DNA from: an archaeon
Lineage (GTDB): Archaea > Nanobdellota > Nanobdellia > SCGC-AAA011-G17 > GW2011-AR17
Direction of reading: 5' to 3'
Length of the DNA: 64,000 nucleotides
Assembly: GCA_043814545.1 (NCBI GenBank)
Contig: JBDRJY010000004.1
Coordinates: 10,788-74,787 of the forward strand
This document shows, piece by piece, positions 1 to 64,000 of the stretch. The translations under genes and the position numbers were made by a program. Every line of letters starts with the position of its first letter. Position 1 is the first letter of the stretch. The notes beneath the pieces were generated by a model. That model was given only the letters and a program-made list of their open reading frames with translations. It was not told the DNA's origin and did not search any database.

Positions 1-2
1 GT

Positions 3-55
3 GCAAGTTTGACGTCTAGAAACTTGCTGTCTTTAGACATGTATTGTCAAAGACA
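3..55 (+). promoter_or_regulatory. Two adjacent stem-loops in the leader upstream of rpl3
   Basis: 3-10 GCAAGTTT pairs perfectly with 20-27 AAACTTGC (9-nt loop). 28-39 TGTCTTTAGACA pairs with 45-55 TGTCAAAGACA (11 bp, one bulged A, 5-nt loop). An AGGTG SD lies at 78-82 and the ATG at 91. Function unknown; it could also be the 3' end of an upstream transcript cut by the window edge. Confidence 0.3.
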
Positions 56-90
56 CTGGAAACATAACGGCAATTACAGGTGTAATAACT

Positions 91-1062
91 ATGGCTAACC
101 CACACCATCCACATAGAGGAAGTTTGCAATATTGGCCGCGAAAAAGGGCTAAACGATCTTATGCTAGAGTGAACTCTTGGCCGTCGACAAACGATCCTAA
201 ACTTTTAGGTTTCATTGGTTATAAAGTGGGAATGACTCACGTTGCTGGCACAACAATATTTCCTAATTCTTTAAAGGAAAGTGACGGTGCAAATTATGCT
301 GCGACAATCATTGAATGTCCGCCCCTAAAATCTTATTCTTTACGTTTCTACAAAAAAACTTACGATGGTATAATTCTTGTTTCTGAATTTTTCACAAAAA
401 AAATTGATAAAGAATTGAAAAGGAAAATCAAACCGTCAAAGAAAGAAGGGTCTATCCCTGAAGAGTTTGACTTTTTACGATTAGTTGTTTATACTCAACC
501 TAAACTTTCTGGAGTTAATAAGAAAAAACCTGAGTTAATTGAAATTGAAATTGGTGGTAAAGATAATGCTGCTAAATTAGATTTTGCTAAAGGCTTGTTA
601 GAAACTGAAATTAAAATTTCTGATGTTTTCAAAGAAGGTCAACAAATTGATGTTCATGGTATCACAAAAGGTAAAGGTTTTCAAGGTACAGTAAAAAGGT
701 TTGGTGTTAAGATTAGACAACACAAGTCTGAAAAAACTAAACGTGGTATTGGTAACTTAGGTGCATGGACACCTAAACGTGTAAGTTATACAGTGGCACA
801 GCCAGGTAAAATGGGTTTCCATTTACGTACTGATTTTAATAAAGTATGCCTAAAATTAGGTAACGATCCTAAAGAAGTTAACCAAGACGGAGGTTTTTTA
901 CGTTATGGTTTGGTTAAATCTGATTATATTATATTGAAAGGTTCAGTCATGGGCCCGACAAAACGTGCAATCACAATGGTTGGCGCAACAAGACCTAGCA
1001 CTCGTAAGATGCAGGATCCAAAAATTTCGTACATAAGTACAAGTTCAAAACAAGGTAACTGA
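91..1062 (+). CDS. rpl3: Large-subunit ribosomal protein uL3
   Basis: HPHRGSLQYWPRKRA N-terminus and KGKGFQGTVKRFG motif. First gene of the conserved L3-L4-L23-L2 block. Confidence 0.97.
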   Translation: MANPHHPHRGSLQYWPRKRAKRSYARVNSWPSTNDPKLLGFIGYKVGMTHVAGTTIFPNSLKESDGANYAATIIECPPLKSYSLRFYKKTYDGIILVSEFFTKKIDKELKRKIKPSKKEGSIPEEFDFLRLVVYTQPKLSGVNKKKPELIEIEIGGKDNAAKLDFAKGLLETEIKISDVFKEGQQIDVHGITKGKGFQGTVKRFGVKIRQHKSEKTKRGIGNLGAWTPKRVSYTVAQPGKMGFHLRTDFNKVCLKLGNDPKEVNQDGGFLRYGLVKSDYIILKGSVMGPTKRAITMVGATRPSTRKMQDPKISYISTSSKQGN

Positions 1063-1064
1063 AA

Positions 1065-1910
1065 ATGAAAGCAAATTTAGTTGATTTAACAGGGAAAAAA
1101 GTTAAGGAAATAGAGTTACCTAGCCAGTTTGATTCAGATTATCGTCCTGACTTAATTAAACGTGCAGTTTTAGCAATTCAATCTCATCTTCGTCAAGCAT
1201 ACGGCGCTAAGGAAGGTGCAGGTATGCGACATTCCGCTGAATTGTCTAGGCGTAGAAGAAAATATCGTGGTTCATATGGTAAAGGTATTTCTCGTGTGCC
1301 AAGAAAGATTATGACTAGGCGTGGTACACAGTTTAATTGGACAGCTGCTTTAGCACCATGTGTTGTTGGTGGTAGGAGAGCTCATCCGCCGAAGGCAGAG
1401 AAAGTATATGCTCAAAAAATCAATATTACTGAAAGACGTTATGCAATAAGGTCAGCAATTGCAGCTACAGTAGACAAGAAACTTGTAGCAAAACGTGGAC
1501 ATATTATTCCTGATACATATCCTTTTGTTATTGACACTAAATTTGAAGCTGTAAAAAAAACTGCTGAAGCTAAAAAAGTTTTATCTGCTTTAGGTTTAGA
1601 TAAAGAACTTGAACGAGCATCTGTTAAAACTGTTCGGGCAGGTAAAGGTAAAAACCGTAGTAGAAGATACAAAAGACGTACAGGTCCTTTGATTGTTGTA
1701 TCAAATAAATGTGACTTGAACAAATCATTGTTTAATGTTCCTGGAATTGACATAATTACTGTTGATTCAATCAATACAGAATTGTTAGCACCAGGTACAG
1801 CTCCTGGAAGGTTAACATTATGGACAGAAAAAGCTATTGAAAAGCTTGACAAAGAAAAACTATTTACTAATGTAAAAGTTTCGCATGCAAAAATTGAGGA
1901 TAAAAAATGA
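1065..1910 (+). CDS. rpl4: Large-subunit ribosomal protein uL4 (L4/L1e type)
   Basis: RRRRKYRGSYGKGISRVPR and RAGKGKNRSRRY motifs. Position directly after uL3. Confidence 0.95.
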   Translation: MKANLVDLTGKKVKEIELPSQFDSDYRPDLIKRAVLAIQSHLRQAYGAKEGAGMRHSAELSRRRRKYRGSYGKGISRVPRKIMTRRGTQFNWTAALAPCVVGGRRAHPPKAEKVYAQKINITERRYAIRSAIAATVDKKLVAKRGHIIPDTYPFVIDTKFEAVKKTAEAKKVLSALGLDKELERASVKTVRAGKGKNRSRRYKRRTGPLIVVSNKCDLNKSLFNVPGIDIITVDSINTELLAPGTAPGRLTLWTEKAIEKLDKEKLFTNVKVSHAKIEDKK

Positions 1911-2167
1911 AATCTTATCAAATTTTAAAATATCCAAAAACTACAGAGAAAGCTGTTAAGATTATGGAAGCGGAAAACAAACTTATGTTTATTGTAGATA
2001 GAAAAGCTACCAAGCCACAAATTAAGAAAGCTGTTGAGGAAGAATTCAAGGTTAAAGTCTTGAAAGTTAACACTTTAATTATGCCAACTGGTGAAAAGAA
2101 AGCTTACTTAAAACTTTCAATGGAAACACCAGCTATTGATGTTATCACAAAATTAGGTTTAATGTAA
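1907..2167 (+). CDS. rpl23: Large-subunit ribosomal protein uL23
   Basis: 86 aa with KTTEKAVKIMEAENKLMFIVDRKATKPQIKKAVEE. 4-nt overlap with rpl4; conserved operon position. Confidence 0.95.
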   Translation: MKSYQILKYPKTTEKAVKIMEAENKLMFIVDRKATKPQIKKAVEEEFKVKVLKVNTLIMPTGEKKAYLKLSMETPAIDVITKLGLM

Positions 2168-2168
2168 A

Positions 2169-2897
2169 ATGGGTAAACGAATAATAACGCAAAGGCGAGG
2201 ACGAGGAACATTCACGTATTGTTCACCTAGCCATCGGTTTAAAGGTGCGTTAAAACATCGTAAATTAGATGACAACGAAAAAAATGATGTTGTTTACGGT
2301 AAAGTTTCCGATTTAGTACATTGTCCTGGACATTCTGCTCCTTTAGCTAAGATTAAATATGAAAATAAAGAAGAAGTTCTTATTGCTGCACCAGAAACAA
2401 TGAAAGTTAACGACATTGTAGCATCTGGTAATAAAGCACCGATTCAGGTAGGGAACACTACAATGTTACGTAACATTCCTGAGGGTACTTACATTTACAA
2501 TATTGAAGCAATGTCTGGCGACGGCGGTAAATTTGTCCGTTGTTCAGGAACATTTGCACGTGTATTGATTAACAATGGCGAAAAAATCACAATCAAATTA
2601 CCTTCAAAGAAACAAAAAACTTTGTCAGCTAATTGCCGTGCAACAATTGGTGTTGTTGCTGGTGGTGGCAGGGTAGACAAACCGTTCTTGAAGGCAGGAA
2701 AAAAGATGCATGCTATGCGTGCTCGTAACAAACTTTACCCACGTACATCTGGTGTTGCTATGAATGCAGTAGACCATCCGTTCGGTTCAGGACGTGGTCG
2801 ACACGTAGGTAAACATAAGATTGCTCCAAGGTTCGCTCCAGCAGGACGAAATGTTGGTTTAATCAAAGCAAGGAAAACAGGTAGAGGTGGCAAGTAA
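2169..2897 (+). CDS. rpl2: Large-subunit ribosomal protein uL2
   Basis: GVAMNAVDHPFGSGRGRH C-terminal motif and RGRGTFTY N-terminus. Operon position. Confidence 0.97.
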   Translation: MGKRIITQRRGRGTFTYCSPSHRFKGALKHRKLDDNEKNDVVYGKVSDLVHCPGHSAPLAKIKYENKEEVLIAAPETMKVNDIVASGNKAPIQVGNTTMLRNIPEGTYIYNIEAMSGDGGKFVRCSGTFARVLINNGEKITIKLPSKKQKTLSANCRATIGVVAGGGRVDKPFLKAGKKMHAMRARNKLYPRTSGVAMNAVDHPFGSGRGRHVGKHKIAPRFAPAGRNVGLIKARKTGRGGK

Positions 2898-2899
2898 AT

Positions 2900-3298
2900 A
2901 TGGCAAAGAAAGAATTATTATTCCACGGGAAAAATTTGGAAGAGTTAAAGAAAATTAGTATTCAGGACTTTGCAAAGTTAGTTCCTGCAAGACAACGTAG
3001 ATCATTGACTCGCGGTTTTACTGATCAACAAAAACGTTTACTATTGAAAATTCAAAAGTTTAAAGAAGGCAAAATAAAAAAACCTGTTAAAACTCACGTT
3101 CGTGACATGATTATTTTACCAGAGATGGTAGGAATAATGATTAATGTTCATAACGGTAAAGCTTTCGTTCCAATTAGTATTACAGAAGAAATGTTAGGTC
3201 ATTACTTGGCAGAGTTCCGTATGACTAGGAATAAAGTTTCGCACTCTTCACCAGGTATTGGTGCAACCAAATCAAGTGCAAGTGCATCAGTGAAATAA
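2900..3298 (+). CDS. rps19: Small-subunit ribosomal protein uS19
   Basis: MLGHYLAEFRMTRNKVSHSSPGIGATKSS motif. Operon position. Confidence 0.95.
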   Translation: MAKKELLFHGKNLEELKKISIQDFAKLVPARQRRSLTRGFTDQQKRLLLKIQKFKEGKIKKPVKTHVRDMIILPEMVGIMINVHNGKAFVPISITEEMLGHYLAEFRMTRNKVSHSSPGIGATKSSASASVK

Positions 3299-3300
3299 AA

Positions 3301-3876
3301 ATGGAAAAAAACGATAACACAGCAAAAGTATTGGGCAGGAACTTACCTATCTCAACTAAACAGTCAATTGAGATTGGCACTTTTATTAAAGGTAAGACTA
3401 TTGCTAAAGCAAAAATAATGTTGGCAAATGTTATTGCAAAAAAAGTTGCTGTACCTTTTACACGTTTCAATAAAGACATGGGACACAAGAAAGGTAACAT
3501 TGCTGCAGGTCGTTATCCTATAAATGCTTCAACTGAAGTATTAAACCTTTTAAATTCAGCCGAATCAAACGCTGCAAATAAGGGTTTGGGTTCAGACTTA
3601 TTTATTAAAATGTTTGTTGCTAATCAAGGCACTGGCCAATGGCATTATGGTAGACAACGTCGGCGTAGAATGAAAAGAACTCATATTGAAATTATTGTTG
3701 AAGAAATGAAAAAGAAACAGAAACCAAAACAAAAAACTTCAAAGGTGGAAACAAAAGAAACACCTGAGGCAAAAGTAACATCTAAGGAACAATTGAAAAA
3801 AACTCCTAAGGTTGAAAAAAAAGAAAAAATACAAAAAGCTGAAAGCAAAGCTCAAAAAGAGGAAATTAAAAAATGA
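3301..3876 (+). CDS. rpl22: Large-subunit ribosomal protein uL22 with Lys-rich C-terminal extension
   Basis: NLPISTKQSIEIGTFIKGK and AAGRYPINASTEVLNLLNSAESNA core. About 55 aa of K/E/T-rich tail follows the globular domain. Confidence 0.9.
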   Translation: MEKNDNTAKVLGRNLPISTKQSIEIGTFIKGKTIAKAKIMLANVIAKKVAVPFTRFNKDMGHKKGNIAAGRYPINASTEVLNLLNSAESNAANKGLGSDLFIKMFVANQGTGQWHYGRQRRRRMKRTHIEIIVEEMKKKQKPKQKTSKVETKETPEAKVTSKEQLKKTPKVEKKEKIQKAESKAQKEEIKK

Positions 3877-4613
3877 TTGAAAGAAAATTTGTTGCGGAAA
3901 ATGTAAGATTGTTCCAGGTAAAGAGCTTTATAGTCCAAAAGTTAGGCCTAGGAAAGATTGGCAACTTTGAAATTAAGAAAACTCCGTTAGGTGAAAAAAT
4001 TATAATCTATACAGCACGACCAGGTTTAGTTGTAGGTCGTAAAGGTGAAAATATTAGAGAACTTACAAAAGTTTTAAAAAGTAAATTCAAAATGGAAAAT
4101 CCTCAGATAGAAGTATCTGAAATTGAAAGTCCTGACTTGGATGCTCAAACTGTTGCTGAACAAATTGTAAATGTTTTAGAAAGGTTCGGACCAAAAAGGT
4201 TTAAAGCTACAGGCTACAGAACATTGCAAAGAATAATTGACGCTGGTGCTTTAGGTGCAGAGATTGTTATTAGTGGTAGAGGTTTACCGAGCACACGTGC
4301 AAAGACATGGCGATTTTATGCTGGTTATTTGAAGAAGTCCGGCGACATTGCAATGAATCATATTCGTAAAGGTTTGGCAATTGCAAATTTAAAATCAGGT
4401 TCAATTGGTATCAAAGTTTCAATTTTAACAAAAGATGTTATCCTTCCTGACACAGTAGAAATTTATGAATTAACTAAAAAAACTGAAATTCAAGTTGAAG
4501 AAGTTAAAGAAACTGAAGAAGTTAAAGAAAAGAAAGAAGTTAAGGAAAAGAAGAAAAAACCTGTTAAGAAAACAACAAAAAAAACTCCTAAGAAAAAGGA
4601 AGATAAAAAATGA
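3873..4613 (+). CDS. rps3: Small-subunit ribosomal protein uS3 with K/E-rich tail
   Basis: KH-domain core (TPLGEKIIIYTARPGLVVGRKGENIRELT) and GAEIVISGRGLPSTRAKTWRF. ATGA overlap with rpl22. Confidence 0.95.
   Translation: MIERKFVAENVRLFQVKSFIVQKLGLGKIGNFEIKKTPLGEKIIIYTARPGLVVGRKGENIRELTKVLKSKFKMENPQIEVSEIESPDLDAQTVAEQIVNVLERFGPKRFKATGYRTLQRIIDAGALGAEIVISGRGLPSTRAKTWRFYAGYLKKSGDIAMNHIRKGLAIANLKSGSIGIKVSILTKDVILPDTVEIYELTKKTEIQVEEVKETEEVKEKKEVKEKKKKPVKKTTKKTPKKKEDKK
4497..4550 (+). repeat. 18-bp tandem repeat x3 inside the rps3 tail
   Basis: Three units: GAAGAAGTTAAAGAAACT, GAAGAAGTTAAAGAAAAG, AAAGAAGTTAAGGAAAAG. They encode EEVKET, EEVKEK and KEVKEK. Confidence 0.75.
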
Positions 4614-4837
4614 TTAAAATTAAAGCGCGCGAATTAAGGAAAATGAACGATGCTCAGTTAAATGAAAAGATGGTACAGTTCAGGAAAGAACTTATTAGTC
4701 TTAACGCCCAGATTGCCGTCGGTACAGCACCTGAGAAACCATCGCGTGTGCGCGAAATTAAAAAGAATATTGCACGTATTATTATGATTCAACATTTGAA
4801 TAAAAAATCGAAAATGGAGGTGCAGCAAAAGAAATGA
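4610..4837 (+). CDS. rpl29: Large-subunit ribosomal protein uL29
   Basis: 75 aa with ELRKMNDAQLNEKMVQFRKELISLNAQ, typical of uL29. Follows uS3 with an ATGA overlap. Confidence 0.9.
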   Translation: MIKIKARELRKMNDAQLNEKMVQFRKELISLNAQIAVGTAPEKPSRVREIKKNIARIIMIQHLNKKSKMEVQQKK

Positions 4838-5145
4838 GTGGAGTTTGCCCAAAGTGTGGTTTACCTCAAGACTTGTGTGTCTGTGAGACGATAGCTAAGG
4901 AAGGCCAGAAAATTGAGATTAAAGTTGTCAAACGAAAGTTTGGAAAACTGATTACTCTGGTTGAAGGTATCAACGACAAGAACATCGACATTAAGGATTT
5001 GGCGAAAAAGCTTAAGTCAAAACTTGCATGCGGTGGGACTGCCAAAGGAAACACAGTTGAATTACAAGGGAATCATGCGGCAAAAGTTAAGCAGTACCTG
5101 ATTGAACTTGGGTTCCCAGCAGAAACAATAGACGTGAAGGTATAA
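4834..5145 (+). CDS. sui1: Translation initiation factor aSUI1 (eIF1 homologue)
   Basis: N-terminal CPKCG...CVC zinc knuckle plus a SUI1 core (KFGKLITLVEG, KLACGGTAKGNTVELQGNH). Usual archaeal position between uL29 and Rpp29. Confidence 0.9.
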   Translation: MSGVCPKCGLPQDLCVCETIAKEGQKIEIKVVKRKFGKLITLVEGINDKNIDIKDLAKKLKSKLACGGTAKGNTVELQGNHAAKVKQYLIELGFPAETIDVKV

Positions 5146-5147
5146 AC

Positions 5148-5405
5148 ATGAACGCAAAAGACATACGCAAACACGAGCTTATCGGTTTGAAATGTGAAAT
5201 TGTTAACGCGTCAAACGCTTCATTGGTTGGGTGCAAAGGTACGATCGTCGATGAAACACGAAACACGATCATGCTCGATTGTGAGGGTCAAACAAAGACA
5301 ATCCTTAAGGAACAGGCGACCTTTAATATTAAAGTTGACGGTCAAGTTGTTCAAGTTGAAGGAAAAGATTTGGTTGCACGGCCTCATGACCGACTCAAAA
5401 AATAA
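5148..5405 (+). CDS. rnp1: RNase P protein component 1 (Rpp29/Pop4)
   Basis: ELIGLKCEIVNASNASLVGCKGTIVDETRNTIML and ARPHDRLKK match the archaeal Rpp29 Sm-like fold signature. Conserved position before uS17. Confidence 0.88.
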   Translation: MNAKDIRKHELIGLKCEIVNASNASLVGCKGTIVDETRNTIMLDCEGQTKTILKEQATFNIKVDGQVVQVEGKDLVARPHDRLKK

Positions 5406-5410
5406 GAAAA

Positions 5411-5740
5411 ATGGTAAAAACAAAAAATATCGGATTGGAAGTGGTTCCTCCTGAACAGGAATGTAAAGATGTACACTGTCCTTTTCACGGAACGAACGTT
5501 GTACGAGGCAGAGTTTTCGTAGGCGAAGTTACAAAGACTGACACTCATAGATCAGCTTCAGTAGCATGGCCTCGACAGTTTTATTTGCCTAAATATGAGA
5601 GGTACGAGAAACGTACTACTAAGATTAGAGTTCATAATCCTCCCTGTATTAATGCTCAAGCAGGTGAAAAAGTTAAGATTGCAGAGTGTAGGGCTATTAG
5701 TAAAACAAAGAACTTTGTAATAATTGAGAAAGTAAAATGA
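5411..5740 (+). CDS. rps17: Small-subunit ribosomal protein uS17
   Basis: CKDVHCPFHGTNVVRGRVFVGEVTK and KVKIAECRAISKTKNF motifs. Confidence 0.93.
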   Translation: MVKTKNIGLEVVPPEQECKDVHCPFHGTNVVRGRVFVGEVTKTDTHRSASVAWPRQFYLPKYERYEKRTTKIRVHNPPCINAQAGEKVKIAECRAISKTKNFVIIEKVK

Positions 5741-6138
5741 AAGCAATAAAAGCATACCCTTCAAGAGCGTTACCTATCGGTACTGTAATGGAAACTTGCG
5801 ACAATTCTGGTGCAAAAGTAGTTAAGTTAATATCAGTTCGTAAACTAAACACCACTAGGAGAAGGTTGCAGGAAGGTACGATTGGGGATTTGATAACTGT
5901 GTCAGTTGTGAAAGGTAAGCCAGATATGCGAAAAAAAGTTGTACTTGCTGTTATTGTAAGGCAAAAGAAATCATACAGACGACCTGATGGTACACGGTTA
6001 AGTTTCAGTGATAATTCAGTTGTTATAGTCAAAGATGTAAAAGGCAATCCAAAAGGAACAATATTTAAAGGAGCAATTGCCAAGGAAGCTACTGAAAGAT
6101 GGCCGGGTATTGCAAAAGTGGCAAGCATAGTGGTATAA
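5737..6138 (+). CDS. rpl14: Large-subunit ribosomal protein uL14
   Basis: TCDNSGAKVVKLISV, IGDLITVSVVKGKPDMRKKV and DNSVVIV motifs. Confidence 0.96.
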   Translation: MKAIKAYPSRALPIGTVMETCDNSGAKVVKLISVRKLNTTRRRLQEGTIGDLITVSVVKGKPDMRKKVVLAVIVRQKKSYRRPDGTRLSFSDNSVVIVKDVKGNPKGTIFKGAIAKEATERWPGIAKVASIVV

Positions 6139-6141
6139 AAA

Positions 6142-6555
6142 ATGAAAACAGAATGGTCAAAAACATGGAAGAGTAGCATTCAACCGCGTAAGCAAAGAAA
6201 ATACGTTCACAATGCAAATTTACATACTCGCCAGACTTTAATGCATACTCATCTTTCAAAAGAATTAAAAGTAAAATATGGTAAACGTAATTTTGGTTTG
6301 AAAGTTGGTGACAAAGTCAAGGTTTTAAGAGGCCAGTTTAAGAAAATTGAAGGGAAGGTTACAAAAGTTATGCTTAAGCAAAGTAAAGTTTATATTGAAG
6401 GTGTTGAAACTTTGAAAACTGATGGTAGTAAAACATTTTACCCGTTAACACCATCAAATTTAGTGATTACTGATTTAAATTTAAATGATAAAAAACGTAA
6501 AAATAAACTTGAGAAAAAATCTGAAGAAAAGAAAGTTGAGGAGAAGAAAAAATGA
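6142..6555 (+). CDS. rpl24: Large-subunit ribosomal protein uL24 (KOW) with K/E tail
   Basis: KOW motif GLKVGDKVKVLRGQFKKIEGKVTKV. Operon position. Confidence 0.9.
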   Translation: MKTEWSKTWKSSIQPRKQRKYVHNANLHTRQTLMHTHLSKELKVKYGKRNFGLKVGDKVKVLRGQFKKIEGKVTKVMLKQSKVYIEGVETLKTDGSKTFYPLTPSNLVITDLNLNDKKRKNKLEKKSEEKKVEEKKK

Positions 6556-7256
6556 CTAAAGGACATTTGTTAAGATTAAATTCACCTAAGGCTTGGCCTG
6601 TAAAAAGGAAAGGTATCACTTGGATAGCACGTGCACGGTCTGGTCCTCACACATTTCATTCATCTATGCCCTTAAGTGTTATAATGCGTGATATAATCAA
6701 ATGCGCTAAAACTTTGAAAGAAGTTAAAATTATTTTGAACAACAAAGGAGTTTTGGTTAACGGTGTTGTAGTAAGAGATCATAAACTGCCTGTAGGTTTG
6801 TTTGATACTATTGCGATTCCAAAGATTGATGAATATTATAGGATGATTTTGAACCATAACGCTTACTTGAATTTGAAAAAAATTGACAAGAATGAAGCTA
6901 ACCTTACTTTATTAAAAATTAAAAATAAAACTATGTTAAAAAATAAAAAATTACAATTAAACTTTACTAACGGTTTCAACTTGTTGGTTGACAAAGATGT
7001 TTACAAGTCAGGTGATACTTTATTATTTGATGTAGAGAAAAAACAAGTTAAAGAGCATTTGAAGTTTGATAAAGGCGCATTAGTTTATATTACTGCAGGT
7101 AAGAAGGCTAGCACTTTAGGAACTTATGAATCATTGCACGAGTTTAAAGGTTTAGTAAAAGATAACATTATAATCCAAACAAAAGACGCTAAGTTTGAAA
7201 CAAAGAAAAGTTATGCTTACGTTGTTGGTAAAACAAAACCAGTTATAGATTTATAA
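6552..7256 (+). CDS. rps4e: Small-subunit ribosomal protein eS4
   Basis: GHLLRLNSPKAWPVKRKGITWIARARSGPH N-terminus, typical of S4e. This is an archaea/eukaryote-specific protein. Confidence 0.93.
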   Translation: MTKGHLLRLNSPKAWPVKRKGITWIARARSGPHTFHSSMPLSVIMRDIIKCAKTLKEVKIILNNKGVLVNGVVVRDHKLPVGLFDTIAIPKIDEYYRMILNHNAYLNLKKIDKNEANLTLLKIKNKTMLKNKKLQLNFTNGFNLLVDKDVYKSGDTLLFDVEKKQVKEHLKFDKGALVYITAGKKASTLGTYESLHEFKGLVKDNIIIQTKDAKFETKKSYAYVVGKTKPVIDL

Positions 7257-7257
7257 A

Positions 7258-7773
7258 ATGGCAGACATGAAACAAATCAAAGTGGAGAAAGTTACCCTTA
7301 ACATGGGTGTTGGCGGTCCAGGACCAAACCTAGACAAAGCTATAAAACTTTTAGAAACAATCACTGGAAAAAAGCCAGTTACCACTAAAACAAAAAAACG
7401 TATTCCAACTTGGGGACTGCGTCCAGGTTTACCTATTGCTACTAAAGTAACTTTACGTGGTAAAGATGCTGAAGAATTATTGAAAAGATTGTTTGAAGCT
7501 CTTGAAAAAAGTATTAGCCCTAGACGGTTTGATAGCCAGGGAAACTTTTCATTTGGTATAAAAGAATATTTAGATATTCCTGGAATGACTTACATTATTG
7601 AGATAGGTATGATGGGTTTGGAAGTTGCTGTAACCTTGGCAAGACCTGGGTTCCGTATTAAAAAACGTAGGATTGGTTGTAAAAAAATTCCTACTCGTCA
7701 TAAAATAAGTAAAGAGGAGGCTATGAACTTTATCACTGAAACATATGGTGTTAAAGTTCAGAAGGGCGAATAA
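7258..7773 (+). CDS. rpl5: Large-subunit ribosomal protein uL5
   Basis: [28 protein letters not shown] and [14 protein letters not shown] motifs. Confidence 0.95.
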
Positions 7774-7775
7774 AA

Positions 7776-8006
7776 ATGACAGCTGGAAGTTATAAAAAAG
7801 TGTTTAAACAATTGAAAGCTAAGCCAGTTAAACTAAAAAAGTTTTTGAAGCATAACGCTCCCAAAAAAAGAAAGTTTGGAATAAACTCAAGACCATGTCG
7901 ACATTGTGGCAGGGTTGGAGGTCATATTCAAAAATACGGCTTACATCTTTGTAGACAATGTTTCCGGGATTATGCTCATAAATTGGGCTTTAAAAAATTC
8001 CATTGA
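7776..8006 (+). CDS. rps14: Small-subunit ribosomal protein uS14 (zinc type) with basic N-terminal extension
   Basis: [35 protein letters not shown] (CxxC...CxxC). At 76 aa it is longer than I expect for an archaeal S14. Confidence 0.87.
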
Positions 8007-8017
8007 GGTATGAAAAA

Positions 8018-8407
8018 ATGTTGAATGATACATTGGCAACAGCGTTGTCAAATATACAAAATGCGACGAACGCAAGCAAAAAGGTTTGTATAGCTAGGCC
8101 TGCATCTAAAATGATCATGCAAGTATTACAAATTATGAAAGATAACCATTATGTTGGCGATTTTAAACTTATTGAAGACGGCTGTGGTAATATGATAGAA
8201 ATAAATTTAATTGGTGCTGTTAATAAATGTAAAGCAATCAAACCAAGATTATCATTTACTAACAATGATTACGAAAAATTTGAAAAAAGATTTTTGATTG
8301 CACACGGCATGGGTTTTATTTTAGTTACAACATCTCAGGGTGTAATGACTTTAGAACAAGCTCAAGAAAAATTAATTGGAGGCAAACTATTAGCGTTTGT
8401 ATACTAA
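8018..8407 (+). CDS. rps8: Small-subunit ribosomal protein uS8
   Basis: MLNDTLATALSNIQNA N-terminus. I prefer the ATG at 8018 (GAGGT SD at 8005-8009) over the TTG at 8003 used by the ORF track. Confidence 0.92.
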   Translation: MLNDTLATALSNIQNATNASKKVCIARPASKMIMQVLQIMKDNHYVGDFKLIEDGCGNMIEINLIGAVNKCKAIKPRLSFTNNDYEKFEKRFLIAHGMGFILVTTSQGVMTLEQAQEKLIGGKLLAFVY

Positions 8408-8409
8408 AA

Positions 8410-8958
8410 ATGTTTCCCAAAGAAAGGTTAAGAAAAGAAATTGAAATACCAGAAGGTGTACAAGTTATAATAGATGGTAAAACAGTTAAAGTAATTGGCC
8501 CAGTTGGTGAAGTTCAAAGAATTTTAGCTTATCCTACTTTAGAAATTAAAATTGAAGGTAACAAAGTTATGTTTGAACCAAAAGTATTTTCTAAGAAAGA
8601 AAAAATGATTATAAACACTTTTGTTGCTCACGTTAACAATATGATACAAGGAACGCAAGAACCTTTTGTTTACAAGTTAAAAATTGCATCAAGCCACTTT
8701 CCAATGAATGTAACTCTTCAAGGTAAAGAAGTTGTTATAAAAAACTTTTTTGGTGAAAAAATTCCGAGAAGAGCTAGGATTATGGAAGGTGTCAAAGTTG
8801 AAATTTCAGGTGATATAATTACAGTTACTGCTAACAATAGAGAAGCTGCAGGACAAACAGCAGCTAATTTAGAACAATCCACTCGTATAACAAATAGGGA
8901 CAGGCGTGTGTTCCAGGACGGAATTTGGATAACTGAAAAAGCAGGGAAACAAATGTGA
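8410..8958 (+). CDS. rpl6: Large-subunit ribosomal protein uL6
   Basis: Two-domain uL6 pattern (IPEGVQVIIDGKTVKVIGPVG; SHFPMNVTLQGKEVVIKNFFGEK). Confidence 0.95.
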   Translation: MFPKERLRKEIEIPEGVQVIIDGKTVKVIGPVGEVQRILAYPTLEIKIEGNKVMFEPKVFSKKEKMIINTFVAHVNNMIQGTQEPFVYKLKIASSHFPMNVTLQGKEVVIKNFFGEKIPRRARIMEGVKVEISGDIITVTANNREAAGQTAANLEQSTRITNRDRRVFQDGIWITEKAGKQM

Positions 8959-9551
8959 AAATGGAAAAAATGCTAGAACTTCGGAATAAGAAAAAGGCGC
9001 AAAAACCTAATTTTATTAGACAGTGCGCTAACAAGATTGTGAGATTGCCAGAGGGTTGGCGTCAACCTAAAGGTATGCATTCCAAAACGCGTAGGAAACT
9101 AGCATCACGTAAAAAACATCCGTCTATGGGCTACTCTTCACCTAGAAAAGTACGCGGTTTACATCGTAAAGGTTTACAAATGGTAACAGTTGTAAAAATT
9201 TCCGACCTAAAAGATATTGATGTTAAAACTCAAGGTATTATTTTACAGGCAGTCGGCCAAAAACGTAAACTTGAACTGATTAAGAAAGCATTAGAACTAA
9301 AAATCACGATACTTAACATTCCAAAACCAGAACAATTTATTCAAGATGTTAAGGTTAAGATTGAATCTAAGAAAAAACAAGATCAAGAGAAAAAGGAAAA
9401 GAAAAAAGAATCTCGTGCAAAAGCTGAGAAGAAAGCTCAAGAAAAAGAAAAAGAAGAGCAAGAAACTGTTGAACAAACTCCTGAAGAGATTAAAGAGACT
9501 AAGAGAGAAGCTGAACGTGAGAAAGTTAAACTCTTGGAGGCCGGAGAATGA
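8955..9551 (+). CDS. rpl32e: Large-subunit ribosomal protein eL32 with long K/E-rich tail
   Basis: KPNFIRQCANKIVRLPEGWRQPKGMHSKTRRK core. Start ambiguous (GTG 8955, ATG 8961 or ATG 8970). About 70 aa of acidic/basic low-complexity tail. Confidence 0.9.
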   Translation: MKMEKMLELRNKKKAQKPNFIRQCANKIVRLPEGWRQPKGMHSKTRRKLASRKKHPSMGYSSPRKVRGLHRKGLQMVTVVKISDLKDIDVKTQGIILQAVGQKRKLELIKKALELKITILNIPKPEQFIQDVKVKIESKKKQDQEKKEKKKESRAKAEKKAQEKEKEEQETVEQTPEEIKETKREAEREKVKLLEAGE

Positions 9552-10009
9552 AAAGCTTAACTAGCCAAAAACGAATTAGCGCTCAAATTTTAAAAATTGG
9601 CGTTACAAGAGTATGGTTTGATCCAGATAGATTGGAAGAGGTTAAGGAAGCTATCACAAAGGCAGACATTCGACGTTTGATTAATGATTATGCAATCCAG
9701 GAAAAACCAATGACTGGCACTTCAAGAGGCCATGCTAGAAAACGTTTAATTCAAAGAAGGAAAGGTCGGCAGAAGGGTCCTGGTACAAAGAAAGGTACGC
9801 ATAAGGCAAGATTACCAAAGAAACGTGTATGGATAGTAAAAATGCGTGGGCAAAGAGGTTTGGTTAAAGAATTTAGAGAAAAAAGTTTAATCGATACTCC
9901 TACATTCAAAGAAGTTTATGCAAAAATCAAGGGAGGTTTTTTCCGAAGTCGACGACATATTAAATTATACTTGACTGAAAGGAATATGTTTCAAAAACCT
10001 AAAAAATGA
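9548..10009 (+). CDS. rpl19e: Large-subunit ribosomal protein eL19
   Basis: [26 protein letters not shown] and [10 protein letters not shown] motifs. Confidence 0.93.
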
Positions 10010-10581
10010 TACGAAGAAAACATGTAGCATTCCGTAGAAAACGGGAACAAAAAACCGATTACAAGAAAAGGTTAAGTTTGGTTAAATCAGGTTTACTTAG
10101 ATTAGTTGTACGTAAATCATTAAACAACTTAAACTTACAAATTGTAGAATATAATCCGAAAGGTGACAAAGTTTTAGTTTGCGCTAATTCAAGAGAACTT
10201 ATCAAGTTAGGTTACAAAGGTAATAGGGGTAATTTACCTGCGGCTTATTTGTTAGGATTATTGTTGGCAAAGAAAGCTAAGAATGCTAAGATTAAGAAAG
10301 CGATATTTGACATTGGCCTTTATGCTAAAGTTAAAGGAAATTTATTGTTTGCTGCTTTGAAAGGTGCTGTTGACAATGGATTAGACGTTGCACATAATGA
10401 AGATATTTTCCCGTCGGAAGAGAGGTTATCTGGGGAACACATTGCAAACTATGCTAAACATTTAGAATCAAACAAAGAAAAGTATGATAAACAGTTTAGC
10501 GTTTATTTGAAACAAGGTTTAAAACCGCAAGATTTAAAAAAGCATGTTGAAGAAATCAAAGCTAAGATAATTAAGGAGTAA
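10006..10581 (+). CDS. rpl18: Large-subunit ribosomal protein uL18
   Basis: [34 protein letters not shown]-terminus, typical of archaeal L18/L5e. Confidence 0.93.
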
Positions 10582-10583
10582 AT

Positions 10584-11345
10584 ATGAAAAAGATTCAAAA
10601 AAGTAAACGAGATAAGAATGTTGAAAGTGGTATTCGCCGTATCAAGACTTTCGATATTGAAGCTTGGAAACCTAAGACCGAATTAGGTAAAAAGGTTAAG
10701 TCAGGCGAAATCACTGATATTGATCAAATTTTAAATCAAGGTTTAAAAATTTTGGAACCAGAAATCGTTGATGCTTTACTCCCAGGATTAGAAACAGACT
10801 TGTTAATGATTGGCCAGTCTAAAGGTAAATTTGGTGGTGGTAAACGTACCATTTGGCGCCAGACCCAAAAGAAAACTAAGGAAGGTAACAAAGCTTCATT
10901 CGCAACAATGGCTGTTGCTGGTAACAAGGACGGTTACGTAGGCGTTGGCATGGGCAAGGCAAAAGAAACTGTTCCTGCACGTGAAAAAGCTACGCGACGA
11001 GCTAAACTTAACATAATCAAGATCAAGAGAGGTTGCGGTTCATGGGCATGCGGTTGCGCAGAACCACACTCAATTCCGTTTGCAGTAAAAGGCAAATGTG
11101 GTTCAGTTAAAATGCAGCTTATGACTGCAGCTAAAGGTACAGGTTTATGTATTGAACCTGAATGTGGTAAATTGTTAGCATTGGCAGGCGTTAAAGATGT
11201 ATATTCTAAGAGCATCGGTCAAACCAAAACAAAGATAAACCACGTCAAAGCATGCTTTGAAGCATTGAAACAGTTCGCTGAAATTAAAATGCCTGAAACA
11301 TACAAGAAAAAATGCGGACTTGTCGAAGGTAAAATCAAAAAATGA
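10584..11345 (+). CDS. rps5: Small-subunit ribosomal protein uS5
   Basis: FATMAVAGNKDGYVGVGMGKAKETVPAREKA and GSVKMQLMTAAKGTGL motifs. Confidence 0.95.
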   Translation: MKKIQKSKRDKNVESGIRRIKTFDIEAWKPKTELGKKVKSGEITDIDQILNQGLKILEPEIVDALLPGLETDLLMIGQSKGKFGGGKRTIWRQTQKKTKEGNKASFATMAVAGNKDGYVGVGMGKAKETVPAREKATRRAKLNIIKIKRGCGSWACGCAEPHSIPFAVKGKCGSVKMQLMTAAKGTGLCIEPECGKLLALAGVKDVYSKSIGQTKTKINHVKACFEALKQFAEIKMPETYKKKCGLVEGKIKK

Positions 11346-11812
11346 AACAAATAGCTATCATACGGATCCGTGGAAAGGTAGGATTACACAAGGAAGTAAA
11401 AGATACTTTAAACATGCTTCGTTTATACAGGCAAAACCAGTGTGTAGTAGTTCCATCTAATCCGTCTTATGTTGGTATGATTACTAAGGTTAAAGATTAT
11501 GTTACTTGGGGTGAGGTTAACGAAGAAACTTTGATTCTTTTACTACAAAAACGCGGTCGGTTAGCTGCAAAAAAACAGTTGACTGACGACTATGTTAAAA
11601 ATAAAGTTAAGTTAGACATAACTTCGTTCGCTAAGGAAGTTTTCGGAATGAAAAAACAGTTGAGAGATGTTCCTGGTTTAAAACCTTTCTTCAAGTTACA
11701 TCCGCCTATTGGTGGTTATGAAAGAAAAGGTATTAAGAAACCGTTTAGTTTAGGTGGCGTTTTAGGTTACAGGAAAGACAAGATCAACGACCTTATCAAA
11801 CGGATGGTATAA
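11342..11812 (+). CDS. rpl30: Large-subunit ribosomal protein uL30
   Basis: IAIIRIRGKVGLHKEVKDTLNMLRL start. Operon position. Confidence 0.93.
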   Translation: MKQIAIIRIRGKVGLHKEVKDTLNMLRLYRQNQCVVVPSNPSYVGMITKVKDYVTWGEVNEETLILLLQKRGRLAAKKQLTDDYVKNKVKLDITSFAKEVFGMKKQLRDVPGLKPFFKLHPPIGGYERKGIKKPFSLGGVLGYRKDKINDLIKRMV

Positions 11813-11814
11813 GA

Positions 11815-12291
11815 ATGAAACATAAACGAAGAAAATGTGGCAAACAACGTGGGTACACAACTCATGGTCATGGTTCAATGAAAAAGAACCGTGGTGCAGG
11901 TAACCGTGGCGGTCGTGGTATGGCTGGTACAGGTAAACGTGCTGACACTAAAAAACCTACAATTTTAAACACTATAGGTAACAAATACTTCGGTAAACAT
12001 GGTTTCACTTCGATTCAAAAAATTAAACATCAAATAAATGCAATCAATTTATCATTGTTACAACAAAAGTTAGACACGTTCCCTAAACAAAACGGTTATA
12101 TAGAGATAAACCTTAGAGAATTAGGATACGATAAGCTGTTAGGTTCAGGCATGATTAAAGATAAAGTTAAGATTACTGTTAATTCAGCTTCACAAAATGC
12201 AGTTGAAAAAGTTAAGAAAGCTGGCGGCGAAGTTATTTTACCAGAAGTTCAAGAAGAGTTCGAGCCTGAAGCCGAAGGCAAAGAACAATAA
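11815..12291 (+). CDS. rpl15: Large-subunit ribosomal protein uL15
   Basis: RGAGNRGGRGMAGTGKRA glycine-rich motif. Precedes secY. Confidence 0.93.
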   Translation: MKHKRRKCGKQRGYTTHGHGSMKKNRGAGNRGGRGMAGTGKRADTKKPTILNTIGNKYFGKHGFTSIQKIKHQINAINLSLLQQKLDTFPKQNGYIEINLRELGYDKLLGSGMIKDKVKITVNSASQNAVEKVKKAGGEVILPEVQEEFEPEAEGKEQ

Positions 12292-12306
12292 TAAGAGGCG
12301 TTTGCT

Positions 12307-13707
12307 TTGAGTTTTTTCAAAAAAATATTATCAAATTTACCAGAGGTCCAAGGTCCAACACAAAAACGTTTATCGTTTAAACAAAAAGTTAAATGGACTT
12401 TAATAATTCTTGTAGCCTTTTTCGGTTTAGGTTTAATTCCATTATATGGTTTAGGCGCAAACGAATTGGCACAGTTTGAATATTTATCTATCATTTTAGG
12501 TGCACAGTTTGGTTCGTTGTTATCGTTAGGTATTGGTCCATTAGTAACAGCATCTATTGTATTACAATTGTTAAACGGTTCAGGTTTAATCAATTTTGAT
12601 TTGACAACATCCGACGGTAAACGTACTTTTCATGGTTTACAAAAAATTTTGGGAATTTTTTTCGTAATTTTTGAAGCTATAATTTATGTTATGATGGGCG
12701 GTCTAGCACCAGCACCTGGATTAGAGAGTAGCACTTTCTTTGTGGTACAATTAGCATTGATAGGCCAGTTAATATTAGGTGGTATAATCATTATGGGTAT
12801 GGCTGAGATAGTAGACAAATGGGGCTTTGGCCAAGGTATAAGTATTTTCATTGCAGCAGGAGTATCGTCTCAGATTATTATTAGAGCATTCAGTCCGTTA
12901 ACCAGTACAGGGTTATTGGCTTTTGGCTCGTCCCAACCAGCTATAGGTACTATTTGGGTACTGTTCGCATCTTTAATGAACGGCGACACGATAGGTGCGT
13001 CAATAGCATTATCAACTATCATTGGAACGATTATAGTTTTTGTAATGGCGGTGTATGCCCAGGCTATGAAAGTTGAAATTCCGTTATCGTTTGGTAGGAT
13101 TAGGGGTCATGGAATACGATGGCCGTTAAATTTCCTTTACACGTCTAACATTCCGGTTATTTTAGTAGCTGCTTTAATGGCAAATGTTCAGTTATGGGCA
13201 CGACTTTTACAGAACTGGGGTTTTCCTATATTAGGTACTTTTGCAGGCGGTCAACCAGTTTCAGGTTTCGTTGTATGGATGTTTTCGCCGAATTTAGTTG
13301 AACGTGTTATTACTGGCGCTTTCGTCCCACAAGATATTTTGCAAGCTTTTGTTTATGTTTTGTTTTTCGTTGTAGGTTCAGTTATATTTTCATTTTTCTG
13401 GGTTCAGACATCTGGTATGGATGCTAAGAGCCAAGCTAAACAGATCATGTCTTCAGGTTTACAGATTCCCGGTTTTAGAAGGGATCAGAGAGTGTTGGAG
13501 AGTATTCTTAATAGGTATATTATGCCGTTGACTGTAATGGGTGGTGCTCTTGTTGGTATTTTGGCAGCTAGTGCAGATTTGTTAGGCGCATTATCACGTG
13601 GTACAGGTATTTTATTAGCCGTTATGATTATTTACAAGTTGTATGAAGAGATAGCTAAACAACACATGATGGACATGCATCCAGCGATGAGAAAGTTTAT
13701 GGAATAA
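12307..13707 (+). CDS. secY: Preprotein translocase subunit SecY
   Basis: 466 aa polytopic membrane protein following uL15. GIGPLVTASIVLQLL and SSGLQIPGFR motifs. TTG start at 12307. Confidence 0.95.
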   Translation: MSFFKKILSNLPEVQGPTQKRLSFKQKVKWTLIILVAFFGLGLIPLYGLGANELAQFEYLSIILGAQFGSLLSLGIGPLVTASIVLQLLNGSGLINFDLTTSDGKRTFHGLQKILGIFFVIFEAIIYVMMGGLAPAPGLESSTFFVVQLALIGQLILGGIIIMGMAEIVDKWGFGQGISIFIAAGVSSQIIIRAFSPLTSTGLLAFGSSQPAIGTIWVLFASLMNGDTIGASIALSTIIGTIIVFVMAVYAQAMKVEIPLSFGRIRGHGIRWPLNFLYTSNIPVILVAALMANVQLWARLLQNWGFPILGTFAGGQPVSGFVVWMFSPNLVERVITGAFVPQDILQAFVYVLFFVVGSVIFSFFWVQTSGMDAKSQAKQIMSSGLQIPGFRRDQRVLESILNRYIMPLTVMGGALVGILAASADLLGALSRGTGILLAVMIIYKLYEEIAKQHMMDMHPAMRKFME

Positions 13708-13724
13708 TTAATTCTTATAGATAA

Positions 13725-13734
13725 CTTTTTATAC
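13725..13734 (+). promoter_or_regulatory. TATA-like box for the DUF106 gene
   Basis: CTTTTTATAC ends 21 nt before the ATG at 13756. Same box-to-ATG spacing as other genes in the window. Confidence 0.35.
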
Positions 13735-13755
13735 CTTTAAACATTCTTTTGTTTT

Positions 13756-14205
13756 ATGGTTTTAGACTCTTTTTTCAATGCAACATTAGGCCCATTATTA
13801 GGCTTACCCAACCCTTGGGGTTTGTTAATACTTTGTGCAATTCTTTCTATTTTCATGACAGTTGTATACAAGTACGCAACTGATCAAGAACTGATGAAAA
13901 CTTTAAAGGAAGATATGAAAGCTATGCAGAAGGAAATGAAAAGTTTGAAAAACGATCCTAAGAAAATGATGGAAGTTCAAAAGAAAACCATGGAAAAGAA
14001 CATGAAATATATGATGCAATCGTTCAAACCTATGTTGATTACATTCATTCCGTTTATTTTAATCTTCCCTTGGTTGAGAACATATTATATAGACTACGGC
14101 CCAGTGTTATCTATTTTTGGTCTTAATTTAAACTGGTTCTGGACATATTTCTTATTTACAATGGTACTTAGTATAGCATTAAGAAAAATTCTGAAAGTTC
14201 ATTGA
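13756..14205 (+). CDS. DUF106 family membrane protein (archaeal YidC/Oxa1/EMC3-like insertase)
   Basis: Three-TM layout with a charged coiled-coil loop (KTLKEDMKAMQKEMKSLKNDPKKMMEVQKKTMEKNMKYMMQSFKP). Conserved position downstream of secY in archaea. Confidence 0.75.
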   Translation: MVLDSFFNATLGPLLGLPNPWGLLILCAILSIFMTVVYKYATDQELMKTLKEDMKAMQKEMKSLKNDPKKMMEVQKKTMEKNMKYMMQSFKPMLITFIPFILIFPWLRTYYIDYGPVLSIFGLNLNWFWTYFLFTMVLSIALRKILKVH

Positions 14206-14208
14206 GGT

Positions 14209-14236
14209 TTTTGCCTTCGGCTTAATACAAAGTTTT
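14209..14236 (+). repeat. Imperfect direct repeat, left copy (flanks the PIN cassette)
   Basis: TTTTGCCTTCGGCTTAATACAAAGTTTT matches 14991-15018 at 24 of 28 positions, including the exact 13-mer GGCTTAATACAAA. Confidence 0.4.
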
Positions 14237-14311
14237 ATTTTAATATCTTCGGAAAAATACAACTAATTCTTTACTTAACTTCTTAAAACCTAAATCTTCA
14301 AAAGTTATTTT

Positions 14312-14818
14312 ATGCTAAGAGTAATCTTCGACACAAACATTTATGGATTGTTAATTAAAGAAAAAGATCTTTATTCAATTCAAAAAAAGATTTGTGCTGA
14401 TAAAGAATTTATTATTTATGGTTATAAACCAATAAGAAAAGAATTAAGAAACACTAATAAAATAAAAAGACAAGGTAAATTAAAAACACGTAATCTCTTA
14501 CTTAATTTATATGATGAACTAACAAAAGGATGTTACAGTAAAGATTCTATTAATATCCATAATCTTGCTTTTAAATTTTACAAATTATATCGTGTTTACG
14601 GTGGGATTTGTAATTGGAACAAAAGCAATATTAATATCGATTTTATGATAGTCGCATATGCTTGTTTTTATAAACTATATATTATCATTTCAAACGATGC
14701 AAAAACATTACTAAACAAAAATGCACAAAAAGCTTATCGACAAATTTGTTTAGAAGAAAATTTACGTTTACCAAATTTTTGGACCTATTCAGAATTAAAA
14801 AATAAGTATGATTTTTAA
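14312..14818 (+). CDS. PIN-domain-like protein (VapC-type toxin or nuclease candidate)
   Basis: N-terminal VIFDTNIY and C-terminal IIISNDAK acidic motifs fit the PIN pattern. No upstream antitoxin ORF. Assignment is by motif only. Confidence 0.55.
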   Translation: MLRVIFDTNIYGLLIKEKDLYSIQKKICADKEFIIYGYKPIRKELRNTNKIKRQGKLKTRNLLLNLYDELTKGCYSKDSINIHNLAFKFYKLYRVYGGICNWNKSNINIDFMIVAYACFYKLYIIISNDAKTLLNKNAQKAYRQICLEENLRLPNFWTYSELKNKYDF

Positions 14819-14928
14819 CTAGTTGTAGCCTTGATAAATTCATTAATTTCTTTTATGAATTCAGGGTCTTTCTGGGCTTCTTCAATAGCCTTAAACAATG
14901 CTTTCCCCTTTAATTTTTTATATGCCAT
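14815..14928 (-). CDS. 37-aa small ORF convergent with the PIN gene
   Basis: My translation is MAYKKLKGKALFKAIEEAQKDPEFIKEINEFIKATTS. Its stop overlaps the PIN stop codon region. It is below the ORF-track length cutoff and coding status is unproven. Confidence 0.25.
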   Translation of the reverse strand: MAYKKLKGKALFKAIEEAQKDPEFIKEINEFIKATTS

Positions 14929-14990
14929 AATATTAAATGATGAGAATCAATTTAAATAATTTTCGGTACAATTTTTGTAAGATTTTCTGA

Positions 14991-15018
14991 TTTTGCATTT
15001 GGCTTAATACAAAATATT
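14991..15018 (+). repeat. Imperfect direct repeat, right copy
   Basis: TTTTGCATTTGGCTTAATACAAAATATT, 24/28 identical to 14209-14236. Abuts the 3' end of the ASCH-like pseudogene. Confidence 0.4.
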
Positions 15019-15022
15019 GTAA

Positions 15023-15283
15023 TTATTTCCATTCTATAATATACATTCCATGCTCTTCCAATTCTTCTTGTGACCAATATCTTGTTGGACTTTTGTGTTT
15101 AGTTACTTGTCTTACAGTTCTTGTATATTCTCGGCCTATATATTGTTTAGTTTTTGGATCCCATTCACGAAATCTTATTTAATCTCCTTCTTTAAGATTA
15201 AAATCCGCCAATTTAAAATCAATTGGCGTATTTCTATCAGAGTCAAAATAATCTGCCCATAACTTCTTTTCTATTATTTTCAT
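15023..15283 (-). pseudogene. ASCH/DUF3850-like (PUA-fold) gene interrupted by one in-frame TAA
   Basis: Reverse-strand translation gives MKIIEKKLWADYFDSDRNTPIDFKLADFNLKEGD, then a stop, then IRFREWDPKTKQYIGREYTRTVRQVTKHKSPTRYWSQEELEEHGMYIIEWK. The stop codon lies at 15179-15181. TTA (Leu) at that codon would restore a GDLIRFREWD motif typical of ASCH/DUF3850 proteins. Confidence 0.45.
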
Positions 15284-15327
15284 AAAATATACCATTCATT
15301 AATTGTTTAAAAATATTTGGGACAACT

Positions 15328-15603
15328 CTACAACCCAAAACTATCAGTAAACTCTTTAATTTGTTTATAGTTTGCTAAGAATAGAAGACCTTTATCAGTG
15401 ATTTGAAATGTTTTATTACTTTTTTTATCTGTTTTTTCATTAATCATTTCTTTAAAAATTAAATCACCAACATACTTTTTCATACCTTCATGCGACAAGT
15501 TAGATTTATACAATAAATGTGTTGGCTTAATTTCCCCGCCCTTATCCTGAATTGCTTTCAGGATATCTTTTATGATGTCTAACTTTTCACGTCTTTCAGC
15601 CAT
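15328..15603 (-). CDS. Winged-helix DNA-binding protein (archaeal HTH_45-like)
   Basis: 91 aa. KLDIIKDILKAI....GGEIKPTHLLYKSNLSHEGMKKYVGDLIFKEMI...FQITDKGLLFL fits a wHTH pattern. 8-nt overlap with the upstream membrane gene. Confidence 0.55.
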   Translation of the reverse strand: MAERREKLDIIKDILKAIQDKGGEIKPTHLLYKSNLSHEGMKKYVGDLIFKEMINEKTDKKSNKTFQITDKGLLFLANYKQIKEFTDSFGL

Positions 15604-16246
15604 GTTTTAATACCTTCACAAACATTCCGAACAACATTAGGAATCCTAACAATTGGAACAATTCTCCTAGGATAACTAATCCTGGCATTAAGATTACACA
15701 AAGTGCAAACACTTGCCCAATCATAAGGAAATAAAACGCAGTGAACACTAGTCCTGAGTTAATTGTTTTTTTATCAGCAGCATTTTCAAAATATTTCAGT
15801 GCCAGGAAAAATAATAACAGTAATAATACTAAATGGAACTTAAGGAAATATTGGTAAGAGAAAGCTACAAACAATAGTGATACTCCAAATAATAAACCAA
15901 TGGCTTTCTTATTCCTATTTATTTTAAGCGTAATAATTAATAAGATCATATAAGCGAAAATAATTAGCAACACGTGTAAGAAAAATATAAAATCAAACTG
16001 TTGCAGTATTGCTGTAAGTTGGTTCAATACGTGCGTTAACATTGCAAACTTGCTTACTCCTGTAAGGAAATAAGCTAATGATATTAAAAAAAATGAAAAA
16101 CTGAAATAGTAATATTTTTTGTCAGTTGAAAGCTTGAAAGCTTTCAGGCTAAGCATTGCTATTAGGAAAGCTACAAACCCTAGAATGATTTCGAATCCTG
16201 ATCCAATTCCGTAGAACCATTGCGGTCCTGTTAATGATATAATCAC
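15596..16246 (-). CDS. Polytopic membrane protein, unknown function
   Basis: 216 aa with about 6-7 hydrophobic segments. Translationally coupled to the wHTH gene. Confidence 0.55.
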   Translation of the reverse strand: MIISLTGPQWFYGIGSGFEIILGFVAFLIAMLSLKAFKLSTDKKYYYFSFSFFLISLAYFLTGVSKFAMLTHVLNQLTAILQQFDFIFFLHVLLIIFAYMILLIITLKINRNKKAIGLLFGVSLLFVAFSYQYFLKFHLVLLLLLFFLALKYFENAADKKTINSGLVFTAFYFLMIGQVFALCVILMPGLVILGELFQLLGFLMLFGMFVKVLKHG

Positions 16247-16289
16247 CTTACTTTTTGGTGAGCTATGTTGTCTTTAAATAGTTTATGTT

Positions 16290-16304
16290 ATCCTTGTAGG
16301 ATAG
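16290..16304. promoter_or_regulatory. Palindrome TATCCT-TGT-AGGATA upstream of the membrane/wHTH operon
   Basis: 6-bp inverted repeat with a 3-bp spacer, 44-58 bp upstream of the start at 16246. Candidate operator for the co-transcribed wHTH protein; speculative. Confidence 0.2.
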
Positions 16305-16710
16305 AGAATTTTAATGTATTTTTGCCTCGTAAAACCCTTTTTAAGATTTATGGATTTCATATCTGTGTTAAAGTTTCTTTTTGTTTATAAAGGCATATGT
16401 CTAGTATAATCTTACCTCTCTTTACACCTCTTTTTTTTCTTTTGATTTTTGTTTACTGTCTTAAATCTTGATATCACTTTGTAAAATTCAAATTTTGCTT
16501 ATGATAAATCTCCTCAAATTAGAAAAGTTTAAATATGCAAAAGTATACACTTCCGATATCAAAATCGTCCCGTTTTTGACCTAAGGAGCACAAAAATAAA
16601 TCAAACAAAACCGTTTGGTTCAGCCAGGATTCTATTGGAGCTTAACACAATGCATAATATTTTTCTATTCAATGATTCATTTTTCATGTTTTTATCAGGA
16701 GGTGATTGTT

Positions 16711-16752
16711 ATGGCTGCCAAAAAGAAAGCACCCGTTAAGAAAAAAAAGTAA
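16711..16752 (+). CDS. 13-aa Lys-rich micro-ORF (MAAKKKAPVKKKK)
   Basis: AGGAGGTGA lies 5 nt upstream of the ATG. The ORF ends in the A8 tract (AAAAAAAAGTAA). Translation is unproven. Confidence 0.3.
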   Translation: MAAKKKAPVKKKK

Positions 16753-16765
16753 GGAGGAAGAAAAA

Positions 16766-16906
16766 ATGATAATCCGAAGAAAAAGAACAGATGACACATC
16801 ATCAAAAATTGTTGTTGAAGAAGAGGAAGAAGATGTTGAAGAATTCAACGACGAACCTGATGATTCTGACGACGATGATGCAGACGATTATGATGATTTC
16901 GATTAA
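16766..16906 (+). CDS. 46-aa extremely acidic protein
   Basis: GGAGGAAG SD then ATG. Sequence MIIRRKRTDDTSSKIVVEEEEEDVEEFNDEPDDSDDDDADDYDDFD. The ORF track extends it to a TTG at 16706, which I consider less likely. Confidence 0.45.
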   Translation: MIIRRKRTDDTSSKIVVEEEEEDVEEFNDEPDDSDDDDADDYDDFD

Positions 16907-16937
16907 TAAAAACAATTTTTTTAATTTTTTTTAATTT

Positions 16938-17807
16938 TTATTTATTATAGAATTTTAACTTTTTAATTTTATTATTATCCAATTCTAAGAAAGTATTCAC
17001 TTTCGGTCCAAACCCAGTATTAATACAAACAGTTTTCTTAATCTTAGTTTTACCAAAATGTTCGTGCATATGTCCGCCGATACAAATTACGGGCTGAAAT
17101 TTTTCAATTAATTTACGCGTAACAACTGAACCGTAATGCATACCGTGTCGAGGAGAACTTTTATCAGTTATCTTGTCTATTGGAGTATTATAAGGTACAT
17201 TATGTGAAAGGAAGATTGTTGGATGTTTAGCTTTTTTAAACAAATGACTCATATATTTTATTATATTATTAAATTCTTTTTTTGTTTTTTTAAGTTTTTG
17301 TTTAGAATAACGTTTTAATTCTTTTTTATTCTGTGGAAACTCTGGACCAGAAGATATACCATATCCGATAATATTATACTCTTCAAATTTAATTAATGTA
17401 TGATGACAATTTATGATATTGTCTAAACCTTTTAACATAGGCGTGTAATGGTCTTTGTTCAAAAATTTCCATTCACAATTGGTACATTCGATCCATTCCC
17501 AGTTGCCTGGCACAATAAACACAGGCACATTAAAAGAGTTTAACTTTTCTAAAACTCTTCTACCATTTTTGACAGACTTTAAAATCATTTGTTTAGCTTT
17601 ACGTTTATCAATAAGATCATACCATTCTAAATCAAAATCAGGATCTTCCAACCTTGCCCGAAGAGCTTTAAAGATTAAAGGTTTGGTTTCATCAGAACAG
17701 AAATCTCCTGGAGCTATGATAGCATCAAAATCTTTAAAATGAATCTTAGGTATAGAACCGTGCAAATCACCTACAATGAGAAACTTCATAAGGTAAATAT
17801 TATTCAA
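16938..17807 (-). CDS. Calcineurin-like metallophosphoesterase
   Basis: LIVGDLHG, APGDF, VPGNWE, LSHNVP and GGHMHEH motifs in canonical order. Confidence 0.8.
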   Translation of the reverse strand: MNNIYLMKFLIVGDLHGSIPKIHFKDFDAIIAPGDFCSDETKPLIFKALRARLEDPDFDLEWYDLIDKRKAKQMILKSVKNGRRVLEKLNSFNVPVFIVPGNWEWIECTNCEWKFLNKDHYTPMLKGLDNIINCHHTLIKFEEYNIIGYGISSGPEFPQNKKELKRYSKQKLKKTKKEFNNIIKYMSHLFKKAKHPTIFLSHNVPYNTPIDKITDKSSPRHGMHYGSVVTRKLIEKFQPVICIGGHMHEHFGKTKIKKTVCINTGFGPKVNTFLELDNNKIKKLKFYNK

Positions 17808-17810
17808 TAG

Positions 17811-17820
17811 GTTTATATAT
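17811..17820 (+). promoter_or_regulatory. TATA-like box, probably giving a leaderless transcript
   Basis: GTTTATATAT ends 22 nt before the ATG at 17843. Confidence 0.35.
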
Positions 17821-17842
17821 TTTATTTAAATTCAAAAATGAT

Positions 17843-18154
17843 ATGGGTTTAGAAAAAGTAACAATATATGGAAAGCGAATTGCGGACAAACAGACCCATT
17901 ATGAATCGTATACTTTTGTTGGTTCAGAAAGGGCAACAGTGATTATTCGCGGGGATATTGCAGAAGATTTTTACAAAAAATATGGTAACCCAATGACAGC
18001 TTACGTTCAATTAGAAATACAAGTTGACTTTATTCAAAATTTTCAAAGAGTTAAAGAATGTCAAGATCCATTTCAATCCCCTATGTATCAAATTGGTACC
18101 ATTGATTCTTTAGATGATATTGTTATTATTACTGATCAAAAAGACATAAAATAA
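17843..18154 (+). CDS. Hypothetical protein
   Basis: 103-aa ORF with a promoter-like box at the standard spacing. No recognisable motif. Confidence 0.45.
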   Translation: MGLEKVTIYGKRIADKQTHYESYTFVGSERATVIIRGDIAEDFYKKYGNPMTAYVQLEIQVDFIQNFQRVKECQDPFQSPMYQIGTIDSLDDIVIITDQKDIK

Positions 18155-18200
18155 TTTTATCTCTTAACTAACCTATTTAACCTAAAAAACAAAGGCAAAA

Positions 18201-18218
18201 ACCAAAACCTTTTTAAAG
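18201..18218 (+). promoter_or_regulatory. BRE/TATA-like promoter of the eL34-eL14-pfdA operon
   Basis: ACCAAAACCTTTTTAAAG. Its first 12 nt are identical to the box upstream of the 5S rRNA (24071-24082). TAGGTGA SD at 18247-18253. Confidence 0.45.
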
Positions 18219-18260
18219 ACCCACAAATCCTTAAATTACAATACATTAGGTGAAAATACT

Positions 18261-18524
18261 ATGCCTGCACCAAGACTAAGAACAAAAACATTTAGGAAAG
18301 TTAAGGTTAAAACACCTGGCGGTAAAACTGTTTTACATCATAGATATAGGAAACCGTCTAAGGCAATTTGTGCTATGTGTAAGAAAATTTTGCCTGGCGT
18401 TTCTAACGAAAGGCCTACAAAAATGCAAAACATAGCTAAATCTAAGAAAAGACCTGAACGTCCATATGGTGGCGTATATTGTTCTGCTTGTACTAGGAAA
18501 GTCATAATCGCAAAATCAGAGTAA
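18261..18524 (+). CDS. rpl34e: Large-subunit ribosomal protein eL34
   Basis: RLRTKTFRKVKVKTPGGKTVLHHRYRKPSKAICAMC....RPYGGVYCSACTRKVI is typical of L34e. Confidence 0.92.
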   Translation: MPAPRLRTKTFRKVKVKTPGGKTVLHHRYRKPSKAICAMCKKILPGVSNERPTKMQNIAKSKKRPERPYGGVYCSACTRKVIIAKSE

Positions 18525-18595
18525 ATCTCTTGTTTGTGAATTGCGAAATCCGTTTTGGCGACAAACGAATGGATGTAGCAAATAAGGAGAAAAAA

Positions 18596-18904
18596 ATGGA
18601 TATTGGAAGAGTATGCGTAAAAATCGCTGGCCGTGATGCTGGCAAAACTTGTGTTGTTGTAGACAACCTAGACAAAAACTTTGTTCTTATTGACGGTAAC
18701 ACTCGTAGACGTAAATGTAATGTTACACACTTGCACCCTTTAGATAAAGTTGTTAAGATTAAATCTAAAGAAGATCATAAAGGCGTGTTAGTTGCAATGA
18801 AAGCTGCAAAGATTAAGATTGAAGAAAAAAAGAAAGGCACTAAAGAACGTAAAAAATCTGAAAAACCTAAAAGACAACGTGCCAAATCTATCAAGAAAAA
18901 ATGA
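18596..18904 (+). CDS. rpl14e: Large-subunit ribosomal protein eL14 (KOW)
   Basis: MDIGRVCVKIAGRDAGKTCVVVDNLDKNFVLIDG. AAGGAG SD lies 6 nt upstream of the ATG at 18596. The ORF-track TTG at 18530 adds non-homologous residues. Confidence 0.88.
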   Translation: MDIGRVCVKIAGRDAGKTCVVVDNLDKNFVLIDGNTRRRKCNVTHLHPLDKVVKIKSKEDHKGVLVAMKAAKIKIEEKKKGTKERKKSEKPKRQRAKSIKKK

Positions 18905-19368
18905 ACGATCAAGCACAAAAGTTTATGGAACTTCAACAGTTAGTTAACGAAGTCCAGCAAGCGCAACAACATTTGCAACAATTACAAATGCAAATTGAAG
19001 AGTTGAAAACTTTGGAAGAAGCTATTAAAGGTATTCAAAATAACAAGCCTGGCGACGAAGTTTTGGCCCCATTAGGCAGCGGTATTTTTGTTAAAACAAA
19101 ACTTGAAAATGCTGATAATGTTATTATGGCTGTCGGCAACGGCACTGTGGTTGAAAAACCGATTTCTGAAGCATTAAATCTTGTTTCTGAACAGGTTAAA
19201 GAAATGGAAACAATTTCTGAACAAGTAACTCAACATGTAGAAATGCAAACTTCACACTTAAACGTCTTGCAACAACAGTTCCAGAAAATGCAAGTATGCG
19301 GTCACGATTGTGAATGCGATCATGATAAGGGCGAATGCGACGAAGACCATTGCGGCTGTAACCACTAA
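18901..19368 (+). CDS. pfdA: Prefoldin alpha subunit with Cys/His-rich C-terminal tail
   Basis: N- and C-terminal coiled coils flank two beta hairpins (VLAPLGSGIFVKTKL, VIMAVGNGTVVEK). The last 23 aa are CGHDCECDHDKGECDEDHCGCNH. Confidence 0.8.
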   Translation: MNDQAQKFMELQQLVNEVQQAQQHLQQLQMQIEELKTLEEAIKGIQNNKPGDEVLAPLGSGIFVKTKLENADNVIMAVGNGTVVEKPISEALNLVSEQVKEMETISEQVTQHVEMQTSHLNVLQQQFQKMQVCGHDCECDHDKGECDEDHCGCNH

Positions 19369-19402
19369 ATTTATATAAATTCTTTATTTTCATTTTCTAT
19401 TA

Positions 19403-20707
19403 ATGTTACAGAACGATTTGTTTAATTTTTATACAAGGAAAGATATTTTAAAATGTTTGTTAGATGCATCTCAAGATAGGGAAGTTTCGTACCGTTACGC
19501 TAACGGCGGGTTTGGTAAACGGCCTGACATTTTACAGTTTGAGGGTGATATTATAGAATTGGTTAAGCAAGGCGTATTATCTTTTCACATTTCAGAGGAA
19601 CGTTGGACAAGTCCTTTGGACTTACAGCCCGGCATGACTAAAAGACAGTTGGACGAGTTAAGGAAAGGTTGGGACTTAATCTTAGACATTGACACAGTAT
19701 TTTGGGACTATGCTAAGTATACAGCTTTTTTATTGATTGAAGCTTTAAAGTTTCACGATGTTAAATGTTATTCAATCAAATTTTCAGGTTCAAAGGGTTT
19801 TCATATTGCAGTACCGTTTGAAGCTTTCCCTGATGAAGTTAATGAAATAAAAACTAAAGATTTGTTCCCTGACGGGTTAAGGATTATTGCTGCATACCTT
19901 TCGGATATGATTAAGGAACATTTGACGGCAAAAATATTTGAAAATGATACAATGGAAAATTTGTGTAAGATATCTGGAAAAACAGCTCAAGAACTTTTAA
20001 CCAACGGCAAGTTTGACCCGTTTAAAATCATAGACATTGACACAGTTTTAATTTCTAACAGACATTTGTTTAGAGCACCGTATTCATTACACGAAAAGTT
20101 AGGTTTAATTTCTGTCCCAATAAATCCTAATCATGTTTTAGGTTTTGAAAAAACTATGGCAGAGATTGAAAATATTCAAACTGACGTTCCTTTTTTGGAT
20201 AGAAGTTTAGTAGTAAAAAACGAAGCAAAACAATTTATCATTCAAGCGTTTGACTGGCATTCCAAACAGTTAAAACGTGACGATTACAAAGACGTGTTAA
20301 CTAAACCTCAAACTTACAACTTACCTGAGTTCGCTTTACAGGAAGAATATTTTCCAAACTGTATACAAAACATTTTGAAAGGCGGAATGTCCGACGGTAA
20401 AAAACGTTCATTATTCATCTTAGTAAATTTCTTAAGACATGTTGGCTGGGACAAAGAAAAAATTAAAGAATGTATTAACGAATGGAACGAGAGAAATCCT
20501 GACAAGTTAAAGGAAGGTTATATTCAATCGCAAATAATTTGGAACTTCAGGCAAAAACAACCTATCTTACCTCCAAACTGTGCAAACTCTTCTTATTACA
20601 AAGACTTAAGGTTATGTAACCCTGCTAATTTCTGTGAACGGTTTAGAAACCCGGTAAACTTTGCTTTGAAAAGAAAAATACCTAAGAAAAAGAAAACTCA
20701 TAAATAA
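19403..20707 (+). CDS. priS: Fused archaeo-eukaryotic primase: PriS catalytic domain plus PriL-CTD-like Fe-S domain
   Basis: AEP motifs DLILDID (I), FSGSKGFHI (II) and DIDTVLISNRHLFRAPYSLHEK (III). The C-terminal half carries the PriL-CTD pattern FPNC...GKKRSLFILVNFLRHVGW...PPNC...LC...FC..NPVNF, with four Cys. Confidence 0.85.
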   Translation: MLQNDLFNFYTRKDILKCLLDASQDREVSYRYANGGFGKRPDILQFEGDIIELVKQGVLSFHISEERWTSPLDLQPGMTKRQLDELRKGWDLILDIDTVFWDYAKYTAFLLIEALKFHDVKCYSIKFSGSKGFHIAVPFEAFPDEVNEIKTKDLFPDGLRIIAAYLSDMIKEHLTAKIFENDTMENLCKISGKTAQELLTNGKFDPFKIIDIDTVLISNRHLFRAPYSLHEKLGLISVPINPNHVLGFEKTMAEIENIQTDVPFLDRSLVVKNEAKQFIIQAFDWHSKQLKRDDYKDVLTKPQTYNLPEFALQEEYFPNCIQNILKGGMSDGKKRSLFILVNFLRHVGWDKEKIKECINEWNERNPDKLKEGYIQSQIIWNFRQKQPILPPNCANSSYYKDLRLCNPANFCERFRNPVNFALKRKIPKKKKTHK

Positions 20708-21567
20708 AGTATTTTAGGCTGATCATCCTTTTCACCATGACGAGTAGTACAAACATGAAATTCTGTAGGAGTATAAATTTCTTCATTAAAAAATTTTATA
20801 AATTGTTTTATTGATTGTCCACTAAAAACATCTTCATCAAATAAAACAACTTTTTTACCTTCTAATAATTGAAGTAAATATTTAGTTTCATCTTCAAAGG
20901 TTCGCGGTTTTAGGTCGCCTTTCTTTTGATTTGAATTTCTTAAAACATAAGGTTGTGAATCAGTAAGTAAAGCTAAAGGAAACCCTGCACGGTAACTCCC
21001 ATGTCCGCCCATTATAAGATAATCAAATTCTTCAACTTCTTTGTTTAATAATTTAGTTAATATTCGAATATTTTGGGGATGACTGGCATTAATACTTACT
21101 GAATCCAATCCGTCATAATTGTAAATTTTATGGATAGGTAAACTTCTTTGTTCAATTTCAGTTAACAATTCTTCGGCTTTAACATAATCTCCAGAAAAAC
21201 AATTTAAACAATAATCTTGTGCTAATAATTTTAAGTGAAGAAAATCTTCTTGCGTTATAGCCTCTGAACTTTCTAATCCTATATCAATAATACCTTTTAA
21301 GATTCTTGGTGCCCATAACCAACAATAAAGTGGGTTAAGATTTTCATCTTCTAACTTTGTTTCTAAATGTTTTTTATTATTTTGAATAATATTTCCAAAA
21401 TGACTATTCTGACTTTGAAGAGAAAAATTAGGATAAGAATCTGAGTCTCCAAGTAAAGCATTATTTAATTTCACTTTTCGCCGTTGCGGAACATAATTAA
21501 TTACATTCTCTAAAGCATCTATTACAGTCATATTTTGAGCCATTTTCTTTATTTTAAGCCAAAACAT
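20698..21567 (-). CDS. Hypothetical protein with C-terminal phosphoribosyltransferase-like motif
   Basis: KKVVLFDEDVFSGQS resembles the PRTase PRPP loop. N-terminal half not recognised. The start is more likely the ATG at 21543 (MAQNMTV). Confidence 0.4.
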   Translation of the reverse strand: MFWLKIKKMAQNMTVIDALENVINYVPQRRKVKLNNALLGDSDSYPNFSLQSQNSHFGNIIQNNKKHLETKLEDENLNPLYCWLWAPRILKGIIDIGLESSEAITQEDFLHLKLLAQDYCLNCFSGDYVKAEELLTEIEQRSLPIHKIYNYDGLDSVSINASHPQNIRILTKLLNKEVEEFDYLIMGGHGSYRAGFPLALLTDSQPYVLRNSNQKKGDLKPRTFEDETKYLLQLLEGKKVVLFDEDVFSGQSIKQFIKFFNEEIYTPTEFHVCTTRHGEKDDQPKILYL

Positions 21568-21570
21568 TAC

Positions 21571-21580
21571 CTTTATAAAT
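21571..21580 (+). promoter_or_regulatory. TATA-like box for the PHP gene
   Basis: CTTTATAAAT, the same 10-mer as upstream of the 5S rRNA, ends 30 nt before the ATG at 21611. Confidence 0.4.
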
Positions 21581-21610
21581 ATTTGTTTTTTTACTCCTTG
21601 TTAGGCAAAA

Positions 21611-22747
21611 ATGGATTTAGAAAACATTACCCGCATTGATCCGCATGTACATTCTTTAGCATCTAACATGCCGTTTGATCATACAATGACTCATAGAATG
21701 GGTTTAGTAGACTGTTACAACGACCCTGAACAGGTTTACCGGATTGCTAAATCTAAAGGTATGGACTATGTTCCACTAACTGACCATAATGTTGTTTTTG
21801 AAGCTTTAAAATTAGCTGACAAATATGAGGATGTTATACCTGGTTGCGAGTTTGATGTTAATGTTTCGGGTTTTGAACAACCTTATGGTAAGGTATTTGA
21901 TTCTCAAGTTCCAGTAATACATGTGGTTGTGTTAGGTTTAGATGAACAGAAATATAATCTATTAAACAAGTTTAGGTATGTTGGTTTGGGCGAGTTTTTT
22001 GACATTTTAAATCATTATAAGTTAGCTAACTTCTGGGCGCATCCTGCATACTCTGAACATCCTCAAGCACCAATGACACCTGCTTTAATGGAAGGCATCT
22101 TGTCGTACTTTCGGTGTATCGCTACGCGTAATGGTAATATGAGACGGGAAAACAGGTTGGCTAAAGTTTTGGCTTCGATTCACGATAAAGCATGGGTTGG
22201 TGAAAGCGATTCTCACGTTTACAATACTATTGGGTTAACTTGGACAGGTACTGAAGGTAAAGTTTCGAAGGAAGAGTTTTTGGAACGGTTCAGGGAAGGT
22301 GAAGTTTTTTCAGGCGGTTTACAGGGCACGTTTAAACGCCAGCAAAAAGTTTTTATCGGTGTTAAAGATGAGTTTAGGAAATATGAAGTTTCTTGGTACA
22401 AGCAAAATTCTATTTTAGACAATCTTCAAGATCCAATGAAATATTTCGGGGTAAAATCAATACGAATGTTAAAGTTTCCATTGAACCGCGTTTTAAGTTT
22501 TGAATCGCGCATGCATTGGCTTAACCAATGGCGAAGAATTAGGAAACTTGAAAAAGCTTATATAGTTTATGACAATGGTAAGTATAAACAAAAATTTAAG
22601 AAAATCTCTTCTAAGATTAAACGTTTAGAAAAACAAAATCCTGGCGGCCGATATGATTTAGCTGATGATATTAATTTTACTTTTGGCGAAGAATTAGCTT
22701 TTGAGACTTATTCTATGTTAACATCATTTTGGAAAAGAGATTATTAA
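21611..22747 (+). CDS. PHP-domain metal-dependent phosphoesterase
   Basis: IDPHVHSLAS, PLTDHN, WAHPAY and GESDSH motifs in PHP order. Confidence 0.65.
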   Translation: MDLENITRIDPHVHSLASNMPFDHTMTHRMGLVDCYNDPEQVYRIAKSKGMDYVPLTDHNVVFEALKLADKYEDVIPGCEFDVNVSGFEQPYGKVFDSQVPVIHVVVLGLDEQKYNLLNKFRYVGLGEFFDILNHYKLANFWAHPAYSEHPQAPMTPALMEGILSYFRCIATRNGNMRRENRLAKVLASIHDKAWVGESDSHVYNTIGLTWTGTEGKVSKEEFLERFREGEVFSGGLQGTFKRQQKVFIGVKDEFRKYEVSWYKQNSILDNLQDPMKYFGVKSIRMLKFPLNRVLSFESRMHWLNQWRRIRKLEKAYIVYDNGKYKQKFKKISSKIKRLEKQNPGGRYDLADDINFTFGEELAFETYSMLTSFWKRDY

Positions 22748-23997
22748 TTTGACCCGTACATTTTGTCAACTCTTCTTTGAGCTTCTTGTTGAAGTTTAGT
22801 GTTTAAAACATTAGAGCCTCTATAACCTACACGAACTTTATGTGTTTTTCTTCCTCTTAAAAATTTAAAATAACTTCGTAAAGGCGATAAAGGTTTCTCG
22901 CCGTTCATTTGCAATAAATACCGTTGAGAATTGTCTCCAACTTTGTAAGCTAACCCTGAATCTTTATCATAATCTAAAGCAATAGTTGCCATGAAATCAA
23001 TAACTTCTTTCTCTGTCGGTAATTTGAAACTAGGATATTGTTGCTGAATTTCTGGTAAACGTTCTTCAAGAACAGTTGCAACATGTTCATCTTGTCCACC
23101 TTCGCACATTAACGGTGTGAATTTGTCAAATGTGTCAATTGCATCTAAACAGTATACACCTGCAGCAGGTTCAAGGCCTGCACGTAACTTATAATGCCAT
23201 TTGTAAACTAAGCCCGAACAAATTATTGCAAGGTCGTCAGAAATTCCACGTCCGAACTTTCTTCGAATATAACCTAAGACAACATTTTCAGTCGTAGCTA
23301 AACCATCCATCGGCACTTCAGGTACGATGCCTTTATCTCTCATTTTAGAAATATCATCTTCGCTCCATTCATATGAAGCAAGGTCTTTCAAATCAAGATT
23401 TTCGTTGTTTAATTTTACTAAATCAATAGGTAAACAATAACCGCCACCCATTTTGATACCATAAACTTCTTCAACTTTTTCTCTCCAATTAAAATTATCC
23501 ATGCAAGCACCAAGGTACATTCCAGTTAAGACAGCTTGCCTCCCTTTATTACCACTAATTTCAATGTCAGCTAAAGGGTAAGCTCCGAATAAAATGTTTT
23601 GACCTACTTTAAATTTTGAAACTTTTTTTCCTGTAATAATATCATCCAAGAATAGGTTGAAAATATCAATTTGTTTTTGCCTTTTTTGCATAACTTGTTT
23701 AGGTGTACAATTGATTGCGTTACCTTTATGCAACGCTTCAGTGATAGTATGAAAATTACTGTTAGGGTAAGGTATTTTATACATGCCATGGCCTTGTTCA
23801 GAATGGCCGCAAAGAGTTTGCATTAAAAGTAGTTTAGCAACTTCTTCAGTAGCATCTAATCTTACTCCAAGAAGATTGCTAAAATCAGCGACAGTTTCAT
23901 ATTCATATTGATCTAAAGAAGAATCAGCGAAAGCCTTTTTCCTAAATTTTTTAGGATTCCTATCGATTGTAGGTGGAGGAGATTTTCTCTTTGCCAT
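22744..23997 (-). CDS. Hypothetical 417-aa protein with basic N-terminus
   Basis: I place the start at the ATG at 23997 (MAKRKSPPPT). CTTTATAAAA on this strand (24021-24030) sits 23 nt upstream. The ORF-track extension to 24135 would overlap the 5S rRNA gene and its promoter. No family recognised. Confidence 0.55.
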   Translation of the reverse strand: MAKRKSPPPTIDRNPKKFRKKAFADSSLDQYEYETVADFSNLLGVRLDATEEVAKLLLMQTLCGHSEQGHGMYKIPYPNSNFHTITEALHKGNAINCTPKQVMQKRQKQIDIFNLFLDDIITGKKVSKFKVGQNILFGAYPLADIEISGNKGRQAVLTGMYLGACMDNFNWREKVEEVYGIKMGGGYCLPIDLVKLNNENLDLKDLASYEWSEDDISKMRDKGIVPEVPMDGLATTENVVLGYIRRKFGRGISDDLAIICSGLVYKWHYKLRAGLEPAAGVYCLDAIDTFDKFTPLMCEGGQDEHVATVLEERLPEIQQQYPSFKLPTEKEVIDFMATIALDYDKDSGLAYKVGDNSQRYLLQMNGEKPLSPLRSYFKFLRGRKTHKVRVGYRGSNVLNTKLQQEAQRRVDKMYGSN

Positions 23998-24020
23998 CTT
24001 AAGTTTGAGAATGAGAGGTA

Positions 24021-24030
24021 TTTTATAAAG
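24021..24030 (-). promoter_or_regulatory. TATA-like box for the 417-aa gene
   Basis: Reverse strand reads CTTTATAAAA, 23 nt upstream of the ATG at 23997. Confidence 0.4.
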
Positions 24031-24070
24031 CTTACCTTTGAACGATCTTATTTTGAAACTATTTTCCTTA

Positions 24071-24088
24071 ACCAAAACCTTTATAAAT
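24071..24088 (+). promoter_or_regulatory. BRE/TATA-like promoter of the 5S rRNA
   Basis: ACCAAAACCTTTATAAAT ends about 19 nt before the first paired base of 5S helix I. Confidence 0.5.
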
Positions 24089-24106
24089 CCGGGCAAAGTC
24101 ATAATT

Positions 24107-24224
24107 GTTGGACGGTCAAAGTGGCCTGGTTCCACCGGTTCCCATTTCGAACACCGAAGTGAAATAGGCTTACGTTCCTTTGTTGTACTGCTCTTTGAGC
24201 GGGAAGCTGGGAAAGCTGTCCACC
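24107..24224 (+). rRNA. rrf: 5S ribosomal RNA (stand-alone)
   Basis: CCCATTTCGAACACCGAAGTGAAATAGGC, ACGTTCC..GTACTG and CTGGGAAAG match universal 5S loop and helix elements. The termini pair (24109-24115 TGGACGG with 24216-24222 CTGTCCA, one G-U). A T6 run follows. Confidence 0.9.
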
Positions 24225-24230
24225 TTTTTT
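24225..24230 (+). terminator. Oligo-T terminator after 5S rRNA
   Basis: TTTTTT immediately 3' of the 5S helix I strand. Archaeal terminators are oligo-T tracts. Confidence 0.5.
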
Positions 24231-24264
24231 ATATTCTCTAAAACTTAATTTTTATACTCGAAAT

Positions 24265-24274
24265 CCTTATAAAC
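24265..24274 (+). promoter_or_regulatory. TATA-like box for the structured RNA candidate
   Basis: CCTTATAAAC ends 24 nt before the first base of the closing stem at 24299. Confidence 0.4.
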
Positions 24275-24298
24275 CTAAATATTATAGATAACTATTAC

Positions 24299-24453
24299 TG
24301 AGTTGAAGGGGGAACTAGGTCAGGACTGCCTTTCGGGGATGTGTCCGGTCTGACTGTCTTCGTGATGGTCTTCGACGAGTTTCGGCTTGTCACTTGATAG
24401 GTTTCGGCTTATCTACAGAACTTTCGGGTTCGAAAACCCTAGACTTCAACTCA
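24299..24453 (+). ncRNA. Unassigned structured RNA candidate (~155 nt, UUCG-hairpin rich)
   Basis: A 10-bp Watson-Crick closing stem joins 24299-24308 and 24444-24453. Internal hairpins are CGAGU[UUCG]GCUUG (24376-24389), GAUAGGU[UUCG]GCUUAUC (24396-24413) and GAACU[UUCG]GGUUC (24418-24431). There are seven TTCG tetramers and about 50% G+C by my count, against AT-rich flanks. G-U pairs fit the plus strand only. No plausible ORF. Confidence 0.5.
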
Positions 24454-24456
24454 ACA

Positions 24457-25602
24457 TTATTTTCTTCTTATAGTATCAATATAAACTTGCATTGTACGTT
24501 TAGCAATAGCGTCCCAAGTATAAGCTTTAGCTTTTTTCATATTAGCTTCAGACATTTTTTTTGCCATAGAAGGATTATCTAAAATTTTTAAAATAGCTTC
24601 TTCGATTTGTGGAACGTTTCCGTACTTAATGAATAAACCATTTTCAGGATCTTTCATTTCGTAAGGGATTCCGTTCACAGGTGATGCAATGATGGGTAAC
24701 CCTGAAGCCATTGCTTCGAATAAAGTTAAAGGCAAACCTTCTCTGTAACTTGGTAGAACATAAACATCAGCAGCTTGATACATTTCTGCAATATTTTTTT
24801 TACCAGATATTGCACCGGTGATATGAATCTTCGGATGTTTGTTTGCAATTTTTTTCAGTAAAGGTAAACGACCTTCATCTGGTCCGACAAAAACAAAATC
24901 AATATCTTTACGTTTTTTAAGAATATTTTGTGCAGCTATTGCTAAATGTTCAGGACCTTTTGTAGGATTTAATCGGCCAAAGAACAAAACCATTTTATTT
25001 TTTATTCCTAATTTTTTTTTATAATTGTTAGGTTTAATTTTTTCAAAAAGTATTTGATCCATTCCGTTAGGGATGACAACAATTTTTTTCTTGTTAACCC
25101 ATTTTTTTAAGGTAGGAACTTCCCAAGGGGTGATTGCAATGATTTTGTCTGTCATCGCAAATGCTAAACGATTGAAAATAATATTCGTGAAAAACAACGG
25201 TATCTTCACCTTCCACGGTCTGAACGCGTCTGTCCACGGACAATGTGTGGTATGAACATGTGCTGTACCTTTTAATCGGGAAACTAATCCTGCAAATAAA
25301 ACATAAGCGTGTCCGCCGACGTGAGAATGTATAACATCAAACTGATACTTGGACAACTGCCATAACAAACCGGGCCAGATAAAAGTACTTAAAGATAATC
25401 TGAACCAATAGCTAGACCGATGTACATGAACACCGTTAATAATTTCTTCCTTATTTTTAATTCTTTTATACTTGTCAGAATCACAACAGAACATATGCAC
25501 TTCATGCCCTTGTTTAACATACCGCTCAGCTAATTCTTGGATAACAACTTCAACGCCACCGAAGGTAGGCGTATAAAACATACTAACAAAAGCAATCTTC
25601 AT
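24457..25602 (-). CDS. Glycosyltransferase family 4 (GT-B)
   Basis: C-terminal E-x7-E region REGLPLTLFEAMASGLPIIASPVNG and an N-terminal GGVEV motif. 4-nt overlap with the upstream radical SAM gene. Confidence 0.88.
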   Translation of the reverse strand: MKIAFVSMFYTPTFGGVEVVIQELAERYVKQGHEVHMFCCDSDKYKRIKNKEEIINGVHVHRSSYWFRLSLSTFIWPGLLWQLSKYQFDVIHSHVGGHAYVLFAGLVSRLKGTAHVHTTHCPWTDAFRPWKVKIPLFFTNIIFNRLAFAMTDKIIAITPWEVPTLKKWVNKKKIVVIPNGMDQILFEKIKPNNYKKKLGIKNKMVLFFGRLNPTKGPEHLAIAAQNILKKRKDIDFVFVGPDEGRLPLLKKIANKHPKIHITGAISGKKNIAEMYQAADVYVLPSYREGLPLTLFEAMASGLPIIASPVNGIPYEMKDPENGLFIKYGNVPQIEEAILKILDNPSMAKKMSEANMKKAKAYTWDAIAKRTMQVYIDTIRRK

Positions 25603-27149
25603 CCTTTATACCTCATTTTATCGTACCATAATTTAAAGCCGGTAGGCATTTTCCTATACAAAGGTTTGGCAACAGTTTCTCGAACATAATCTTTCGCCCA
25701 AATGTTATAACCGACAAAGAAAGTAGGCCCTTTATGTTTTAAGTTAAATTTAATCATTTTATCATTTAACAAAATCGGCATAAGCTTAGCAGGAATAATA
25801 CCATACTTTTTTTTATTAGCAGTGCCACGCATCATGTTTAAAACTAAATCTAAATATGCATTCTTATTTTTACGCCGAATATGTTGCCATCTGTCCCAAT
25901 AGTTTAACTCTGACGACGGATCTTTACCTTCAGCAGTAACAAAACCGTCGCGAATAGCTTTCTCGTGTAAAGGTGTACCTTCAAAGAAAATTAAATTATT
26001 TACTGATAAGAAAAAAGGTTTAGGCAATTTTAAAATCACGTTTATTGTTGCAAGAACATCTTCCCATTCTTCATATGGATTGGTGGCAATGATATCATAC
26101 ATTACAGTCAATTTATCTTTGAACAGATTAATATTCTCGGCACATTTTTGAACTTGTGCAGATTTCAAATGCCGTTTGTAAACATCTCTATTTAACCTGT
26201 CACTCCCTGATTGTATACCAATGATAATATCTGTAAGGCCAGCATCAACCATGACTTGCAGTTTTTCTTTAGCAGATTCCAAAGAACCACTCGCAGGCTC
26301 AGCCAAACATTTAAACCTGATACCAACTTCAGCTTTGTACCGCCCACAAAATTCTTTAATCCATTCAGTGCTACGAATTAAAAAAGATTCGTCACGAATA
26401 TCAAAGAATCCAATAGAAGGAAACTTTTCTTTTAACCTAACTAATTCTTTGATAACATAATCAACAGAATGAGTTCTAAATATTTTACGATTTTTACCTT
26501 TATACAACTCTCTTATGATATGATTGGTACAATACGTGCATGCTTGTGGACAACCTCTTCCTGTCTGGAAAAAAATCATACCTGCTAAATGTTTTTCTTG
26601 GAACTGTATTAACTTACCACTTTCTAAGATAAACTGATCTTCAAGATTATAATCGGGATGTGCTAAAATATCTAAATTTTCAGGTGCTGCACGTACACCA
26701 TTTTTAATAATTTCATCACCTTTCCTAACCCAGAAATTTTTAACATGAGTAATATCTTCTTTATTTTCTAACTTTTCAGCTAAGTCTACGAAAGCTTCCT
26801 CGCCTTCTCCTCGGCAAATAATGTCACAATATTTTATGCAATCTTCAGGGAAAAATGTCGGGTGCGGTCCACCCCAGACAGCAGGGATATCATGTTTAAC
26901 AAAAATTTTAATCAACTGTTCGGCACGTTTAGTTGTTGATGCCATCGCGGTTATGCCTGCCAAATTATAATCTTTAAACTTATCTTCAATTTGTTTTAAA
27001 ACAGAATCTGAATAAATTTCAGTATAATCTTCAGAGAGAGGTAAAAAAACTAAGTTAACTTTATGCCCTGCACGTTTCAAACACGCCGATAAAGTACGTA
27101 AACCTTGGTCAGCAGGAAAAGTGCTAGTGGAAAACAATACAATCTTCAT
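25599..27149 (-). CDS. B12-binding-domain radical SAM protein (class B-like)
   Basis: N-terminal Rossmann-like domain (KIVLFSTS...LSACLKRAGHKV...GGPHPTFFPE) followed by GRGCPQACTYC (CX3CX2C). Confidence 0.88.
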   Translation of the reverse strand: MKIVLFSTSTFPADQGLRTLSACLKRAGHKVNLVFLPLSEDYTEIYSDSVLKQIEDKFKDYNLAGITAMASTTKRAEQLIKIFVKHDIPAVWGGPHPTFFPEDCIKYCDIICRGEGEEAFVDLAEKLENKEDITHVKNFWVRKGDEIIKNGVRAAPENLDILAHPDYNLEDQFILESGKLIQFQEKHLAGMIFFQTGRGCPQACTYCTNHIIRELYKGKNRKIFRTHSVDYVIKELVRLKEKFPSIGFFDIRDESFLIRSTEWIKEFCGRYKAEVGIRFKCLAEPASGSLESAKEKLQVMVDAGLTDIIIGIQSGSDRLNRDVYKRHLKSAQVQKCAENINLFKDKLTVMYDIIATNPYEEWEDVLATINVILKLPKPFFLSVNNLIFFEGTPLHEKAIRDGFVTAEGKDPSSELNYWDRWQHIRRKNKNAYLDLVLNMMRGTANKKKYGIIPAKLMPILLNDKMIKFNLKHKGPTFFVGYNIWAKDYVRETVAKPLYRKMPTGFKLWYDKMRYKG

Positions 27150-27841
27150 TTTTTCACTCTATATTTTAGTAATAAGTATAAGGCGTATACACCATCTTTC
27201 CAGTTAATCTTTTTACCTTCTTCAATGCTACGCGGTTTGTAAGTGATAGGTACTTCATATAACTTAAACCCTTTCTTTAAAATCTTTGCTGTAACTTCAG
27301 GTTCAAAATCAAAACGTTTAGACTCTAATTCAATATTTTGTAACACATGACTTTTGAAAAGTTTATAACACGTTTCCATGTCAGTGATTGATTGGAAATA
27401 TAAGATTGATGTCATGAAACTTAAAAGATAATTTCCTAAAGCAAAATGTCTATAACTGACAGGATTGTTTTTGTTCAAAAATCTAGAGCCGTAAATTACG
27501 TCAGCATTTTTATTTTTCATAGCTTCAATTAATTTACCATACTCGTTAGGATCATATTCTAAGTCGGCATCCTGGACAATGACTAAATCACCTGTACAAT
27601 GTTTAAACCCTTTCAACAAAGTAGCACCTTTGCCTTGGTTAAATTTGTTAAAAAAAACTTTAACATTTTTATGGTTGATTTTTTTTAATATATTCTTACT
27701 ATTATCAACAGAACCGTCATCAACAATGATAATCTCTTTAGATATTTTATTAGGCAATTTAACTTTAAGAACTTCGTTAACGACCTCTTTCAAAGTTCTT
27801 TCTTCGTTATATACTGGAATAACTATAGATAGTTTATTCAT
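27146..27841 (-). CDS. Glycosyltransferase family 2 (polyprenyl-phosphate sugar synthase-like)
   Basis: LSIVIPVYNEE, VDDGSVDNS and VQDADLEYDP motifs. Soluble Dpm1/GtrB-like catalytic domain. Confidence 0.88.
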   Translation of the reverse strand: MNKLSIVIPVYNEERTLKEVVNEVLKVKLPNKISKEIIIVDDGSVDNSKNILKKINHKNVKVFFNKFNQGKGATLLKGFKHCTGDLVIVQDADLEYDPNEYGKLIEAMKNKNADVIYGSRFLNKNNPVSYRHFALGNYLLSFMTSILYFQSITDMETCYKLFKSHVLQNIELESKRFDFEPEVTAKILKKGFKLYEVPITYKPRSIEEGKKINWKDGVYALYLLLKYRVKK

Positions 27842-27884
27842 CCTAGCATCCTGAATAACGATTTGTATATAAAATTTTGGTATT

Positions 27885-28232
27885 TTGGCTTCGTCTGCTT
27901 GCGTAAATTATTTAAATCCTAAGGAATTCTTTTTATCGATGGTATTACGAGATTTTATATCTGGTTATAGAACAATGGATTTTCTTATGGACAATTATGA
28001 TATTGCTCCTACAAGAGACGACATTTCTAAATCTGAAGAAAAATTACTTAATAAATTAGGTTATCCGATTGAATCTATTGAACGGTTAAACATTAATAAT
28101 GACAAATCTTTAGACGGTATTGCTTACACCTTTGGTGGTGCTTGCAAAACTTTGGTAGAGTTAGGAAAAATTGTTACTAAAAAAGGGTATGAGTTTGTTA
28201 AAGAAATAAAGAGTGGTTCTGGAACTGATTAA
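27885..28232 (+). CDS. Hypothetical protein (start uncertain)
   Basis: ORF with a TTG start. Internal ATGs (MVLRDF, MDFLMD) are alternative starts. No motif recognised. Confidence 0.35.
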   Translation: MASSACVNYLNPKEFFLSMVLRDFISGYRTMDFLMDNYDIAPTRDDISKSEEKLLNKLGYPIESIERLNINNDKSLDGIAYTFGGACKTLVELGKIVTKKGYEFVKEIKSGSGTD

Positions 28233-28307
28233 AACCGTTACTAGCTAGTAAATATCTTTTCTATATACATAAAATATAAAAACGCCTATAAATAGATTCT
28301 AAACCAG

Positions 28308-30704
28308 ATGAGAGGTATTCTACCTAAGCTTGGCTATATATTGTTAATAATTATGTTAGTCATGGCTTTCACTGGTGGCTTATGGATGAACTATACAGAG
28401 CTGGTAGGAAATAAAGACATTGTTTATTTTTCAACAGCAAACAGGTTTTTCACAAACGCAGCTTTTGACGAATTTGGTGAACGGCCGTTATGGAACCCGA
28501 ACATCTTTGGTGGTCAACCTTTAATGTCTAACGTGTTAACGGGCCAATTTTTTCCGGTAAACTTATTTTTTATGCATTTTTACGAAGATTATTACATGAA
28601 CTTTGTTTACATTTTTCATATGATAATAGCGGGACTCTTAATGTTCTGGTTTTCTAAAAAATTAAAACTTAGCAACTTTGCATCAAGCGTGTCAGCAATC
28701 GTATACATCTTTTCGTGGAACTTTACTTTACTTTTCCAGGCAGAACCTGCACCGATTGTTGTTTGTTCTTTGATACCAGGAATATTTTTGGCAGCACAAT
28801 ATCTTTTTGAAAAAAAGAAACTTGTTTACGCTTTGATTTTGGGAAGTGTATTAGCTTTACAGTTTTTGGCTGGTCATGTCCAATACTTTTTTTATAGTAT
28901 GTTAGCACTAGGATTATTCCTTATTTACCATTTTTACTTGGAATGGAAAGACAACACGCCGCAGAAATGTTTGAACGTTTTAGGATTATTCGCTATTGCT
29001 ATAATCTTTTTTATTACATTATCAGCTGTACAGTTGTTACCGTTAGCAGAATTTTCTAGCTTTTCCGAAGGAAGAGGTCCTAATGCAGATTTAAGTTTTG
29101 CAGCGCAGGAATCATTACCTTATCAGCATTTAGTTAACTTAATATTACCAGAATTTTTCGGGTCAAGGTTTACTGATACATACTGGGGCACGCCAAGTAA
29201 CATGTTCCATTTTTATATGGGAATTTTACCTTTGATATTAGCATCGTTAGCAGTCTTATTTTCAAAACGTAAATACAAATGGTTTTTTGCAACATTAGCA
29301 CTGTTAGCTTTACTTTTCAGTTTAGGAAAATATTTTGTAGTATTTCCTATGTTATATTATTTGCTACCAGGTATAGATTTCTTTAAAGTTCCTGCAAGGA
29401 TGTTAATAATTTTCACATTTTCAATGTCGATACTGGCGGGTATGGGTGCAAGTTATGTAATGTCAAAAATTTATAACGCTAGACAATATACAAAATTTAT
29501 TAAAATTTTATTTATTTTATCAGTTTTAACTTTAATTGGCGCTTTAATTTTAGCGTATAACAAAGAATACATTTTATTTTTAGGTGAAAGATTATTGAAT
29601 CATTTTTATTATGTTAAATACGCTGATACATTGTTAGTGCAATCTAACACGTTCGAATATTTCTTAGGAAAATTAGAACTTGTATATTCACAAATTTTTA
29701 ACAGTGTTAGTATTTTCTTGTTCTTGTTTACATTGAGTACAATTATTTTAGGTTTAAGAATGAAAAACCTGAACAGGAATATCTTAAAGTTTGCAATAAT
29801 CGGTTTAATCATTTTAGATTTGTTAATCTTGGTACCGTTTTATCCCTGTTGGGACATTATGCGTCAAGGTGGGTTTGCTGGTCAAACAACTGAAGAGATT
29901 TTATCGCCGACTATAGAGTTTGATTTTCTTTTGGAAGACGAATCTATGTTTAGGATACATGAGTATGCAGTTCATCCAATTATACCTTCCTATTTGGCGA
30001 CAAGAGTAGGTTTGCAAACAATAAGAGGTAGTGAATCATTAAAGTTACAATACTTTGGCGAAGTTTTAAACGAACTTATTGATGATTACACGACTGATTA
30101 CAATGCTAAGATATTGGGTTTGTTGAATGTGAAATACATTTTCTTTAAAGAAAATATTGAACAAGAAGGTTTAACTTTTGTAGAAAGTTTTGAACACACT
30201 TATTATTATTATACAGATGAACAACCAGAACTAGGTTACTCTTATGTTTACGAAAACGATTTGTTAATGCCGAGAGGATTTATAGTTTCTGATGCAAAGG
30301 TTATTACAAACGCTGAAGAAATTAAGGAAGAGTTGAAAGAGTTTGACCCGAAAGAATATGTCATTTTGGAAGAAGACTTTGAATATTTAGACAACGATGC
30401 TTTGTATAAGGAAGCTGTTATAACTTATTACTCTCCGAATAAAGTGATAGTAAATGTTAACATGGACTCGCCAGGTTTTTTAGTTTTGGGAGATACATGG
30501 TACCCTGGTTGGGAAGCATATGATAATGGAAAAGAAACAAGGATTTTCAAAACTAATTATGTTCAAAGGTCTGTTTATTTAGGAGAAGGTGAGCATGAAG
30601 TAGAATTCGTTTTCAATCCGTTAAGTTACAAGATTGGCTTTTTGTTGACTTTTTTATCTTTACTAGTTCTGTTAATTTATTTAGGTTCACTTGCTATAAT
30701 GTAG
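28308..30704 (+). CDS. YfhO-like polytopic membrane glycosyltransferase (GT-C fold candidate)
   Basis: 798 aa with more than 12 TM segments. C-terminal globular part with LGDTWYPGWEAYDNGKE...FKTNY, the YPGW-x-A-x-DG signature I associate with the YfhO family, plus a terminal TM. Confidence 0.65.
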   Translation: MRGILPKLGYILLIIMLVMAFTGGLWMNYTELVGNKDIVYFSTANRFFTNAAFDEFGERPLWNPNIFGGQPLMSNVLTGQFFPVNLFFMHFYEDYYMNFVYIFHMIIAGLLMFWFSKKLKLSNFASSVSAIVYIFSWNFTLLFQAEPAPIVVCSLIPGIFLAAQYLFEKKKLVYALILGSVLALQFLAGHVQYFFYSMLALGLFLIYHFYLEWKDNTPQKCLNVLGLFAIAIIFFITLSAVQLLPLAEFSSFSEGRGPNADLSFAAQESLPYQHLVNLILPEFFGSRFTDTYWGTPSNMFHFYMGILPLILASLAVLFSKRKYKWFFATLALLALLFSLGKYFVVFPMLYYLLPGIDFFKVPARMLIIFTFSMSILAGMGASYVMSKIYNARQYTKFIKILFILSVLTLIGALILAYNKEYILFLGERLLNHFYYVKYADTLLVQSNTFEYFLGKLELVYSQIFNSVSIFLFLFTLSTIILGLRMKNLNRNILKFAIIGLIILDLLILVPFYPCWDIMRQGGFAGQTTEEILSPTIEFDFLLEDESMFRIHEYAVHPIIPSYLATRVGLQTIRGSESLKLQYFGEVLNELIDDYTTDYNAKILGLLNVKYIFFKENIEQEGLTFVESFEHTYYYYTDEQPELGYSYVYENDLLMPRGFIVSDAKVITNAEEIKEELKEFDPKEYVILEEDFEYLDNDALYKEAVITYYSPNKVIVNVNMDSPGFLVLGDTWYPGWEAYDNGKETRIFKTNYVQRSVYLGEGEHEVEFVFNPLSYKIGFLLTFLSLLVLLIYLGSLAIM

Positions 30705-32069
30705 AACACGTTTCATTAACCAACCTAATTGTGCAAATTTAATATCTTTCATAAGTCCCCACATTATCCTTGGCCGTGCATAAAATTTAAACTGTGCTTG
30801 AGAATAAAACTTTGTAAGCTCTTTATCACTTAACCCCTCTAATTTTCTATATGTTGAATGTTTAAAATAATCCATTGCTGACCAATCAATATTATCTAAG
30901 TCGATTACACCATTTTTGACATTTTCTTTAAATATTTGCGAACCAGGCATTTCTGTAAAAACAAAAAATCCTGCTCTGTCTAACGGTAACGATAATGCAA
31001 AGTCAATTGTTTTCTGGATAGTTTCCTTGGTCTCATTTGGAAAACCTAATATGAAAAATCCGGCAGTTTTTATTCCGTACTTTTTCAATAACTTAATTTT
31101 TCCAGGAATAATTTTCAAGTTTAATCTTTTATGTATAGAGTTTAAAATTTCTTGGCTACCTGATTCGATGCCTAGGCATAACGAATAACATCCAGACAGT
31201 TTCATTTTCTTAACCAGTTCTTCATCTAAGGAATCAATACGTACACCGTTAGGACAACTCCAATGAATCTTTAGCTTCCGTTTAAGAATTTCATTACAGA
31301 TTTGTACAGCCCTCTCCCTAATCATCGTCATATTATCATCAATGAACTGTATTTCTTTAACGCCGTAAGTTTTAACTAAGAACTCTATTTCGTCAACAAT
31401 ATTTTTCGCACTACGTGTTCTAAATGTAACGCCCCATACGTTGTTACTTGAACAATAACTGCATTGATAAGGACAGCCTCTAGAAGTTAACACTTGTGCG
31501 ACTGGGAACTCTTTATACACAGTACCTTGCGGAGCTTTTGGATAACACTGTGGATTCATTTTGTCCCATGCAGGCATTGGAAGTTCGTCTAAATATTTTA
31601 TCAAAGGCCGTCGAGGATTTTGTTTAACTTCCTTTTCGTCCCAATAAATCAAGTTTTTTATCTTTGAAACATCTTCATTATTTTCTAATTTGTTAACAAG
31701 TTCTAACATTGCATATTCACCTTCACCGTTAACACCATAATCAGCTTTGGTTTCTTTTAATGAATATATTGGCAATGCTGACACATGCGCTCCTCCGATC
31801 ACAACTTTAATGTTATCTTTTTTTAACAATTCAATAACTTTTTGCACATTGTAATAATAAGCAGTCATAATGTTAATTGCTACTAAGTCGGCTTTCGTAG
31901 CCTTAATTTTTTCAACAGTCTGTTCGATTGTTAATTGATCTTTGATAGCGTCAATTAGAAAACATTGATGATTATTCTTCTCTAAGACAGCTATCATATA
32001 ACCTAATCCTATTGGCGGTGTTACCATATGCATGTCTTTGTATGGCGGATTAACAAAAGTAATTTTCAT
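30687..32069 (-). CDS. B12-binding-domain radical SAM protein (class B-like)
   Basis: KITFVNPP...PPIGLGYMIAVLEKNNH...GGAHVSALP, then SRGCPYQCSYC. Confidence 0.88.
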   Translation of the reverse strand: MKITFVNPPYKDMHMVTPPIGLGYMIAVLEKNNHQCFLIDAIKDQLTIEQTVEKIKATKADLVAINIMTAYYYNVQKVIELLKKDNIKVVIGGAHVSALPIYSLKETKADYGVNGEGEYAMLELVNKLENNEDVSKIKNLIYWDEKEVKQNPRRPLIKYLDELPMPAWDKMNPQCYPKAPQGTVYKEFPVAQVLTSRGCPYQCSYCSSNNVWGVTFRTRSAKNIVDEIEFLVKTYGVKEIQFIDDNMTMIRERAVQICNEILKRKLKIHWSCPNGVRIDSLDEELVKKMKLSGCYSLCLGIESGSQEILNSIHKRLNLKIIPGKIKLLKKYGIKTAGFFILGFPNETKETIQKTIDFALSLPLDRAGFFVFTEMPGSQIFKENVKNGVIDLDNIDWSAMDYFKHSTYRKLEGLSDKELTKFYSQAQFKFYARPRIMWGLMKDIKFAQLGWLMKRVLHYSK

Positions 32070-32233
32070 ATTAAGTTTTTTGGATAAATTCTATTTATAA
32101 AAGTTATGTAGAAAGGGCTCAGTTAGACGTTAGAGGTGTTTTACTTAGTTTATTTTTACGTAAACCTTATAAATTCTAACTAAATAATTTTTATAACAAT
32201 CCTTTTTGATTATTTAAAAAATGGTTTTAGAAA

Positions 32234-33586
32234 ATGTTGCCTAAGAATTTTAAAATTGCTGTAATTAATGTTACTAATAAGAAGAAAAAATTTGCAATTA
32301 ATAAAGATCTGAATGGAGGATTTGGTACGGCCGATTCTTATTCAGGTACTATTTACGAACATTTAATTAAACTTATTAAAAAAAAGTCTATAAAATTGCC
32401 AATTTTATCCTTGGCTTATTTAATGGGAATATTCAAATATAAAAATTTAAATGCGAGGTATTATGAAGGAAGATTTCCTAAACAAAAATATGATTTAATT
32501 TTGATTTATGGTTCTATTGTCGATTACAAATATGAAAACTTTGTTGCTCATGCTTTAAAAAAACGTTTTAAGAAAGCGAAAATAGGATTTATTGGACCTT
32601 TCCCTTCTGTCAAACCTGATTTGTTTAAAATGGGAGATTTTGTTATTTTGGGAGATTTTGAACATTTTTTTCTAAAAGAATTTAAAGATTTGAACCAGCT
32701 TAACGGTAAAATTTTAGTAAAAGAAAAATTGAACTTAGACGACTTACCTTGTCCTGAATTAGAAGGTTTTCCTATTAAGGAATATAGCTATTACCCTGCA
32801 ATAACCAAGAAACCATTTTTTGCGTTACAGAGTTCTAAAGGTTGTCCTTATAGTTGTTCTTATTATTGTGTTTATGGTGCTTTCCAAGGCAGTAAGGTTT
32901 TTGTTAGGTCTCCTCGAAAAGTCGTCCAGGATATTATTTATCTTCAAAAAAAATATAAAATGAAAGGTTTTCAATTTAGAGATCCCACTTTTGGTATTAA
33001 AAAAGATTACATAGAACAATTCTGTAACGAACTTAAAAAGAATAAGGTAAAAGTAGAATGGGGCATAGAAACAAGAATTGATCTTTTAGACAAGAAAAAA
33101 ATAAAACTTATGTTTGATACGGGATTAAGAAATATCAATATTGGAATTGAGACTGTTTCTTTAGAAATCGCCAAGAAAAACAAACGTTTAATGACAAATA
33201 TGAAACAACAAGAAGAATTTATAAAATATTGTGAAGACTTAGGGATTAAAATATCTGCTTTTTATCTTCTTGGTTATGAAGGAGATACAAAGGAAACTAT
33301 GGGGGCTGTTTTAGATTATGCAAAAAAATTGAATACATTTCTTGCAAGGTTTGCTGTATGTACACCTTACCCCGGAACTAAATTTTTTGAAGATTTAAAA
33401 AACAAAGATAGAATTTTGACTTTTGATTATGAAAAATATACCCAATTCAACTTGGTTTTTAAACATAATTCTTTAACTAATAAAGATATAAAAAAGATGC
33501 TTTCTAAATCATATAAAGAATATTATTTTAGATTAGATTATATATTGAGCTTGGTAAAATGGAAAATAAGAGAGTTTTGGTTATAG
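32234..33586 (+). CDS. B12-binding-domain radical SAM-like protein with variant CX3CX3C motif
   Basis: Same architecture as its paralogues, but the cluster motif reads SKGCPYSCSYYC (32843-32869), one residue longer between Cys2 and Cys3. Confidence 0.72.
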   Translation: MLPKNFKIAVINVTNKKKKFAINKDLNGGFGTADSYSGTIYEHLIKLIKKKSIKLPILSLAYLMGIFKYKNLNARYYEGRFPKQKYDLILIYGSIVDYKYENFVAHALKKRFKKAKIGFIGPFPSVKPDLFKMGDFVILGDFEHFFLKEFKDLNQLNGKILVKEKLNLDDLPCPELEGFPIKEYSYYPAITKKPFFALQSSKGCPYSCSYYCVYGAFQGSKVFVRSPRKVVQDIIYLQKKYKMKGFQFRDPTFGIKKDYIEQFCNELKKNKVKVEWGIETRIDLLDKKKIKLMFDTGLRNINIGIETVSLEIAKKNKRLMTNMKQQEEFIKYCEDLGIKISAFYLLGYEGDTKETMGAVLDYAKKLNTFLARFAVCTPYPGTKFFEDLKNKDRILTFDYEKYTQFNLVFKHNSLTNKDIKKMLSKSYKEYYFRLDYILSLVKWKIREFWL

Positions 33587-34410
33587 GTGGAACAGGATAT
33601 ATCGGAAAAGAGATTGTAAGGTTGCTTAGATCTAAGAATTATGAAGTATTTGTTTTATCTAAACAACCAGGTAATGGCCCTTTTTATTTAGAAGGGAGCG
33701 TTTTGGATAAATCTTTTTTGCTTGATAATCTGATTGATTTTGATATTATCATTTATTTGGTTTCAATAATAAGAACTTTGGACAAATCTAAATATAAAGA
33801 AAATGTTCTTGGATTAAAAAATACTTTAGAAGTAATGAAAACAAATAATATTAGTAAAATAATTTATTTTTCGACCCAAAATATTTTTCTTAAGAACACA
33901 GGTGGGTATGGTAACTCTAAAAAGTTTGCAGAAAAAATAATAAAAAATAGTTCTTCAGATTATATTATTTTAAGGCCTAATTATGTATATGGTATTGATA
34001 AAAATAATGATATTTATAGATTATATAACATAATAAAAAAAACAGGAATTTGCCCCGTAATTGGTTCTGGTGAAACAAAATTTCAACCCGTCAATAAAAC
34101 AGATATTGCTGAATTCATTTTAAAGAAATTAGAAAAATGGAAAGGTAAAAATGAAGTAAATATCTCTGGTCCTGATACATCTATTAACCAAATAATTAGA
34201 ATAATCAAACAAGAGACTAAGCTTGGTTTTATAAAGATTCATATCCCTTTCTCGTTACTCAAGATTTTCAAATTTTTAATACCTTTTGATGTTGATGGTT
34301 ATAATGAAGATAGGATTTCTAATTCAAATACTGTTAAATATGATACAGATCTAAGGGAAGATATAAAATCTATGGTTAGATTGGATAGAATTAAACATAG
34401 AAAATATTAA
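33559..34410 (+). CDS. NAD-dependent epimerase/dehydratase (extended SDR)
   Basis: VIGGTGYIGKEIV (GxxGxxG) and YGNSKKFAE (YxxxK). 28-nt overlap with the preceding radical SAM gene. Confidence 0.8.
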   Translation: MENKRVLVIGGTGYIGKEIVRLLRSKNYEVFVLSKQPGNGPFYLEGSVLDKSFLLDNLIDFDIIIYLVSIIRTLDKSKYKENVLGLKNTLEVMKTNNISKIIYFSTQNIFLKNTGGYGNSKKFAEKIIKNSSSDYIILRPNYVYGIDKNNDIYRLYNIIKKTGICPVIGSGETKFQPVNKTDIAEFILKKLEKWKGKNEVNISGPDTSINQIIRIIKQETKLGFIKIHIPFSLLKIFKFLIPFDVDGYNEDRISNSNTVKYDTDLREDIKSMVRLDRIKHRKY

Positions 34411-34433
34411 ATTAGATTATAAAAAACAGAATA

Positions 34434-34443
34434 CTTTATAAAA
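34434..34443 (+). promoter_or_regulatory. TATA-like box, probably giving a leaderless transcript
   Basis: CTTTATAAAA ends 21 nt before the ATG at 34465. Confidence 0.4.
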
Positions 34444-34464
34444 TCTAATAAAACACTTTTTATT

Positions 34465-35430
34465 ATGGGAATCTTCAAAGATATCGGATTTTATCTTAAG
34501 AACAGACAAACTTTGCAAGCATTGGCTGAAGAACAAGATTTTCTTAACAATTACGAAGATAAGGTAAGGGAAACAGCAGATTTTTTAGAAAGAAAACTAA
34601 TTGGTAAAAATTCTCCAAAATTAGCTATGACATTAGGTTCAGGCTTGAATGGACTGGTTGACGTTTTAGAACACAAAATGGAACTACCTTACTCAGAGAT
34701 ACCTCATTTTCCAACTCCAACAACTGAAGGTCATGAAGGTAAGCTGATTTATGGTATTAAAGGTAAACAATGGATTTTAATGTTGCAGGGCCGTAAACAT
34801 TATTACGAAGTAGCTGACCAGAAGTCTGGCTTAGCGCAGATTTCATTCCCGATAGATGTTATTGCATTATTGGGTGTGCAAGTATATTTGGCAACTAACG
34901 CAGCCGGTGCATTAAACCAAGATTATAACATTGGCGACATGATGATTTTAGATTCGCATTTAAGTTTTGTACCTGACCCTAGGTTAGGCCGGCATAAGTT
35001 TCCTTGTGCTACAGAAAGGTTCCAGCCAATGGCTGATGCTTACGATTGTAATTTAAGAAAAATTTTGCACAGGTCAGTTGTCCAGACAGGATTACATAAC
35101 GAACAAAAAATACACACCGGCTCTTACGCTGCTATGACTGGCCCTTCATACGAAACAGAAGCACAGTGTAAGATGTTAAGATCTTTTGGGATTGACGCTG
35201 TAGGCATGTCAACGGCTCCAGAAGTTGTTGTTGCCAGAAATCAAAATATAGACTGTGTTGCTTTTTCTTGCATTACAAACAAGGTTGACGAAAATGGTAA
35301 GAACCCTGCAGATCATGAAGATGTAAAAGAGATTTTGGATAAACAAGAAACTAAAGATTTTTACATGCAAACAGTTTTAAATTTCATACAAAACGTTGGA
35401 CAAGTTTTTGCGAATAAATCTAGGGTTTAA
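34465..35430 (+). CDS. Purine nucleoside phosphorylase (PNP/MTAP family 2, PunA-like)
   Basis: LGSGLNGL, TTEGHEGKLIYG, GRKHYYE, TGPSYETEAQ and DAVGMSTAPEVVVAR motifs. Confidence 0.85.
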   Translation: MGIFKDIGFYLKNRQTLQALAEEQDFLNNYEDKVRETADFLERKLIGKNSPKLAMTLGSGLNGLVDVLEHKMELPYSEIPHFPTPTTEGHEGKLIYGIKGKQWILMLQGRKHYYEVADQKSGLAQISFPIDVIALLGVQVYLATNAAGALNQDYNIGDMMILDSHLSFVPDPRLGRHKFPCATERFQPMADAYDCNLRKILHRSVVQTGLHNEQKIHTGSYAAMTGPSYETEAQCKMLRSFGIDAVGMSTAPEVVVARNQNIDCVAFSCITNKVDENGKNPADHEDVKEILDKQETKDFYMQTVLNFIQNVGQVFANKSRV

Positions 35431-36448
35431 GTATACAACCTTCACAAGATTTTACTGGTTTATAGTTAAGTAAAGCATACCTTAGATATCTATACTTTTC
35501 TCCGTTCCAGATTTTGTTGAAAGGTTGTTTTAGGATATTACCCAGTTTAAGTTCTTTAGGATCAACAACCATACAACACGGTGTCACTTCTCCTTGCCAT
35601 GTTACATAAATGTTACGCCAAGGCCAAACACATTTAATAACAGTTTCGTCGTAAACCACGTTCACGCCAAGGTTTTTCCCTCTGTTTTTGGCTTTGCCTA
35701 TAAGAGACCTGATTAGTTTTTTATCTTCTACTACAAGACTGTTAAAATCTTTTTCATAATTCTCAACAAAATCTTCTTTGGATTGTACAGCTTGGAAAAT
35801 TATTTTTTTAATGCCTAAACTTTTTGCAAAATCTACGAAATTAGGAATATCTTCCATATTTTCTTTTAGGATTACTACAGCTAAGAAGATATCAATATTT
35901 GTTGTTGCTTTAGTAAGGTTTTTTATATTTTGTTTAACTTTATCGAAGTTAGCACCTATTCTGATTGATTCGTACAACTCTTTTTTTGTTGAATCAACCG
36001 AAATTCCTAACTCAGAAAGTTTAGAATGTTTAAGTTGTTCAATTATTTTAGGCGAAAACATTGTGCCATTACTGGTCGCAGTTACAATGATACCTTTGTT
36101 AGCTGCATAATCAATCATTTTAAAAATATCTTTGTGTAGGAAAGGTTCACCAAGACCTTGCAAATGTAATTTTACAACTTTGTTAAGTTTGTTTAAAACT
36201 TCTTTATATTGTTCGAACGACATATCACCGCACGCAAATTTATCCCTAAAACACATTTTACATCTAAGGTTACATCTTAAGGTAGGTTCAATTTGTGCTG
36301 AGATAGGCTTATTTTTACAATAAGTTTTTTTCTTAGCTGTGAAATAATTTGCTAAGTTAGAAGAAATTTGTACATTTTTAGGCAAACTACGTTTCTTTGT
36401 AAGCTTAATGTACTTTTGTAAAATAGTTGAATATCTCTTTATCCGCAT
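35420..36448 (-). CDS. Radical SAM protein with SPASM domain
   Basis: EPTLRCNLRCKMC (CX3CX2C) plus a C-terminal QGEVTPCC....KSCEGC SPASM-type Cys pattern. Confidence 0.82.
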   Translation of the reverse strand: MRIKRYSTILQKYIKLTKKRSLPKNVQISSNLANYFTAKKKTYCKNKPISAQIEPTLRCNLRCKMCFRDKFACGDMSFEQYKEVLNKLNKVVKLHLQGLGEPFLHKDIFKMIDYAANKGIIVTATSNGTMFSPKIIEQLKHSKLSELGISVDSTKKELYESIRIGANFDKVKQNIKNLTKATTNIDIFLAVVILKENMEDIPNFVDFAKSLGIKKIIFQAVQSKEDFVENYEKDFNSLVVEDKKLIRSLIGKAKNRGKNLGVNVVYDETVIKCVWPWRNIYVTWQGEVTPCCMVVDPKELKLGNILKQPFNKIWNGEKYRYLRYALLNYKPVKSCEGCILKP

Positions 36449-36451
36449 GAT

Positions 36452-36853
36452 TCATTCCTCATTATTGGCGGTATTTAAAATTTGTGCATTATGGTATATA
36501 TCCCCATTTAATTTCGTGCAAGCATCTGCTATTTTGTTAAAAATCATATAACTTGATGGTATTGCAACTGACATCCATCCAAGTATTCCCCAGACTTCTG
36601 GATACCCTTGCCATAATATTGGTGAAAGATATTCATCAATGCAAAAACCCGCACCAATTGTTACACTAGCTAAAGCATAAATAAGAGACTGTGTTTGTAT
36701 TTCATCTCTTAAACTTAATTTTTTATTAACAATTTCTTTTTGATTATGTGCCCCATATTTTAGACAAAAAGAATCTTCTTTAATTTCTTGTTCTGTGGGG
36801 AATATAAAACTTTGGAACGATATTTTGTTTATCATTTTAAAGCCTGCATCCAA
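36452..36853 (-). CDS. Small membrane protein, unknown function
   Basis: 133 aa with two or three hydrophobic segments. Lies between the GT4 and SPASM genes on the same strand. Confidence 0.45.
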   Translation of the reverse strand: MDAGFKMINKISFQSFIFPTEQEIKEDSFCLKYGAHNQKEIVNKKLSLRDEIQTQSLIYALASVTIGAGFCIDEYLSPILWQGYPEVWGILGWMSVAIPSSYMIFNKIADACTKLNGDIYHNAQILNTANNEE

Positions 36854-37914
36854 AGTTTAGCAACTTTTTTAGAATCATATTTTTCAACAACCGTTTTACG
36901 TCCGTTCTTAGCAAACTTATCCCTTAACCTTTTATTTTTTAACAACTTATCAATTCTTCTTTTCAATTCTTTTTTATTTCTTTGCGGAATAAGATAACCA
37001 TTTTTACCATCTTGAATTATTTCTTTTGGCCCGATACAATCTGTTGTTATTACAGGAACACCTGAAGCCATTGCTTCTAATAAAACAATACCAAACAACT
37101 CTTCCCAATTGAAAACCGAGTAAGAATTAAGTATAAAAATGTCGGCAGTTGTGTATAAGTCTAACAGTTTCATTTTATCTTTAACTAAACCATAATGTTT
37201 TACTGGTAATTCTTGTTCTTTACTTTTGATTAAATTATCCAATTCTCCTTCTCCAGCAAACCTAAACTCGATATTAGAATAAAATTTAGAAATTTTTAAA
37301 ATATCGATAATGCCTTTGGCTTTAACTGTTCTTCCAACGGATAAGATATTAAAAGTTTGATTTTTCTTATGTCGGATAGGATGAAAAAATTTAGTATCAA
37401 TTGAATGCGGGATATGATACACAATACCTTTACGCTTGGCAACATGTTCAGCTGCACGTTTAGTTATTGCTACACATTTAGTTCCATTAATAAATTGGTG
37501 CCATATAACTCTTCTAAACTTAGAACTAGGTTTAGCATAACGTAAACCTGACCAGTTAGGCCATGAAGTCATATAAGTAATATTTTTCCCTAACAATTTT
37601 AATAAATACATATAATAAATATCTTTACCATAAGGTGCAAAGAATAATATGATAGGTTTATTTGTAAACAACATTTCGATTGGTATAATTAAACTTTTAA
37701 TTATCTGTTTAAACGTAGGCTCATTTTTGTACACAGCTTTTTTACCAGTTAGTTTATACCTAATATACCTCAATAACTTAGATCTATTATTTAGCTTAAT
37801 CATTAAATTGTACAAAATCTTAGAATCTATAAGTTCTACTTGAATCTTCGGAATCTGATAAATGGCATTAAAGTAAAATTTTGAAGGGCATTCAGTATAT
37901 ATATAAATCTTCAT
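36832..37914 (-). CDS. Glycosyltransferase family 4 (GT-B)
   Basis: EELFGIVLLEAMASGVPVITTDCIGPKEI E-x7-E region. Confidence 0.85.
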   Translation of the reverse strand: MKIYIYTECPSKFYFNAIYQIPKIQVELIDSKILYNLMIKLNNRSKLLRYIRYKLTGKKAVYKNEPTFKQIIKSLIIPIEMLFTNKPIILFFAPYGKDIYYMYLLKLLGKNITYMTSWPNWSGLRYAKPSSKFRRVIWHQFINGTKCVAITKRAAEHVAKRKGIVYHIPHSIDTKFFHPIRHKKNQTFNILSVGRTVKAKGIIDILKISKFYSNIEFRFAGEGELDNLIKSKEQELPVKHYGLVKDKMKLLDLYTTADIFILNSYSVFNWEELFGIVLLEAMASGVPVITTDCIGPKEIIQDGKNGYLIPQRNKKELKRRIDKLLKNKRLRDKFAKNGRKTVVEKYDSKKVAKLWMQALK

Positions 37915-37936
37915 ATGAGGAGGTTATTTACAAAAT

Positions 37937-37946
37937 CTTTATAAAA
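37937..37946 (+). promoter_or_regulatory. TATA-like box, probably giving a leaderless transcript
   Basis: CTTTATAAAA ends 22 nt before the ATG at 37969. Confidence 0.4.
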
Positions 37947-37968
37947 TTAATGATTCTGGCATCAACAC

Positions 37969-39114
37969 ATGGAAACAGCCTCTAAACAGCTAACCAACTT
38001 TCTTAGGAACCTAGTTAACGTGCTAGATTACTGGTTTTACGAGGCAATACACTCTTTTAGAGTACAAAACCCCTTGCCAGAGGTAAAGAGAATCTTGGTA
38101 GTTGAAAGGTTGTCAGTGGGAGATATGGTTTCGGTTACTCCTGTCCTAAGAGCTTTACACGAAAGATTTCCTAAAGCAAAGATAGACATTTTAGTTAACC
38201 CTCATATTAAAGATTTGATCGAAACCTTGCCTTACTTAAACAAGGTTTACAATTATTCTGACAAAGAATTAAAAATTAATTATCCACAGATAGTACAAGA
38301 ATATAAAAAAAACAATTATGATTTGGGTGTAATAATTAGGCATGGCACGTACCAGATATCAAAACTTCTTAAAGATTCTAAAGTAAAATTTAGGATAGGG
38401 TCAGCTAAAGCCGGTTTGTTAGTTGGAAGAGGTTTTTTCTTGCACAAAAAATCGAAAGCATATTTGAAAACAAGACATGTAGTTGATTTAAACTTAGATG
38501 TTATAAGAACATTAGGAATAAATCCTAAGAATCCTAAAACTGAATTAATCGTTCAAGACGAAGTCAAAAACCAAGTTGCAAAAAAATTAAACTTAAACAA
38601 AAAAGATTTCGTAATAGGGATCCATCCTGGCTCAAAAGGAATCTGTTCAATGAAATATCCTTCACATTTATGGCCAATAGAAAGATATGCTTATGTTGCT
38701 GACGAGCTAAGTAAAAAATATAAAGCAAAAATAGTTTTTTCTGGAGCAAAAAACGAATTACCTTTAATAAAAAAGATAGAATCTTTAATGAAAACAAAAC
38801 CGATTATTGCAGCAGATCTTAACATGAAAGAATTCATAGCTTTGATAGACAGAATGGATTTATTATTCAGTAATGATACAGCGGCAGCACATATTGCTGC
38901 AGCATTAGACACACCGTTAGTAATAATTTTTGGACCGCAAACACCCAAGTTATGGAAACCATGGGGTGATAAAGTCGTAGCCTTATACAAAAACAATAAA
39001 TGTACTGCTTGTCAACGGTATGAATGTAAACTTAAGACTGTAGAATGTCTTAAGGCAATAAGTACTACGGAAGTTTTAAATGCTATAAATCAAGCAATGG
39101 AATGGGTAAGATGA
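37969..39114 (+). CDS. Glycosyltransferase family 9 (heptosyltransferase-like)
   Basis: RILVVERLSVGDMVSVTPVLRAL N-terminus and C-terminal LFSNDTAAAHIAAALDTPLVIIFGPQTP are typical of the RfaF/WaaC-type GT9 fold. Confidence 0.78.
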   Translation: METASKQLTNFLRNLVNVLDYWFYEAIHSFRVQNPLPEVKRILVVERLSVGDMVSVTPVLRALHERFPKAKIDILVNPHIKDLIETLPYLNKVYNYSDKELKINYPQIVQEYKKNNYDLGVIIRHGTYQISKLLKDSKVKFRIGSAKAGLLVGRGFFLHKKSKAYLKTRHVVDLNLDVIRTLGINPKNPKTELIVQDEVKNQVAKKLNLNKKDFVIGIHPGSKGICSMKYPSHLWPIERYAYVADELSKKYKAKIVFSGAKNELPLIKKIESLMKTKPIIAADLNMKEFIALIDRMDLLFSNDTAAAHIAAALDTPLVIIFGPQTPKLWKPWGDKVVALYKNNKCTACQRYECKLKTVECLKAISTTEVLNAINQAMEWVR

Positions 39115-40523
39115 ACAAACCTGTAGCGTTAGCAAAATTGGAAAAGTATTTTGAAAACATGAGCAGGGGCGGTTTCTATTTAGACAATGCGAACCATCCA
39201 ATTTGGGGTGTGGTTAACCCGACAAAACTTCCTCATACTTTCCAATATTATGGAATTATTCAAGGTTACCTTAATTTGTTTGATAATTTAGGCAAAGAAG
39301 AATATTTAGAAAAGGCAAAGGTGGCAGGAAATGCTTTATGTAAGTTACAAAGGCGTTCGGGCCAATACAAGTTCGACCTTTTCGAGTTTAATGATAGGAA
39401 AACTTTTGGCACGACCTTAATCCATAACGTTTTACCGTCGATATCTTTGATTTATTTAGCTAAAGAAACTAAAGACATGAAATATTTTAAAGTAGCGAAA
39501 CGCAATATTCTTTGGTCATTTGCAAGGTTATGGAAAGGCGATTGTTTATCTGGTTGCATAAACCAAGACATGTCAGCAGCTGAAGCTATCGCTTCTTTAT
39601 ACTTGATTGAAAAAAATAAAAATTATCTTAAGAAAGCTAAAATTGTTGCAGACTGGTGCGCCAATTATCAAATTAAGAAAGGTAAACACCAAGGCAGTTT
39701 CATTCGCGGTTTAGGCGAGGAAGAAATGGTTATACCTTGGTACACTGCTAAGACTGCTTTATCTTATTACAATTTATTTTTAATCACTCATGACAAAAAA
39801 TATTATGACATTGCAAAGAAAGCTACTTTGTTTCTTAGGGAACATGTTGTAAAGAACGGTCTTTTACATTGGTATTACAAAGCTAAGTTGAGGAAAGAAC
39901 CTTATTTAATTGCGCCAACAGGTTTAGTATATTTATTGTTTGAAATATTTGACATTTCTTACAAGCCAGAAATTTTGAACTATCAAACGCAAAATGGCGG
40001 TTATCCTTCGGCAAGAGGTGCCGGTAACGAGTTAGACTTACAAACAACTTCTAGCTGGAACCAGTTTATGTTTTTGTATTTATCTTACATTGTAACAGAA
40101 AAGTTACCTACAAAATTTGAGCTTAAAGAAGATGATATTCTTGTAAGCAAACCTAAAACTTTTTTGAAAGGTAAAGTGAAAGGGTTAAGTAAAGTAAACG
40201 GTTTTGTTGACTTAATTCAAGATCGTTATGTTTTAAGTACTGCAAGAATTTTTAACGGAAAGTTTTTGATACCTTGGAACCCTGGAACTTATGATTTAAG
40301 GATAAGACCTAATGCTGCACGATGGAAAGTGTTACCTGTTGATAAAACTACAAAAAAAGTTTCAACTTTTGTCTTGGACTATTCTTTGTTCCAAATATTT
40401 TACGATTTAGAATATATTCTAACAACCATAATGGTAAAAAATTTTAACAATAGTTTGTTTGACGACTTGCCTAAACTAAGGTTTGCAAAAAAGTATTTGA
40501 TAAAAAAATTAAAACGAGCCTAA
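39102..40523 (+). CDS. Hypothetical protein, possibly alpha/alpha-toroid repeat fold
   Basis: 473 aa overlapping the GT9 stop by 13 nt. Recurrent Q-x-x-G-x-(Y/F) elements (LQRRSGQYKF, KGKHQGSF, QTQNGGYPS) are reminiscent of terpene-cyclase or prenyltransferase-type repeats. Weak. Confidence 0.4.
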   Translation: MGKMNKPVALAKLEKYFENMSRGGFYLDNANHPIWGVVNPTKLPHTFQYYGIIQGYLNLFDNLGKEEYLEKAKVAGNALCKLQRRSGQYKFDLFEFNDRKTFGTTLIHNVLPSISLIYLAKETKDMKYFKVAKRNILWSFARLWKGDCLSGCINQDMSAAEAIASLYLIEKNKNYLKKAKIVADWCANYQIKKGKHQGSFIRGLGEEEMVIPWYTAKTALSYYNLFLITHDKKYYDIAKKATLFLREHVVKNGLLHWYYKAKLRKEPYLIAPTGLVYLLFEIFDISYKPEILNYQTQNGGYPSARGAGNELDLQTTSSWNQFMFLYLSYIVTEKLPTKFELKEDDILVSKPKTFLKGKVKGLSKVNGFVDLIQDRYVLSTARIFNGKFLIPWNPGTYDLRIRPNAARWKVLPVDKTTKKVSTFVLDYSLFQIFYDLEYILTTIMVKNFNNSLFDDLPKLRFAKKYLIKKLKRA

Positions 40524-41789
40524 ATCGATTCTGTTAGAATAAATTCTATCTTCATTTAATTTACAAATTAACCTGCAATAAGTTTTCACTAAACTTTGCG
40601 GCATTTTAGCAACAGTTTTCCGAATCAAATCATTTTTCATTAAAATCGAGTTCATGTAAAGCAATGTTGTGCCTAAATAAACAAGATTAGAATAATTGTT
40701 ACGTTGTTTAAGTCCTAAATAAAACGGTCTTTGTCTACTAAATAATTTTAAAAAGTTCATACGAGCAAAAACAGTTTTTTTCTTGTAAACTAACATCGCA
40801 CCTTGTGATGTGATGATAGCATCGTTTGACACGGGTTTAGATTCGACATACTTCGATGCTTTGTCTAACAAAACTTGGCCTTTATGAGTTCTTGTTAAGA
40901 CTAAGGTACAGTTTTCTCCGCCTTCAACACTCCATGGATCACCGAAAGAAATGTCAGCAAGTTCGTTAGTCTGGTCAACGCACAATGTACAACGTTTAGG
41001 CGCAAACAATTGCGTTATATGTCCATATTCGTGTTTAGGTATTTTAACCCTTTTACCGTCGTAAGTTTCAACTACAAAGCCGTTTGGTTTCTCTCCAGAC
41101 CTGTAAGCAACAGACTTAACATCATCTTCGTTAACACCAACAGTTTCGAACAAATAACGCGTACCTAAACTACTCATTGCATAACCGCAAAATAATCCTA
41201 AACAATATTTTATTCGGTCTTTCAAGATTGGATCCTGCATTTGCGCTTTACGTATTCCATGTAAGTGGCAAGGTAAACCTACAACTGCATACTTACCTTT
41301 ACATTGTTTAATTTCTTTAAGACCTTCATTGATAGGGAAAGGTAAATACTTTGAACCTTGCGCTTTGACCAACATTTTTTTATCACGAGCAATATAACAA
41401 TAAGGTTTGTTATTATCCATGCCGACAACTAGGGCACCGTCAATTTCTTTCTTGTCTAAGAGATAACAAAGTAAAGCTGTTATTGCACCTCCTGAAGAAG
41501 CATTTTTACGCATGGAATCATTTTTTGCTTTGGTTAAGTTCGTGCTAATCACTTCACCGTAAACAGAATTAACTTTAGTTTTATTAAAAACAAATTTGTT
41601 AAGCGTACGAAAGTCTACAACTTCTCCTGGGCAAGATTTCTTACACTGCGTACATTTGGTACAATCAGAATTTACATGCGGTTTAAACCCTCTTAATTTT
41701 TGGATATAAATAGAATCGTAATTACATACGCCGTTACAAGTCCCACACTGTGTACACAATCCTTTATTATAAACATGTTTGATATTCAT
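40509..41789 (-). CDS. FrhB-like (coenzyme F420 hydrogenase/dehydrogenase beta family) protein with N-terminal 2x[4Fe-4S] ferredoxin domain
   Basis: CTQCGTCNGVC and CTKCTQCKKSCP ferredoxin motifs, then ASSGGAITALLCYLLDKKEIDGALVV, typical of the FrhB/FdhB flavin-binding family. Confidence 0.75.
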   Translation of the reverse strand: MNIKHVYNKGLCTQCGTCNGVCNYDSIYIQKLRGFKPHVNSDCTKCTQCKKSCPGEVVDFRTLNKFVFNKTKVNSVYGEVISTNLTKAKNDSMRKNASSGGAITALLCYLLDKKEIDGALVVGMDNNKPYCYIARDKKMLVKAQGSKYLPFPINEGLKEIKQCKGKYAVVGLPCHLHGIRKAQMQDPILKDRIKYCLGLFCGYAMSSLGTRYLFETVGVNEDDVKSVAYRSGEKPNGFVVETYDGKRVKIPKHEYGHITQLFAPKRCTLCVDQTNELADISFGDPWSVEGGENCTLVLTRTHKGQVLLDKASKYVESKPVSNDAIITSQGAMLVYKKKTVFARMNFLKLFSRQRPFYLGLKQRNNYSNLVYLGTTLLYMNSILMKNDLIRKTVAKMPQSLVKTYCRLICKLNEDRIYSNRIDLGSF

Positions 41790-42784
41790 TTTTTCAATAA
41801 GGTTCTCAGTTTCCAGTAAATTGGGTTAATCCAAAAGATAGACACGTTACACCGACGGTAACATTTTTTACAATGGAAAAACTTTTTACGTTTTTTATAC
41901 GCTAAACTAGATTTCCAAATGGAGGTAAAACTTTGCTTACGCAAATCTCCCCATGGTTTCTTGTTAAAACAAGGCTGGACAATACCCTTAGAACTTATAA
42001 AAACTTCATAACGGCCAGCATAACAAGGCACAGTACGTTCTTCAGCTTTCAATCTTTCTTGAAGGAAAAGATCATAGGTACGTTTGCCTGTATATTTTTG
42101 GATAACTTTCATTTGACGAAGAATATCTTCAATTTGTTCGCTGGTAAACTCAAATTTTTTATCTTTAATATCACCGAACCAGTTTTTAGCACTTTCAGCG
42201 TTAGTAAAACTAAAATTATACTTGCGATATCTCATGAATGTTGGTAAAAGATGTTTATAGTTCTCTTTGGTTAAGGTCATACTCAATGTTAACCGTTTAC
42301 CTAAACCATATTTTTCAACAATTTTAATACACTCGTCAACTCTTTCTAAAGAACCTTTAACACCACGTATTTTCTCGTGTACTTCTTTAGGCCCGTCGAC
42401 GGAAAAGGTTATACCTCCTATATGTTTGGAAGATTTCTGTAAAAACCGTTCTAGCATCTTAGGAATTAGACCATTAGTACTGATAGCAGGCTTCACCCCT
42501 GTTTTTTTATGTACGAAAGCAACAATTTCATTAATATCTTTACGTAATAAAGGCTCACCGCCAGTAAGAGTTACAGAAACTAAAGAATCTAACATTGGAG
42601 AATTAAAAATTTGTTTTATTTCAGATAAAGACAATTCATTTTTCTTAGCAGTCTGCCAAAAGTTACAGAATGTACATCTACTGTTACAATTTTCAGTCAC
42701 AGTTAATACTAAGTATAAAGGTTTAATTGGATAAAAAAACTGTTGTTTTTTCATACGCAAATATTTTTTTAAAAACGCAATCAT
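41786..42784 (-). CDS. Radical SAM protein with C-terminal Cys-rich (SPASM/twitch-like) region
   Basis: VTENCNSRCTFC (CX3CX2C). C-terminal VPCYAG...GIVQPC...HCKKCYRRC. Confidence 0.8.
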   Translation of the reverse strand: MIAFLKKYLRMKKQQFFYPIKPLYLVLTVTENCNSRCTFCNFWQTAKKNELSLSEIKQIFNSPMLDSLVSVTLTGGEPLLRKDINEIVAFVHKKTGVKPAISTNGLIPKMLERFLQKSSKHIGGITFSVDGPKEVHEKIRGVKGSLERVDECIKIVEKYGLGKRLTLSMTLTKENYKHLLPTFMRYRKYNFSFTNAESAKNWFGDIKDKKFEFTSEQIEDILRQMKVIQKYTGKRTYDLFLQERLKAEERTVPCYAGRYEVFISSKGIVQPCFNKKPWGDLRKQSFTSIWKSSLAYKKRKKFFHCKKCYRRCNVSIFWINPIYWKLRTLLKK

Positions 42785-44286
42785 TTCAAGCCCACCTTTT
42801 GTTTAATTAAATCTATGATAAACTTATCTTCTTTATCGATGCATTTTGTTTCTAATAATAACAAAGCATAAAATAATACAACAATAACGCCCAACATAAC
42901 TGACCAGAAGTTACTAACGCCTAACATGGGCTGCAAAAACAATTTAACAACACCGCAAACAAAAACCATTACAAAAAAGATTTTTATTAAAACAAATTTG
43001 AACGGGTTAACTTTTGTAAGATTATAAGTCACAGCTATCATGAACACTGATATTAATAATACTGAAAGGAATGTTGCATAAGCTGCACCGATTATACCAT
43101 AAACAGGGATAAGCAAATAATTTAACACAACGTTTAGCAAAGTACCGAACAAGGTGACGAAAAACACTGTACGCGTACGTTTAACCATTAACAATATTTC
43201 TCTCGACGTAAAACAGAGGTAAAAGATGAAATATCCTATTGCTAAGAGGGTTAAAGTTGAAGCACCTACTGCATACTCAGAACCGAATAAGATACTCAAT
43301 ATTTGTTGTGGAAACAAAACAAAACCTGCTGTAAGAATAATATTCAACATAAAAATCCATTTGGTAGTAGTTTTAAACACATTTTCAAAATCTTTACGCT
43401 TATTCGTGAAAAACAATTGTGAAGCTACAGGTAAAAATAAAACTATTATTGCGTAAGGTATCATTTGCGACATTTGTGCAGTAGGTACAGCTGCGTTATA
43501 GATGCCAACCTGGGCTGAAGTACTAAAATGTCCTAACATAATTGTATCTGTCCAAAGCATGATCACAACTAAAAGTTCTTTAAACAATAAAGGCCAAGAA
43601 TAATTCACTAACTCTTTATTTGAATAAACAGCTTTTATTTTAGAACTAAACACTGGAAAAACTTTTTTCTGGACAAAATATACGGCAAAAATCATACTGA
43701 CAAACAATGCTAAGGCATAACCTAAGGCAGCGCCAACAACACTGAAACCGAAATACAATAAAATTAAGGTAAGAACAACTTTCAGAACATTCTCAATAAT
43801 ATTTTTCGTATACATTTCATATTGTACTTTCTCAAAACCCTTAGCAGTGTTAATAAAAACAGCACGCAACGACTGGAACGGTACAGCGAACGCAAAGATT
43901 TTCAGCAAGATAGCTAACTCCGGCTTATGAAAAAACGATCCAGCTATAAAATCAGATAAGATAAATAATAAAAAAGCAATAAGAAAACTTAATATTAAAG
44001 ATATTTTGAACGCTCCAAGAATAGTACCTTTAATTTTTTGATAATCTTTCTTAACTCTGAAGAACGACACATAACGCAGAACGCCCATGTCTACGCCTAT
44101 CAAAGAAACAATTGCAGTAAACCCAAAGATAGCCATTGCTAATGAAAGCAAACCATATTCAGTAGCGCCTATCCTAGCAACAACTAATCTGTAGAAATAA
44201 GTAAAAAATTTAGATATAAGAATACCAAATACTATGATACCTGCACCAGTTGCCATACGTTTTAAAGAATCTTTTGTTGCGTTCAC
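42781..44286 (-). CDS. wzx: Wzx-type oligosaccharide flippase (MOP superfamily)
   Basis: 501 aa with about 14 TM segments. The Polysacc_synt-like N-terminus (GAGIIVFGILISKFFTYFYRLVVARIGATEYG) is typical of polysaccharide biosynthesis flippases. Confidence 0.82.
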   Translation of the reverse strand: MNATKDSLKRMATGAGIIVFGILISKFFTYFYRLVVARIGATEYGLLSLAMAIFGFTAIVSLIGVDMGVLRYVSFFRVKKDYQKIKGTILGAFKISLILSFLIAFLLFILSDFIAGSFFHKPELAILLKIFAFAVPFQSLRAVFINTAKGFEKVQYEMYTKNIIENVLKVVLTLILLYFGFSVVGAALGYALALFVSMIFAVYFVQKKVFPVFSSKIKAVYSNKELVNYSWPLLFKELLVVIMLWTDTIMLGHFSTSAQVGIYNAAVPTAQMSQMIPYAIIVLFLPVASQLFFTNKRKDFENVFKTTTKWIFMLNIILTAGFVLFPQQILSILFGSEYAVGASTLTLLAIGYFIFYLCFTSREILLMVKRTRTVFFVTLFGTLLNVVLNYLLIPVYGIIGAAYATFLSVLLISVFMIAVTYNLTKVNPFKFVLIKIFFVMVFVCGVVKLFLQPMLGVSNFWSVMLGVIVVLFYALLLLETKCIDKEDKFIIDLIKQKVGLK

Positions 44287-44329
44287 TAGTGCGGGTGTTA
44301 TATATAGGCTTTTTAAAAGTTATGAAACC

Positions 44330-45868
44330 TTATTTTGGCGTGACTTCTAAACCATTTTTAAGCTTGTTATAGAAAGATTCAGGCTCTGTGTCCAGGAAAA
44401 CGCTACTTTTGAACTGGTCCTTCAGTACATTTGCTAAGAAACCTGCAACATTAGTATCAGAACTGATCATGAACGGGTAACCATAATGGACATCAACCCC
44501 TTGGGCAGCGAAGAACATGCCTATTGCTAGAGATTTTTCAGTTATCGGCATAGGACAAGTTATTATGAACGGTAGTTCAGTCATTTCTTTGTTTAGGTTT
44601 TCGCTAACGCGTTTAAGGATTTCAGCGATTCTTGAGTTGTTAACACAAGATCCTAAATGGAAAACTCTTTGTCCATCCATCATACCACGTTTACCAACTT
44701 CGAAAGCTACACAACCTGTTGTTAAAATGATATAATCTTTTTTTAGTTTCTTGAAAACTTGCATCCATTGGTCGATGGGTGTACGTGGGTTAACACAACC
44801 AACCAAACCAATGATACCTTTAACTTCTTTATTCTTAACCATTTGGGAAAGTTTTTTTATGTTAATGTTATCTTCACAAAATCCAGTTGTAACTTCGATT
44901 GATTTAGTTTTTTGTTGAGAAAATAATTTGTTACAATCTTTTCTACGATTTTTTATGTTATCTTTTGCAATAGCAATAATTTTTTTAGCTGCTTCTTGAG
45001 CTTCAGTTTCTTTTGTTATTGGAAGATGTGTAGCGTTGGGCATCTTAGCAATTTCGTTAGTTGTGATTAGTTTGGTATGATAACATCCGCAAAGGTCTGA
45101 CACTGAAGGCATGATACATTGTATGTCTACAACCATAGCGTCGACGATTCCGGAAGCAATAACATTTTCTTGAAGAATAAAGTTAGCAGCCATCGGCACG
45201 CCAAACCTTGCAAGTAACGATGCACCAGTGCAACATACTCCGACTAGGTTAACATCTTTATGTTTTTTAGCTTCTTGTGCTATAGCTGAAGCAAACATAG
45301 GTTCATGTCCGTGCACCGCAATGTTAACTTTGTTTGGGTCTAAACATCCTAAATCCATTTTACCTTTTTTTATTTTAGGTTTGCCTAACCGTTCATCTTC
45401 TAACTGCGTAGCAAAATACATTCCGTAATAACCGTCAACAATACCAACTTTCATACAATTTTTTAAAACATCTTGGTAATCAGAGTTAACACCCATTGTT
45501 GTCATGTGCAACGATTCAGAAATATCTTTGAAATGTTCGAATTTAATTTTAGGGATAATACCTAACTTGTTCCAGAGTTTGTATAAATATGAAGGAGCTT
45601 TATCTTTGATGTAATTAGGAGGATAAGATTTGCTTAAATATTTCATAACATGGTAAGCATGCCCGCAATGTGCTGAAGCGCCTCCTGCTGTGAATCTTAA
45701 CACATTCCTTGCAACTATAAGATCTTGTGTAGCACCGCAAACCCCTTTCTGGTCAGGTTTACAAATGATACACGGCCCCATTAAACAGATTTTACAACAA
45801 AACCCTTGCTTTCCTATGGGACACTGTTTTTGCTTGACACGTTCAGAAATCATTGTAGGTTCAGCCAT
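44330..45868 (-). CDS. CooS-like Ni,Fe-CO dehydrogenase catalytic-subunit homologue (short form, 512 aa)
   Basis: N-terminal C-x7-CC-x2-C-x4-C...GVCGAT..ARN pattern of the D/B clusters. C-cluster ligand contexts are all present: VHGHEP, GVCCTG, DIQCIMP, VGCVNP, TTGCVA, LGSCVNNSR. Confidence 0.8.
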   Translation of the reverse strand: MAEPTMISERVKQKQCPIGKQGFCCKICLMGPCIICKPDQKGVCGATQDLIVARNVLRFTAGGASAHCGHAYHVMKYLSKSYPPNYIKDKAPSYLYKLWNKLGIIPKIKFEHFKDISESLHMTTMGVNSDYQDVLKNCMKVGIVDGYYGMYFATQLEDERLGKPKIKKGKMDLGCLDPNKVNIAVHGHEPMFASAIAQEAKKHKDVNLVGVCCTGASLLARFGVPMAANFILQENVIASGIVDAMVVDIQCIMPSVSDLCGCYHTKLITTNEIAKMPNATHLPITKETEAQEAAKKIIAIAKDNIKNRRKDCNKLFSQQKTKSIEVTTGFCEDNINIKKLSQMVKNKEVKGIIGLVGCVNPRTPIDQWMQVFKKLKKDYIILTTGCVAFEVGKRGMMDGQRVFHLGSCVNNSRIAEILKRVSENLNKEMTELPFIITCPMPITEKSLAIGMFFAAQGVDVHYGYPFMISSDTNVAGFLANVLKDQFKSSVFLDTEPESFYNKLKNGLEVTPK

Positions 45869-45911
45869 AAGTTTTACTTTAGGTTTTAACTAATATAAAC
45901 TTTTCCGTAAG

Positions 45912-45921
45912 GTTTAAATAA
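45912..45921 (+). promoter_or_regulatory. TATA-like box, probably giving a leaderless transcript
   Basis: GTTTAAATAA ends 23 nt before the ATG at 45945. Confidence 0.35.
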
Positions 45922-45944
45922 AATTTAAAGTTTCTAATTGTAAA

Positions 45945-46292
45945 ATGGCTACAGAAATGGTTTTAGGCAGAGATAAAAAGCACCAAACACAAGTTGTATT
46001 AAATACAAATGGTCGATTAAGACGCACTAAATGTATAAGTGAAAAAGTTGTAACTTTTGGTTCAGGTTATATGGAAGTTCTAGTAAGACAAATGGAAAGT
46101 GGCTGGGGAAATAATGCTCGACCTTATGTTGAAGTTGCAGGTAATGTTATATCTGATATTGAGAAAAAAACATACGGGGAAACAGTCCAAGTTTGTCCTG
46201 TTTATGAAGAAAATGAAGGTCTTATACGAGATATGCTTCGTGAAGAAGGTTACCAAGGTCCAGTTTTATTCCCAGAAATCTATGACCTTTGA
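45945..46292 (+). CDS. Hypothetical protein
   Basis: 115-aa ORF with a promoter-like box at standard spacing. No motif recognised. Confidence 0.45.
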   Translation: MATEMVLGRDKKHQTQVVLNTNGRLRRTKCISEKVVTFGSGYMEVLVRQMESGWGNNARPYVEVAGNVISDIEKKTYGETVQVCPVYEENEGLIRDMLREEGYQGPVLFPEIYDL

Positions 46293-46317
46293 TACAAAAC
46301 TTTTATTAACACTTCTT

Positions 46318-47220
46318 TTATTTTTCACATACAGCTACAAGGTTAATTGTAGAATCTAAGTTTTCTTTAACGATTTTAAAATTATTTGTGTTATATTTTT
46401 GCAAGTAAAAATCATTGAATTTTTGAGATTTATTGTTTAAGATATTTCGAACAAAGTTATTAATACTAAATTTTAAGAATGGCGGTATTTGCCTTCGAAG
46501 GTTAAACCTATCTAATCTTGCAATTTTACGACAATGTTTGACTCTTTCTAATTCAACTCTTTGTGTTTCTTCATCGCCCATTACTCCTCTCATTGTGACT
46601 TTTGGAAAAGAAGTTTTAAGAATTTTTTCGAGTTCATCTGCAGTATACTCTTTAATATGAAATATGTTCCATGGTTTTTCACCAGGTTTTACCCTATATT
46701 TTTTATTAGGTGTTGTTAGAATAAGTTTACCGCCTTTTTTTAAAACTCTTTGAAGTTCTTTAACATAACCAGCATCATTTTTTAAATGTTCTATTACATG
46801 AGAAGACATGATTGCGTCAAATGTTTCGTTCTTATAAGGCAACTTTTCTGCATTTAATTGTAAAAATAAACAACTTTCCCTGTATTTTTTTCTAGCTTCA
46901 ATAATTGTTTTTTTATTAATATCTATAGCTATTACTTGGAACCCTTTTTTAGCCAAGTAGTTTGCACCATATCCTTCACCACATCCTGCATCTAAAACTT
47001 CTTTCCCTTTTGGGATGATTGAAGGAATAAATTCATAAACTTTCATTAATTGTAGAAAAAGAAAATATTCTTCTTTTGTATCAAATGAATGAGGATCTAA
47101 ATGATCTCCCCATTTCTTTTTAGATTTTTTATAGATTTTTTTAAATATAAAATCGATTATGATGATTAATATTATTGGCAAAACCACAAAAACAATCCAT
47201 AATCCGGGGTTTATTTCCAT
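46318..47220 (-). CDS. Membrane-anchored class I SAM-dependent methyltransferase
   Basis: N-terminal TM helix, then motif I VLDAGCGEGYGANYLAKKG and post-I/II elements (DAIMSSHVIEHL). Confidence 0.85.
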   Translation of the reverse strand: MEINPGLWIVFVVLPIILIIIIDFIFKKIYKKSKKKWGDHLDPHSFDTKEEYFLFLQLMKVYEFIPSIIPKGKEVLDAGCGEGYGANYLAKKGFQVIAIDINKKTIIEARKKYRESCLFLQLNAEKLPYKNETFDAIMSSHVIEHLKNDAGYVKELQRVLKKGGKLILTTPNKKYRVKPGEKPWNIFHIKEYTADELEKILKTSFPKVTMRGVMGDEETQRVELERVKHCRKIARLDRFNLRRQIPPFLKFSINNFVRNILNNKSQKFNDFYLQKYNTNNFKIVKENLDSTINLVAVCEK

Positions 47221-47354
47221 ATTATTTTTCTATTTATTCCAACTTATATAGTTTGTTACAAAATTTATGATTACTATTAAAGGACTAAATTGAAGTTTAA
47301 CTTAAAATTTGATTTACAGAAATTTTATTAATTAACAATTTTTGGAAGATTATA

Positions 47355-48266
47355 ATGAAAAATCGATTTGGATTGATTTTAAAATTATCTTTAGGCCTAT
47401 TAATATTATATTTCATATTAAAAAAAGTAGGTGTAACTGAATTAGTGAACACTATTAGTCAAATTGATATTTTCTTTTTACCTATGGCTCTTTTTTTCTT
47501 CCTATTGACGCTCTTTTTGGGTGCTCTTAATCTTTATTTTTTATTATGTTATGGATTAAATATTAAATTAAAGTTTTTTAGAATTTTGAAATATTCCCTT
47601 TTATCTTGGAGTTTTGGGATGTTTATTCCAGGAAAATTAGGAGAATTTTCTTTTGCTTATTTTTTAAAGAAAAGAAAAGTGCCGGTTTGGCGTTCATTTA
47701 TCATTTTAACAATGGATAAAATTATTACTTTATTTACATTATTATCTTTAACTTTTATAGGATTTTATCTTTTTCTCTCAGTAAATCAATTTTTGAATTT
47801 ATTAATCTTTTTTTTAATTTTTGGGATGATATTCTTTTATGTTTTAATTATATTTAAAGAAAAAAATTGGCTTAAACGGTTTTTGCCTAAAAAATTTGCT
47901 TTATCGATATCTCAGTTTTCGAATGGTTTTTTTTATATGTTAAAAAAGAGAAAAAAATTGCTTTTTTTAAATACGGGGCTAACTTTTACAAAATGGTTTT
48001 TAAGCGGTATCTTTCATTATTTTCTTTTTTTATCTCTTGGTTTTGACTTAAACTTCGGAATTGTTTTTTTAATCACAGCAATGGTTACGATTATCTCTTT
48101 GATTCCAATAAGTATTTCTGGTTTAGGTGTCCGAGAATCAGCAGCGGTTTATTTATACAGTCTTTTTTTAATACCTGTATACATTTCTTTAGGTGTTGCT
48201 TTAATAGCAGTAACAACTAGCTATATTATTTCTATATTATTTTTTATTAGTTTGAGATGGCGTTAA
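47355..48266 (+). CDS. Polytopic membrane protein, lysyl-PG-synthase-TM / flippase-like family candidate
   Basis: 303 aa with about 8 TM segments. The layout is typical of UPF0104-type proteins that accompany GT2 genes. Assignment by architecture only. Confidence 0.5.
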   Translation: MKNRFGLILKLSLGLLILYFILKKVGVTELVNTISQIDIFFLPMALFFFLLTLFLGALNLYFLLCYGLNIKLKFFRILKYSLLSWSFGMFIPGKLGEFSFAYFLKKRKVPVWRSFIILTMDKIITLFTLLSLTFIGFYLFLSVNQFLNLLIFFLIFGMIFFYVLIIFKEKNWLKRFLPKKFALSISQFSNGFFYMLKKRKKLLFLNTGLTFTKWFLSGIFHYFLFLSLGFDLNFGIVFLITAMVTIISLIPISISGLGVRESAAVYLYSLFLIPVYISLGVALIAVTTSYIISILFFISLRWR

Positions 48267-49244
48267 CATCCGTTCCAAATATGATACTAACTTTTCTTTA
48301 ATTTCTTTTTTAAGTTCTTCAGAAAGGTTTAACTCATCAATCTGTTCATTCCAGTTTATATCAGGTAATTTCGTTAATGTTCCAGTAAAATTTCTACCTG
48401 CTTTAGAAATATTTTCTTCTAATATTCTAGCTTCTTTAGAATTAAACTTTTTAGTTGCAGGAAATTTGGTGATTGCATTCGCACCTGCTAAAAGAACTTT
48501 ATCAACTTCCTCAACCCTACGAGCAGTTGTACCTGCTATAATCTGTAACTTAGGAAACTTTATTCGAGTGTTAGCAATCCACCAAACATAATCTTCAGTT
48601 GAAGGACCTTTTTCATAAGGAGTTTCAGCCACAGGTTTCAAAGCATAAAACGTAATCCGTTTCAAATCATGTTTAGAAATAAAATCATGTAATAACTTAA
48701 GATCTTCTTTCTTCTCACCAAGTCCAATAACAACAGTCATACTTTTTTCAAACCCTTCACAATACTCCAACATTTCTTCATAAGGTTTGATAGGTTTGTT
48801 AGGACAAATTTCGTTATGTAACTCTTCTTTAACAGTTTCAATAGAAGCAACAACACCTTTTACATAGGGTTTAAACTTTTCAAGATCTTCTTTTGCAATA
48901 GCACCAAGGTTCAACCAAATCTTTTCACCATAAATCTCTGCAACCATTTTAGATATAGAAACAAGTTCGTTCATGGAATAAATTTCATAACCGCCAGTCA
49001 AAAACTCAATACGCCAACCTAAGTTTTTAGCTAAAAGAGCTTCAACAGCAACTGAAGGTATACTACGTTTAGCATGCTTAGCATGTTTAATTCTATTTTT
49101 CTGAGTCGAACGGTAACAGAACTTACAAGTTCCAACGCTACAGTACCAGCTAAGGAAGATGCAACGGCCGAACCATACAGTATCCTCAAAGTTTTCCTTA
49201 TACACTTCGTTAGCTTGTTTTAACAATGAATCCATAAGAATCAA
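48237..49244 (-). CDS. Radical SAM protein, BioB/ThiH-like TIM-barrel family, CX4CX2C motif
   Basis: WYCSVGTCKFC cluster motif, with GGYEI, IETV and VIGLGEKKED elements arranged as in biotin-synthase-like enzymes. Confidence 0.72.
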   Translation of the reverse strand: MILMDSLLKQANEVYKENFEDTVWFGRCIFLSWYCSVGTCKFCYRSTQKNRIKHAKHAKRSIPSVAVEALLAKNLGWRIEFLTGGYEIYSMNELVSISKMVAEIYGEKIWLNLGAIAKEDLEKFKPYVKGVVASIETVKEELHNEICPNKPIKPYEEMLEYCEGFEKSMTVVIGLGEKKEDLKLLHDFISKHDLKRITFYALKPVAETPYEKGPSTEDYVWWIANTRIKFPKLQIIAGTTARRVEEVDKVLLAGANAITKFPATKKFNSKEARILEENISKAGRNFTGTLTKLPDINWNEQIDELNLSEELKKEIKEKLVSYLERMLTPSQTNKK

Positions 49245-49258
49245 AGAAAATCATGACT

Positions 49259-49870
49259 TTATAAGCGTTTTCTTAAGTCATATTCACGATAAATAGTAGT
49301 AACCAATTCATTTTCAACAATCAAACTTAATTTAGTAACATCTTGTTTAAAGTTACCTAAACCATGAAAAAATTGTTTAGCATCTTGAATTTGTTCCACA
49401 GAATGTAATCTTTCTAAAGTCAAGTGGGGATCATAAAATTCGCGATAATAAGGCCGACCAGTTTCAGCAACAATTTCTAACTCTTTATCACTTAACTTAC
49501 TTTGATCAATTGAAGGAGAAACATACTTACAATAAAAACGTTTAAACTTGTCAACAACATCATTATGCAAATTACGTAATTTATATTTAGTACGAACATT
49601 AATCACAGCAGTCTTATAATCAGTTACATGTATGGCTCCGTAATTTATTTCAAAGGGTTGGATATGGAGACAAAATAAATCCAAAGGAGAATTCATATAA
49701 TCAATAGACTCTCCTGGCATATCACCTAAATAAAATAAAGAAATATGCGGTATGATTTCACCGTAAGCATAATGTTGTATCCCTTGTTTCTTATTAAAAT
49801 CTTTCACACGCGCAGCGATTTCCCGAGATTCTTCCTTTGGAGGAATTATAGCAATGGTAACTTTGTTCAT
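49259..49870 (-). CDS. 2H phosphoesterase superfamily protein (LigT-like)
   Basis: Two H-x-(S/T)-x motifs: PHISLFYLG and DPHLTLERL. Confidence 0.6.
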   Translation of the reverse strand: MNKVTIAIIPPKEESREIAARVKDFNKKQGIQHYAYGEIIPHISLFYLGDMPGESIDYMNSPLDLFCLHIQPFEINYGAIHVTDYKTAVINVRTKYKLRNLHNDVVDKFKRFYCKYVSPSIDQSKLSDKELEIVAETGRPYYREFYDPHLTLERLHSVEQIQDAKQFFHGLGNFKQDVTKLSLIVENELVTTIYREYDLRKRL

Positions 49871-49926
49871 AGCTGATTACCACCAAATATGTTATTTAAA
49901 GATTATGACGACTAAAGATACAAAAC

Positions 49927-49936
49927 GTATATAAAG
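49927..49936 (+). promoter_or_regulatory. TATA-like box, probably giving a leaderless transcript
   Basis: GTATATAAAG ends 23 nt before the ATG at 49960. Confidence 0.35.
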
Positions 49937-49959
49937 AAACACTATTTTATTCGCATGTT

Positions 49960-51384
49960 ATGGCTAAGGTACTTTTCGTACAAGATATTGACCTGGAATT
50001 TGTAGGTATACAGACATTATCAGCTTGTTTGAAAGCTAAAGGACATAAAACCGATTTATACTCGGCTAATTCTGTAAAAAAACAAGATGAACTTTTCGAT
50101 TATGTTAAAAAAACCAAACCTGACTTGGTAGCATTTTCTATACCTTCAATGGGTTACGAATGGACAGTTGATTTAGCTAAGAAAATAAAAAAAGAATTAA
50201 ATGTCTATAGCGCCTTTGGCGGCCCACACCCAACTTATTACCCTGACTTCATTGAAACGAAAGGGGTAGAGATCACTTGTGTTGGTGAAGGCGAGGGAGC
50301 CATGGTAGAATTGGCTAATGCTTTAGAAAAAAAAGATTTTAATAAAATTAAAACAATAAAAAATATTTATTACAAAGATGATAAAGGTAAGATATATAAA
50401 AATGAGTTAAGAGATTTGATAGACGTTGATTCTTTACCTTGGCCAGACAGAGAGTTACATTACAAAATGTTTCCTCATATTCAAAACTTTTCTAACAAAA
50501 GAGTTGTTGCAACTAGGGGCTGTCCTTACAACTGTTCGTTTTGTTTTAACACTATGTATAAAGAGATGTATCAAGGGAAAGGAAATTATATTCGTAGAAG
50601 AGATCCTAAAAAAATCATTGAAGAAATTAAGTATGTAAGAGATCATTACGGTTTCAAAACTTTATCTTTTGCTGACGAGAATTTCACGACTAACAGAAAA
50701 TGGTTGTATCCTTTGTTAGACATGTACAAGAAAGAAGTAGGCATACCGTTTATGGTTCTTGGTAGGTTTAACGAGATTGACGACGAACTTGCTAGGAAAT
50801 TGAAAGAAGCTGGTTGTTTTTTCATAAGCGTTGGCTTGGAAAGCGGTAACGATTATATCAGAAACAAGATTTTGAATAAGGGTGTTACTAATGCACAGAT
50901 TATCAAAGGCGCTGCTGCGATTAAGAAGTACGGTATTGGATTGTTTACATATAACATGTTAGGCTTACCTCATGAAACTATTAAGGAAGCGTTTGAAACT
51001 TTAGAATTAAATGCGAAGATTGGCGTTGACGTTACTATTCCTACTTTGTTACAGCCTATTAAGGGAACTAAGTTGTGTGACTATATCGAGAAGAATGGTT
51101 TGTTAGCTAAAGGTTTTGACTTAGAACATTTGAAAAGTCATTGGCAAGGTGTTACAGTTAAAACTCCGCATGCTAGACAGATTGAAAACTTACAAAACTT
51201 GTTCATGTTAGGAATATGGTATCCAAAACTAATTCCATTAATGAAAATCTTAGTATATGCACCAAAAAATCCGTTGTATAAAGGTTTCTTAAACTTTAGC
51301 TTGTTAATGAAATATCGTCAAACACGAATGTTAGGATGGTTCGAGTTAATTACAATGGCGTGGAAAGCTAGGAAGAATGTTTGA
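49960..51384 (+). CDS. B12-binding-domain radical SAM protein (class B-like)
   Basis: KVLFVQD...LSACLKAKGHKT...GGPHPTYYPD, then TRGCPYNCSFC. N-terminus most similar to the 25599-27149 paralogue. Confidence 0.88.
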   Translation: MAKVLFVQDIDLEFVGIQTLSACLKAKGHKTDLYSANSVKKQDELFDYVKKTKPDLVAFSIPSMGYEWTVDLAKKIKKELNVYSAFGGPHPTYYPDFIETKGVEITCVGEGEGAMVELANALEKKDFNKIKTIKNIYYKDDKGKIYKNELRDLIDVDSLPWPDRELHYKMFPHIQNFSNKRVVATRGCPYNCSFCFNTMYKEMYQGKGNYIRRRDPKKIIEEIKYVRDHYGFKTLSFADENFTTNRKWLYPLLDMYKKEVGIPFMVLGRFNEIDDELARKLKEAGCFFISVGLESGNDYIRNKILNKGVTNAQIIKGAAAIKKYGIGLFTYNMLGLPHETIKEAFETLELNAKIGVDVTIPTLLQPIKGTKLCDYIEKNGLLAKGFDLEHLKSHWQGVTVKTPHARQIENLQNLFMLGIWYPKLIPLMKILVYAPKNPLYKGFLNFSLLMKYRQTRMLGWFELITMAWKARKNV

Positions 51385-51385
51385 T

Positions 51386-51688
51386 TTACCAACTATCTCT
51401 TTTACTTCTGTAGTCTTCGCCTTTTACTTCAGCACTAACTAGAATTCCTTGGAGTCTTGATAAAAGTCTTCCTTCTTCTACTCCTGCTGTATCATTACCA
51501 TAACCAACTGCAAAAAATTCTGAGGGACTTAAGTTTGATGTAATAATTGCTGCAAGATTTTTCCCTGATTGAATATTTTCAATTTTTTTTATTAATTTTT
51601 GTACATTCTGTGGTCCTTTTTCATGTTTGAACTTAATCAAAAACAACTCTTTTTTGTTCTTTCTTTTCTGAATAAGTGTAAGGTACAT
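51386..51688 (-). CDS. Hypothetical small protein (start uncertain)
   Basis: The ORF overlaps the end of the YgiQ gene by 56 nt if the ATG is used. A TTG at 51638-51640 would give an 84-aa product with an 8-nt overlap. No motif recognised. Confidence 0.4.
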   Translation of the reverse strand: MYLTLIQKRKNKKELFLIKFKHEKGPQNVQKLIKKIENIQSGKNLAAIITSNLSPSEFFAVGYGNDTAGVEEGRLLSRLQGILVSAEVKGEDYRSKRDSW

Positions 51689-53129
51689 AAATTTTTTCTT
51701 TAGTTTTAGGATTAAGACCTGTATAATACATACAAGTTGAAACTGTCATTGGGGTGGGTGTAAATATTTGCACTTTTTCTGCATTATGCATATGTTTAAT
51801 TTCTCTTGCTAATTCTCGGGCTTCTTTCATAGAAGAACCAGGATGTGCAGTCATAAAATAAAACGATAATTTTCGGCCAGTTTGAGTAAAATCTTTAATA
51901 AATTTTTTAAGGTTACCTCGGTCTTTATTCATTAATTTTAATACATTTGGATTTACATGCTCCGGAGCAATTCTAAGGGTGTTAAAAGTATGATACTCGC
52001 CAATTTCTTTAACCAGTTCTGGCGAAGCTAAATCAAACCGAATCCCGCTTCGTATATTTATTTTTTTAACGCCTTTTATTTCTCTAGCTTTTCTTAACAA
52101 GTTAATTAATCTTTTATTACTTTGGTCTAAGATTTTACAATCAATACAATCTTGGTTACATCTGTTACAATCCATTCCATACATGTTAGCAGAAGCTCCC
52201 CCTAAGTCGTCAATGTTACCTTTGAAATGCGGTAATTTTGTAATCTTTTTGATTTCTCTGAATATTGACTCTTCACTTCTTGAGATTATTCGATCACCTT
52301 GTATTAAATTAACAGAACAGAAATTACATTTGCCTATACATCCTCTATGACTGACAACACTAAACTCAAATCCTCTCAATTCTTTAGGAGTTTTTCTAGT
52401 AAATGGTAATTCATAATATTCGTCCAGGTCTTTAGGTTTGTAAACTGGACTTTTATATTGTACTATGTACCGGTTATCGATTTTTTGAATTAAATTTTTA
52501 TTATTGCTTAACATATTTTGCATATCACAAAACTTTTCTTTTGAGTTAGACACTTCTTCATAACTTGGTAATTCTTCTATCTTAGATACTTGATTTAGAA
52601 TCATACAAGTACCTTCAATTTCGTCTAACGATTTATTATCTTTAATCCTTTGAGCAATTTCAACTATTTGTTTTTCAGCGTTACCATATGCTAGAATATC
52701 TGCTCTGGTATCGAACAGTATAGGTTTCCTTAACCGATTTTGCCAGTAATCATAATGTACAAACCTTCGCAAACTAGCTTCAGTCCCTCCTAAAACAACG
52801 ATAGACCCTCGGAACTTATGTTTGATCCAGTTTGTGTAAACAGTTATCGCTCTATCAGGAACAGTTTCATTATAATCAACATAATCATCTTCAGTTCTTA
52901 GTTTCTTTAACGGTGTATAATTACGAACCATAGAATCAATACTTCCAGATGTTACTCCAAAAAATAGTTTAGGTTTACCTAACGTGGTGATTTCTTCTTC
53001 TACCTTAGGTTTTTCGATAATGCCTACTTTAAACCCTTTTTTTTCTAACAATCTTTTCAGTATAGCAACTCCGCAAAGAGGGTGGTCGAAGAAAAGTTCT
53101 CCTGTAACAAAGATAATATCATATTCCAT
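51633..53129 (-). CDS. YgiQ-family (UPF0313) radical SAM protein
   Basis: N-terminal YDIIFVTGELFFDHPLCGVAILKRLLEKKGFKVGIIEKP (YgiQ N-domain signature) and SHRGCIGKCNFC. Confidence 0.82.
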   Translation of the reverse strand: MEYDIIFVTGELFFDHPLCGVAILKRLLEKKGFKVGIIEKPKVEEEITTLGKPKLFFGVTSGSIDSMVRNYTPLKKLRTEDDYVDYNETVPDRAITVYTNWIKHKFRGSIVVLGGTEASLRRFVHYDYWQNRLRKPILFDTRADILAYGNAEKQIVEIAQRIKDNKSLDEIEGTCMILNQVSKIEELPSYEEVSNSKEKFCDMQNMLSNNKNLIQKIDNRYIVQYKSPVYKPKDLDEYYELPFTRKTPKELRGFEFSVVSHRGCIGKCNFCSVNLIQGDRIISRSEESIFREIKKITKLPHFKGNIDDLGGASANMYGMDCNRCNQDCIDCKILDQSNKRLINLLRKAREIKGVKKINIRSGIRFDLASPELVKEIGEYHTFNTLRIAPEHVNPNVLKLMNKDRGNLKKFIKDFTQTGRKLSFYFMTAHPGSSMKEARELAREIKHMHNAEKVQIFTPTPMTVSTCMYYTGLNPKTKEKIYVPYTYSEKKEQKRVVFD

Positions 53130-53194
53130 TATAACTTAAATTTTAGCTTACTTTTTAAGCTTAACCTTTGGTATTTTATAACTAAAAAAATAAT

Positions 53195-54649
53195 TTATTT
53201 CTTATAATAAACCACTCTAGCAAGAATAGATTTAGCACCTTTGACAACACGTGCAATTTCTTTCAAATTTTTACACCGTTTCAAGTTTTGTATAATAACA
53301 CCTGGTGAAGTGTAATAAGACAAGTAAGCTTTACGTATAACGCCAGATAGTTCTTCTTTACTCAAATGTTCAGTTTTTAAAATCTGACCTTGTGTACCGT
53401 CTAAGTCTGAATAAGAATTAATATCTAACAAACCTTTCTGCACAGCTTCGTCATAAAATTTTGTACCTGGGAAAGGTGCTGCTAACGTAAATTGTACAAA
53501 ATCAGCTTTCAACTTCTTAGCAAAATCAAGAGTAGCTTTAATAGTCTCTTTATTTTCTGGAGGTAAACCAAAAACAAAACTACCACTTGCAACTAAACCA
53601 TGTTTTTGGGTAATCTTTACAGCTTTCAACATTTGATCTTTAGTGATATTTTTGCCAATAGATCTTAAAATAATTGGAGAACCAGATTCAAAACCAAAGA
53701 ATATCTGTGTACATCCAGCTTTTTTCATAATTTTCACCATATCTTCGTCGGTAGTATTAACGCGTCCCATACAAATCCAAGGAATTTTAATCTTACGTTT
53801 TATAATTTCGTTACACATTTCCAACATTCTATCTTTGGTTAAAGCAAAAGTATCGTCGTCAAAGAATAAGGAATCAATATTATGTTCATGCAACAAATAT
53901 TCAATTTCATCAACAACAGATTTAGCTGACCTTTGCCTATACTTATGCCCGCTAGTTGTCTCGGGCCATAAACAAAAGCTACACTGGTATGGGCAACCTC
54001 TACTAGACAATAATACACCTGTTCTTTTCCCACAGAAAAAAGCCATTTGATAATCTTCAATACGAAAATCATTTCTATCTGGGTAAGGTAATTCGTCTAA
54101 GTTTTCAATGAACGGCATCTTATCGTTAATAATAATGTTGCCATTACTTTTGTTTCGCCAAGTAAGACCTTTAACTTCTTTTAATGACGTATTATCGCGC
54201 ATAGCTTTACACAAATCACAAAGGGTAGCTTCAAACTCGGCTTGCACACAACCGTCGACAAAACTATAATTTTTCATAATATTTTTATGGTCAAAACTCA
54301 CATGCGATCCACAAAAAACTAAAAATGTTTCAGGCAATCGTTCTTTTAATTTACGAGCAGTTTCAAGATCATAATTCAACGAAGGTGTAGAAACTTCCAT
54401 AACAACAACATCTGGTTTAAACTTTTCCATTTTTTTAACAAAATCAAAAATGCCTAATTCTTTTTCTACAGCATCCAAGCCTAAAACTTCAAAACCTTCT
54501 TTTTTAAGAACAGCACTTGTGTAGGCTAAGTACAAAGGAAAAATTAAATGTTTATCTTTACGCTTATGCGGCCACCTAACATTACTCCTGGCTCCAATCC
54601 CTCCGCCTGGCCACGGCGGATTTGTCACAGCTACTTTAATGTTTGACAT
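53195..54649 (-). CDS. B12-binding-domain radical SAM protein (class B-like)
   Basis: Rossmann-like N-domain (VVVMEVSTPS...FCGSHVSF), then SRGCPYQCSFC. 14-nt overlap with the upstream paralogue. Confidence 0.88.
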   Translation of the reverse strand: MSNIKVAVTNPPWPGGGIGARSNVRWPHKRKDKHLIFPLYLAYTSAVLKKEGFEVLGLDAVEKELGIFDFVKKMEKFKPDVVVMEVSTPSLNYDLETARKLKERLPETFLVFCGSHVSFDHKNIMKNYSFVDGCVQAEFEATLCDLCKAMRDNTSLKEVKGLTWRNKSNGNIIINDKMPFIENLDELPYPDRNDFRIEDYQMAFFCGKRTGVLLSSRGCPYQCSFCLWPETTSGHKYRQRSAKSVVDEIEYLLHEHNIDSLFFDDDTFALTKDRMLEMCNEIIKRKIKIPWICMGRVNTTDEDMVKIMKKAGCTQIFFGFESGSPIILRSIGKNITKDQMLKAVKITQKHGLVASGSFVFGLPPENKETIKATLDFAKKLKADFVQFTLAAPFPGTKFYDEAVQKGLLDINSYSDLDGTQGQILKTEHLSKEELSGVIRKAYLSYYTSPGVIIQNLKRCKNLKEIARVVKGAKSILARVVYYKK

Positions 54650-56054
54650 TTTTAATCATTTGTAACGGGCTAATATGACTGCCAACTAACTGGTAAAAAC
54701 CACGAACCCTCCTTTGCATTTCATAAGGAGAACGTAACGCGCCTTTAAATTGATTCGCTATATATCCTGGACGCAAATAAAATTCGCGTAAAAACTTTTT
54801 TTGCATCGCACGCACTTGTTTAGGCGTAAAATCTTTAGTTTCAATTACACCTCTAAACATAAAATTAAGCTCTTCCCAGTTAAATTCTTTCTGTTTACCT
54901 ACTTTCAAAGCCATGTCACACAATTCTGTTTTAGGGAAAGGTGTCGCAATGCTAACTTGGATAGCGTCAGGCTCAATTTCTTTAGCAAACCTGATAGAAA
55001 CTTCCATATTACGCAAAGTTTCACCAGGCATACCGACGATAAACGTTGTATGGGTAAATATTCCTACTTCTTTACATAATTTAATTGCTTTACGAATTTG
55101 GTCGAGTGTAATGCCTTTCTTATGATATTTGTTAAGAACTTCTTGAACCCCGCTCTCAACACCGAAAGAAATTGAAACGCAACCGCCTTCTTTCATTTTA
55201 GCAAGTAATTCTTTGTCAACAAGATTAACACGAGTGTTACAACCCCATTTTATCTTAAGCTTACGTTTTTTAATTTCAGATATCAGATCTAAAACCCATT
55301 GCCTATTAGTAGTAAGAGTATCGTCGTTAAACAAAATACCTTTAACACCATAATCTTTAATCAACATTTCAATTTCGTCAACATAGTTGGAAGGGCTACG
55401 TTGTCGAACTTTCCGACCATAGTTTAAATTGGTAGCACAAAACGTACAATTGAACGGGCAACCTCTACTGCCGAGAACAGTTGTTGAAGGTCGTGGAAGA
55501 ATCCAGCTTGAACGTCCAATACTATATTTCAAATATTTATTCATTGGCAACAAATCTCTAGCTGGGAAAGGTAAATCATCCAAATTTTCAATCAACTTTT
55601 GTTGTTGAGTATAAACAATCTTACCATTTTTCTTATAATAAATGCCATCAACTTCACTTAGGTTAGTTCTATTTTTCAAAGCTTTAACAAGCTCAACCAT
55701 TACTTCTTCACCTTCGCCTTTAACAATAATGTCAAAACCGTAATCAAAAGTTTCTTCAGGCAATGCAGACGGGTGAGAGCCTCCAGCGACGAACACTGCG
55801 TTCGGTGCAATAGACCGTAAACTTTTAACCAAATCTTTTAGATCTTTAATCATATCTGTAAGAATCCCAATACCAATAATGTCAGGTTTTTTTTCTTGAA
55901 CCATTGCAAACAATTTCTCTTTAGTCATGTCAAAAGAACAATCAATCAAATCTACATCAAGACCATTCTCACGCATGTAAGATGCCAAGTACGTTAATCC
56001 TATCGGCGGACTGCTGAAAGGCCAAAATCTTGGATAAATTAAAAGAGTTTTCAT
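54636..56054 (-). CDS. B12-binding-domain radical SAM protein (class B-like)
   Basis: KTLLIYPR...PPIGLTYLASYMRENG...AGGSHPSALPEE, then SRGCPFNCTFC. 4-nt overlap with the carbamoyltransferase gene. Confidence 0.88.
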   Translation of the reverse strand: MKTLLIYPRFWPFSSPPIGLTYLASYMRENGLDVDLIDCSFDMTKEKLFAMVQEKKPDIIGIGILTDMIKDLKDLVKSLRSIAPNAVFVAGGSHPSALPEETFDYGFDIIVKGEGEEVMVELVKALKNRTNLSEVDGIYYKKNGKIVYTQQQKLIENLDDLPFPARDLLPMNKYLKYSIGRSSWILPRPSTTVLGSRGCPFNCTFCATNLNYGRKVRQRSPSNYVDEIEMLIKDYGVKGILFNDDTLTTNRQWVLDLISEIKKRKLKIKWGCNTRVNLVDKELLAKMKEGGCVSISFGVESGVQEVLNKYHKKGITLDQIRKAIKLCKEVGIFTHTTFIVGMPGETLRNMEVSIRFAKEIEPDAIQVSIATPFPKTELCDMALKVGKQKEFNWEELNFMFRGVIETKDFTPKQVRAMQKKFLREFYLRPGYIANQFKGALRSPYEMQRRVRGFYQLVGSHISPLQMIKNVKH

Positions 56055-57748
56055 TTGCGTTTTGTTACAACCCAGTTACCCATTACAAGAATGTCTACTG
56101 TCCCTTTGTTGAACGAGTTTAAACCATTCTCTGGCGTATGTATTATTGGTTCTTCGTGAGAGTTAAAGCTAGTGTTAACAAAGATTGGTAATCCACTTTC
56201 ACGTTGATACTGTTGTAGGATTTTGTAATACCTAGGATTTTGGTTTTTACTTACAACTTGTGGTCGAGTAGTATTGTCAACGTGTACAACAGCTTTAGCT
56301 TTTTGAGCAATTTTTGTATCGTCAAAAGTAATTGTCATGAATTGTGCTGCATATTTAGACCTTGCATAGTTTTCATAATACTTTGGCGCAGCTGTGTCTA
56401 ATATTGACGGAGCAAACGGCATGAACTCGGTACGATGTAAACGTTCATTTAACCATTTGTTAATTGTTTTATCTTGTGGATCAGCAAGGATACTTCTATT
56501 TCCCAAAGCTCTTGGACCAAATTCCATTTTACCGTCGAAATGTCCAATAATTTTTTTCTTTGTAAGCATTTCTCCTATATACTTTTCAATATTTTTTATA
56601 TACTCTCCTTTCATATTTTTGTCAGTAATAGCTTGTTCAATCTCAGAATTTGTAAAACCTGTTCCAAAATAAACATTGTCTAGCTTGTATGGCATAAGAC
56701 CTTTACCTTTATGTGCCATTGCACGACCTGCAACATATAATGCAGCGCCAGCACCAAGACCACCATCACCCATGTGTGGATGAATGTAAACAGACTTAAC
56801 ACCTTTAGCTTCAGCTATTCTTTGATTAATTTTTACGTTAGCAAACAAACCACCTGCAAGCATAACATCTCCTAAACCAGTTTTTTTAACATACTCTTCA
56901 ACAAATTTGGTTGTAACATCTTCACTACGTTTCTGGATAGCTGCAGAATAATCTTCTTTTGAATAAGGCTTTAACTCTTTTCTTAAATGTTTGATTGCAT
57001 CTTCACCAATCATTCCTAGCTGGTTATATGGAGAATTGGTTTTTGTTGAATATCCAAAACAGTTTTTGAATACGTCATAACATTTATCAGGGTTACCGTA
57101 CGCAGCAAGCCCTGTAATCTTACCTTCATGTTTAAACATTTTAAACCCTGCAATTAATGTAATGTATGCGTAATAATAGGCAACAGAGTTTAAAGTAGGC
57201 ACAGATTTTATTTTTTTCAAAACACCATCTTTACCAACATAGACAGTTGAACTTAAACCGTCGCCAGACCCGTCGGATGTAATAACTAAAGCATTTTTCT
57301 TTCCACCAGTGTAATATGCACAAGCTGCGTGACATAAATGATGGTCAACATAAACTACTGGTGCATCAATGCCCAGAGAACGTACATAAGTTTCAGTATC
57401 TTTTGGTCTTAATGCTGTGAAAACTTGTCTTTGCATTTTAGCAAACTTTTGCGATCCTGCTACAGCGGGAAATCGTTTAGCAACTTGCTGATAAACTTTT
57501 TTTCGTGAGGAGACATCTGTCCAACCTAAAGAAGCAACCATTCCAGACGTCGCTGCAATTGCAACTTTGTCAATTTGTCCATGTTCAATTTTTGTAAGTT
57601 TCAGTACAGACTTGATACTTTCTTTTGGAAGACCTGTGTACAATTTCTTACGAACAATACGTTCTTCATTTATTGCGGCTATGATTTTACCATTTTTTAT
57701 TATAGCAGCACCTGCATCGTGCCCGTCTGTTATTCCTAGTACTATCAT
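56051..57748 (-). CDS. Carbamoyltransferase (NodU/CmcH/TobZ family)
   Basis: MIVLGITDGHDAGAAIIKNGKIIAAINEERIVRKK N-terminus (ASKHA-like), HHLCHAACAYY, HPHMGDGGLG, and a C-terminal YrdC-like half (FGPRALGNRSILADP, NTSFN). Confidence 0.9.
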   Translation of the reverse strand: MIVLGITDGHDAGAAIIKNGKIIAAINEERIVRKKLYTGLPKESIKSVLKLTKIEHGQIDKVAIAATSGMVASLGWTDVSSRKKVYQQVAKRFPAVAGSQKFAKMQRQVFTALRPKDTETYVRSLGIDAPVVYVDHHLCHAACAYYTGGKKNALVITSDGSGDGLSSTVYVGKDGVLKKIKSVPTLNSVAYYYAYITLIAGFKMFKHEGKITGLAAYGNPDKCYDVFKNCFGYSTKTNSPYNQLGMIGEDAIKHLRKELKPYSKEDYSAAIQKRSEDVTTKFVEEYVKKTGLGDVMLAGGLFANVKINQRIAEAKGVKSVYIHPHMGDGGLGAGAALYVAGRAMAHKGKGLMPYKLDNVYFGTGFTNSEIEQAITDKNMKGEYIKNIEKYIGEMLTKKKIIGHFDGKMEFGPRALGNRSILADPQDKTINKWLNERLHRTEFMPFAPSILDTAAPKYYENYARSKYAAQFMTITFDDTKIAQKAKAVVHVDNTTRPQVVSKNQNPRYYKILQQYQRESGLPIFVNTSFNSHEEPIIHTPENGLNSFNKGTVDILVMGNWVVTKRK

Positions 57749-57760
57749 TTTTTTCTCCTT

Positions 57761-58642
57761 TTATTTTCTGTGCATGTCGGCCAAAAATCCAAACAAAAGA
57801 ATTTGTATGCCGACTGTTATTAATAGAATAGCAAGTAACAATGAAGGTAAATGCCCAATTGTTCCAGTTGTGAAAAATAGGAATAAAAGCCAAAGTATTA
57901 CAAAAGATCCTAAAGCGAAAAAAGTTCCTCCGAAAAGTCCGAAAAACTTTAACGGTTCATAATCCCTATATATTCTGAAAATGTTAATCCATGCTTTGAT
58001 AGCATAATCGAATGGTCCTTTCATTAAACGGCTTTTACCGCCACGTCTTGCAAAATAAGCAGGAACTTCTTTAATATGAAATTTATTTTTGACAGTCCTA
58101 ATAATTTGTTCTTGAGTATATGTGAATGTAGAAGTAATTTGAACTTTTTTTGCAACTTCTTTTGTAAACGCTCGAAATCCAGTTTGTCCGTCGCTGATTG
58201 GTGTTTGTGTAATATGTGTTAAAACTTTTGAGAACGCAATGTTTCCCATGCGTTTTAGTAAAGGCATATGTTCAATCTTACCTTTAAACCTTGAACCAAG
58301 AACTAAATCATATCCATTTTCAATTTCTTTTAGGAGCTTAGGGATTTCTGAACTGAGATATTGTCCGTCTGCATCTGTGTGCACAAAAACATCACAGTCT
58401 GATTCAATGAAAAGTTTCATCTCGGTCCGGAACGCTTCAGCAAGTCCACAGTTTCTGGGATGCCTAAAAACTTTTGCACCATGGTCCATTGCAATTTTAT
58501 ACGTAGCATCTCTAGAACCATCATCTACTACAAGAACATTATACTTATACTTGGATTTTTTCATAACAGTATGAATATCATCCAGAACTCTACCGATAGT
58601 CCTTGCTTCGTTAAACGCCGGAATTGAAATTAGAACTTTCAT
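57761..58642 (-). CDS. Glycosyltransferase family 2 with C-terminal TM helices (GtrB/Dpm1-like)
   Basis: ISIPAFNEA, VVDDGSRD and HTDADGQY motifs, then two hydrophobic helices at the C-terminus. Confidence 0.88.
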   Translation of the reverse strand: MKVLISIPAFNEARTIGRVLDDIHTVMKKSKYKYNVLVVDDGSRDATYKIAMDHGAKVFRHPRNCGLAEAFRTEMKLFIESDCDVFVHTDADGQYLSSEIPKLLKEIENGYDLVLGSRFKGKIEHMPLLKRMGNIAFSKVLTHITQTPISDGQTGFRAFTKEVAKKVQITSTFTYTQEQIIRTVKNKFHIKEVPAYFARRGGKSRLMKGPFDYAIKAWINIFRIYRDYEPLKFFGLFGGTFFALGSFVILWLLFLFFTTGTIGHLPSLLLAILLITVGIQILLFGFLADMHRK

Positions 58643-58666
58643 GTTTGCTCGTTTACTACTCCTTGT

Positions 58667-60295
58667 TTAAATATTTTTGTATATATGTATACCATTTTCT
58701 GTTTCTTTTATAAGAGGGAGAGACAAATCTTTTTTTGTTACCACATAGTCAATATTTTCTAAATTATTTATGTTACTTATGATAACATTATCGTTTAACC
58801 AAAATCCTATTATGGTTGATTTAACATTTCTTTGATGTAATTCGTAAAGAGAATCTTGTTCAGTTTTTGTCAACACACCTTCATAATCTTCGTCAAATAA
58901 AATGTTCGAATATTCCTGATCATAATCATTGAACCATAAACCTAACTGAGTGTGTTCTGTAGGTAACCAATAAGTTTGTGAATTGTAATATGTTCCAGCA
59001 ATGTTAACACAACTGAAACATAAGAAATATGTAAATAATATTATTGGAAACAGTTTCATCATTTTTAGTTTATGCGCCAAATATGCATCGAGCAAAAGGA
59101 AAAATATGAGAGTTACACTACCTAGTAAGAGAGGTATTCCTAAATATTTAAAAATTAAGTTAGACACGCCTAGCCAAACTAACGACATGTTATTTATCGG
59201 AAACATTTGGAAATAAATCAAAAAACTTCCTGTTAAAGCTAAAACTGCCGGAACAAAATAAGGCAAATATTTTTTCTTTTTATAATTTTGGTAACCAATC
59301 ATACCTCCAATGACAAGTAAAGGTAAAAGAACTTCCACATACCTTCCAACAGATCGATAAAATTCGCCCAGTTCCAAATCGCTTGTATTCAAGGCATGAA
59401 CATTATGGTTAGCTGCAACAAACAAAACTAAACCTAATACTAAAACAAACATTAGCATGAAAACTTTTAATTTTTTATTTTTTGTTTTTAGATTTAACAA
59501 ACTGAAAGCGAAAAGCACAACGCCTGACGATAATACTAAGTAAGCTAGGTATAAAACAATCCACGTAAGAAATACATAAAGGTTTCCTGAATTAATTGAA
59601 ACAATTTCAGCGGAATACCCTCCAACAATAGAAGTTTTTCCAATGTACCAAGGTAAAACTGTTAAAAAACAAACAAGACCCATTAAAACTTTTTTAACTG
59701 ACTGTTGCCAGGATAAGTTAAACAAAAACATTAAAATTACTAAAGGAACCAAAACGATTCCTAAAGTTTTAGTTAAATAAGTTAAACCGATGAAAACACC
59801 TGCAAACAAGTCCCAATATCTAGCGTTAGATGTAAAAGATTTATACACAAAATAAATGGAAAACATGAACAACGGATAAAACAAGTTTTCTGCCATTAGA
59901 AATGAACTAAAAGCAAAAGTTGAAGGTAAAACCCCTACCAACATTGCTGTAATAAAAGATTTTTTCGTACTAAGAAACTCTTTAGCTAAAAGATAAGTTG
60001 GAAATATAATAGAAGTGGATAATAAAACATTAATCACTTTCATAACGAGGTATACAACAGTCATGTCATTAAACAAATAACTTATAGAAAGGAACATTGC
60101 GTATATTGGCGGATAAAAATAAACAGGCGTACCATAAACTAACATTTGTCCAGTATGAAAAAAGTTTTGTGCCATCTCAGCATAAATGTATCCATCACTG
60201 AAAGCAGATGGTGCTGGTATAAAATATACTAAAAGACTTTTTAGCAACACAAACACTATATACAGAATAATAATGTTAACAACACTCTTTTTCAT
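58667..60295 (-). CDS. GT-C fold membrane glycosyltransferase (ArnT/PMT-like)
   Basis: 542 aa with more than 10 TM segments. First-loop acidic motif FSDGYIYAEMAQNF. C-terminal soluble domain. Directly upstream of the GT2 gene on the same strand. Confidence 0.7.
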   Translation of the reverse strand: MKKSVVNIIILYIVFVLLKSLLVYFIPAPSAFSDGYIYAEMAQNFFHTGQMLVYGTPVYFYPPIYAMFLSISYLFNDMTVVYLVMKVINVLLSTSIIFPTYLLAKEFLSTKKSFITAMLVGVLPSTFAFSSFLMAENLFYPLFMFSIYFVYKSFTSNARYWDLFAGVFIGLTYLTKTLGIVLVPLVILMFLFNLSWQQSVKKVLMGLVCFLTVLPWYIGKTSIVGGYSAEIVSINSGNLYVFLTWIVLYLAYLVLSSGVVLFAFSLLNLKTKNKKLKVFMLMFVLVLGLVLFVAANHNVHALNTSDLELGEFYRSVGRYVEVLLPLLVIGGMIGYQNYKKKKYLPYFVPAVLALTGSFLIYFQMFPINNMSLVWLGVSNLIFKYLGIPLLLGSVTLIFFLLLDAYLAHKLKMMKLFPIILFTYFLCFSCVNIAGTYYNSQTYWLPTEHTQLGLWFNDYDQEYSNILFDEDYEGVLTKTEQDSLYELHQRNVKSTIIGFWLNDNVIISNINNLENIDYVVTKKDLSLPLIKETENGIHIYKNI

Positions 60296-60328
60296 CCAGA
60301 CAAAATCTTTTAACTTGTTTTAAAAATC

Positions 60329-60733
60329 TTATGTATTTTCTATATAGAACAATATGATTGAATACGTCTTATGAATCTTAATTTTTTGCTCATAATACAA
60401 GTCCATTAGCATATGAACACACCAGGATCCAACCAAAATCCAGATTAAAGGGAAAAATATGCTTAACACTATACAAACTAAAAGAAATTCTAACGAGTGG
60501 AAAAGAACTAAAAACCCAAACTTACCGTTCTTAAATTGTGAACAGTCGCAGTTATTAAAATATTTGAACATCTTAAGAGGATTCCAGTCTTTATATTTCA
60601 AAGCATAACCCCACCAATGGTCAATATCTATCAACCATCCACCAAATAAAGCTAATACTGACCATAACTCGAAAAAAGGAAATAAAATTATGGTGATTAA
60701 CAATGAAACAAGAAAATGTATTTTTGTATCCAT
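60329..60733 (-). CDS. Small membrane protein, DUF457/YdjM-like candidate
   Basis: 134 aa with 4 TM segments. Conserved-looking His and IDIDHW motif reminiscent of membrane-bound metal-dependent hydrolases. Weak. Confidence 0.4.
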   Translation of the reverse strand: MDTKIHFLVSLLITIILFPFFELWSVLALFGGWLIDIDHWWGYALKYKDWNPLKMFKYFNNCDCSQFKNGKFGFLVLFHSLEFLLVCIVLSIFFPLIWILVGSWCVHMLMDLYYEQKIKIHKTYSIILFYIENT

Positions 60734-60776
60734 CTTTGTTTCTTATTTATCAATTATATAAATACTTTATGCTAAA

Positions 60777-60786
60777 CTTTAAATAC
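60777..60786 (+). promoter_or_regulatory. TATA-like box, probably giving a leaderless transcript
   Basis: CTTTAAATAC ends 23 nt before the ATG at 60810. Confidence 0.35.
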
Positions 60787-60809
60787 AATCTATATTTAAC
60801 TTCTTAACC

Positions 60810-61694
60810 ATGACAGTAGGTTTATGTTTATCTAACGGCAAAGAAGCTTTTGTTCTTACAGACAGGTTAAGATCTCAGAATACAGAAGGCGGATATCATG
60901 CAACAAAACAGTCTTCTAAATTTGGAAAAAAATCTAGTTTAATTTTATCTTGTTCTGGAAACAGTGACTTGAACCAACTTTTACACGAAGAAGATATGAC
61001 TTTTGGTTCATTGGACGATTTCAACAAAATAATTCATGGTTTTATTGAAAATTATTTTCACGATTATTTGGTACAATCTGAAAGAGGCAAAAAAAGTTTT
61101 TTAATAAATTTGTCTGATAAAGGCCATAAGAAAGGAAGGAAGAGGGAGCATTTAAAATTAACTCAGAAAGAGATAGATGAAGTTATTCAACATACTTCAA
61201 TGGTTGTGGGTGTTGAAAACAATAAAATAAGAATTTATCAAGTTAATGTTAAGGGTCCACGGAGATTAAAAGTACAAACCCTTAACAAGCATGGTTCTGG
61301 AATGTATATGGCACGACGTTATTTAAACTCTTTCATGTCTGGTGTAAACTTTGAAAGTCTTTCAAATCAAAATATGGCATTACATATAATGAGTGCATAT
61401 TCTTATGCTCAACTTATGACTAGTGTAGGTGGTACACCAGATTTACATTCTATTGATACAAAAGGAACAATTTATAATTACAATTTAGCACAAAGGTGTG
61501 CAATGTCTAATGTTGCATCTGCGCGTATGGTACAAACCGTTGGATTAGCTCAAGCACGTTGGATGTTTGATTCAATTTTTCAAGAAAAAGATTATGATGA
61601 TATAGCAAGAACATTAAATTTAACAGAAACAACTTTAACAACAACTACAATACCTTACCTTTCTTGGCAAGAACGTGTTAACCATAAACAATAA
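60810..61694 (+). CDS. Divergent proteasome-type Ntn-hydrolase homologue
   Basis: MTVGLCLSNGKEAFVLTDRLRS parallels the mature T-TVG....G.V.A.D.R N-terminus of proteasome beta/HslV. Later SCSGNS and HGSGMYMARRYL match the AG..D and GSG blocks. At 294 aa it carries insertions. Confidence 0.5.
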   Translation: MTVGLCLSNGKEAFVLTDRLRSQNTEGGYHATKQSSKFGKKSSLILSCSGNSDLNQLLHEEDMTFGSLDDFNKIIHGFIENYFHDYLVQSERGKKSFLINLSDKGHKKGRKREHLKLTQKEIDEVIQHTSMVVGVENNKIRIYQVNVKGPRRLKVQTLNKHGSGMYMARRYLNSFMSGVNFESLSNQNMALHIMSAYSYAQLMTSVGGTPDLHSIDTKGTIYNYNLAQRCAMSNVASARMVQTVGLAQARWMFDSIFQEKDYDDIARTLNLTETTLTTTTIPYLSWQERVNHKQ

Positions 61695-61731
61695 AATAAT
61701 ATAAATGATTAATTTATTCTTTCTACTAATC

Positions 61732-62517
61732 ATGGTAAAAATTGGAATAATTGGCGGTTCTGGGATGGACAATCCTAACTTGTTAGAAAATTATGAACGA
61801 GTAGACGTAATGACTCCTTTCGGTCAACCTTCAAGTTCAGTTACAACAGGAACATTGAACGGTGTAGAAGTTGCAGTCATTGCAAGGCACGGTAGGAAAC
61901 ATCAAATCATGCCTACCAATGTTAATAATAGGGCAAACATTTGGGCTTTGAAAGAGCTAGGCTGCACGCACATTTTAGCGACGACAGCTGTTGGTTCGTT
62001 GAAAGAAGAGGTTAGGCCGGGAGAACTAGTTATCTTAGACCAGCTCATTGACAAAACTCATTTCAGGAAAAAAACTTTTTACACTTCTAACCAAGTATGC
62101 CATATTTCGTTGGCAGACCCTTTCTGTGAAAAAATGCGAAAACTGATGATACAAACTGCACAGGAACTAGCGTTACCTCACCATGCACAAGGCACAGTTG
62201 TTACAATTGAAGGTCCAAGGTTTTCAACAAGGGCAGAATCAAAAATGTTTCAAATGTACGGCGCGGATGTGATTAATATGTCAACTGCTCCTGAAGCAAC
62301 TTTAGCAAGGGAAGCAGGGTTATGTTATGCATCTATCGCAATGTCAACTGACTACGATTGTTGGAAAATGACTGAAGAACCTGTAACATGGGAAGAGATT
62401 TGTAAAGTAATGAAACTTAACGCTGACAACGTTACAAATTTGATTAAAGCAGTTGTGCCTAAGATTCAACATAATCAATGTGAATGCATGGATGCGATAA
62501 AAACCGCTTTAATTTGA
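61732..62517 (+). CDS. mtnP: S-methyl-5'-thioadenosine phosphorylase (MTAP family)
   Basis: VKIGIIGGSG, ARHGRKHQIMPTNVNNRANIWALKELG and INMSTAPEATLAREAGLCYASIAMSTDYDCW. I prefer the ATG at 61732 (TATA-like TAATATAAAT 25 nt upstream) over 61705. Confidence 0.88.
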   Translation: MVKIGIIGGSGMDNPNLLENYERVDVMTPFGQPSSSVTTGTLNGVEVAVIARHGRKHQIMPTNVNNRANIWALKELGCTHILATTAVGSLKEEVRPGELVILDQLIDKTHFRKKTFYTSNQVCHISLADPFCEKMRKLMIQTAQELALPHHAQGTVVTIEGPRFSTRAESKMFQMYGADVINMSTAPEATLAREAGLCYASIAMSTDYDCWKMTEEPVTWEEICKVMKLNADNVTNLIKAVVPKIQHNQCECMDAIKTALI

Positions 62518-62553
62518 TTTTCTTTTTAAACTTTTTATTATTCCTTGGCAAAA

Positions 62554-62563
62554 TTTATATAAG
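62554..62563 (+). promoter_or_regulatory. TATA-like box, probably giving a leaderless transcript
   Basis: TTTATATAAG ends 23 nt before the ATG at 62587. Confidence 0.35.
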
Positions 62564-62586
62564 AGCACTTAAACCCAATCTTCATA

Positions 62587-63633
62587 ATGGATCCAATATT
62601 ATACGATATTCTAACTTATGGCGGTACTGCATTAGGTACATTAACAGCAACTTCTAGTTTAGGTTTATATTTAAGAAGAAGACGGAAAAAAAAATTATCT
62701 GAAGAAGATTTGATTGAAGAAAAACAAAATTTTCTGGATGCAGCTTTAGATGTAGTCTCTTTTGCATCTTTCCGTCCAGGTTTAAAAAATGATATTGTGG
62801 CACGAATAAATGTTCATGGAGTTATTTCTTCATATCGTAACCAAGCAGCTCAACCTTCAATGATACCATCGTTAGGTTCAAAACCAAAATCTGTAACTTA
62901 CGATCATATTAAAGGATGTATTTTGAAAGCTAAAAAATATAACGCCAAAGCTTACATTATTGATATAGATTCTCCAGGTGGAGCTGTAAACGCCAGTTAT
63001 GAAATAGCAGAATTAATTCGAGAAATTGAAGAACCAACCTTCGCACATGTTTGTGATATGGCTGCTTCTGGTGGTTATATGATAGCATCTGCATGCGATA
63101 AAATTGTAGCTCAAAAATATTCAAGAGTAGGTTCAATTGGCGCTTTTATGCCTTTCTTCGATGTAAAAGAACTTGCAAAGATACTAGGAATAAGATATTA
63201 TGGCGAGTTAAGGTCTGCAAAAAATAAAGGAATAGGTCATCCTTTAGAAGGATTAACAGATGAACAGGTAAAATTCTTTCAAGAAGATTTGGTTAAATTT
63301 CATAACGAATTTGTAGATTATGTAGCTGAAGCACGTGATTTACCAAGGGATAAAATTGCAATATTAGCTGACGGTTTAGTTTATAATGCTCATGAAAGTG
63401 TTGGAACTTTGGTTGATGAAATTGGCACCTTTGAAACAATTAAGAAATATTTGGAAGAAGAACAAGGTTTTGAAAAAGTATTAATTAAAACTGTTCTACC
63501 AAAAGGAAATTTCTCTTCGCAAATTGTTTCTATGATTGAAGCAATGGGTTCGTCTTTAGGAGAAGGTTTAGCAGGCAGTTTAACAGAAAAAGTTAAAGCC
63601 GAGTTAATGTCTCAGAATCAGTTCCGAATGTAA
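62587..63633 (+). CDS. sppA: Signal peptide peptidase SppA (S49 family, 36K type)
   Basis: N-terminal TM. IDIDSPGGAVNAS and DMAASGGYMIASACDKIVA (Ser nucleophile context) are typical of S49 peptidases. Confidence 0.85.
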   Translation: MDPILYDILTYGGTALGTLTATSSLGLYLRRRRKKKLSEEDLIEEKQNFLDAALDVVSFASFRPGLKNDIVARINVHGVISSYRNQAAQPSMIPSLGSKPKSVTYDHIKGCILKAKKYNAKAYIIDIDSPGGAVNASYEIAELIREIEEPTFAHVCDMAASGGYMIASACDKIVAQKYSRVGSIGAFMPFFDVKELAKILGIRYYGELRSAKNKGIGHPLEGLTDEQVKFFQEDLVKFHNEFVDYVAEARDLPRDKIAILADGLVYNAHESVGTLVDEIGTFETIKKYLEEEQGFEKVLIKTVLPKGNFSSQIVSMIEAMGSSLGEGLAGSLTEKVKAELMSQNQFRM

Positions 63634-63707
63634 AATACTGACAATAATTCCATAAAGGTTATAAATGAAATTATAGAGTTTGTGTTTAGATAAAAGGAGG
63701 TAATAAA

Positions 63708-64000
63708 ATGAATTTACAAATGATTGGGACCGGATACGTAGGTCTAGTTTCTGGCGCATGTTTTGCTGAATGTGGCCACGATGTAACTTGTGTTGATACT
63801 GATAAAGATAAAATTGCTATGCTTGATAGAGGCGAGATGCCGATTTATGAGGTTGGTTTAGAAGCTATGGTTAGAAGAAACGTTGAAGCAGGACGTTTAC
63901 ATTTTTCTGAAAAATTAGCTCCTGGTGCTGATGCATATTTTATTTGCGTAGGCACTCCTGAATCTGCAGATGGTTCAGCTGATTTAAGTTTTGTATATGC
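63708..64000 (+). CDS. ugd: UDP-glucose 6-dehydrogenase, 5' partial (runs off the window)
   Basis: AAAGGAGG SD then ATG. MIGTGYVGLVSGACFAECGHDVTCVDTD...MPIYEVGLE...FICVGTP N-terminal NAD-binding signature. Confidence 0.88.
   Translation, partial: MNLQMIGTGYVGLVSGACFAECGHDVTCVDTDKDKIAMLDRGEMPIYEVGLEAMVRRNVEAGRLHFSEKLAPGADAYFICVGTPESADGSADLSFVY

What the first reader, a model, noticed from the sequence alone, without database searches (positions are those of the whole stretch)
24299..24453. Unassigned ~155-nt GC-rich, UUCG-hairpin-rich RNA immediately downstream of the 5S rRNA
**Observed**
- This segment of a 230-bp non-coding gap is about 50% G+C, against AT-rich flanks.
- It is closed by a perfect 10-bp stem (24299-24308 with 24444-24453).
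- That stem is extendable by CUAGG/CCUAG (24315-24319 with 24438-24442).
- It contains at least three clean hairpins capped by U-UUCG-G.
- TTCG occurs seven times.
- Five G-U pairs make the fold plus-strand specific.
- A CCTTATAAAC box sits 24 nt upstream, and a T-rich tract follows.

**What it does not match**
- I cannot fit it to a tRNA: no D or T arm geometry.
- I cannot fit it to SRP RNA: no GGAA/AGCA helix-8 motifs.
- I cannot fit it to a C/D or H/ACA sRNA, although a CUGA...GUGAUGG juxtaposition at 24350-24368 and an ACA right after the closing stem deserve a look.

**Possible RNase P connection**
- It contains GGGGAUGUGUCCGGUC, CGGCUUAUC and ACAGAAC. From memory these resemble RNase P RNA CR-I and CR-V elements.
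- Their order is not collinear with the canonical P4 arrangement.
- The window encodes Rpp29, so an RNase P RNA must exist somewhere in the genome.
- A drastically reduced RNase P RNA is therefore a speculative possibility, not a call.
Basis: partly seen in the sequence, partly recalled or inferred. Interest (0 to 1): 0.65.

Follow-up and report, generated by a model that had tools for sequence, protein, structure and literature searches.

The report
New five-hairpin small RNA gene
The GC-rich stretch after the 5S rRNA gene is a real, separately transcribed, tightly folded ~160-base RNA gene found so far in only three closely related tiny (Woesearchaeota-type DPANN) archaea; it matches no known RNA family, it is not a shrunken RNase P RNA, and its job is unknown.

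Summary
Window 24297-24455 (+) is a single-copy, 50% G+C island in a 32.5% G+C genome. It folds into a 14-bp terminal helix that encloses five hairpins.

It has its own TATA box, placed as far upstream as the box of the neighbouring 5S gene, and an oligo-T stop.

Two related metagenomic genomes keep the same order: GT4 gene, element, 5S rRNA, orphan gene. Their neighbouring proteins are 92/83% and 86/63% identical to the window's.

Across the three sequences:
- 98.7% of base-pair cells stay paired.
- Five pairs changed on both sides and stayed paired.
- Each sequence has 9-11 G·U pairs, so the plus strand is the RNA.

The RNase P idea is refuted. A canonical archaeal RNase P RNA (132 bits) and an SRP RNA (146 bits) lie elsewhere in the genome.

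There is no Rfam match even at E≤10. The C/D-like and ACA boxes are not conserved. There is no Ro60 gene.

No homologue was found in 36 other genomes of the family, 240 of the order or 401 of the class, nor in viral, phage or plasmid collections.

My best reading is a new, genus-restricted stable sRNA that probably binds protein. The terminal helix, junction, H1 and H5 form a conserved core, and H2-H4 are duplicated structural arms. Function is inferred, not shown. No RNA-seq could be consulted.

The parts
24266..24274 (+). Archaeal TATA-type promoter box (CTTATAAAC) of the sRNA gene
   Evidence: TTATAAAC is invariant in all three genomes, while the surrounding spacer falls to 61% identity. 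It ends 21-24 nt before the first conserved bases. The 5S box at 24080-24088 lies 21 nt before the 5S start, the same spacing. The box on its own is not enriched in the window: 10 found, 14 expected.
24297..24455 (+). Body of the sRNA (about 159 nt). The inferred 5' end is near A24294-A24297 and the 3' end lies in the following T tract.
   Evidence: Covariance-model matches cover model positions 1-159 in L079 (142.8 bits) and L081 (123.2 bits). Conservation starts at TTAC|TGAG and stops after CTCRRC. It is single copy in the genome.
24299..24308 (+). P1a, 5' strand of the 10-bp terminal helix; pairs with 24444-24453
   Evidence: Perfect complement. All 10 pairs are kept in 3 of 3 sequences; 3 pairs vary on one side through G·U.
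24309..24316 (+). P1b 5' strand (GGGG, pairs with CCCU at 24437-24440) plus junction AACU. The AGA bulge on the other strand is at 24441-24443.
   Evidence: The bases are invariant in the three sequences, so the choice between GGGG/CCCU and CUAGG/CCUAG cannot be settled by covariation.
24317..24351 (+). H1, a long hairpin with a conserved internal loop (UG / GAUGU) and a variable apical loop
   Evidence: helices 3-4: one pair changed on both sides and two cells are mismatched. 23% of its columns vary, mostly in the apical loop.
24352..24370 (+). H2, a 7-bp hairpin
   Evidence: U·G became G·U (change on both sides) and G·U became G-C; 100% of cells are paired. The GUGAUGG 'C-box' reads GGGACUG in L079.
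24374..24391 (+). H3, a 7-bp hairpin with a UUCG loop
   Evidence: Three pairs vary on one side and stay paired. It shares the 13-nt direct repeat GTTTCGGCTTRTC with H4 at 22-nt spacing.
24396..24413 (+). H4, a 7-bp hairpin with a UUCG loop; likely a duplicate of H3
   Evidence: Two pairs changed on both sides (A-U to G-C, U-A to C-G) and two changed on one side. Direct repeat with H3.
24418..24431 (+). H5, a 5-bp hairpin with an invariant UUCG loop
   Evidence: C-G became U-A (change on both sides) and U·G became C-G.
24432..24453 (+). Junction GAAAA, P1b 3' strand (CCCU), AGA bulge and P1a 3' strand
   Evidence: CCCTAGACTTCAACTC is invariant in the three sequences.
24457..24469 (+). Oligo-T tract (TTATTTTCTTCTT), the presumed archaeal terminator. 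It overlaps the stop codon (24457-24459) and the last codons of the convergent GT4 gene.
   Evidence: TTTATTTT(C/T)TT follows the terminal helix in all three genomes. In L079 the GT4 gene is 340 nt further away and the tract is still there.
24108..24224 (+). Neighbouring 5S rRNA gene. It is context only, not part of the sRNA.
   Evidence: RF00001, 62.6 bits. The 5S gene lies directly upstream of the element in L079, L080 and L081 too.

Best explanation
SHOWN: Window 24297-24455 (+) is a single-copy gene for a structured non-coding RNA of about 160 nt. The RNA belongs to a family that is not in Rfam.
- The gene has its own TATA box and an oligo-T stop.
- The 5' and 3' ends pair in a 14-bp terminal helix (10 bp, a 3-nt bulge, 4 bp).
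- That helix closes a six-way junction carrying five hairpins.
- The family has been sampled in only three closely related Woesearchaeota-type DPANN genomes.
- In all three the gene lies between a GT4 glycosyltransferase gene and the 5S rRNA gene.

INFERRED: It is a metabolically stable, trans-acting, protein-binding RNA (an RNP scaffold or decoy).
- The most conserved part is the terminal helix, the junction, H1 with its invariant internal loop, and H5. This part would be the specific binding platform.
- H2-H4 are kept as helices but are free in sequence. They look like duplicated hairpin modules that act as structural arms.
- The paired ends and UUCG-type loops would protect the RNA from exonucleases in a 32.5% G+C organism.
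- I put about 0.85 on 'real new sRNA gene' and about 0.35 on the protein-binding scaffold mechanism specifically.
For: - Fold: plus strand -53.9 kcal/mol, z -2.3; minus strand z -0.8.
- Homologues: found only by synteny, through the orphan neighbour gene. Matches are L079/L080 at 142.8 bits and L081 at 123.2 bits over the full model, each with 5S directly upstream.
- Pair counts: 52 pairs; 98.7% of cells paired, against 28-55% when partners are slid by 1-3 columns; 5 pairs changed on both sides; 1 of 500 shuffles reaches the observed score. RNAalifold independently gives the same helices.
- Strand: 9-11 G·U pairs per sequence, so the structure exists only on the plus strand.
- Selection: against L081 the element is 79% identical, the spacer 61%, the region upstream of 5S 51%, and 5S 94%.
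- Where variation falls: 39% of unpaired columns vary against 23% of paired columns. By region, 16% vary in the terminal helix and junction, 21-23% in H1 and H5, and 33-44% in H2-H4.
- Gene signals: the TATA box and oligo-T are conserved while the neighbouring spacer is not.
- Duplication: H3 and H4 share a 13-nt direct repeat at 22-nt spacing.
- No exposed conserved single strand: junctions are 3-6 nt and loops vary. This argues against an antisense guide and for recognition of shape.
Against: - No transcript data.
- Only three distinct sequences, 79-85% identical, so covariation support is real but thin.
- The terminal-helix extension is invariant and therefore untested.
- No partner protein is identified. 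The neighbouring orphan protein has no recognisable RNA-binding domain.
- Restriction to one genus-level clade means the function cannot be essential or ancient. The alternative is that the RNA evolves too fast to be traced.
Confidence: 0.6

Rival explanations
1. A drastically reduced RNase P RNA that works with the Rpp29 encoded in the window.
For: Rpp29 is indeed in the window.
Against: A canonical full-length archaeal RNase P RNA lies at G000:C6:65558-65859 (RF00373, 132.2 bits, model 1-288). RF00373 gives no match to the element even at E≤10. The claimed motifs are not collinear with P4.
Confidence: 0.01
2. The RNA is a substrate of the tRNA-splicing endonuclease. The terminal helix (10 bp, a 3-nt AGA bulge on the 3' strand, a 4-bp GGGG/CCCU helix, then AAC in the junction on the 5' strand) has the handedness of a relaxed bulge-helix-bulge (bulge-helix-loop) motif. 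The inner ~125 nt would be cut out and ligated into a circular RNA, as happens with archaeal pre-rRNAs and some sRNAs.
For: Geometry and handedness fit hBH-L, and all bases involved are invariant. The genome has an EndA gene and many intron-containing tRNAs. From my own knowledge (these papers were only listed, not read): circular archaeal sRNAs and rRNA intermediates made via BHB motifs are known.
Against: There is no inner helix h', so it is not a canonical hBHBh'. The only EndA hit is a single 186-aa open frame. From my own knowledge, that size fits the strict homotetramer type rather than the broad-specificity forms. In L079 and L081 the central helix can be 5 bp rather than the required 4. 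This genome's own 16S and 23S processing stems show no canonical BHB. The alternative pairing CUAGG/CCUAG costs only about 3 kcal/mol more and abolishes the motif.
Confidence: 0.08
3. A ribosome-linked RNA: either an extra small RNA associated with the large subunit, or a factor in 5S or ribosome biogenesis. In this reading it is kept next to the 5S gene so that both are expressed together.
For: The order 5S-then-element is conserved in all three genomes. Both genes have the same type of TATA box at the same distance from the RNA start. Size and closed-end architecture resemble a small rRNA.
Against: Adjacency over such a short evolutionary distance may simply be inherited. In 29 other genomes of the same family the 5S flank holds no such RNA. 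The 16S-23S operon spans a typical length (about 1.47 kb from the 16S end motifs and about 2.9 kb between the 23S processing-stem flanks), so no rRNA piece is obviously missing, though I did not align it to a model. There is no sequence similarity to rRNA models.
Confidence: 0.12
4. No RNA function. It would be a DNA-level palindrome array, a relic of a miniature mobile element with terminal inverted repeats, or merely a read-through barrier between the 5S gene and the convergent GT4 gene.
For: Terminal inverted repeat of 10-19 nt. Very narrow distribution. Hairpin units that look duplicated.
Against: It is single copy in the genome, with no match in viral, phage or plasmid collections. The 9-11 G·U pairs and wobble-mediated substitutions preserve pairing only in plus-strand RNA. 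It is better conserved than the flanking non-coding DNA. It has its own conserved TATA box. In L079 a 94-aa gene is inserted between it and GT4 and the element is unchanged.
Confidence: 0.07
5. A strongly diverged member of a known class: tRNA with introns, SRP RNA, C/D or H/ACA guide, Y RNA/YrlA, or a self-cleaving ribozyme.
For: There is a GGUUCGAA T-loop-like string at 24427-24434. CUGA...GUGAUGG and ACA occur in the window sequence. A long terminal stem plus a hairpin module recalls Y RNAs.
Against: ARAGORN finds no tRNA. Rfam's 4227 models find nothing at E≤10. SRP RNA is elsewhere. The C/D-like and ACA boxes are not conserved. The T-loop-like string is occupied by H5, which covaries, and the loop it would form is 8-9 nt rather than 7. 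No TROVE/Ro60 gene is present.
Confidence: 0.03

Closest known systems
CsrB/CsrC and RsmX/Y/Z protein-sponge sRNAs (Bacteria)
   Same: A stand-alone sRNA gene with its own promoter and terminator. The body is an array of similar short hairpins that look duplicated. Loops and stems drift while the hairpin format is kept.
   Different: There are no GGA loop motifs, and CsrA is not known in archaea. Here the hairpins are enclosed by a long terminal helix in one multi-way junction, and the most conserved part is the junction and H1, not the loops. The resemblance is functional analogy only; no binding protein is known.
5S rRNA (Rfam RF00001)
   Same: It is the direct neighbour and has the same promoter type and spacing. 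Both are small, G+C-rich RNAs with a terminal helix formed by the 5' and 3' ends.
   Different: 5S is a three-way junction of 120 nt, while this is a six-way junction of ~160 nt. RF00001 does not match it. It is far less conserved (79% against 94% identity to L081).
Archaeal RNase P RNA (Rfam RF00373; types A, M and the reduced type T)
   Same: It is a G+C-rich structured RNA in an archaeon that encodes Rpp29.
   Different: There is no match to RF00373, and the canonical RNase P RNA is present elsewhere in the genome.
Y RNA / bacterial YrlA
   Same: A long terminal helix with a bulge, plus a compact multi-hairpin module containing a T-loop-like GGUUCGAA string.
   Different: No Ro60/TROVE gene is present. 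There is no Rfam match. The T-loop-like string is part of a covarying ordinary hairpin.
BHB-flanked archaeal RNAs (pre-16S/23S processing stems, circular sRNAs)
   Same: A long processing-stem-like helix with a 3-nt bulge followed by a 4-bp helix, in the correct handedness.
   Different: The second bulge is replaced by the junction and there is no inner helix. The central helix length is not fixed. This genome's own rRNA stems lack a canonical BHB.
Other unclassified modular UUCG-hairpin sRNA genes of DPANN archaea noted earlier in this scan (e1-3240125, e1-4494772). These are unpublished AI notes.
   Same: Small G+C-rich RNA genes in DPANN genomes, built from repeated UUCG-capped hairpins and absent from Rfam.
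   Different: No sequences were available to compare, so any relationship is untested. Those RNAs are described as 2-3 hairpins without an enclosing terminal helix, and they lie next to other genes.

Membership tests
Archaeal RNase P RNA (RF00373) | Match to the covariance model (P4 pseudoknot with CR-I/CR-V in collinear order) | tested here: not met
   No match at E≤10 over 24000-24700. The genome's true RNase P RNA scores 132.2 bits at C6:65558-65859.
Archaeal RNase P RNA (RF00373) | It is the only candidate RNase P RNA in the genome | tested here: not met
   One search finds a full-length canonical copy elsewhere.
Archaeal SRP RNA (RF01857) | Match to the model (helix 8 / helix 5 motifs) | tested here: not met
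   No match. The SRP RNA is at C15:7224-7498, 145.7 bits.
tRNA | Cloverleaf with D and T arms | tested here: not met
   ARAGORN finds 0 genes in the window. RF00005 gives no match. The T-loop-like string would form an 8-9-nt loop and is occupied by the covarying H5.
Box C/D sRNA | Conserved C (RUGAUGA) and D (CUGA) boxes forming a k-turn or k-loop | tested here: not met
   GUGAUGG in the window reads GGGACUG in L079, and CUGA reads CAGA in L079. These bases form the covarying helix H2.
Box H/ACA sRNA | ACA box 3' of a hairpin with a pseudouridylation pocket and k-turn | tested here: not met
   ACA (window) reads GCT in L079 and ACT in L081. No hairpin has a large internal pocket.
Y RNA / YrlA | Co-occurrence with a Ro60 (TROVE) protein gene | tested here: not met
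   PF05731 gives no match in the 98.7%-complete genome at E≤1.
MITE / mobile element | Multiple dispersed copies with terminal inverted repeats | tested here: not met
   One copy in the genome. None in viral contigs, phages or plasmids.
BHB (hBHBh') substrate of the splicing endonuclease | Two 3-nt bulges on opposite strands, separated by exactly 4 bp and flanked by two helices | tested here: inconclusive
   The outer helix, one 3-nt bulge and a 4-bp helix are present in the window. The second bulge lies in the junction and there is no inner helix. The central helix may be 5 bp in the relatives.
Stand-alone structured sRNA gene (generic) | Own promoter and terminator, conserved secondary structure with covariation, strand specificity | tested here: met
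Stand-alone structured sRNA gene (generic) | A discrete transcript is detected | not testable with these tools

The most novel reading that the evidence does not exclude
The element is one member of a wider, still undescribed habit of DPANN archaea. In this reading they build lineage-specific stable RNAs by tandem duplication of UUCG-capped hairpin modules. This one would be a protein sponge or an extra ribosome-associated RNA, co-expressed with 5S rRNA. It would give tiny-genome archaea a fast-evolving RNA layer of regulation with no counterpart among described archaeal RNA families.
Probability: 0.15. Interest if true: 0.65.

Novelty: new variant of a known kind. Interest (0 to 1): 0.42.

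Why it matters
Very few non-coding RNAs are known from DPANN archaea beyond rRNA, tRNA, RNase P and SRP RNA. These organisms are uncultured and their genomes are annotated almost only for proteins.

This element is a clean case of a covariation-supported RNA gene that automated annotation overprints with spurious ORFs. It belongs to no Rfam family and appears to have arisen recently, within one genus-level clade, partly by hairpin duplication.

If it binds a protein or the ribosome, it would show how reduced archaea invent new RNA parts.

In practical terms, the result removes a false lead (a minimal RNase P RNA). It also gives a covariance model and coordinates for future metatranscriptome checks.

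Tried and rejected
1. Rfam: at gathering thresholds on the window, and at E≤10 on 24000-24700, only 5S and a chance snoRNA hit inside the GT4 gene appeared.
2. BLAST of the element against 60 relatives: only chance 14-25-nt matches. The best one (G051, also the only covariance-model hit in the order search, E 0.39) lies inside an open reading frame, so I rejected it.
3. Covariance models:
   - The single-sequence model R1 found nothing in 36 other family genomes.
   - The three-sequence model R2 found nothing in 240 order genomes or 401 class genomes.
   - R2 with filters off found nothing in the 5S flanks of 28 family genomes.
4. 5S-downstream regions of family genomes: no comparable G+C or TTCG island.
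5. GT4 orthologues at ~60% identity from metagenomes (L060-L069): different gene neighbourhoods and no element.
6. The orphan protein P0002 in genome contigs: nothing found. Its 35%-identical homologues sit in a different, Cas4-linked context without the RNA.
7. Exact spaced-motif scan of 185,579 species genomes and of viral contigs: 0 hits. Phage and plasmid blastn: no match.
8. K-turn readings of the H1 internal loop, of H2 and of the P1 internal loop: I checked the registers by hand and none gives tandem G·A pairs next to a 3-nt bulge.
9. Short peptide coding: only 4- and 10-codon frames, broken by indels in the homologues.
10. Antisense target search: own-genome matches are at most 15-17 nt, about what chance gives in 1 Mb, and none falls in an rRNA or tRNA gene.
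11. Tandem Repeats Finder: no significant array. Only H3 and H4 share a 13-nt repeat.
12. Literature searches: nothing on such an RNA.

Full report
**1. What is at the coordinates**

The 232-bp gap lies between the 5S rRNA gene (24108-24224, RF00001, 62.6 bits) and the stop codon of a convergent GT4 glycosyltransferase gene (24457-25602, minus strand). It holds a block of 50% G+C in a genome of 32.5% G+C.

- The 10-bp terminal stem (24299-24308 with 24444-24453), the CTAGG/CCTAG complement, the seven TTCG and the CTTATAAAC box are all as described.
- Seven TTCG in 155 nt compares with 0.38 expected. It is the densest cluster in the whole 1.03-Mb assembly.
- The next-densest clusters lie in coding sequence.
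- The plus strand folds to -53.9 kcal/mol (z -2.3). The fold is a 14-bp terminal helix enclosing five hairpins. The minus strand folds poorly (z -0.8).

**2. It is not one of the known RNAs**

- ARAGORN finds no tRNA.
- Rfam 15 finds nothing in 24000-24700 at E≤10, apart from 5S and a chance hit in the GT4 gene.
- The window's genome (G000, 25 contigs, 98.7% complete) carries a canonical archaeal RNase P RNA at C6:65558-65859 (132.2 bits, full model).
- It also carries an SRP RNA at C15:7224-7498 (145.7 bits).
- Rpp29 is indeed in the window (5163-5402), but it already has its RNA. The reduced-RNase-P idea is therefore refuted.
- The element is single copy and absent from viral, phage and plasmid collections. 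It is not a MITE.
- No Ro60/TROVE gene exists in the genome, which removes a Y-RNA-like reading.

**3. Relatives**

Direct searches failed:
- BLAST against 60 relatives.
- A single-sequence covariance model against the family.
- Inspection of 5S flanks in 29 family genomes.

GT4 orthologues at about 60% identity from metagenomes sit in other contexts.

The way in was the orphan protein P0002, which is divergent from the 5S gene. It has only nine homologues among 5.8 billion proteins, including P0003 (83% identity) and P0004 (63%).

The contigs of P0003 and P0004 keep the gene order GT4, element, 5S, orphan, PHP. Model R1 matches them over its full length:
- L079:2446-2609 and the identical L080, 142.8 bits.
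- L081:4571-4734, 123.2 bits.
- 5S lies directly upstream in each.

The GT4 proteins of these two relatives are 92% and 86% identical to the window's. The next best of 851 homologues is at most 69% identical and is annotated Woesearchaeota or Nanoarchaeota. So the clade that holds the RNA is a narrow, genus-level group of Woesearchaeota-type DPANN archaea with three sampled members.

The three-sequence model R2 finds nothing in 240 genomes of the order or 401 of the class. An exact spaced-motif scan of 185,579 species genomes also finds nothing.

**4. Evidence that it is a functional RNA gene**

Conservation, from the alignment of the whole 5S-element region. Identity to L081:

| Region | Identity to L081 |
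|---|---|
| Upstream of 5S | 51% |
| 5S | 94% |
| 5S-element spacer | 61% |
| Element | 79% |

- Within the spacer, TTATAAAC stays invariant.
- Conservation resumes exactly at TTAC|TGAG, 21-24 nt after the box. The 5S box lies 21 nt before the 5S start, the same spacing.
- Conservation ends at the terminal helix, which TTTATTTT(C/T)TT follows in all three genomes.
- In L079 an extra 94-aa gene separates the element from GT4. The element does not depend on that gene's 3' end.

Base pairing across the three sequences:
- 98.7% of 155 pair cells are standard pairs, against 28-55% when partners are slid by 1-3 columns.
- Five pairs changed on both sides and stayed paired, in H1, H2, H4 (two) and H5.
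- Ten more pairs changed on one side only and stayed paired through G·U.
- Only 1 of 500 shuffles reaches the observed covariation score.
- RNAalifold recovers the same helices.
- Each sequence has 9-11 G·U pairs. The mirrored minus-strand structure would lose them, so the constraint acts on plus-strand RNA, not on DNA palindromes.

**5. Anatomy**

- P1a: 24299-24308 with 24444-24453.
- P1b: GGGG at 24309-12 with CCCU at 24437-40. An AGA bulge lies at 24441-43.
- Junction: AACU.
- H1: 24317-24351, with an invariant UG / GAUGU internal loop and a variable tip.
- H2: 24352-70. H3: 24374-91. H4: 24396-413. H5: 24418-31.
- Junction: GAAAA.

Every hairpin starts GA and ends UC. H3 and H4 share GTTTCGGCTTRTC at a 22-nt spacing, which suggests growth by hairpin duplication. 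TRF sees no significant array.

Variable columns make up 16% of the terminal helix and junction, 21-23% of H1 and H5, and 33-44% of H2-H4.

- Loops of H1-H3 drift among UUCG, UUCUG, UUUUGG and UUAACG, so they are not sequence-specific recognition sites.
- Junction strands are 3-6 nt, and some of them vary.
- No conserved exposed strand is available for antisense guiding.
Both are invariant, so the choice is open.

**6. How it most likely works**

Shown: a conserved, strand-specific, independently promoted structured RNA.

Inferred: a stable trans-acting RNA recognised by shape, most plausibly by a protein.
- The P1/junction/H1/H5 core would be the binding platform.
- H2-H4 would be structural arms.
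- The paired ends and UUCG-type loops fit a long-lived RNA.

I put about 0.85 on the gene being real and about 0.35 on the scaffold or sponge mechanism.

Rivals:
- **(a) BHB-like excision and circularisation.** The arrangement of 10 bp, a 3-nt bulge, 4 bp and then the junction has the right handedness. Against it: there is no inner helix, and the genome's only EndA hit is a single 186-aa frame. The central helix may also be 5 bp in the relatives, and the genome's own rRNA stems show no canonical BHB.
- **(b) A ribosome- or 5S-linked role.** This rests only on conserved adjacency and similar promoters.
- **(c) No RNA function.** The G·U pattern, the single copy and the conservation above background contradict this.
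- **(d) A diverged known class.** Each class tested failed.

**7. Comparison and novelty**

It resembles multi-hairpin sponge sRNAs (CsrB/RsmZ) in format, and 5S rRNA or Y RNA in its closed ends. It meets the defining features of none of these (see the membership table).

- It is a new RNA family of an ordinary kind, a stand-alone structured sRNA, with an unusual closed five-hairpin layout and a very narrow distribution.
- Earlier notes of this scan mention other unclassified UUCG-hairpin sRNAs in DPANN genomes. I could not compare sequences, so this is only a lead. It does suggest that such RNAs recur in DPANN genomes.

**8. Limits**

- There are only three distinct sequences.
- No partner protein is known.
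- Whole-genome covariance searches rely on a pre-filter and on stricter Infernal filters above 40 genomes, so fast-diverged homologues could have been missed.

Noticed in passing
Outside the window, same genome: G000:C4:~470-665, C4:~1850-2045, C4:~8815-9000, C1:~60990-61160 (loci L093, L094, L095, L104): A family of at least four copies of a ~170-200-nt plus-strand structured repeat. They share a three-way-junction core: a GGGCUUAUGAG...CUCAUAAGCCC closing stem with two hairpins. Folds have z of -2.5 to -3.8 on the plus strand, except the broad 331-nt window around the C4:8815-9000 copy (z -0.6). There is no Rfam match at E≤0.01. It is unrelated in sequence to the 5S-downstream RNA. It may be a second novel sRNA family or a transposon-associated guide-like RNA.
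   Followed up: partly
G000:C3:~40370-40500 / 41970-42010 (16S flanks) and ~42180-42215 / 45135-45170 (23S flanks); outside the window: The rRNA processing stems of this genome are long and nearly perfect. The 16S stem is 17 bp plus 4 bp across a 1x2 internal loop. The 23S stem is about 32 bp with a 1-nt bulge. Neither shows a canonical bulge-helix-bulge motif.
   Followed up: partly
window 22747-23997 (-): The orphan 417-aa protein P0002, divergent from the 5S gene, has no Pfam or PDB match. It has only nine homologues among 5.8 billion proteins. The distant ones (33-36% identity) sit beside a Cas4-like PD-(D/E)xK nuclease gene in other archaeal MAGs.
   Followed up: partly
L079:2106-2390 (-) (equivalent to the window's plus strand, between the element and GT4): The closest relative has an extra 94-aa gene of unknown function inserted between the sRNA gene and the GT4 gene. 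It is absent from the window and from L081.
   Followed up: no
Whole genome G000: ARAGORN finds only 32 tRNAs and misses several. No Lys, Gln or Phe tRNA is called. Three further tRNAs were found by Rfam in G+C islands at C14:~112230-112315, C14:~114650-114720 and C21:~16385-16457. ARAGORN also calls a tRNA-Asp with a 960-nt 'intron' at C1:57347-58398, which needs checking.
   Followed up: no
G000:C21:13988-14248 (-): The only tRNA-splicing endonuclease (PF01974) hit is a single 186-aa open frame. Yet the genome has many intron-bearing tRNAs, some reportedly at non-canonical positions (scan note e1-1354801).
   Followed up: no
window 24038-24241 (+), 22744-24135 (-), 24394-24582 (+): The mechanical ORF list overprints both the 5S gene and the 3' part of the sRNA gene with spurious 62-67-aa frames, and it over-extends the orphan gene to 463 aa. 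Automated annotation would probably hide both RNA genes.
   Followed up: yes

What the first reader, a model, noticed from the sequence alone, without database searches (positions are those of the whole stretch)
40509..45868. Short CooS-like Ni,Fe-CODH homologue in an operon with a flippase, a SPASM-like radical SAM and an FrhB-like flavo-FeS protein
**Arrangement**
- Four same-strand genes, with a 43-bp gap and then 4-nt overlaps, read CooS-like (512 aa), Wzx flippase, radical SAM, and FrhB-like protein with a 2x[4Fe-4S] ferredoxin domain.

**CooS-like protein**
- It keeps the N-terminal C-x7-CC-x2-C-x4-C...GVCGAT pattern of the D and B clusters.
- It also keeps sequence contexts matching all six C-cluster ligands as I remember them from C. 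hydrogenoformans CODH-II (H261, C295, C333, C446, C476, C526): VHGHEP, GVCCTG, DIQCIMP, VGCVNP, TTGCVA and LGSCVNNSR.
- It is about 120 aa shorter than canonical CooS.
- No CooF, CooC, ACS or hydrogenase partners are in the window.

**Interpretation**
- A CO-dehydrogenase-type enzyme inside a surface-glycan operon of a reduced archaeon is unexpected.
- Hypothesis 1: with the ferredoxin-domain FrhB-like protein, it forms a dedicated low-potential electron source for the many radical SAM enzymes.
- Hypothesis 2: it catalyses a different small-molecule or sugar redox reaction.
Basis: partly seen in the sequence, partly recalled or inferred. Interest (0 to 1): 0.75.

Follow-up and report, generated by a model that had tools for sequence, protein, structure and literature searches.

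The report
Compact CO dehydrogenase beside glycan operon
A real but unusually short CO-dehydrogenase-type gene lies next to a cell-surface sugar operon in a tiny DPANN-type archaeon, but it is not functionally tied to that operon: the adjacency is lineage-specific, and the enzyme belongs to a widespread compact family for which I found no functional study.

Summary
Four minus-strand genes sit at the stated coordinates. The 512-aa protein is a genuine CooS-type CODH that keeps every B-, C- and D-cluster ligand plus His93 and Lys563 (CODH-II numbering). It is 124 aa shorter because of four deletions.

The operon reading does not hold.
- A syntenic relative (L085) has the same glycan island, gene for gene, with flippase, rSAM and FrhB-like genes but no CooS-like gene.
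- The 43-bp "gap" is a TATA-containing block that is also conserved upstream of the flippase in that relative.
- None of 37 other loci encoding this short CooS family carries a flippase or FrhB-like gene within 10 kb.
- Four checked FrhB-like homologues sit in glycan loci without any CODH.

The short CooS family is a discrete clade with more than 100 sequence clusters. It is mostly found in DPANN archaea, with some Elusimicrobia, Fibrobacter and Geobacteraceae.
- Its recurrent neighbours are POR–PTA–[CooS]–ACK operons, or thiol/peroxide-defence genes (thioredoxin reductase, a CcdA-like protein, a Trx-like protein, rubrerythrin).
- No CooC, CooF or ACS lies nearby.
- The closest solved structure is the rubrerythrin-linked CODH-IV.

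The gene is most likely a stand-alone CO/CO2 enzyme coupled to the ferredoxin pool. It is a new member of a known kind. The family is moderately interesting; the proposed operon is not.

The parts
44330..45868 (-). Compact CooS-type Ni,Fe-CODH homologue (512 aa). D-cluster ligands are C16 and C24. B-cluster ligands are C25, C28, C33 and C44. C-cluster ligands are H188, C213, C251, C358, C386 and C408. The catalytic residues are H67 and K445.
   Evidence: - Pfam Prismane 348 bits.
- TIGR01702 338.6 bits, below its 478-bit cutoff.
- PDB best hit 6ELQ (CODH-IV), 306 bits.
- Ligand alignment.
- AF2 model pLDDT 87, pTM 0.90; Foldseek TMq 0.88 to 6ELQ.
- dN/dS 0.057 against L083.
45891..45904 (-). 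BRE/TATA-like element AAAAGTTTATATTA, 23-36 nt upstream of the CooS-like ATG. It is a putative own promoter.
   Evidence: Read directly from the sequence. Promoter function is inferred from general knowledge of archaeal promoters and was not tested.
44297..44326 (-). Conserved promoter-like block TTCATAACTTTTAAAAAGCCTATATATAAC. It fills the 43-bp gap and ends 10 nt before the flippase GTG (its TATATATA core, 44306-44299, ends 12 nt before).
   Evidence: The block is conserved in L083 and also in L085, which has no CooS-like gene upstream.
42781..44286 (-). MOP/Wzx-type polysaccharide flippase (501 aa). It is the first gene of the flippase-rSAM-FrhB-like unit.
   Evidence: - Pfam Polysacc_synt, MatE and MurJ.
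- 75% identical orthologue in L085.
- The start codon position is conserved: GTG here and in L083, ATG in L085.
41786..42784 (-). Radical SAM/SPASM enzyme (332 aa; CNSRCTFC motif). It overlaps the flippase gene by 4 nt.
   Evidence: - Pfam Radical_SAM 82 bits and SPASM 36 bits.
- No NCBIfam equivalog reaches its cutoff.
- 76% identical orthologue in L085.
40509..41789 (-). FrhB-like flavo-FeS protein with an N-terminal 2x[4Fe-4S] ferredoxin domain (426 aa). It overlaps the rSAM gene by 4 nt.
   Evidence: - Pfam FrhB_FdhB_N/C and Fer4 families.
- The frhB equivalog scores 92 bits against a 331-bit cutoff, so this is not true FrhB.
- Homologues lie in glycan loci without CODH.
45945..46292 (+). 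115-aa ORF of unknown function, divergent from the CooS-like gene. It belongs to the same window-specific indel.
   Evidence: - No Pfam or NCBIfam hit.
- Present in L083 with dN/dS 0.25.
- Absent from L085.
46318..47220 (-). SAM-dependent methyltransferase (300 aa). It is the third gene of the segment that the window has and L085 lacks.
   Evidence: - Pfam Methyltransf_11 and related families.
- Absent from L085 and from L083.

Best explanation
**What it is.** The 512-aa gene is a functional, compact member of the CooS-type Ni,Fe-CODH family. It is a homodimer-type enzyme with intact B, C and D clusters. It interconverts CO and CO2 and exchanges the electrons with the cell's ferredoxin pool.

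**Transcription.** It is most likely its own transcription unit. It lies in a variable three-gene segment (44.3-47.3 kb) at the edge of a glycan/lipid-modification island. It is not a dedicated component of the flippase-rSAM-FrhB-like operon downstream.

**Role I commit to.** Judging from relatives, the family serves genome-reduced anaerobes in one of two settings:
- next to pyruvate:ferredoxin oxidoreductase, phosphotransacetylase and acetate kinase;
- next to a thioredoxin-reductase / CcdA-like / Trx-like / rubrerythrin cluster.

I commit to CO scavenging that keeps ferredoxin reduced, as proposed for CODH-IV. The enzyme would be reversible.

**Shown versus inferred.**
- Shown: family membership, ligand conservation, fold, purifying selection, non-conservation of the glycan linkage, and the recurrent neighbourhoods.
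- Inferred: metal content, substrate, direction, ferredoxin as partner, and promoter use.
For: **Identity and integrity**
- Sequence matches.
- 14 of 14 CODH-II functional residues are kept in the window protein and in 11 other family representatives spanning archaeal and bacterial members. The same positions are invariant in a 41-sequence alignment.
- The nearest outgroup, P0241, has lost five of these residues.
- AF2 pLDDT 87; Foldseek TMq 0.88-0.90 to CODH structures, best E-value to CODH-IV.
- dN/dS 0.057.

**Discrete clade**
- The bit score drops from 646 and 460 to 294 in the search of 1.84 billion representatives.
- In an NJ tree, the short family plus P0241 is monophyletic in 100/100 bootstraps and sits beside E/F-type enzymes.

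**Independence from the glycan operon**
- L085 synteny without the CooS-like gene.
- Conserved flippase promoter block.
- 0 of 37 loci with a flippase or FrhB-like gene.
- FrhB-like homologues in CODH-free glycan loci.

**Ferredoxin and thiol context elsewhere**
- PTA>CooS>ACK in four loci. POR is upstream in two of these, and genes overlap by 4 nt in L001.
- POR is adjacent in three more loci.
- (Rbr>)Trx-like>CcdA-like>CBU_0592-like>CooS>TrxR, in full or in part, in nine loci.

**Precedent.** The CooS-IV operon with rubrerythrin was proposed to act in the oxidative-stress response (PMC1287953).
Against: - No CooC, CooF or nickel transporter was found in the 64-kb window or within ±10 kb in 40 loci. 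Nickel loading, and therefore true CODH chemistry, is unproven.
- The protein scores below NCBI's equivalog cutoff for CooS (338.6 against 478).
- No ferredoxin gene is adjacent.
- The two recurrent contexts cover only about 16 of 37 loci; the rest are heterogeneous.
- Read-through transcription from the CooS-like gene into the flippase gene cannot be excluded, because no terminator was identified.
- The adjacency is retained in the 94%-identical relative.
Confidence: 0.6

Rival explanations
1. First reader's hypothesis 1. In this lineage the CooS-like enzyme oxidises CO. Directly or through the ferredoxin domain of the FrhB-like protein, it feeds low-potential electrons to the ten or so radical SAM enzymes of the island. 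The adjacency is therefore functional.
For: - Same-strand adjacency with only 43 bp between genes, kept in L083/L084.
- The island holds at least 10 radical SAM genes that need a low-potential reductant.
- Some other family members also have radical SAM genes within 5 kb: L002, L003, L021, L023 and L029.
Against: - L085 runs the same island, with the same rSAM set, without the CooS-like gene.
- The flippase unit has its own conserved promoter-like block.
- 0 of 37 other family loci have an FrhB-like or flippase neighbour.
- FrhB-like homologues occur in glycan loci without CODH.
- The only genomes sharing the arrangement are about 94% identical, so their synteny is uninformative.
Confidence: 0.12
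2. The enzyme runs mainly in reverse, as a fermentative electron sink. Ferredoxin reduced by pyruvate:ferredoxin oxidoreductase is re-oxidised by reducing the CO2 released in the same reaction to CO. A partner organism then consumes the CO (interspecies CO transfer).
For: - Tight POR-PORγ-PTA-CooS-ACK operons with 4-nt overlaps in Pacearchaeota/Woesearchaeota-labelled genomes (L001, L041).
- PTA-CooS-ACK in L011 and L040; POR adjacent in L024, L027 and L030.
- POR supplies both substrates, CO2 and reduced ferredoxin.
- Thermodynamics, from my own knowledge of textbook values: pyruvate → acetate + CO is about -27 kJ/mol and becomes more favourable at low CO.
Against: - CO2/CO (-520 mV) lies below typical ferredoxin potentials.
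- The thioredoxin-reductase/rubrerythrin contexts in nine loci fit an electron-donating role better.
- The window contains no POR, PTA or ACK.
Confidence: 0.2
3. First reader's hypothesis 2. The compact protein no longer does CO/CO2 chemistry. Without CooC it assembles an Fe-only or otherwise altered cluster and reduces another small molecule, in an HCP-like or CODH-V-like manner.
For: - No CooC near any family member.
- Score below the CooS equivalog cutoff.
- The literature reports that clades without maturation genes (C, D) are not classical CODHs (PMC13056359).
- A sister lineage, P0241, has lost C-cluster ligands.
Against: - All six C-cluster ligands and both acid/base residues are invariant across 47-94% identity. 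Clades C, D and G, whose function is thought to be altered, have substitutions at these positions (PMC6344411).
- Similarity to HCP is marginal, about 29 bits.
- Crystal structures exist of Thermococcus sp. AM4 and D. vulgaris CODHs produced without CooC (titles of 6T7J and 6ONC/6OND). The apoprotein therefore does not need CooC to fold, and the CooC gene need not be adjacent.
Confidence: 0.15

Closest known systems
Carboxydothermus hydrogenoformans CODH-IV (CooS-IV, PDB 6ELQ)
   Same: - Best sequence match (306 bits) and best Foldseek E-value (TMq 0.88).
- Same D-cluster (C-x7-C), B-cluster and C-cluster ligand set, with His and Lys.
- Like CooS-IV, several family members are encoded beside rubrerythrin and a flavin disulfide-type oxidoreductase (PMC1287953).
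   Different: - About 120 aa shorter, with four deletions.
- About 31-34% identity.
- No CooF homologue or CooC nearby.
- Mostly archaeal DPANN hosts.
- In the window itself no redox partner is adjacent.
Thermosinus carboxydivorans 'mini-CooS' / clade G of Ni-CODHs (Techtmann 2012; Inoue 2019, 2022)
   Same: - Short length: 482 aa reported, against 485-530 aa here.
- Many small deletions, with complete metal-ligand motifs (PMC3328121).
- Not associated with ACS or ECH.
   Different: - Mini-CooS is next to cooF and is described as branching between clade A and all other clades (PMC8776680).
- My NJ tree puts this family beside E/F-type enzymes.
- The clade G-1 reference has Tyr and Thr substitutions (PMC6344411), whereas this family has none.
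- No Thermosinus sequence appeared among the best 120 hits of two searches.
- Direct comparison was impossible because the reference sequences could not be retrieved.
Ni-CODH 'clade H' (Inoue et al. 2022)
   Same: - Defined from metagenome-derived CODHs with complete motifs that earlier selection criteria had excluded.
- The dataset has columns for Nanoarchaeota and Iainarchaeota.
   Different: - Membership could not be checked. The stored supplementary table is cut before clades G and H.
- I found no functional or contextual description. The 2026 context study excluded clades G and H (PMC13056359).
Hybrid cluster protein (HCP, hydroxylamine/NO reductase)
   Same: Same Prismane superfamily fold.
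   Different: - Only about 24-29 bits over the C-terminal third, against 306 bits to CODH.
- TIGR01703 scores 44 bits against a cutoff of 361.
- The window protein has the full CODH ligand set.
FrhB-like (FrhB_FdhB_N/C + 2x[4Fe-4S]) proteins of polysaccharide loci
   Same: The window's 426-aa protein has the same architecture. Like its homologues, it sits among glycosyltransferases, flippases and B12-radical SAM genes.
   Different: - It is not a true F420-hydrogenase β subunit (92 bits against a 331-bit cutoff).
- Its function in glycan loci is unknown.
- None of the four homologue loci inspected has a CODH.

Membership tests
CooS-type Ni,Fe-CODH | Prismane/CODH three-domain fold | tested here: met
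   - Pfam PF03063, 348 bits.
- AF2 pLDDT 87, pTM 0.90.
- Foldseek TMq 0.84-0.90 to CODH structures.
CooS-type Ni,Fe-CODH | C-cluster ligands His261, Cys295, Cys333, Cys446, Cys476 and Cys526 (CODH-II numbering) | tested here: met
   These correspond to H188, C213, C251, C358, C386 and C408. They are conserved in the alignment to verified 1SU6 and invariant in 41 homologues.
CooS-type Ni,Fe-CODH | B-cluster (Cys48, 51, 56, 70) and D-cluster (Cys39, 47) ligands | tested here: met
   B-cluster ligands are C25, C28, C33 and C44. D-cluster ligands are C16 and C24, with C-x7-C spacing.
CooS-type Ni,Fe-CODH | Acid/base residues His93 and Lys563 | tested here: met
   H67 and K445 are invariant.
CooS-type Ni,Fe-CODH | Score at or above the NCBIfam equivalog TIGR01702 cutoff | tested here: not met
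   338.6 bits against a cutoff of 478. The shortfall is consistent with the deletions, and with the 'hypothetical protein' names in NCBI records.
CooS-type Ni,Fe-CODH | Nickel-insertion accessory protein (CooC) and electron partner (CooF) in the genome | tested here: inconclusive
   None in the 64-kb window or within ±10 kb in 40 loci (Pfam). Whole genomes could not be searched.
CooS-type Ni,Fe-CODH | Ni content and CO-oxidation / CO2-reduction activity | not testable with these tools
   Requires biochemistry.
Mini-CooS / clade G (or clade H) of Ni-CODH | Phylogenetic grouping with WP_007288589.1, OGP75751.1 or the clade H centroids | not testable with these tools
   - The reference sequences could not be retrieved.
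- The stored table is truncated.
- Indirect evidence only: the NJ tree places the family near E/F, and no Thermosinus hit appeared.
Hybrid cluster protein | Equivalog-level similarity to HCP and the hybrid-cluster ligand set | tested here: not met
   - TIGR01703 44 bits against 361; NF003658 39 bits against 367.
- PDB HCPs score 24-29 bits.
Four-gene CooS-flippase-rSAM-FrhB functional operon | Gene linkage conserved beyond near-identical strains | tested here: not met
   - 0 of 37 family loci.
- Syntenic L085 lacks the CooS-like gene.
- Only the 94%-identical L083/L084 share the arrangement.
Four-gene CooS-flippase-rSAM-FrhB functional operon | Single transcription unit with no internal promoter | tested here: inconclusive
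   A conserved BRE/TATA-like block lies in the 43-bp gap and is also present where no CooS-like gene is upstream. No transcript data were available.
F420-reducing hydrogenase β subunit (FrhB) | Equivalog-level score and F420-dependent partners | tested here: not met
   TIGR03289 scores 92 bits against 331.5. No FrhA or FrhG is in the window.
Radical SAM/SPASM | CxxxCxxC motif plus a C-terminal SPASM domain | tested here: met
   - C33-x3-C37-x2-C40 in the translation.
- Pfam Radical_SAM 82 bits and SPASM 35.7 bits, both above cutoff.

The most novel reading that the evidence does not exclude
The compact (~500-aa) CooS clade, to which this gene belongs, may be a minimal and possibly CooC-independent CODH. 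Genome-reduced DPANN archaea and a few bacteria would use it as a gas-linked valve on their ferredoxin pool. In one setting it would vent electrons from pyruvate fermentation as CO (POR-PTA-CooS-ACK operons), allowing interspecies CO transfer. In the other it would scavenge trace CO to drive a thioredoxin-reductase / CcdA-like / rubrerythrin defence system. This would be a role for CO in symbiont physiology that none of the papers I checked describes.
Probability: 0.3. Interest if true: 0.65.

Novelty: new member of a known kind. Interest (0 to 1): 0.38.

Why it matters
**For the finding as written, little.** The "CODH inside a glycan operon" is a lineage-specific juxtaposition and does not point to new sugar chemistry.

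**For the family, more.**
- It is a very compact CooS that still keeps every catalytic and cluster ligand.
- It is abundant in DPANN archaea, whose energy and redox metabolism is poorly understood.
- It was not mentioned in the five archaeal (DPANN) genomics papers I checked.
- The most recent CODH genomic-context study excluded clades G and H, where such enzymes may belong.
- If active, it would be a useful minimal scaffold for CO/CO2 biocatalysis.
- It would also give CO a role in the redox balance of genome-reduced symbionts.

Tried and rejected
**Hypotheses rejected**
1. Hybrid-cluster-protein identity: rejected on scores and ligands.
2. Conserved four-gene module: searched for flippase, rSAM and FrhB-like homologues in 37 family loci and found none beyond generic rSAM hits.
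3. CooC near the gene: a P-loop scan (GKGGxGK[ST]) of 40 loci and the window found nothing. Only one small 2x[4Fe-4S] ferredoxin ORF turned up, 7 kb away in L005.
4. Mobile-element or repeat signature around the 44.3-47.3 kb indel: only short AT-rich chance repeats. Alignment of the LPG-synthase-side intergenic regions was uninformative.

**Clade placement, unresolved**
5. Placing the family in published clades G, H or mini-CooS did not work.
   - The Inoue 2022 table is cut before clades G and H.
   - The Techtmann paper has no stored supplements.
   - A third homologue search seeded from an Elusimicrobia member returned only the same family.
   - The listing of cluster members gave no names for the ~500-aa distant representatives. 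These turned out to lack the N-terminal cluster region.

**Technical and labelling points**
6. A BLOSUM-distance NJ run timed out. It was replaced by a Kimura-corrected identity NJ tree, which is only a rough phylogeny.
7. The neighbour cluster first labelled "Grx98" is a CBU_0592-family small membrane protein, not a glutaredoxin. The glutaredoxin in L001 is a separate 77-aa gene.

Full report
**1. Observation**

There is a 43-bp gap followed by two 4-nt overlaps.

Pfam assigns them as follows:
- Prismane/CODH (348 bits);
- Polysacc_synt/MatE/MurJ;
- Radical_SAM + SPASM;
- a Fer4 dicluster plus FrhB_FdhB_N/C.

Against solved structures, the 512-aa protein matches CODHs at 244-306 bits, with C. 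hydrogenoformans CODH-IV (6ELQ) best. It matches hybrid cluster proteins at only about 24-29 bits. NCBIfam's CooS equivalog scores 338.6 bits, below its 478-bit cutoff. This explains why NCBI records call relatives "hypothetical protein".

**2. Ligands**

I wrote out CODH-II from memory and verified that it is 100% identical to PDB 1SU6_A. Aligned to it:
- the D-cluster ligands (C39, C47), B-cluster ligands (C48, C51, C56, C70) and C-cluster ligands (H261, C295, C333, C446, C476, C526) are all conserved;
- the catalytic H93 and K563 are conserved as well;
- in window numbering these are C16, C24; C25, C28, C33, C44; H188, C213, C251, C358, C386, C408; H67 and K445.

These positions are invariant in a 41-sequence alignment spanning 47-94% identity. 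They are also kept in the window protein and 11 other family representatives, while many other CODH-superfamily representatives carry substitutions.

The 124-aa shortfall comes from deletions at CODH-II residues ~107-157, ~413-423 and ~493-520, plus the N-terminus.

An AlphaFold model is confident (pLDDT 87, pTM 0.90). It superposes on CODH structures with TMq 0.84-0.90, with the best E-value to 6ELQ.

Against the 94%-identical relative, dN/dS is 0.057. The gene is therefore a real CooS-type gene under purifying selection.

**3. The family**

Homologues of about 485-550 aa fill the hit list. More than 100 clusters at 90% identity lie at 44-94% identity to the window protein.
- Source names include Pacearchaeota, Nanoarchaeota and Woesearchaeota.
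- In species-representative genomes they also include Aenigmatarchaeota and Diapherotrites, plus Elusimicrobia, Geobacteraceae, Fibrobacter and a Bacteroidetes MAG.

In an exhaustive HMMER search of 1.84 billion representatives, scores fall from 646 and 460 bits to 294 bits, so the clade is discrete. The 460-bit outlier, P0241 (659 aa), has lost C39, C47, C295, C333 and K563.

A rough NJ tree makes the short family plus P0241 monophyletic in 100/100 bootstraps. It places them beside E/F-type enzymes that include CODH-II, not at the base.

**4. Is it an operon with the glycan genes?**

No, on four independent lines.

(a) L085 comes from a 599-kb contig and was reached through the FrhB-like protein (71% identity). 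It carries the same island colinearly at 70-90% aa identity:
- carbamoyltransferase, B12-radical SAMs, rSAM, LPG_synthase_TM, flippase, rSAM/SPASM, FrhB-like, GH76-like, GT9, GT1, rSAM/SPASM;
- the flippase follows LPG_synthase_TM directly;
- the window's CooS-like gene, the 115-aa ORF and the methyltransferase (44.3-47.3 kb) have no counterpart.

(b) The 43-bp gap is occupied by TTCATAACTTTTAAAAAGCCTATATATAAC. This BRE/TATA-like block ends 10 nt before the flippase start codon. It is conserved in L085, where no CooS-like gene lies upstream. The spacing fits a leaderless archaeal transcript, which is an inference from general knowledge. The CooS-like gene has its own AAAAGTTTATATTA element 23-36 nt upstream of its ATG.

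(c) In 37 non-redundant loci of the short-CooS family with up to 10 kb of flank, no flippase or FrhB-like homologue occurs.

(d) The four FrhB-like homologue loci inspected, at 37-71% identity, lie in glycan loci with GT2/GT4 enzymes, flippases, B12-radical SAMs and LPG_synthase_TM, and without CODH.

Only L083/L084 share the arrangement. At 94% identity they are too close for their synteny to be informative. Even there the flank differs: they have no LPG synthase or methyltransferase. This junction is therefore a hot spot of gene-content change.

**5. What surrounds the family elsewhere**

Two contexts recur.

(i) Pyruvate-to-acetate genes.
- PTA>CooS>ACK occurs in L001, L011, L040 and L041.
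- POR and PORγ lie upstream in L001 and L041. In L001 the genes overlap by 4 nt or are 23 nt apart.
- POR subunits lie immediately upstream in L024, L027 and L030.

(ii) Thiol/peroxide-defence genes, in L002, L010, L012, L013, L015, L016, L021, L023 and L029. The order, in full or in part, is (rubrerythrin>) Trx-like>CcdA-like>small membrane protein>CooS>thioredoxin reductase. The components are:
- a secreted Trx-like CxxC protein;
- a CcdA/DsbD-like membrane protein (Pfam SfLAP, with conserved NPC and TPC motifs);
- a small membrane protein of the CBU_0592 family;
- a thioredoxin-disulfide reductase (TIGR01292, 350 bits against a cutoff of 343; CATC site; consensus lacks the HRR motif).

No CooC-type P-loop protein occurs in any of the 40 loci or in the window.

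The window contains none of these partners. It is otherwise a ribosomal-protein operon (1-14 kb) followed by a ~36-kb glycan/lipid island with at least 10 radical SAM genes.

**6. Mechanism**

*Shown.*
- It is an intact CooS-type catalytic subunit under selection.
- Its family is repeatedly co-located with enzymes that make or spend low-potential electrons.

*Inferred.*
- It binds a Ni,Fe C-cluster, interconverts CO and CO2, and exchanges electrons with ferredoxin through the B and D clusters.
- I favour CO scavenging that keeps ferredoxin reduced. This is the CODH-IV precedent: CooS-IV lies in an operon with a CooF homologue, an NAD/FAD oxidoreductase and rubrerythrin, and was proposed to power peroxide detoxification (PMC1287953).
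- The POR-PTA-CooS-ACK operons equally allow the reverse direction, with CO2 reduction as a ferredoxin sink. From textbook values recalled from memory, pyruvate → acetate + CO is about -27 kJ/mol and improves at low CO.
- In the window lineage, reduced ferredoxin from this enzyme could incidentally serve the many radical SAM enzymes. Nothing indicates a dedicated link.

**7. Comparison with what is known**

Short CooS forms have been known since Techtmann 2012 (mini-CooS, 482 aa, next to cooF). Inoue 2022 placed mini-CooS in clade G and added a clade H.

I could not obtain the reference sequences or the clade G/H rows of their table. Whether this family equals clade H or clade G is therefore unresolved. 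The NJ placement near E/F, and the absence of Thermosinus among the best hits, argue weakly against mini-CooS.

Other literature points:
- Inoue 2019 lists only one Pacearchaeota CODH, a 732-aa clade F enzyme fused to an FtrB-like domain. That is another hint of a link between CODH and thioredoxin in DPANN.
- The 2026 genomic-context study excluded clades G and H.
- Five archaeal (DPANN) genomics papers I checked do not discuss a CODH in DPANN.

**8. Verdict**

- The gene is a new member of a known kind, a compact CooS.
- The specific "CODH in a glycan operon" idea deserves low interest.
- The underlying family, with its two conserved redox contexts and apparent lack of nearby CooC, is moderately interesting and readily testable.

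Noticed in passing
window 24400-60300: A ~36-kb glycan/lipid-modification island. It has at least 10 radical SAM genes, six of them with B12-binding domains: 25599-27149, 30687-32069, 49960-51384, 53195-54649, 54636-56054, plus L085-type relatives. It also carries a YgiQ-type rSAM (51633-53129), GT4/GT2/GT1/GT9/PMT_2 enzymes, a YfhO-like protein, a carbamoyltransferase and LPG_synthase_TM. This density of B12-rSAM genes is unusual for a small genome.
   Followed up: partly
window 44287-49900 compared with L083 and L085: The junction between the 335-aa rSAM gene (48237-49244) and the flippase gene varies in gene content. The window has LPG_synthase_TM, a methyltransferase, ORF115 and CooS. L083 has only ORF115 and CooS. 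L085 has only LPG_synthase_TM. No repeats or mobile-element genes were seen.
   Followed up: partly
window 45945-46292 (+): A 115-aa ORF divergent from the CooS-like gene, with no Pfam or NCBIfam match. It is conserved in L083 (88% aa identity, dN/dS 0.25). It was not found next to other family members.
   Followed up: partly
P0241 (659 aa; representative search): The nearest outgroup of the compact family (43% identity). It carries a C-terminal extension and has lost D-cluster Cys39 and Cys47, C-cluster Cys295 and Cys333, and Lys563. It looks like a degenerate paralogue lineage.
   Followed up: no
L002, L015, L021, L023, L029 (gene immediately or one gene downstream of the CooS-like gene): A thioredoxin-disulfide reductase (TIGR01292 above cutoff) whose consensus has the CATC site and a GGGNSA-like motif. 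It has Y-x-x where E. coli TrxR has the NADPH-specifying HRR (the E. coli motif is recalled from memory). It may therefore use a donor other than NADPH.
   Followed up: partly
L010, L012, L013, L016, L029 and others (upstream of the CooS-like gene): A 235-aa membrane protein that hits Pfam SfLAP and has conserved NPC and TPC motifs, resembling CcdA/DsbD thiol-electron transporters. It is preceded by a ~147-aa Trx-like CxxC protein with an N-terminal hydrophobic segment, and sometimes by rubrerythrin.
   Followed up: partly
Inoue 2019 supplementary table (PIU75765.1, Pacearchaeota CG06_land_8_20_14_3_00_35_12): A separate, full-length clade F CODH in a Pacearchaeote is annotated as fused to an N-terminal FtrB-like (ferredoxin:thioredoxin reductase) domain. 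This independently links CODH to thioredoxin reduction in DPANN.
   Followed up: no
window 24108-24224 (+): A 5S rRNA gene (Rfam, 62.6 bits) stands alone between an unannotated 463-aa ORF and the GT4 gene. No other rRNA or tRNA genes are in the 64-kb window.
   Followed up: no
window 40509-40523: The FrhB-like gene and the convergent 473-aa GH76/GH127-like gene (39102-40523) overlap by 15 nt at their 3' ends. The same pair is adjacent in L085.
   Followed up: no
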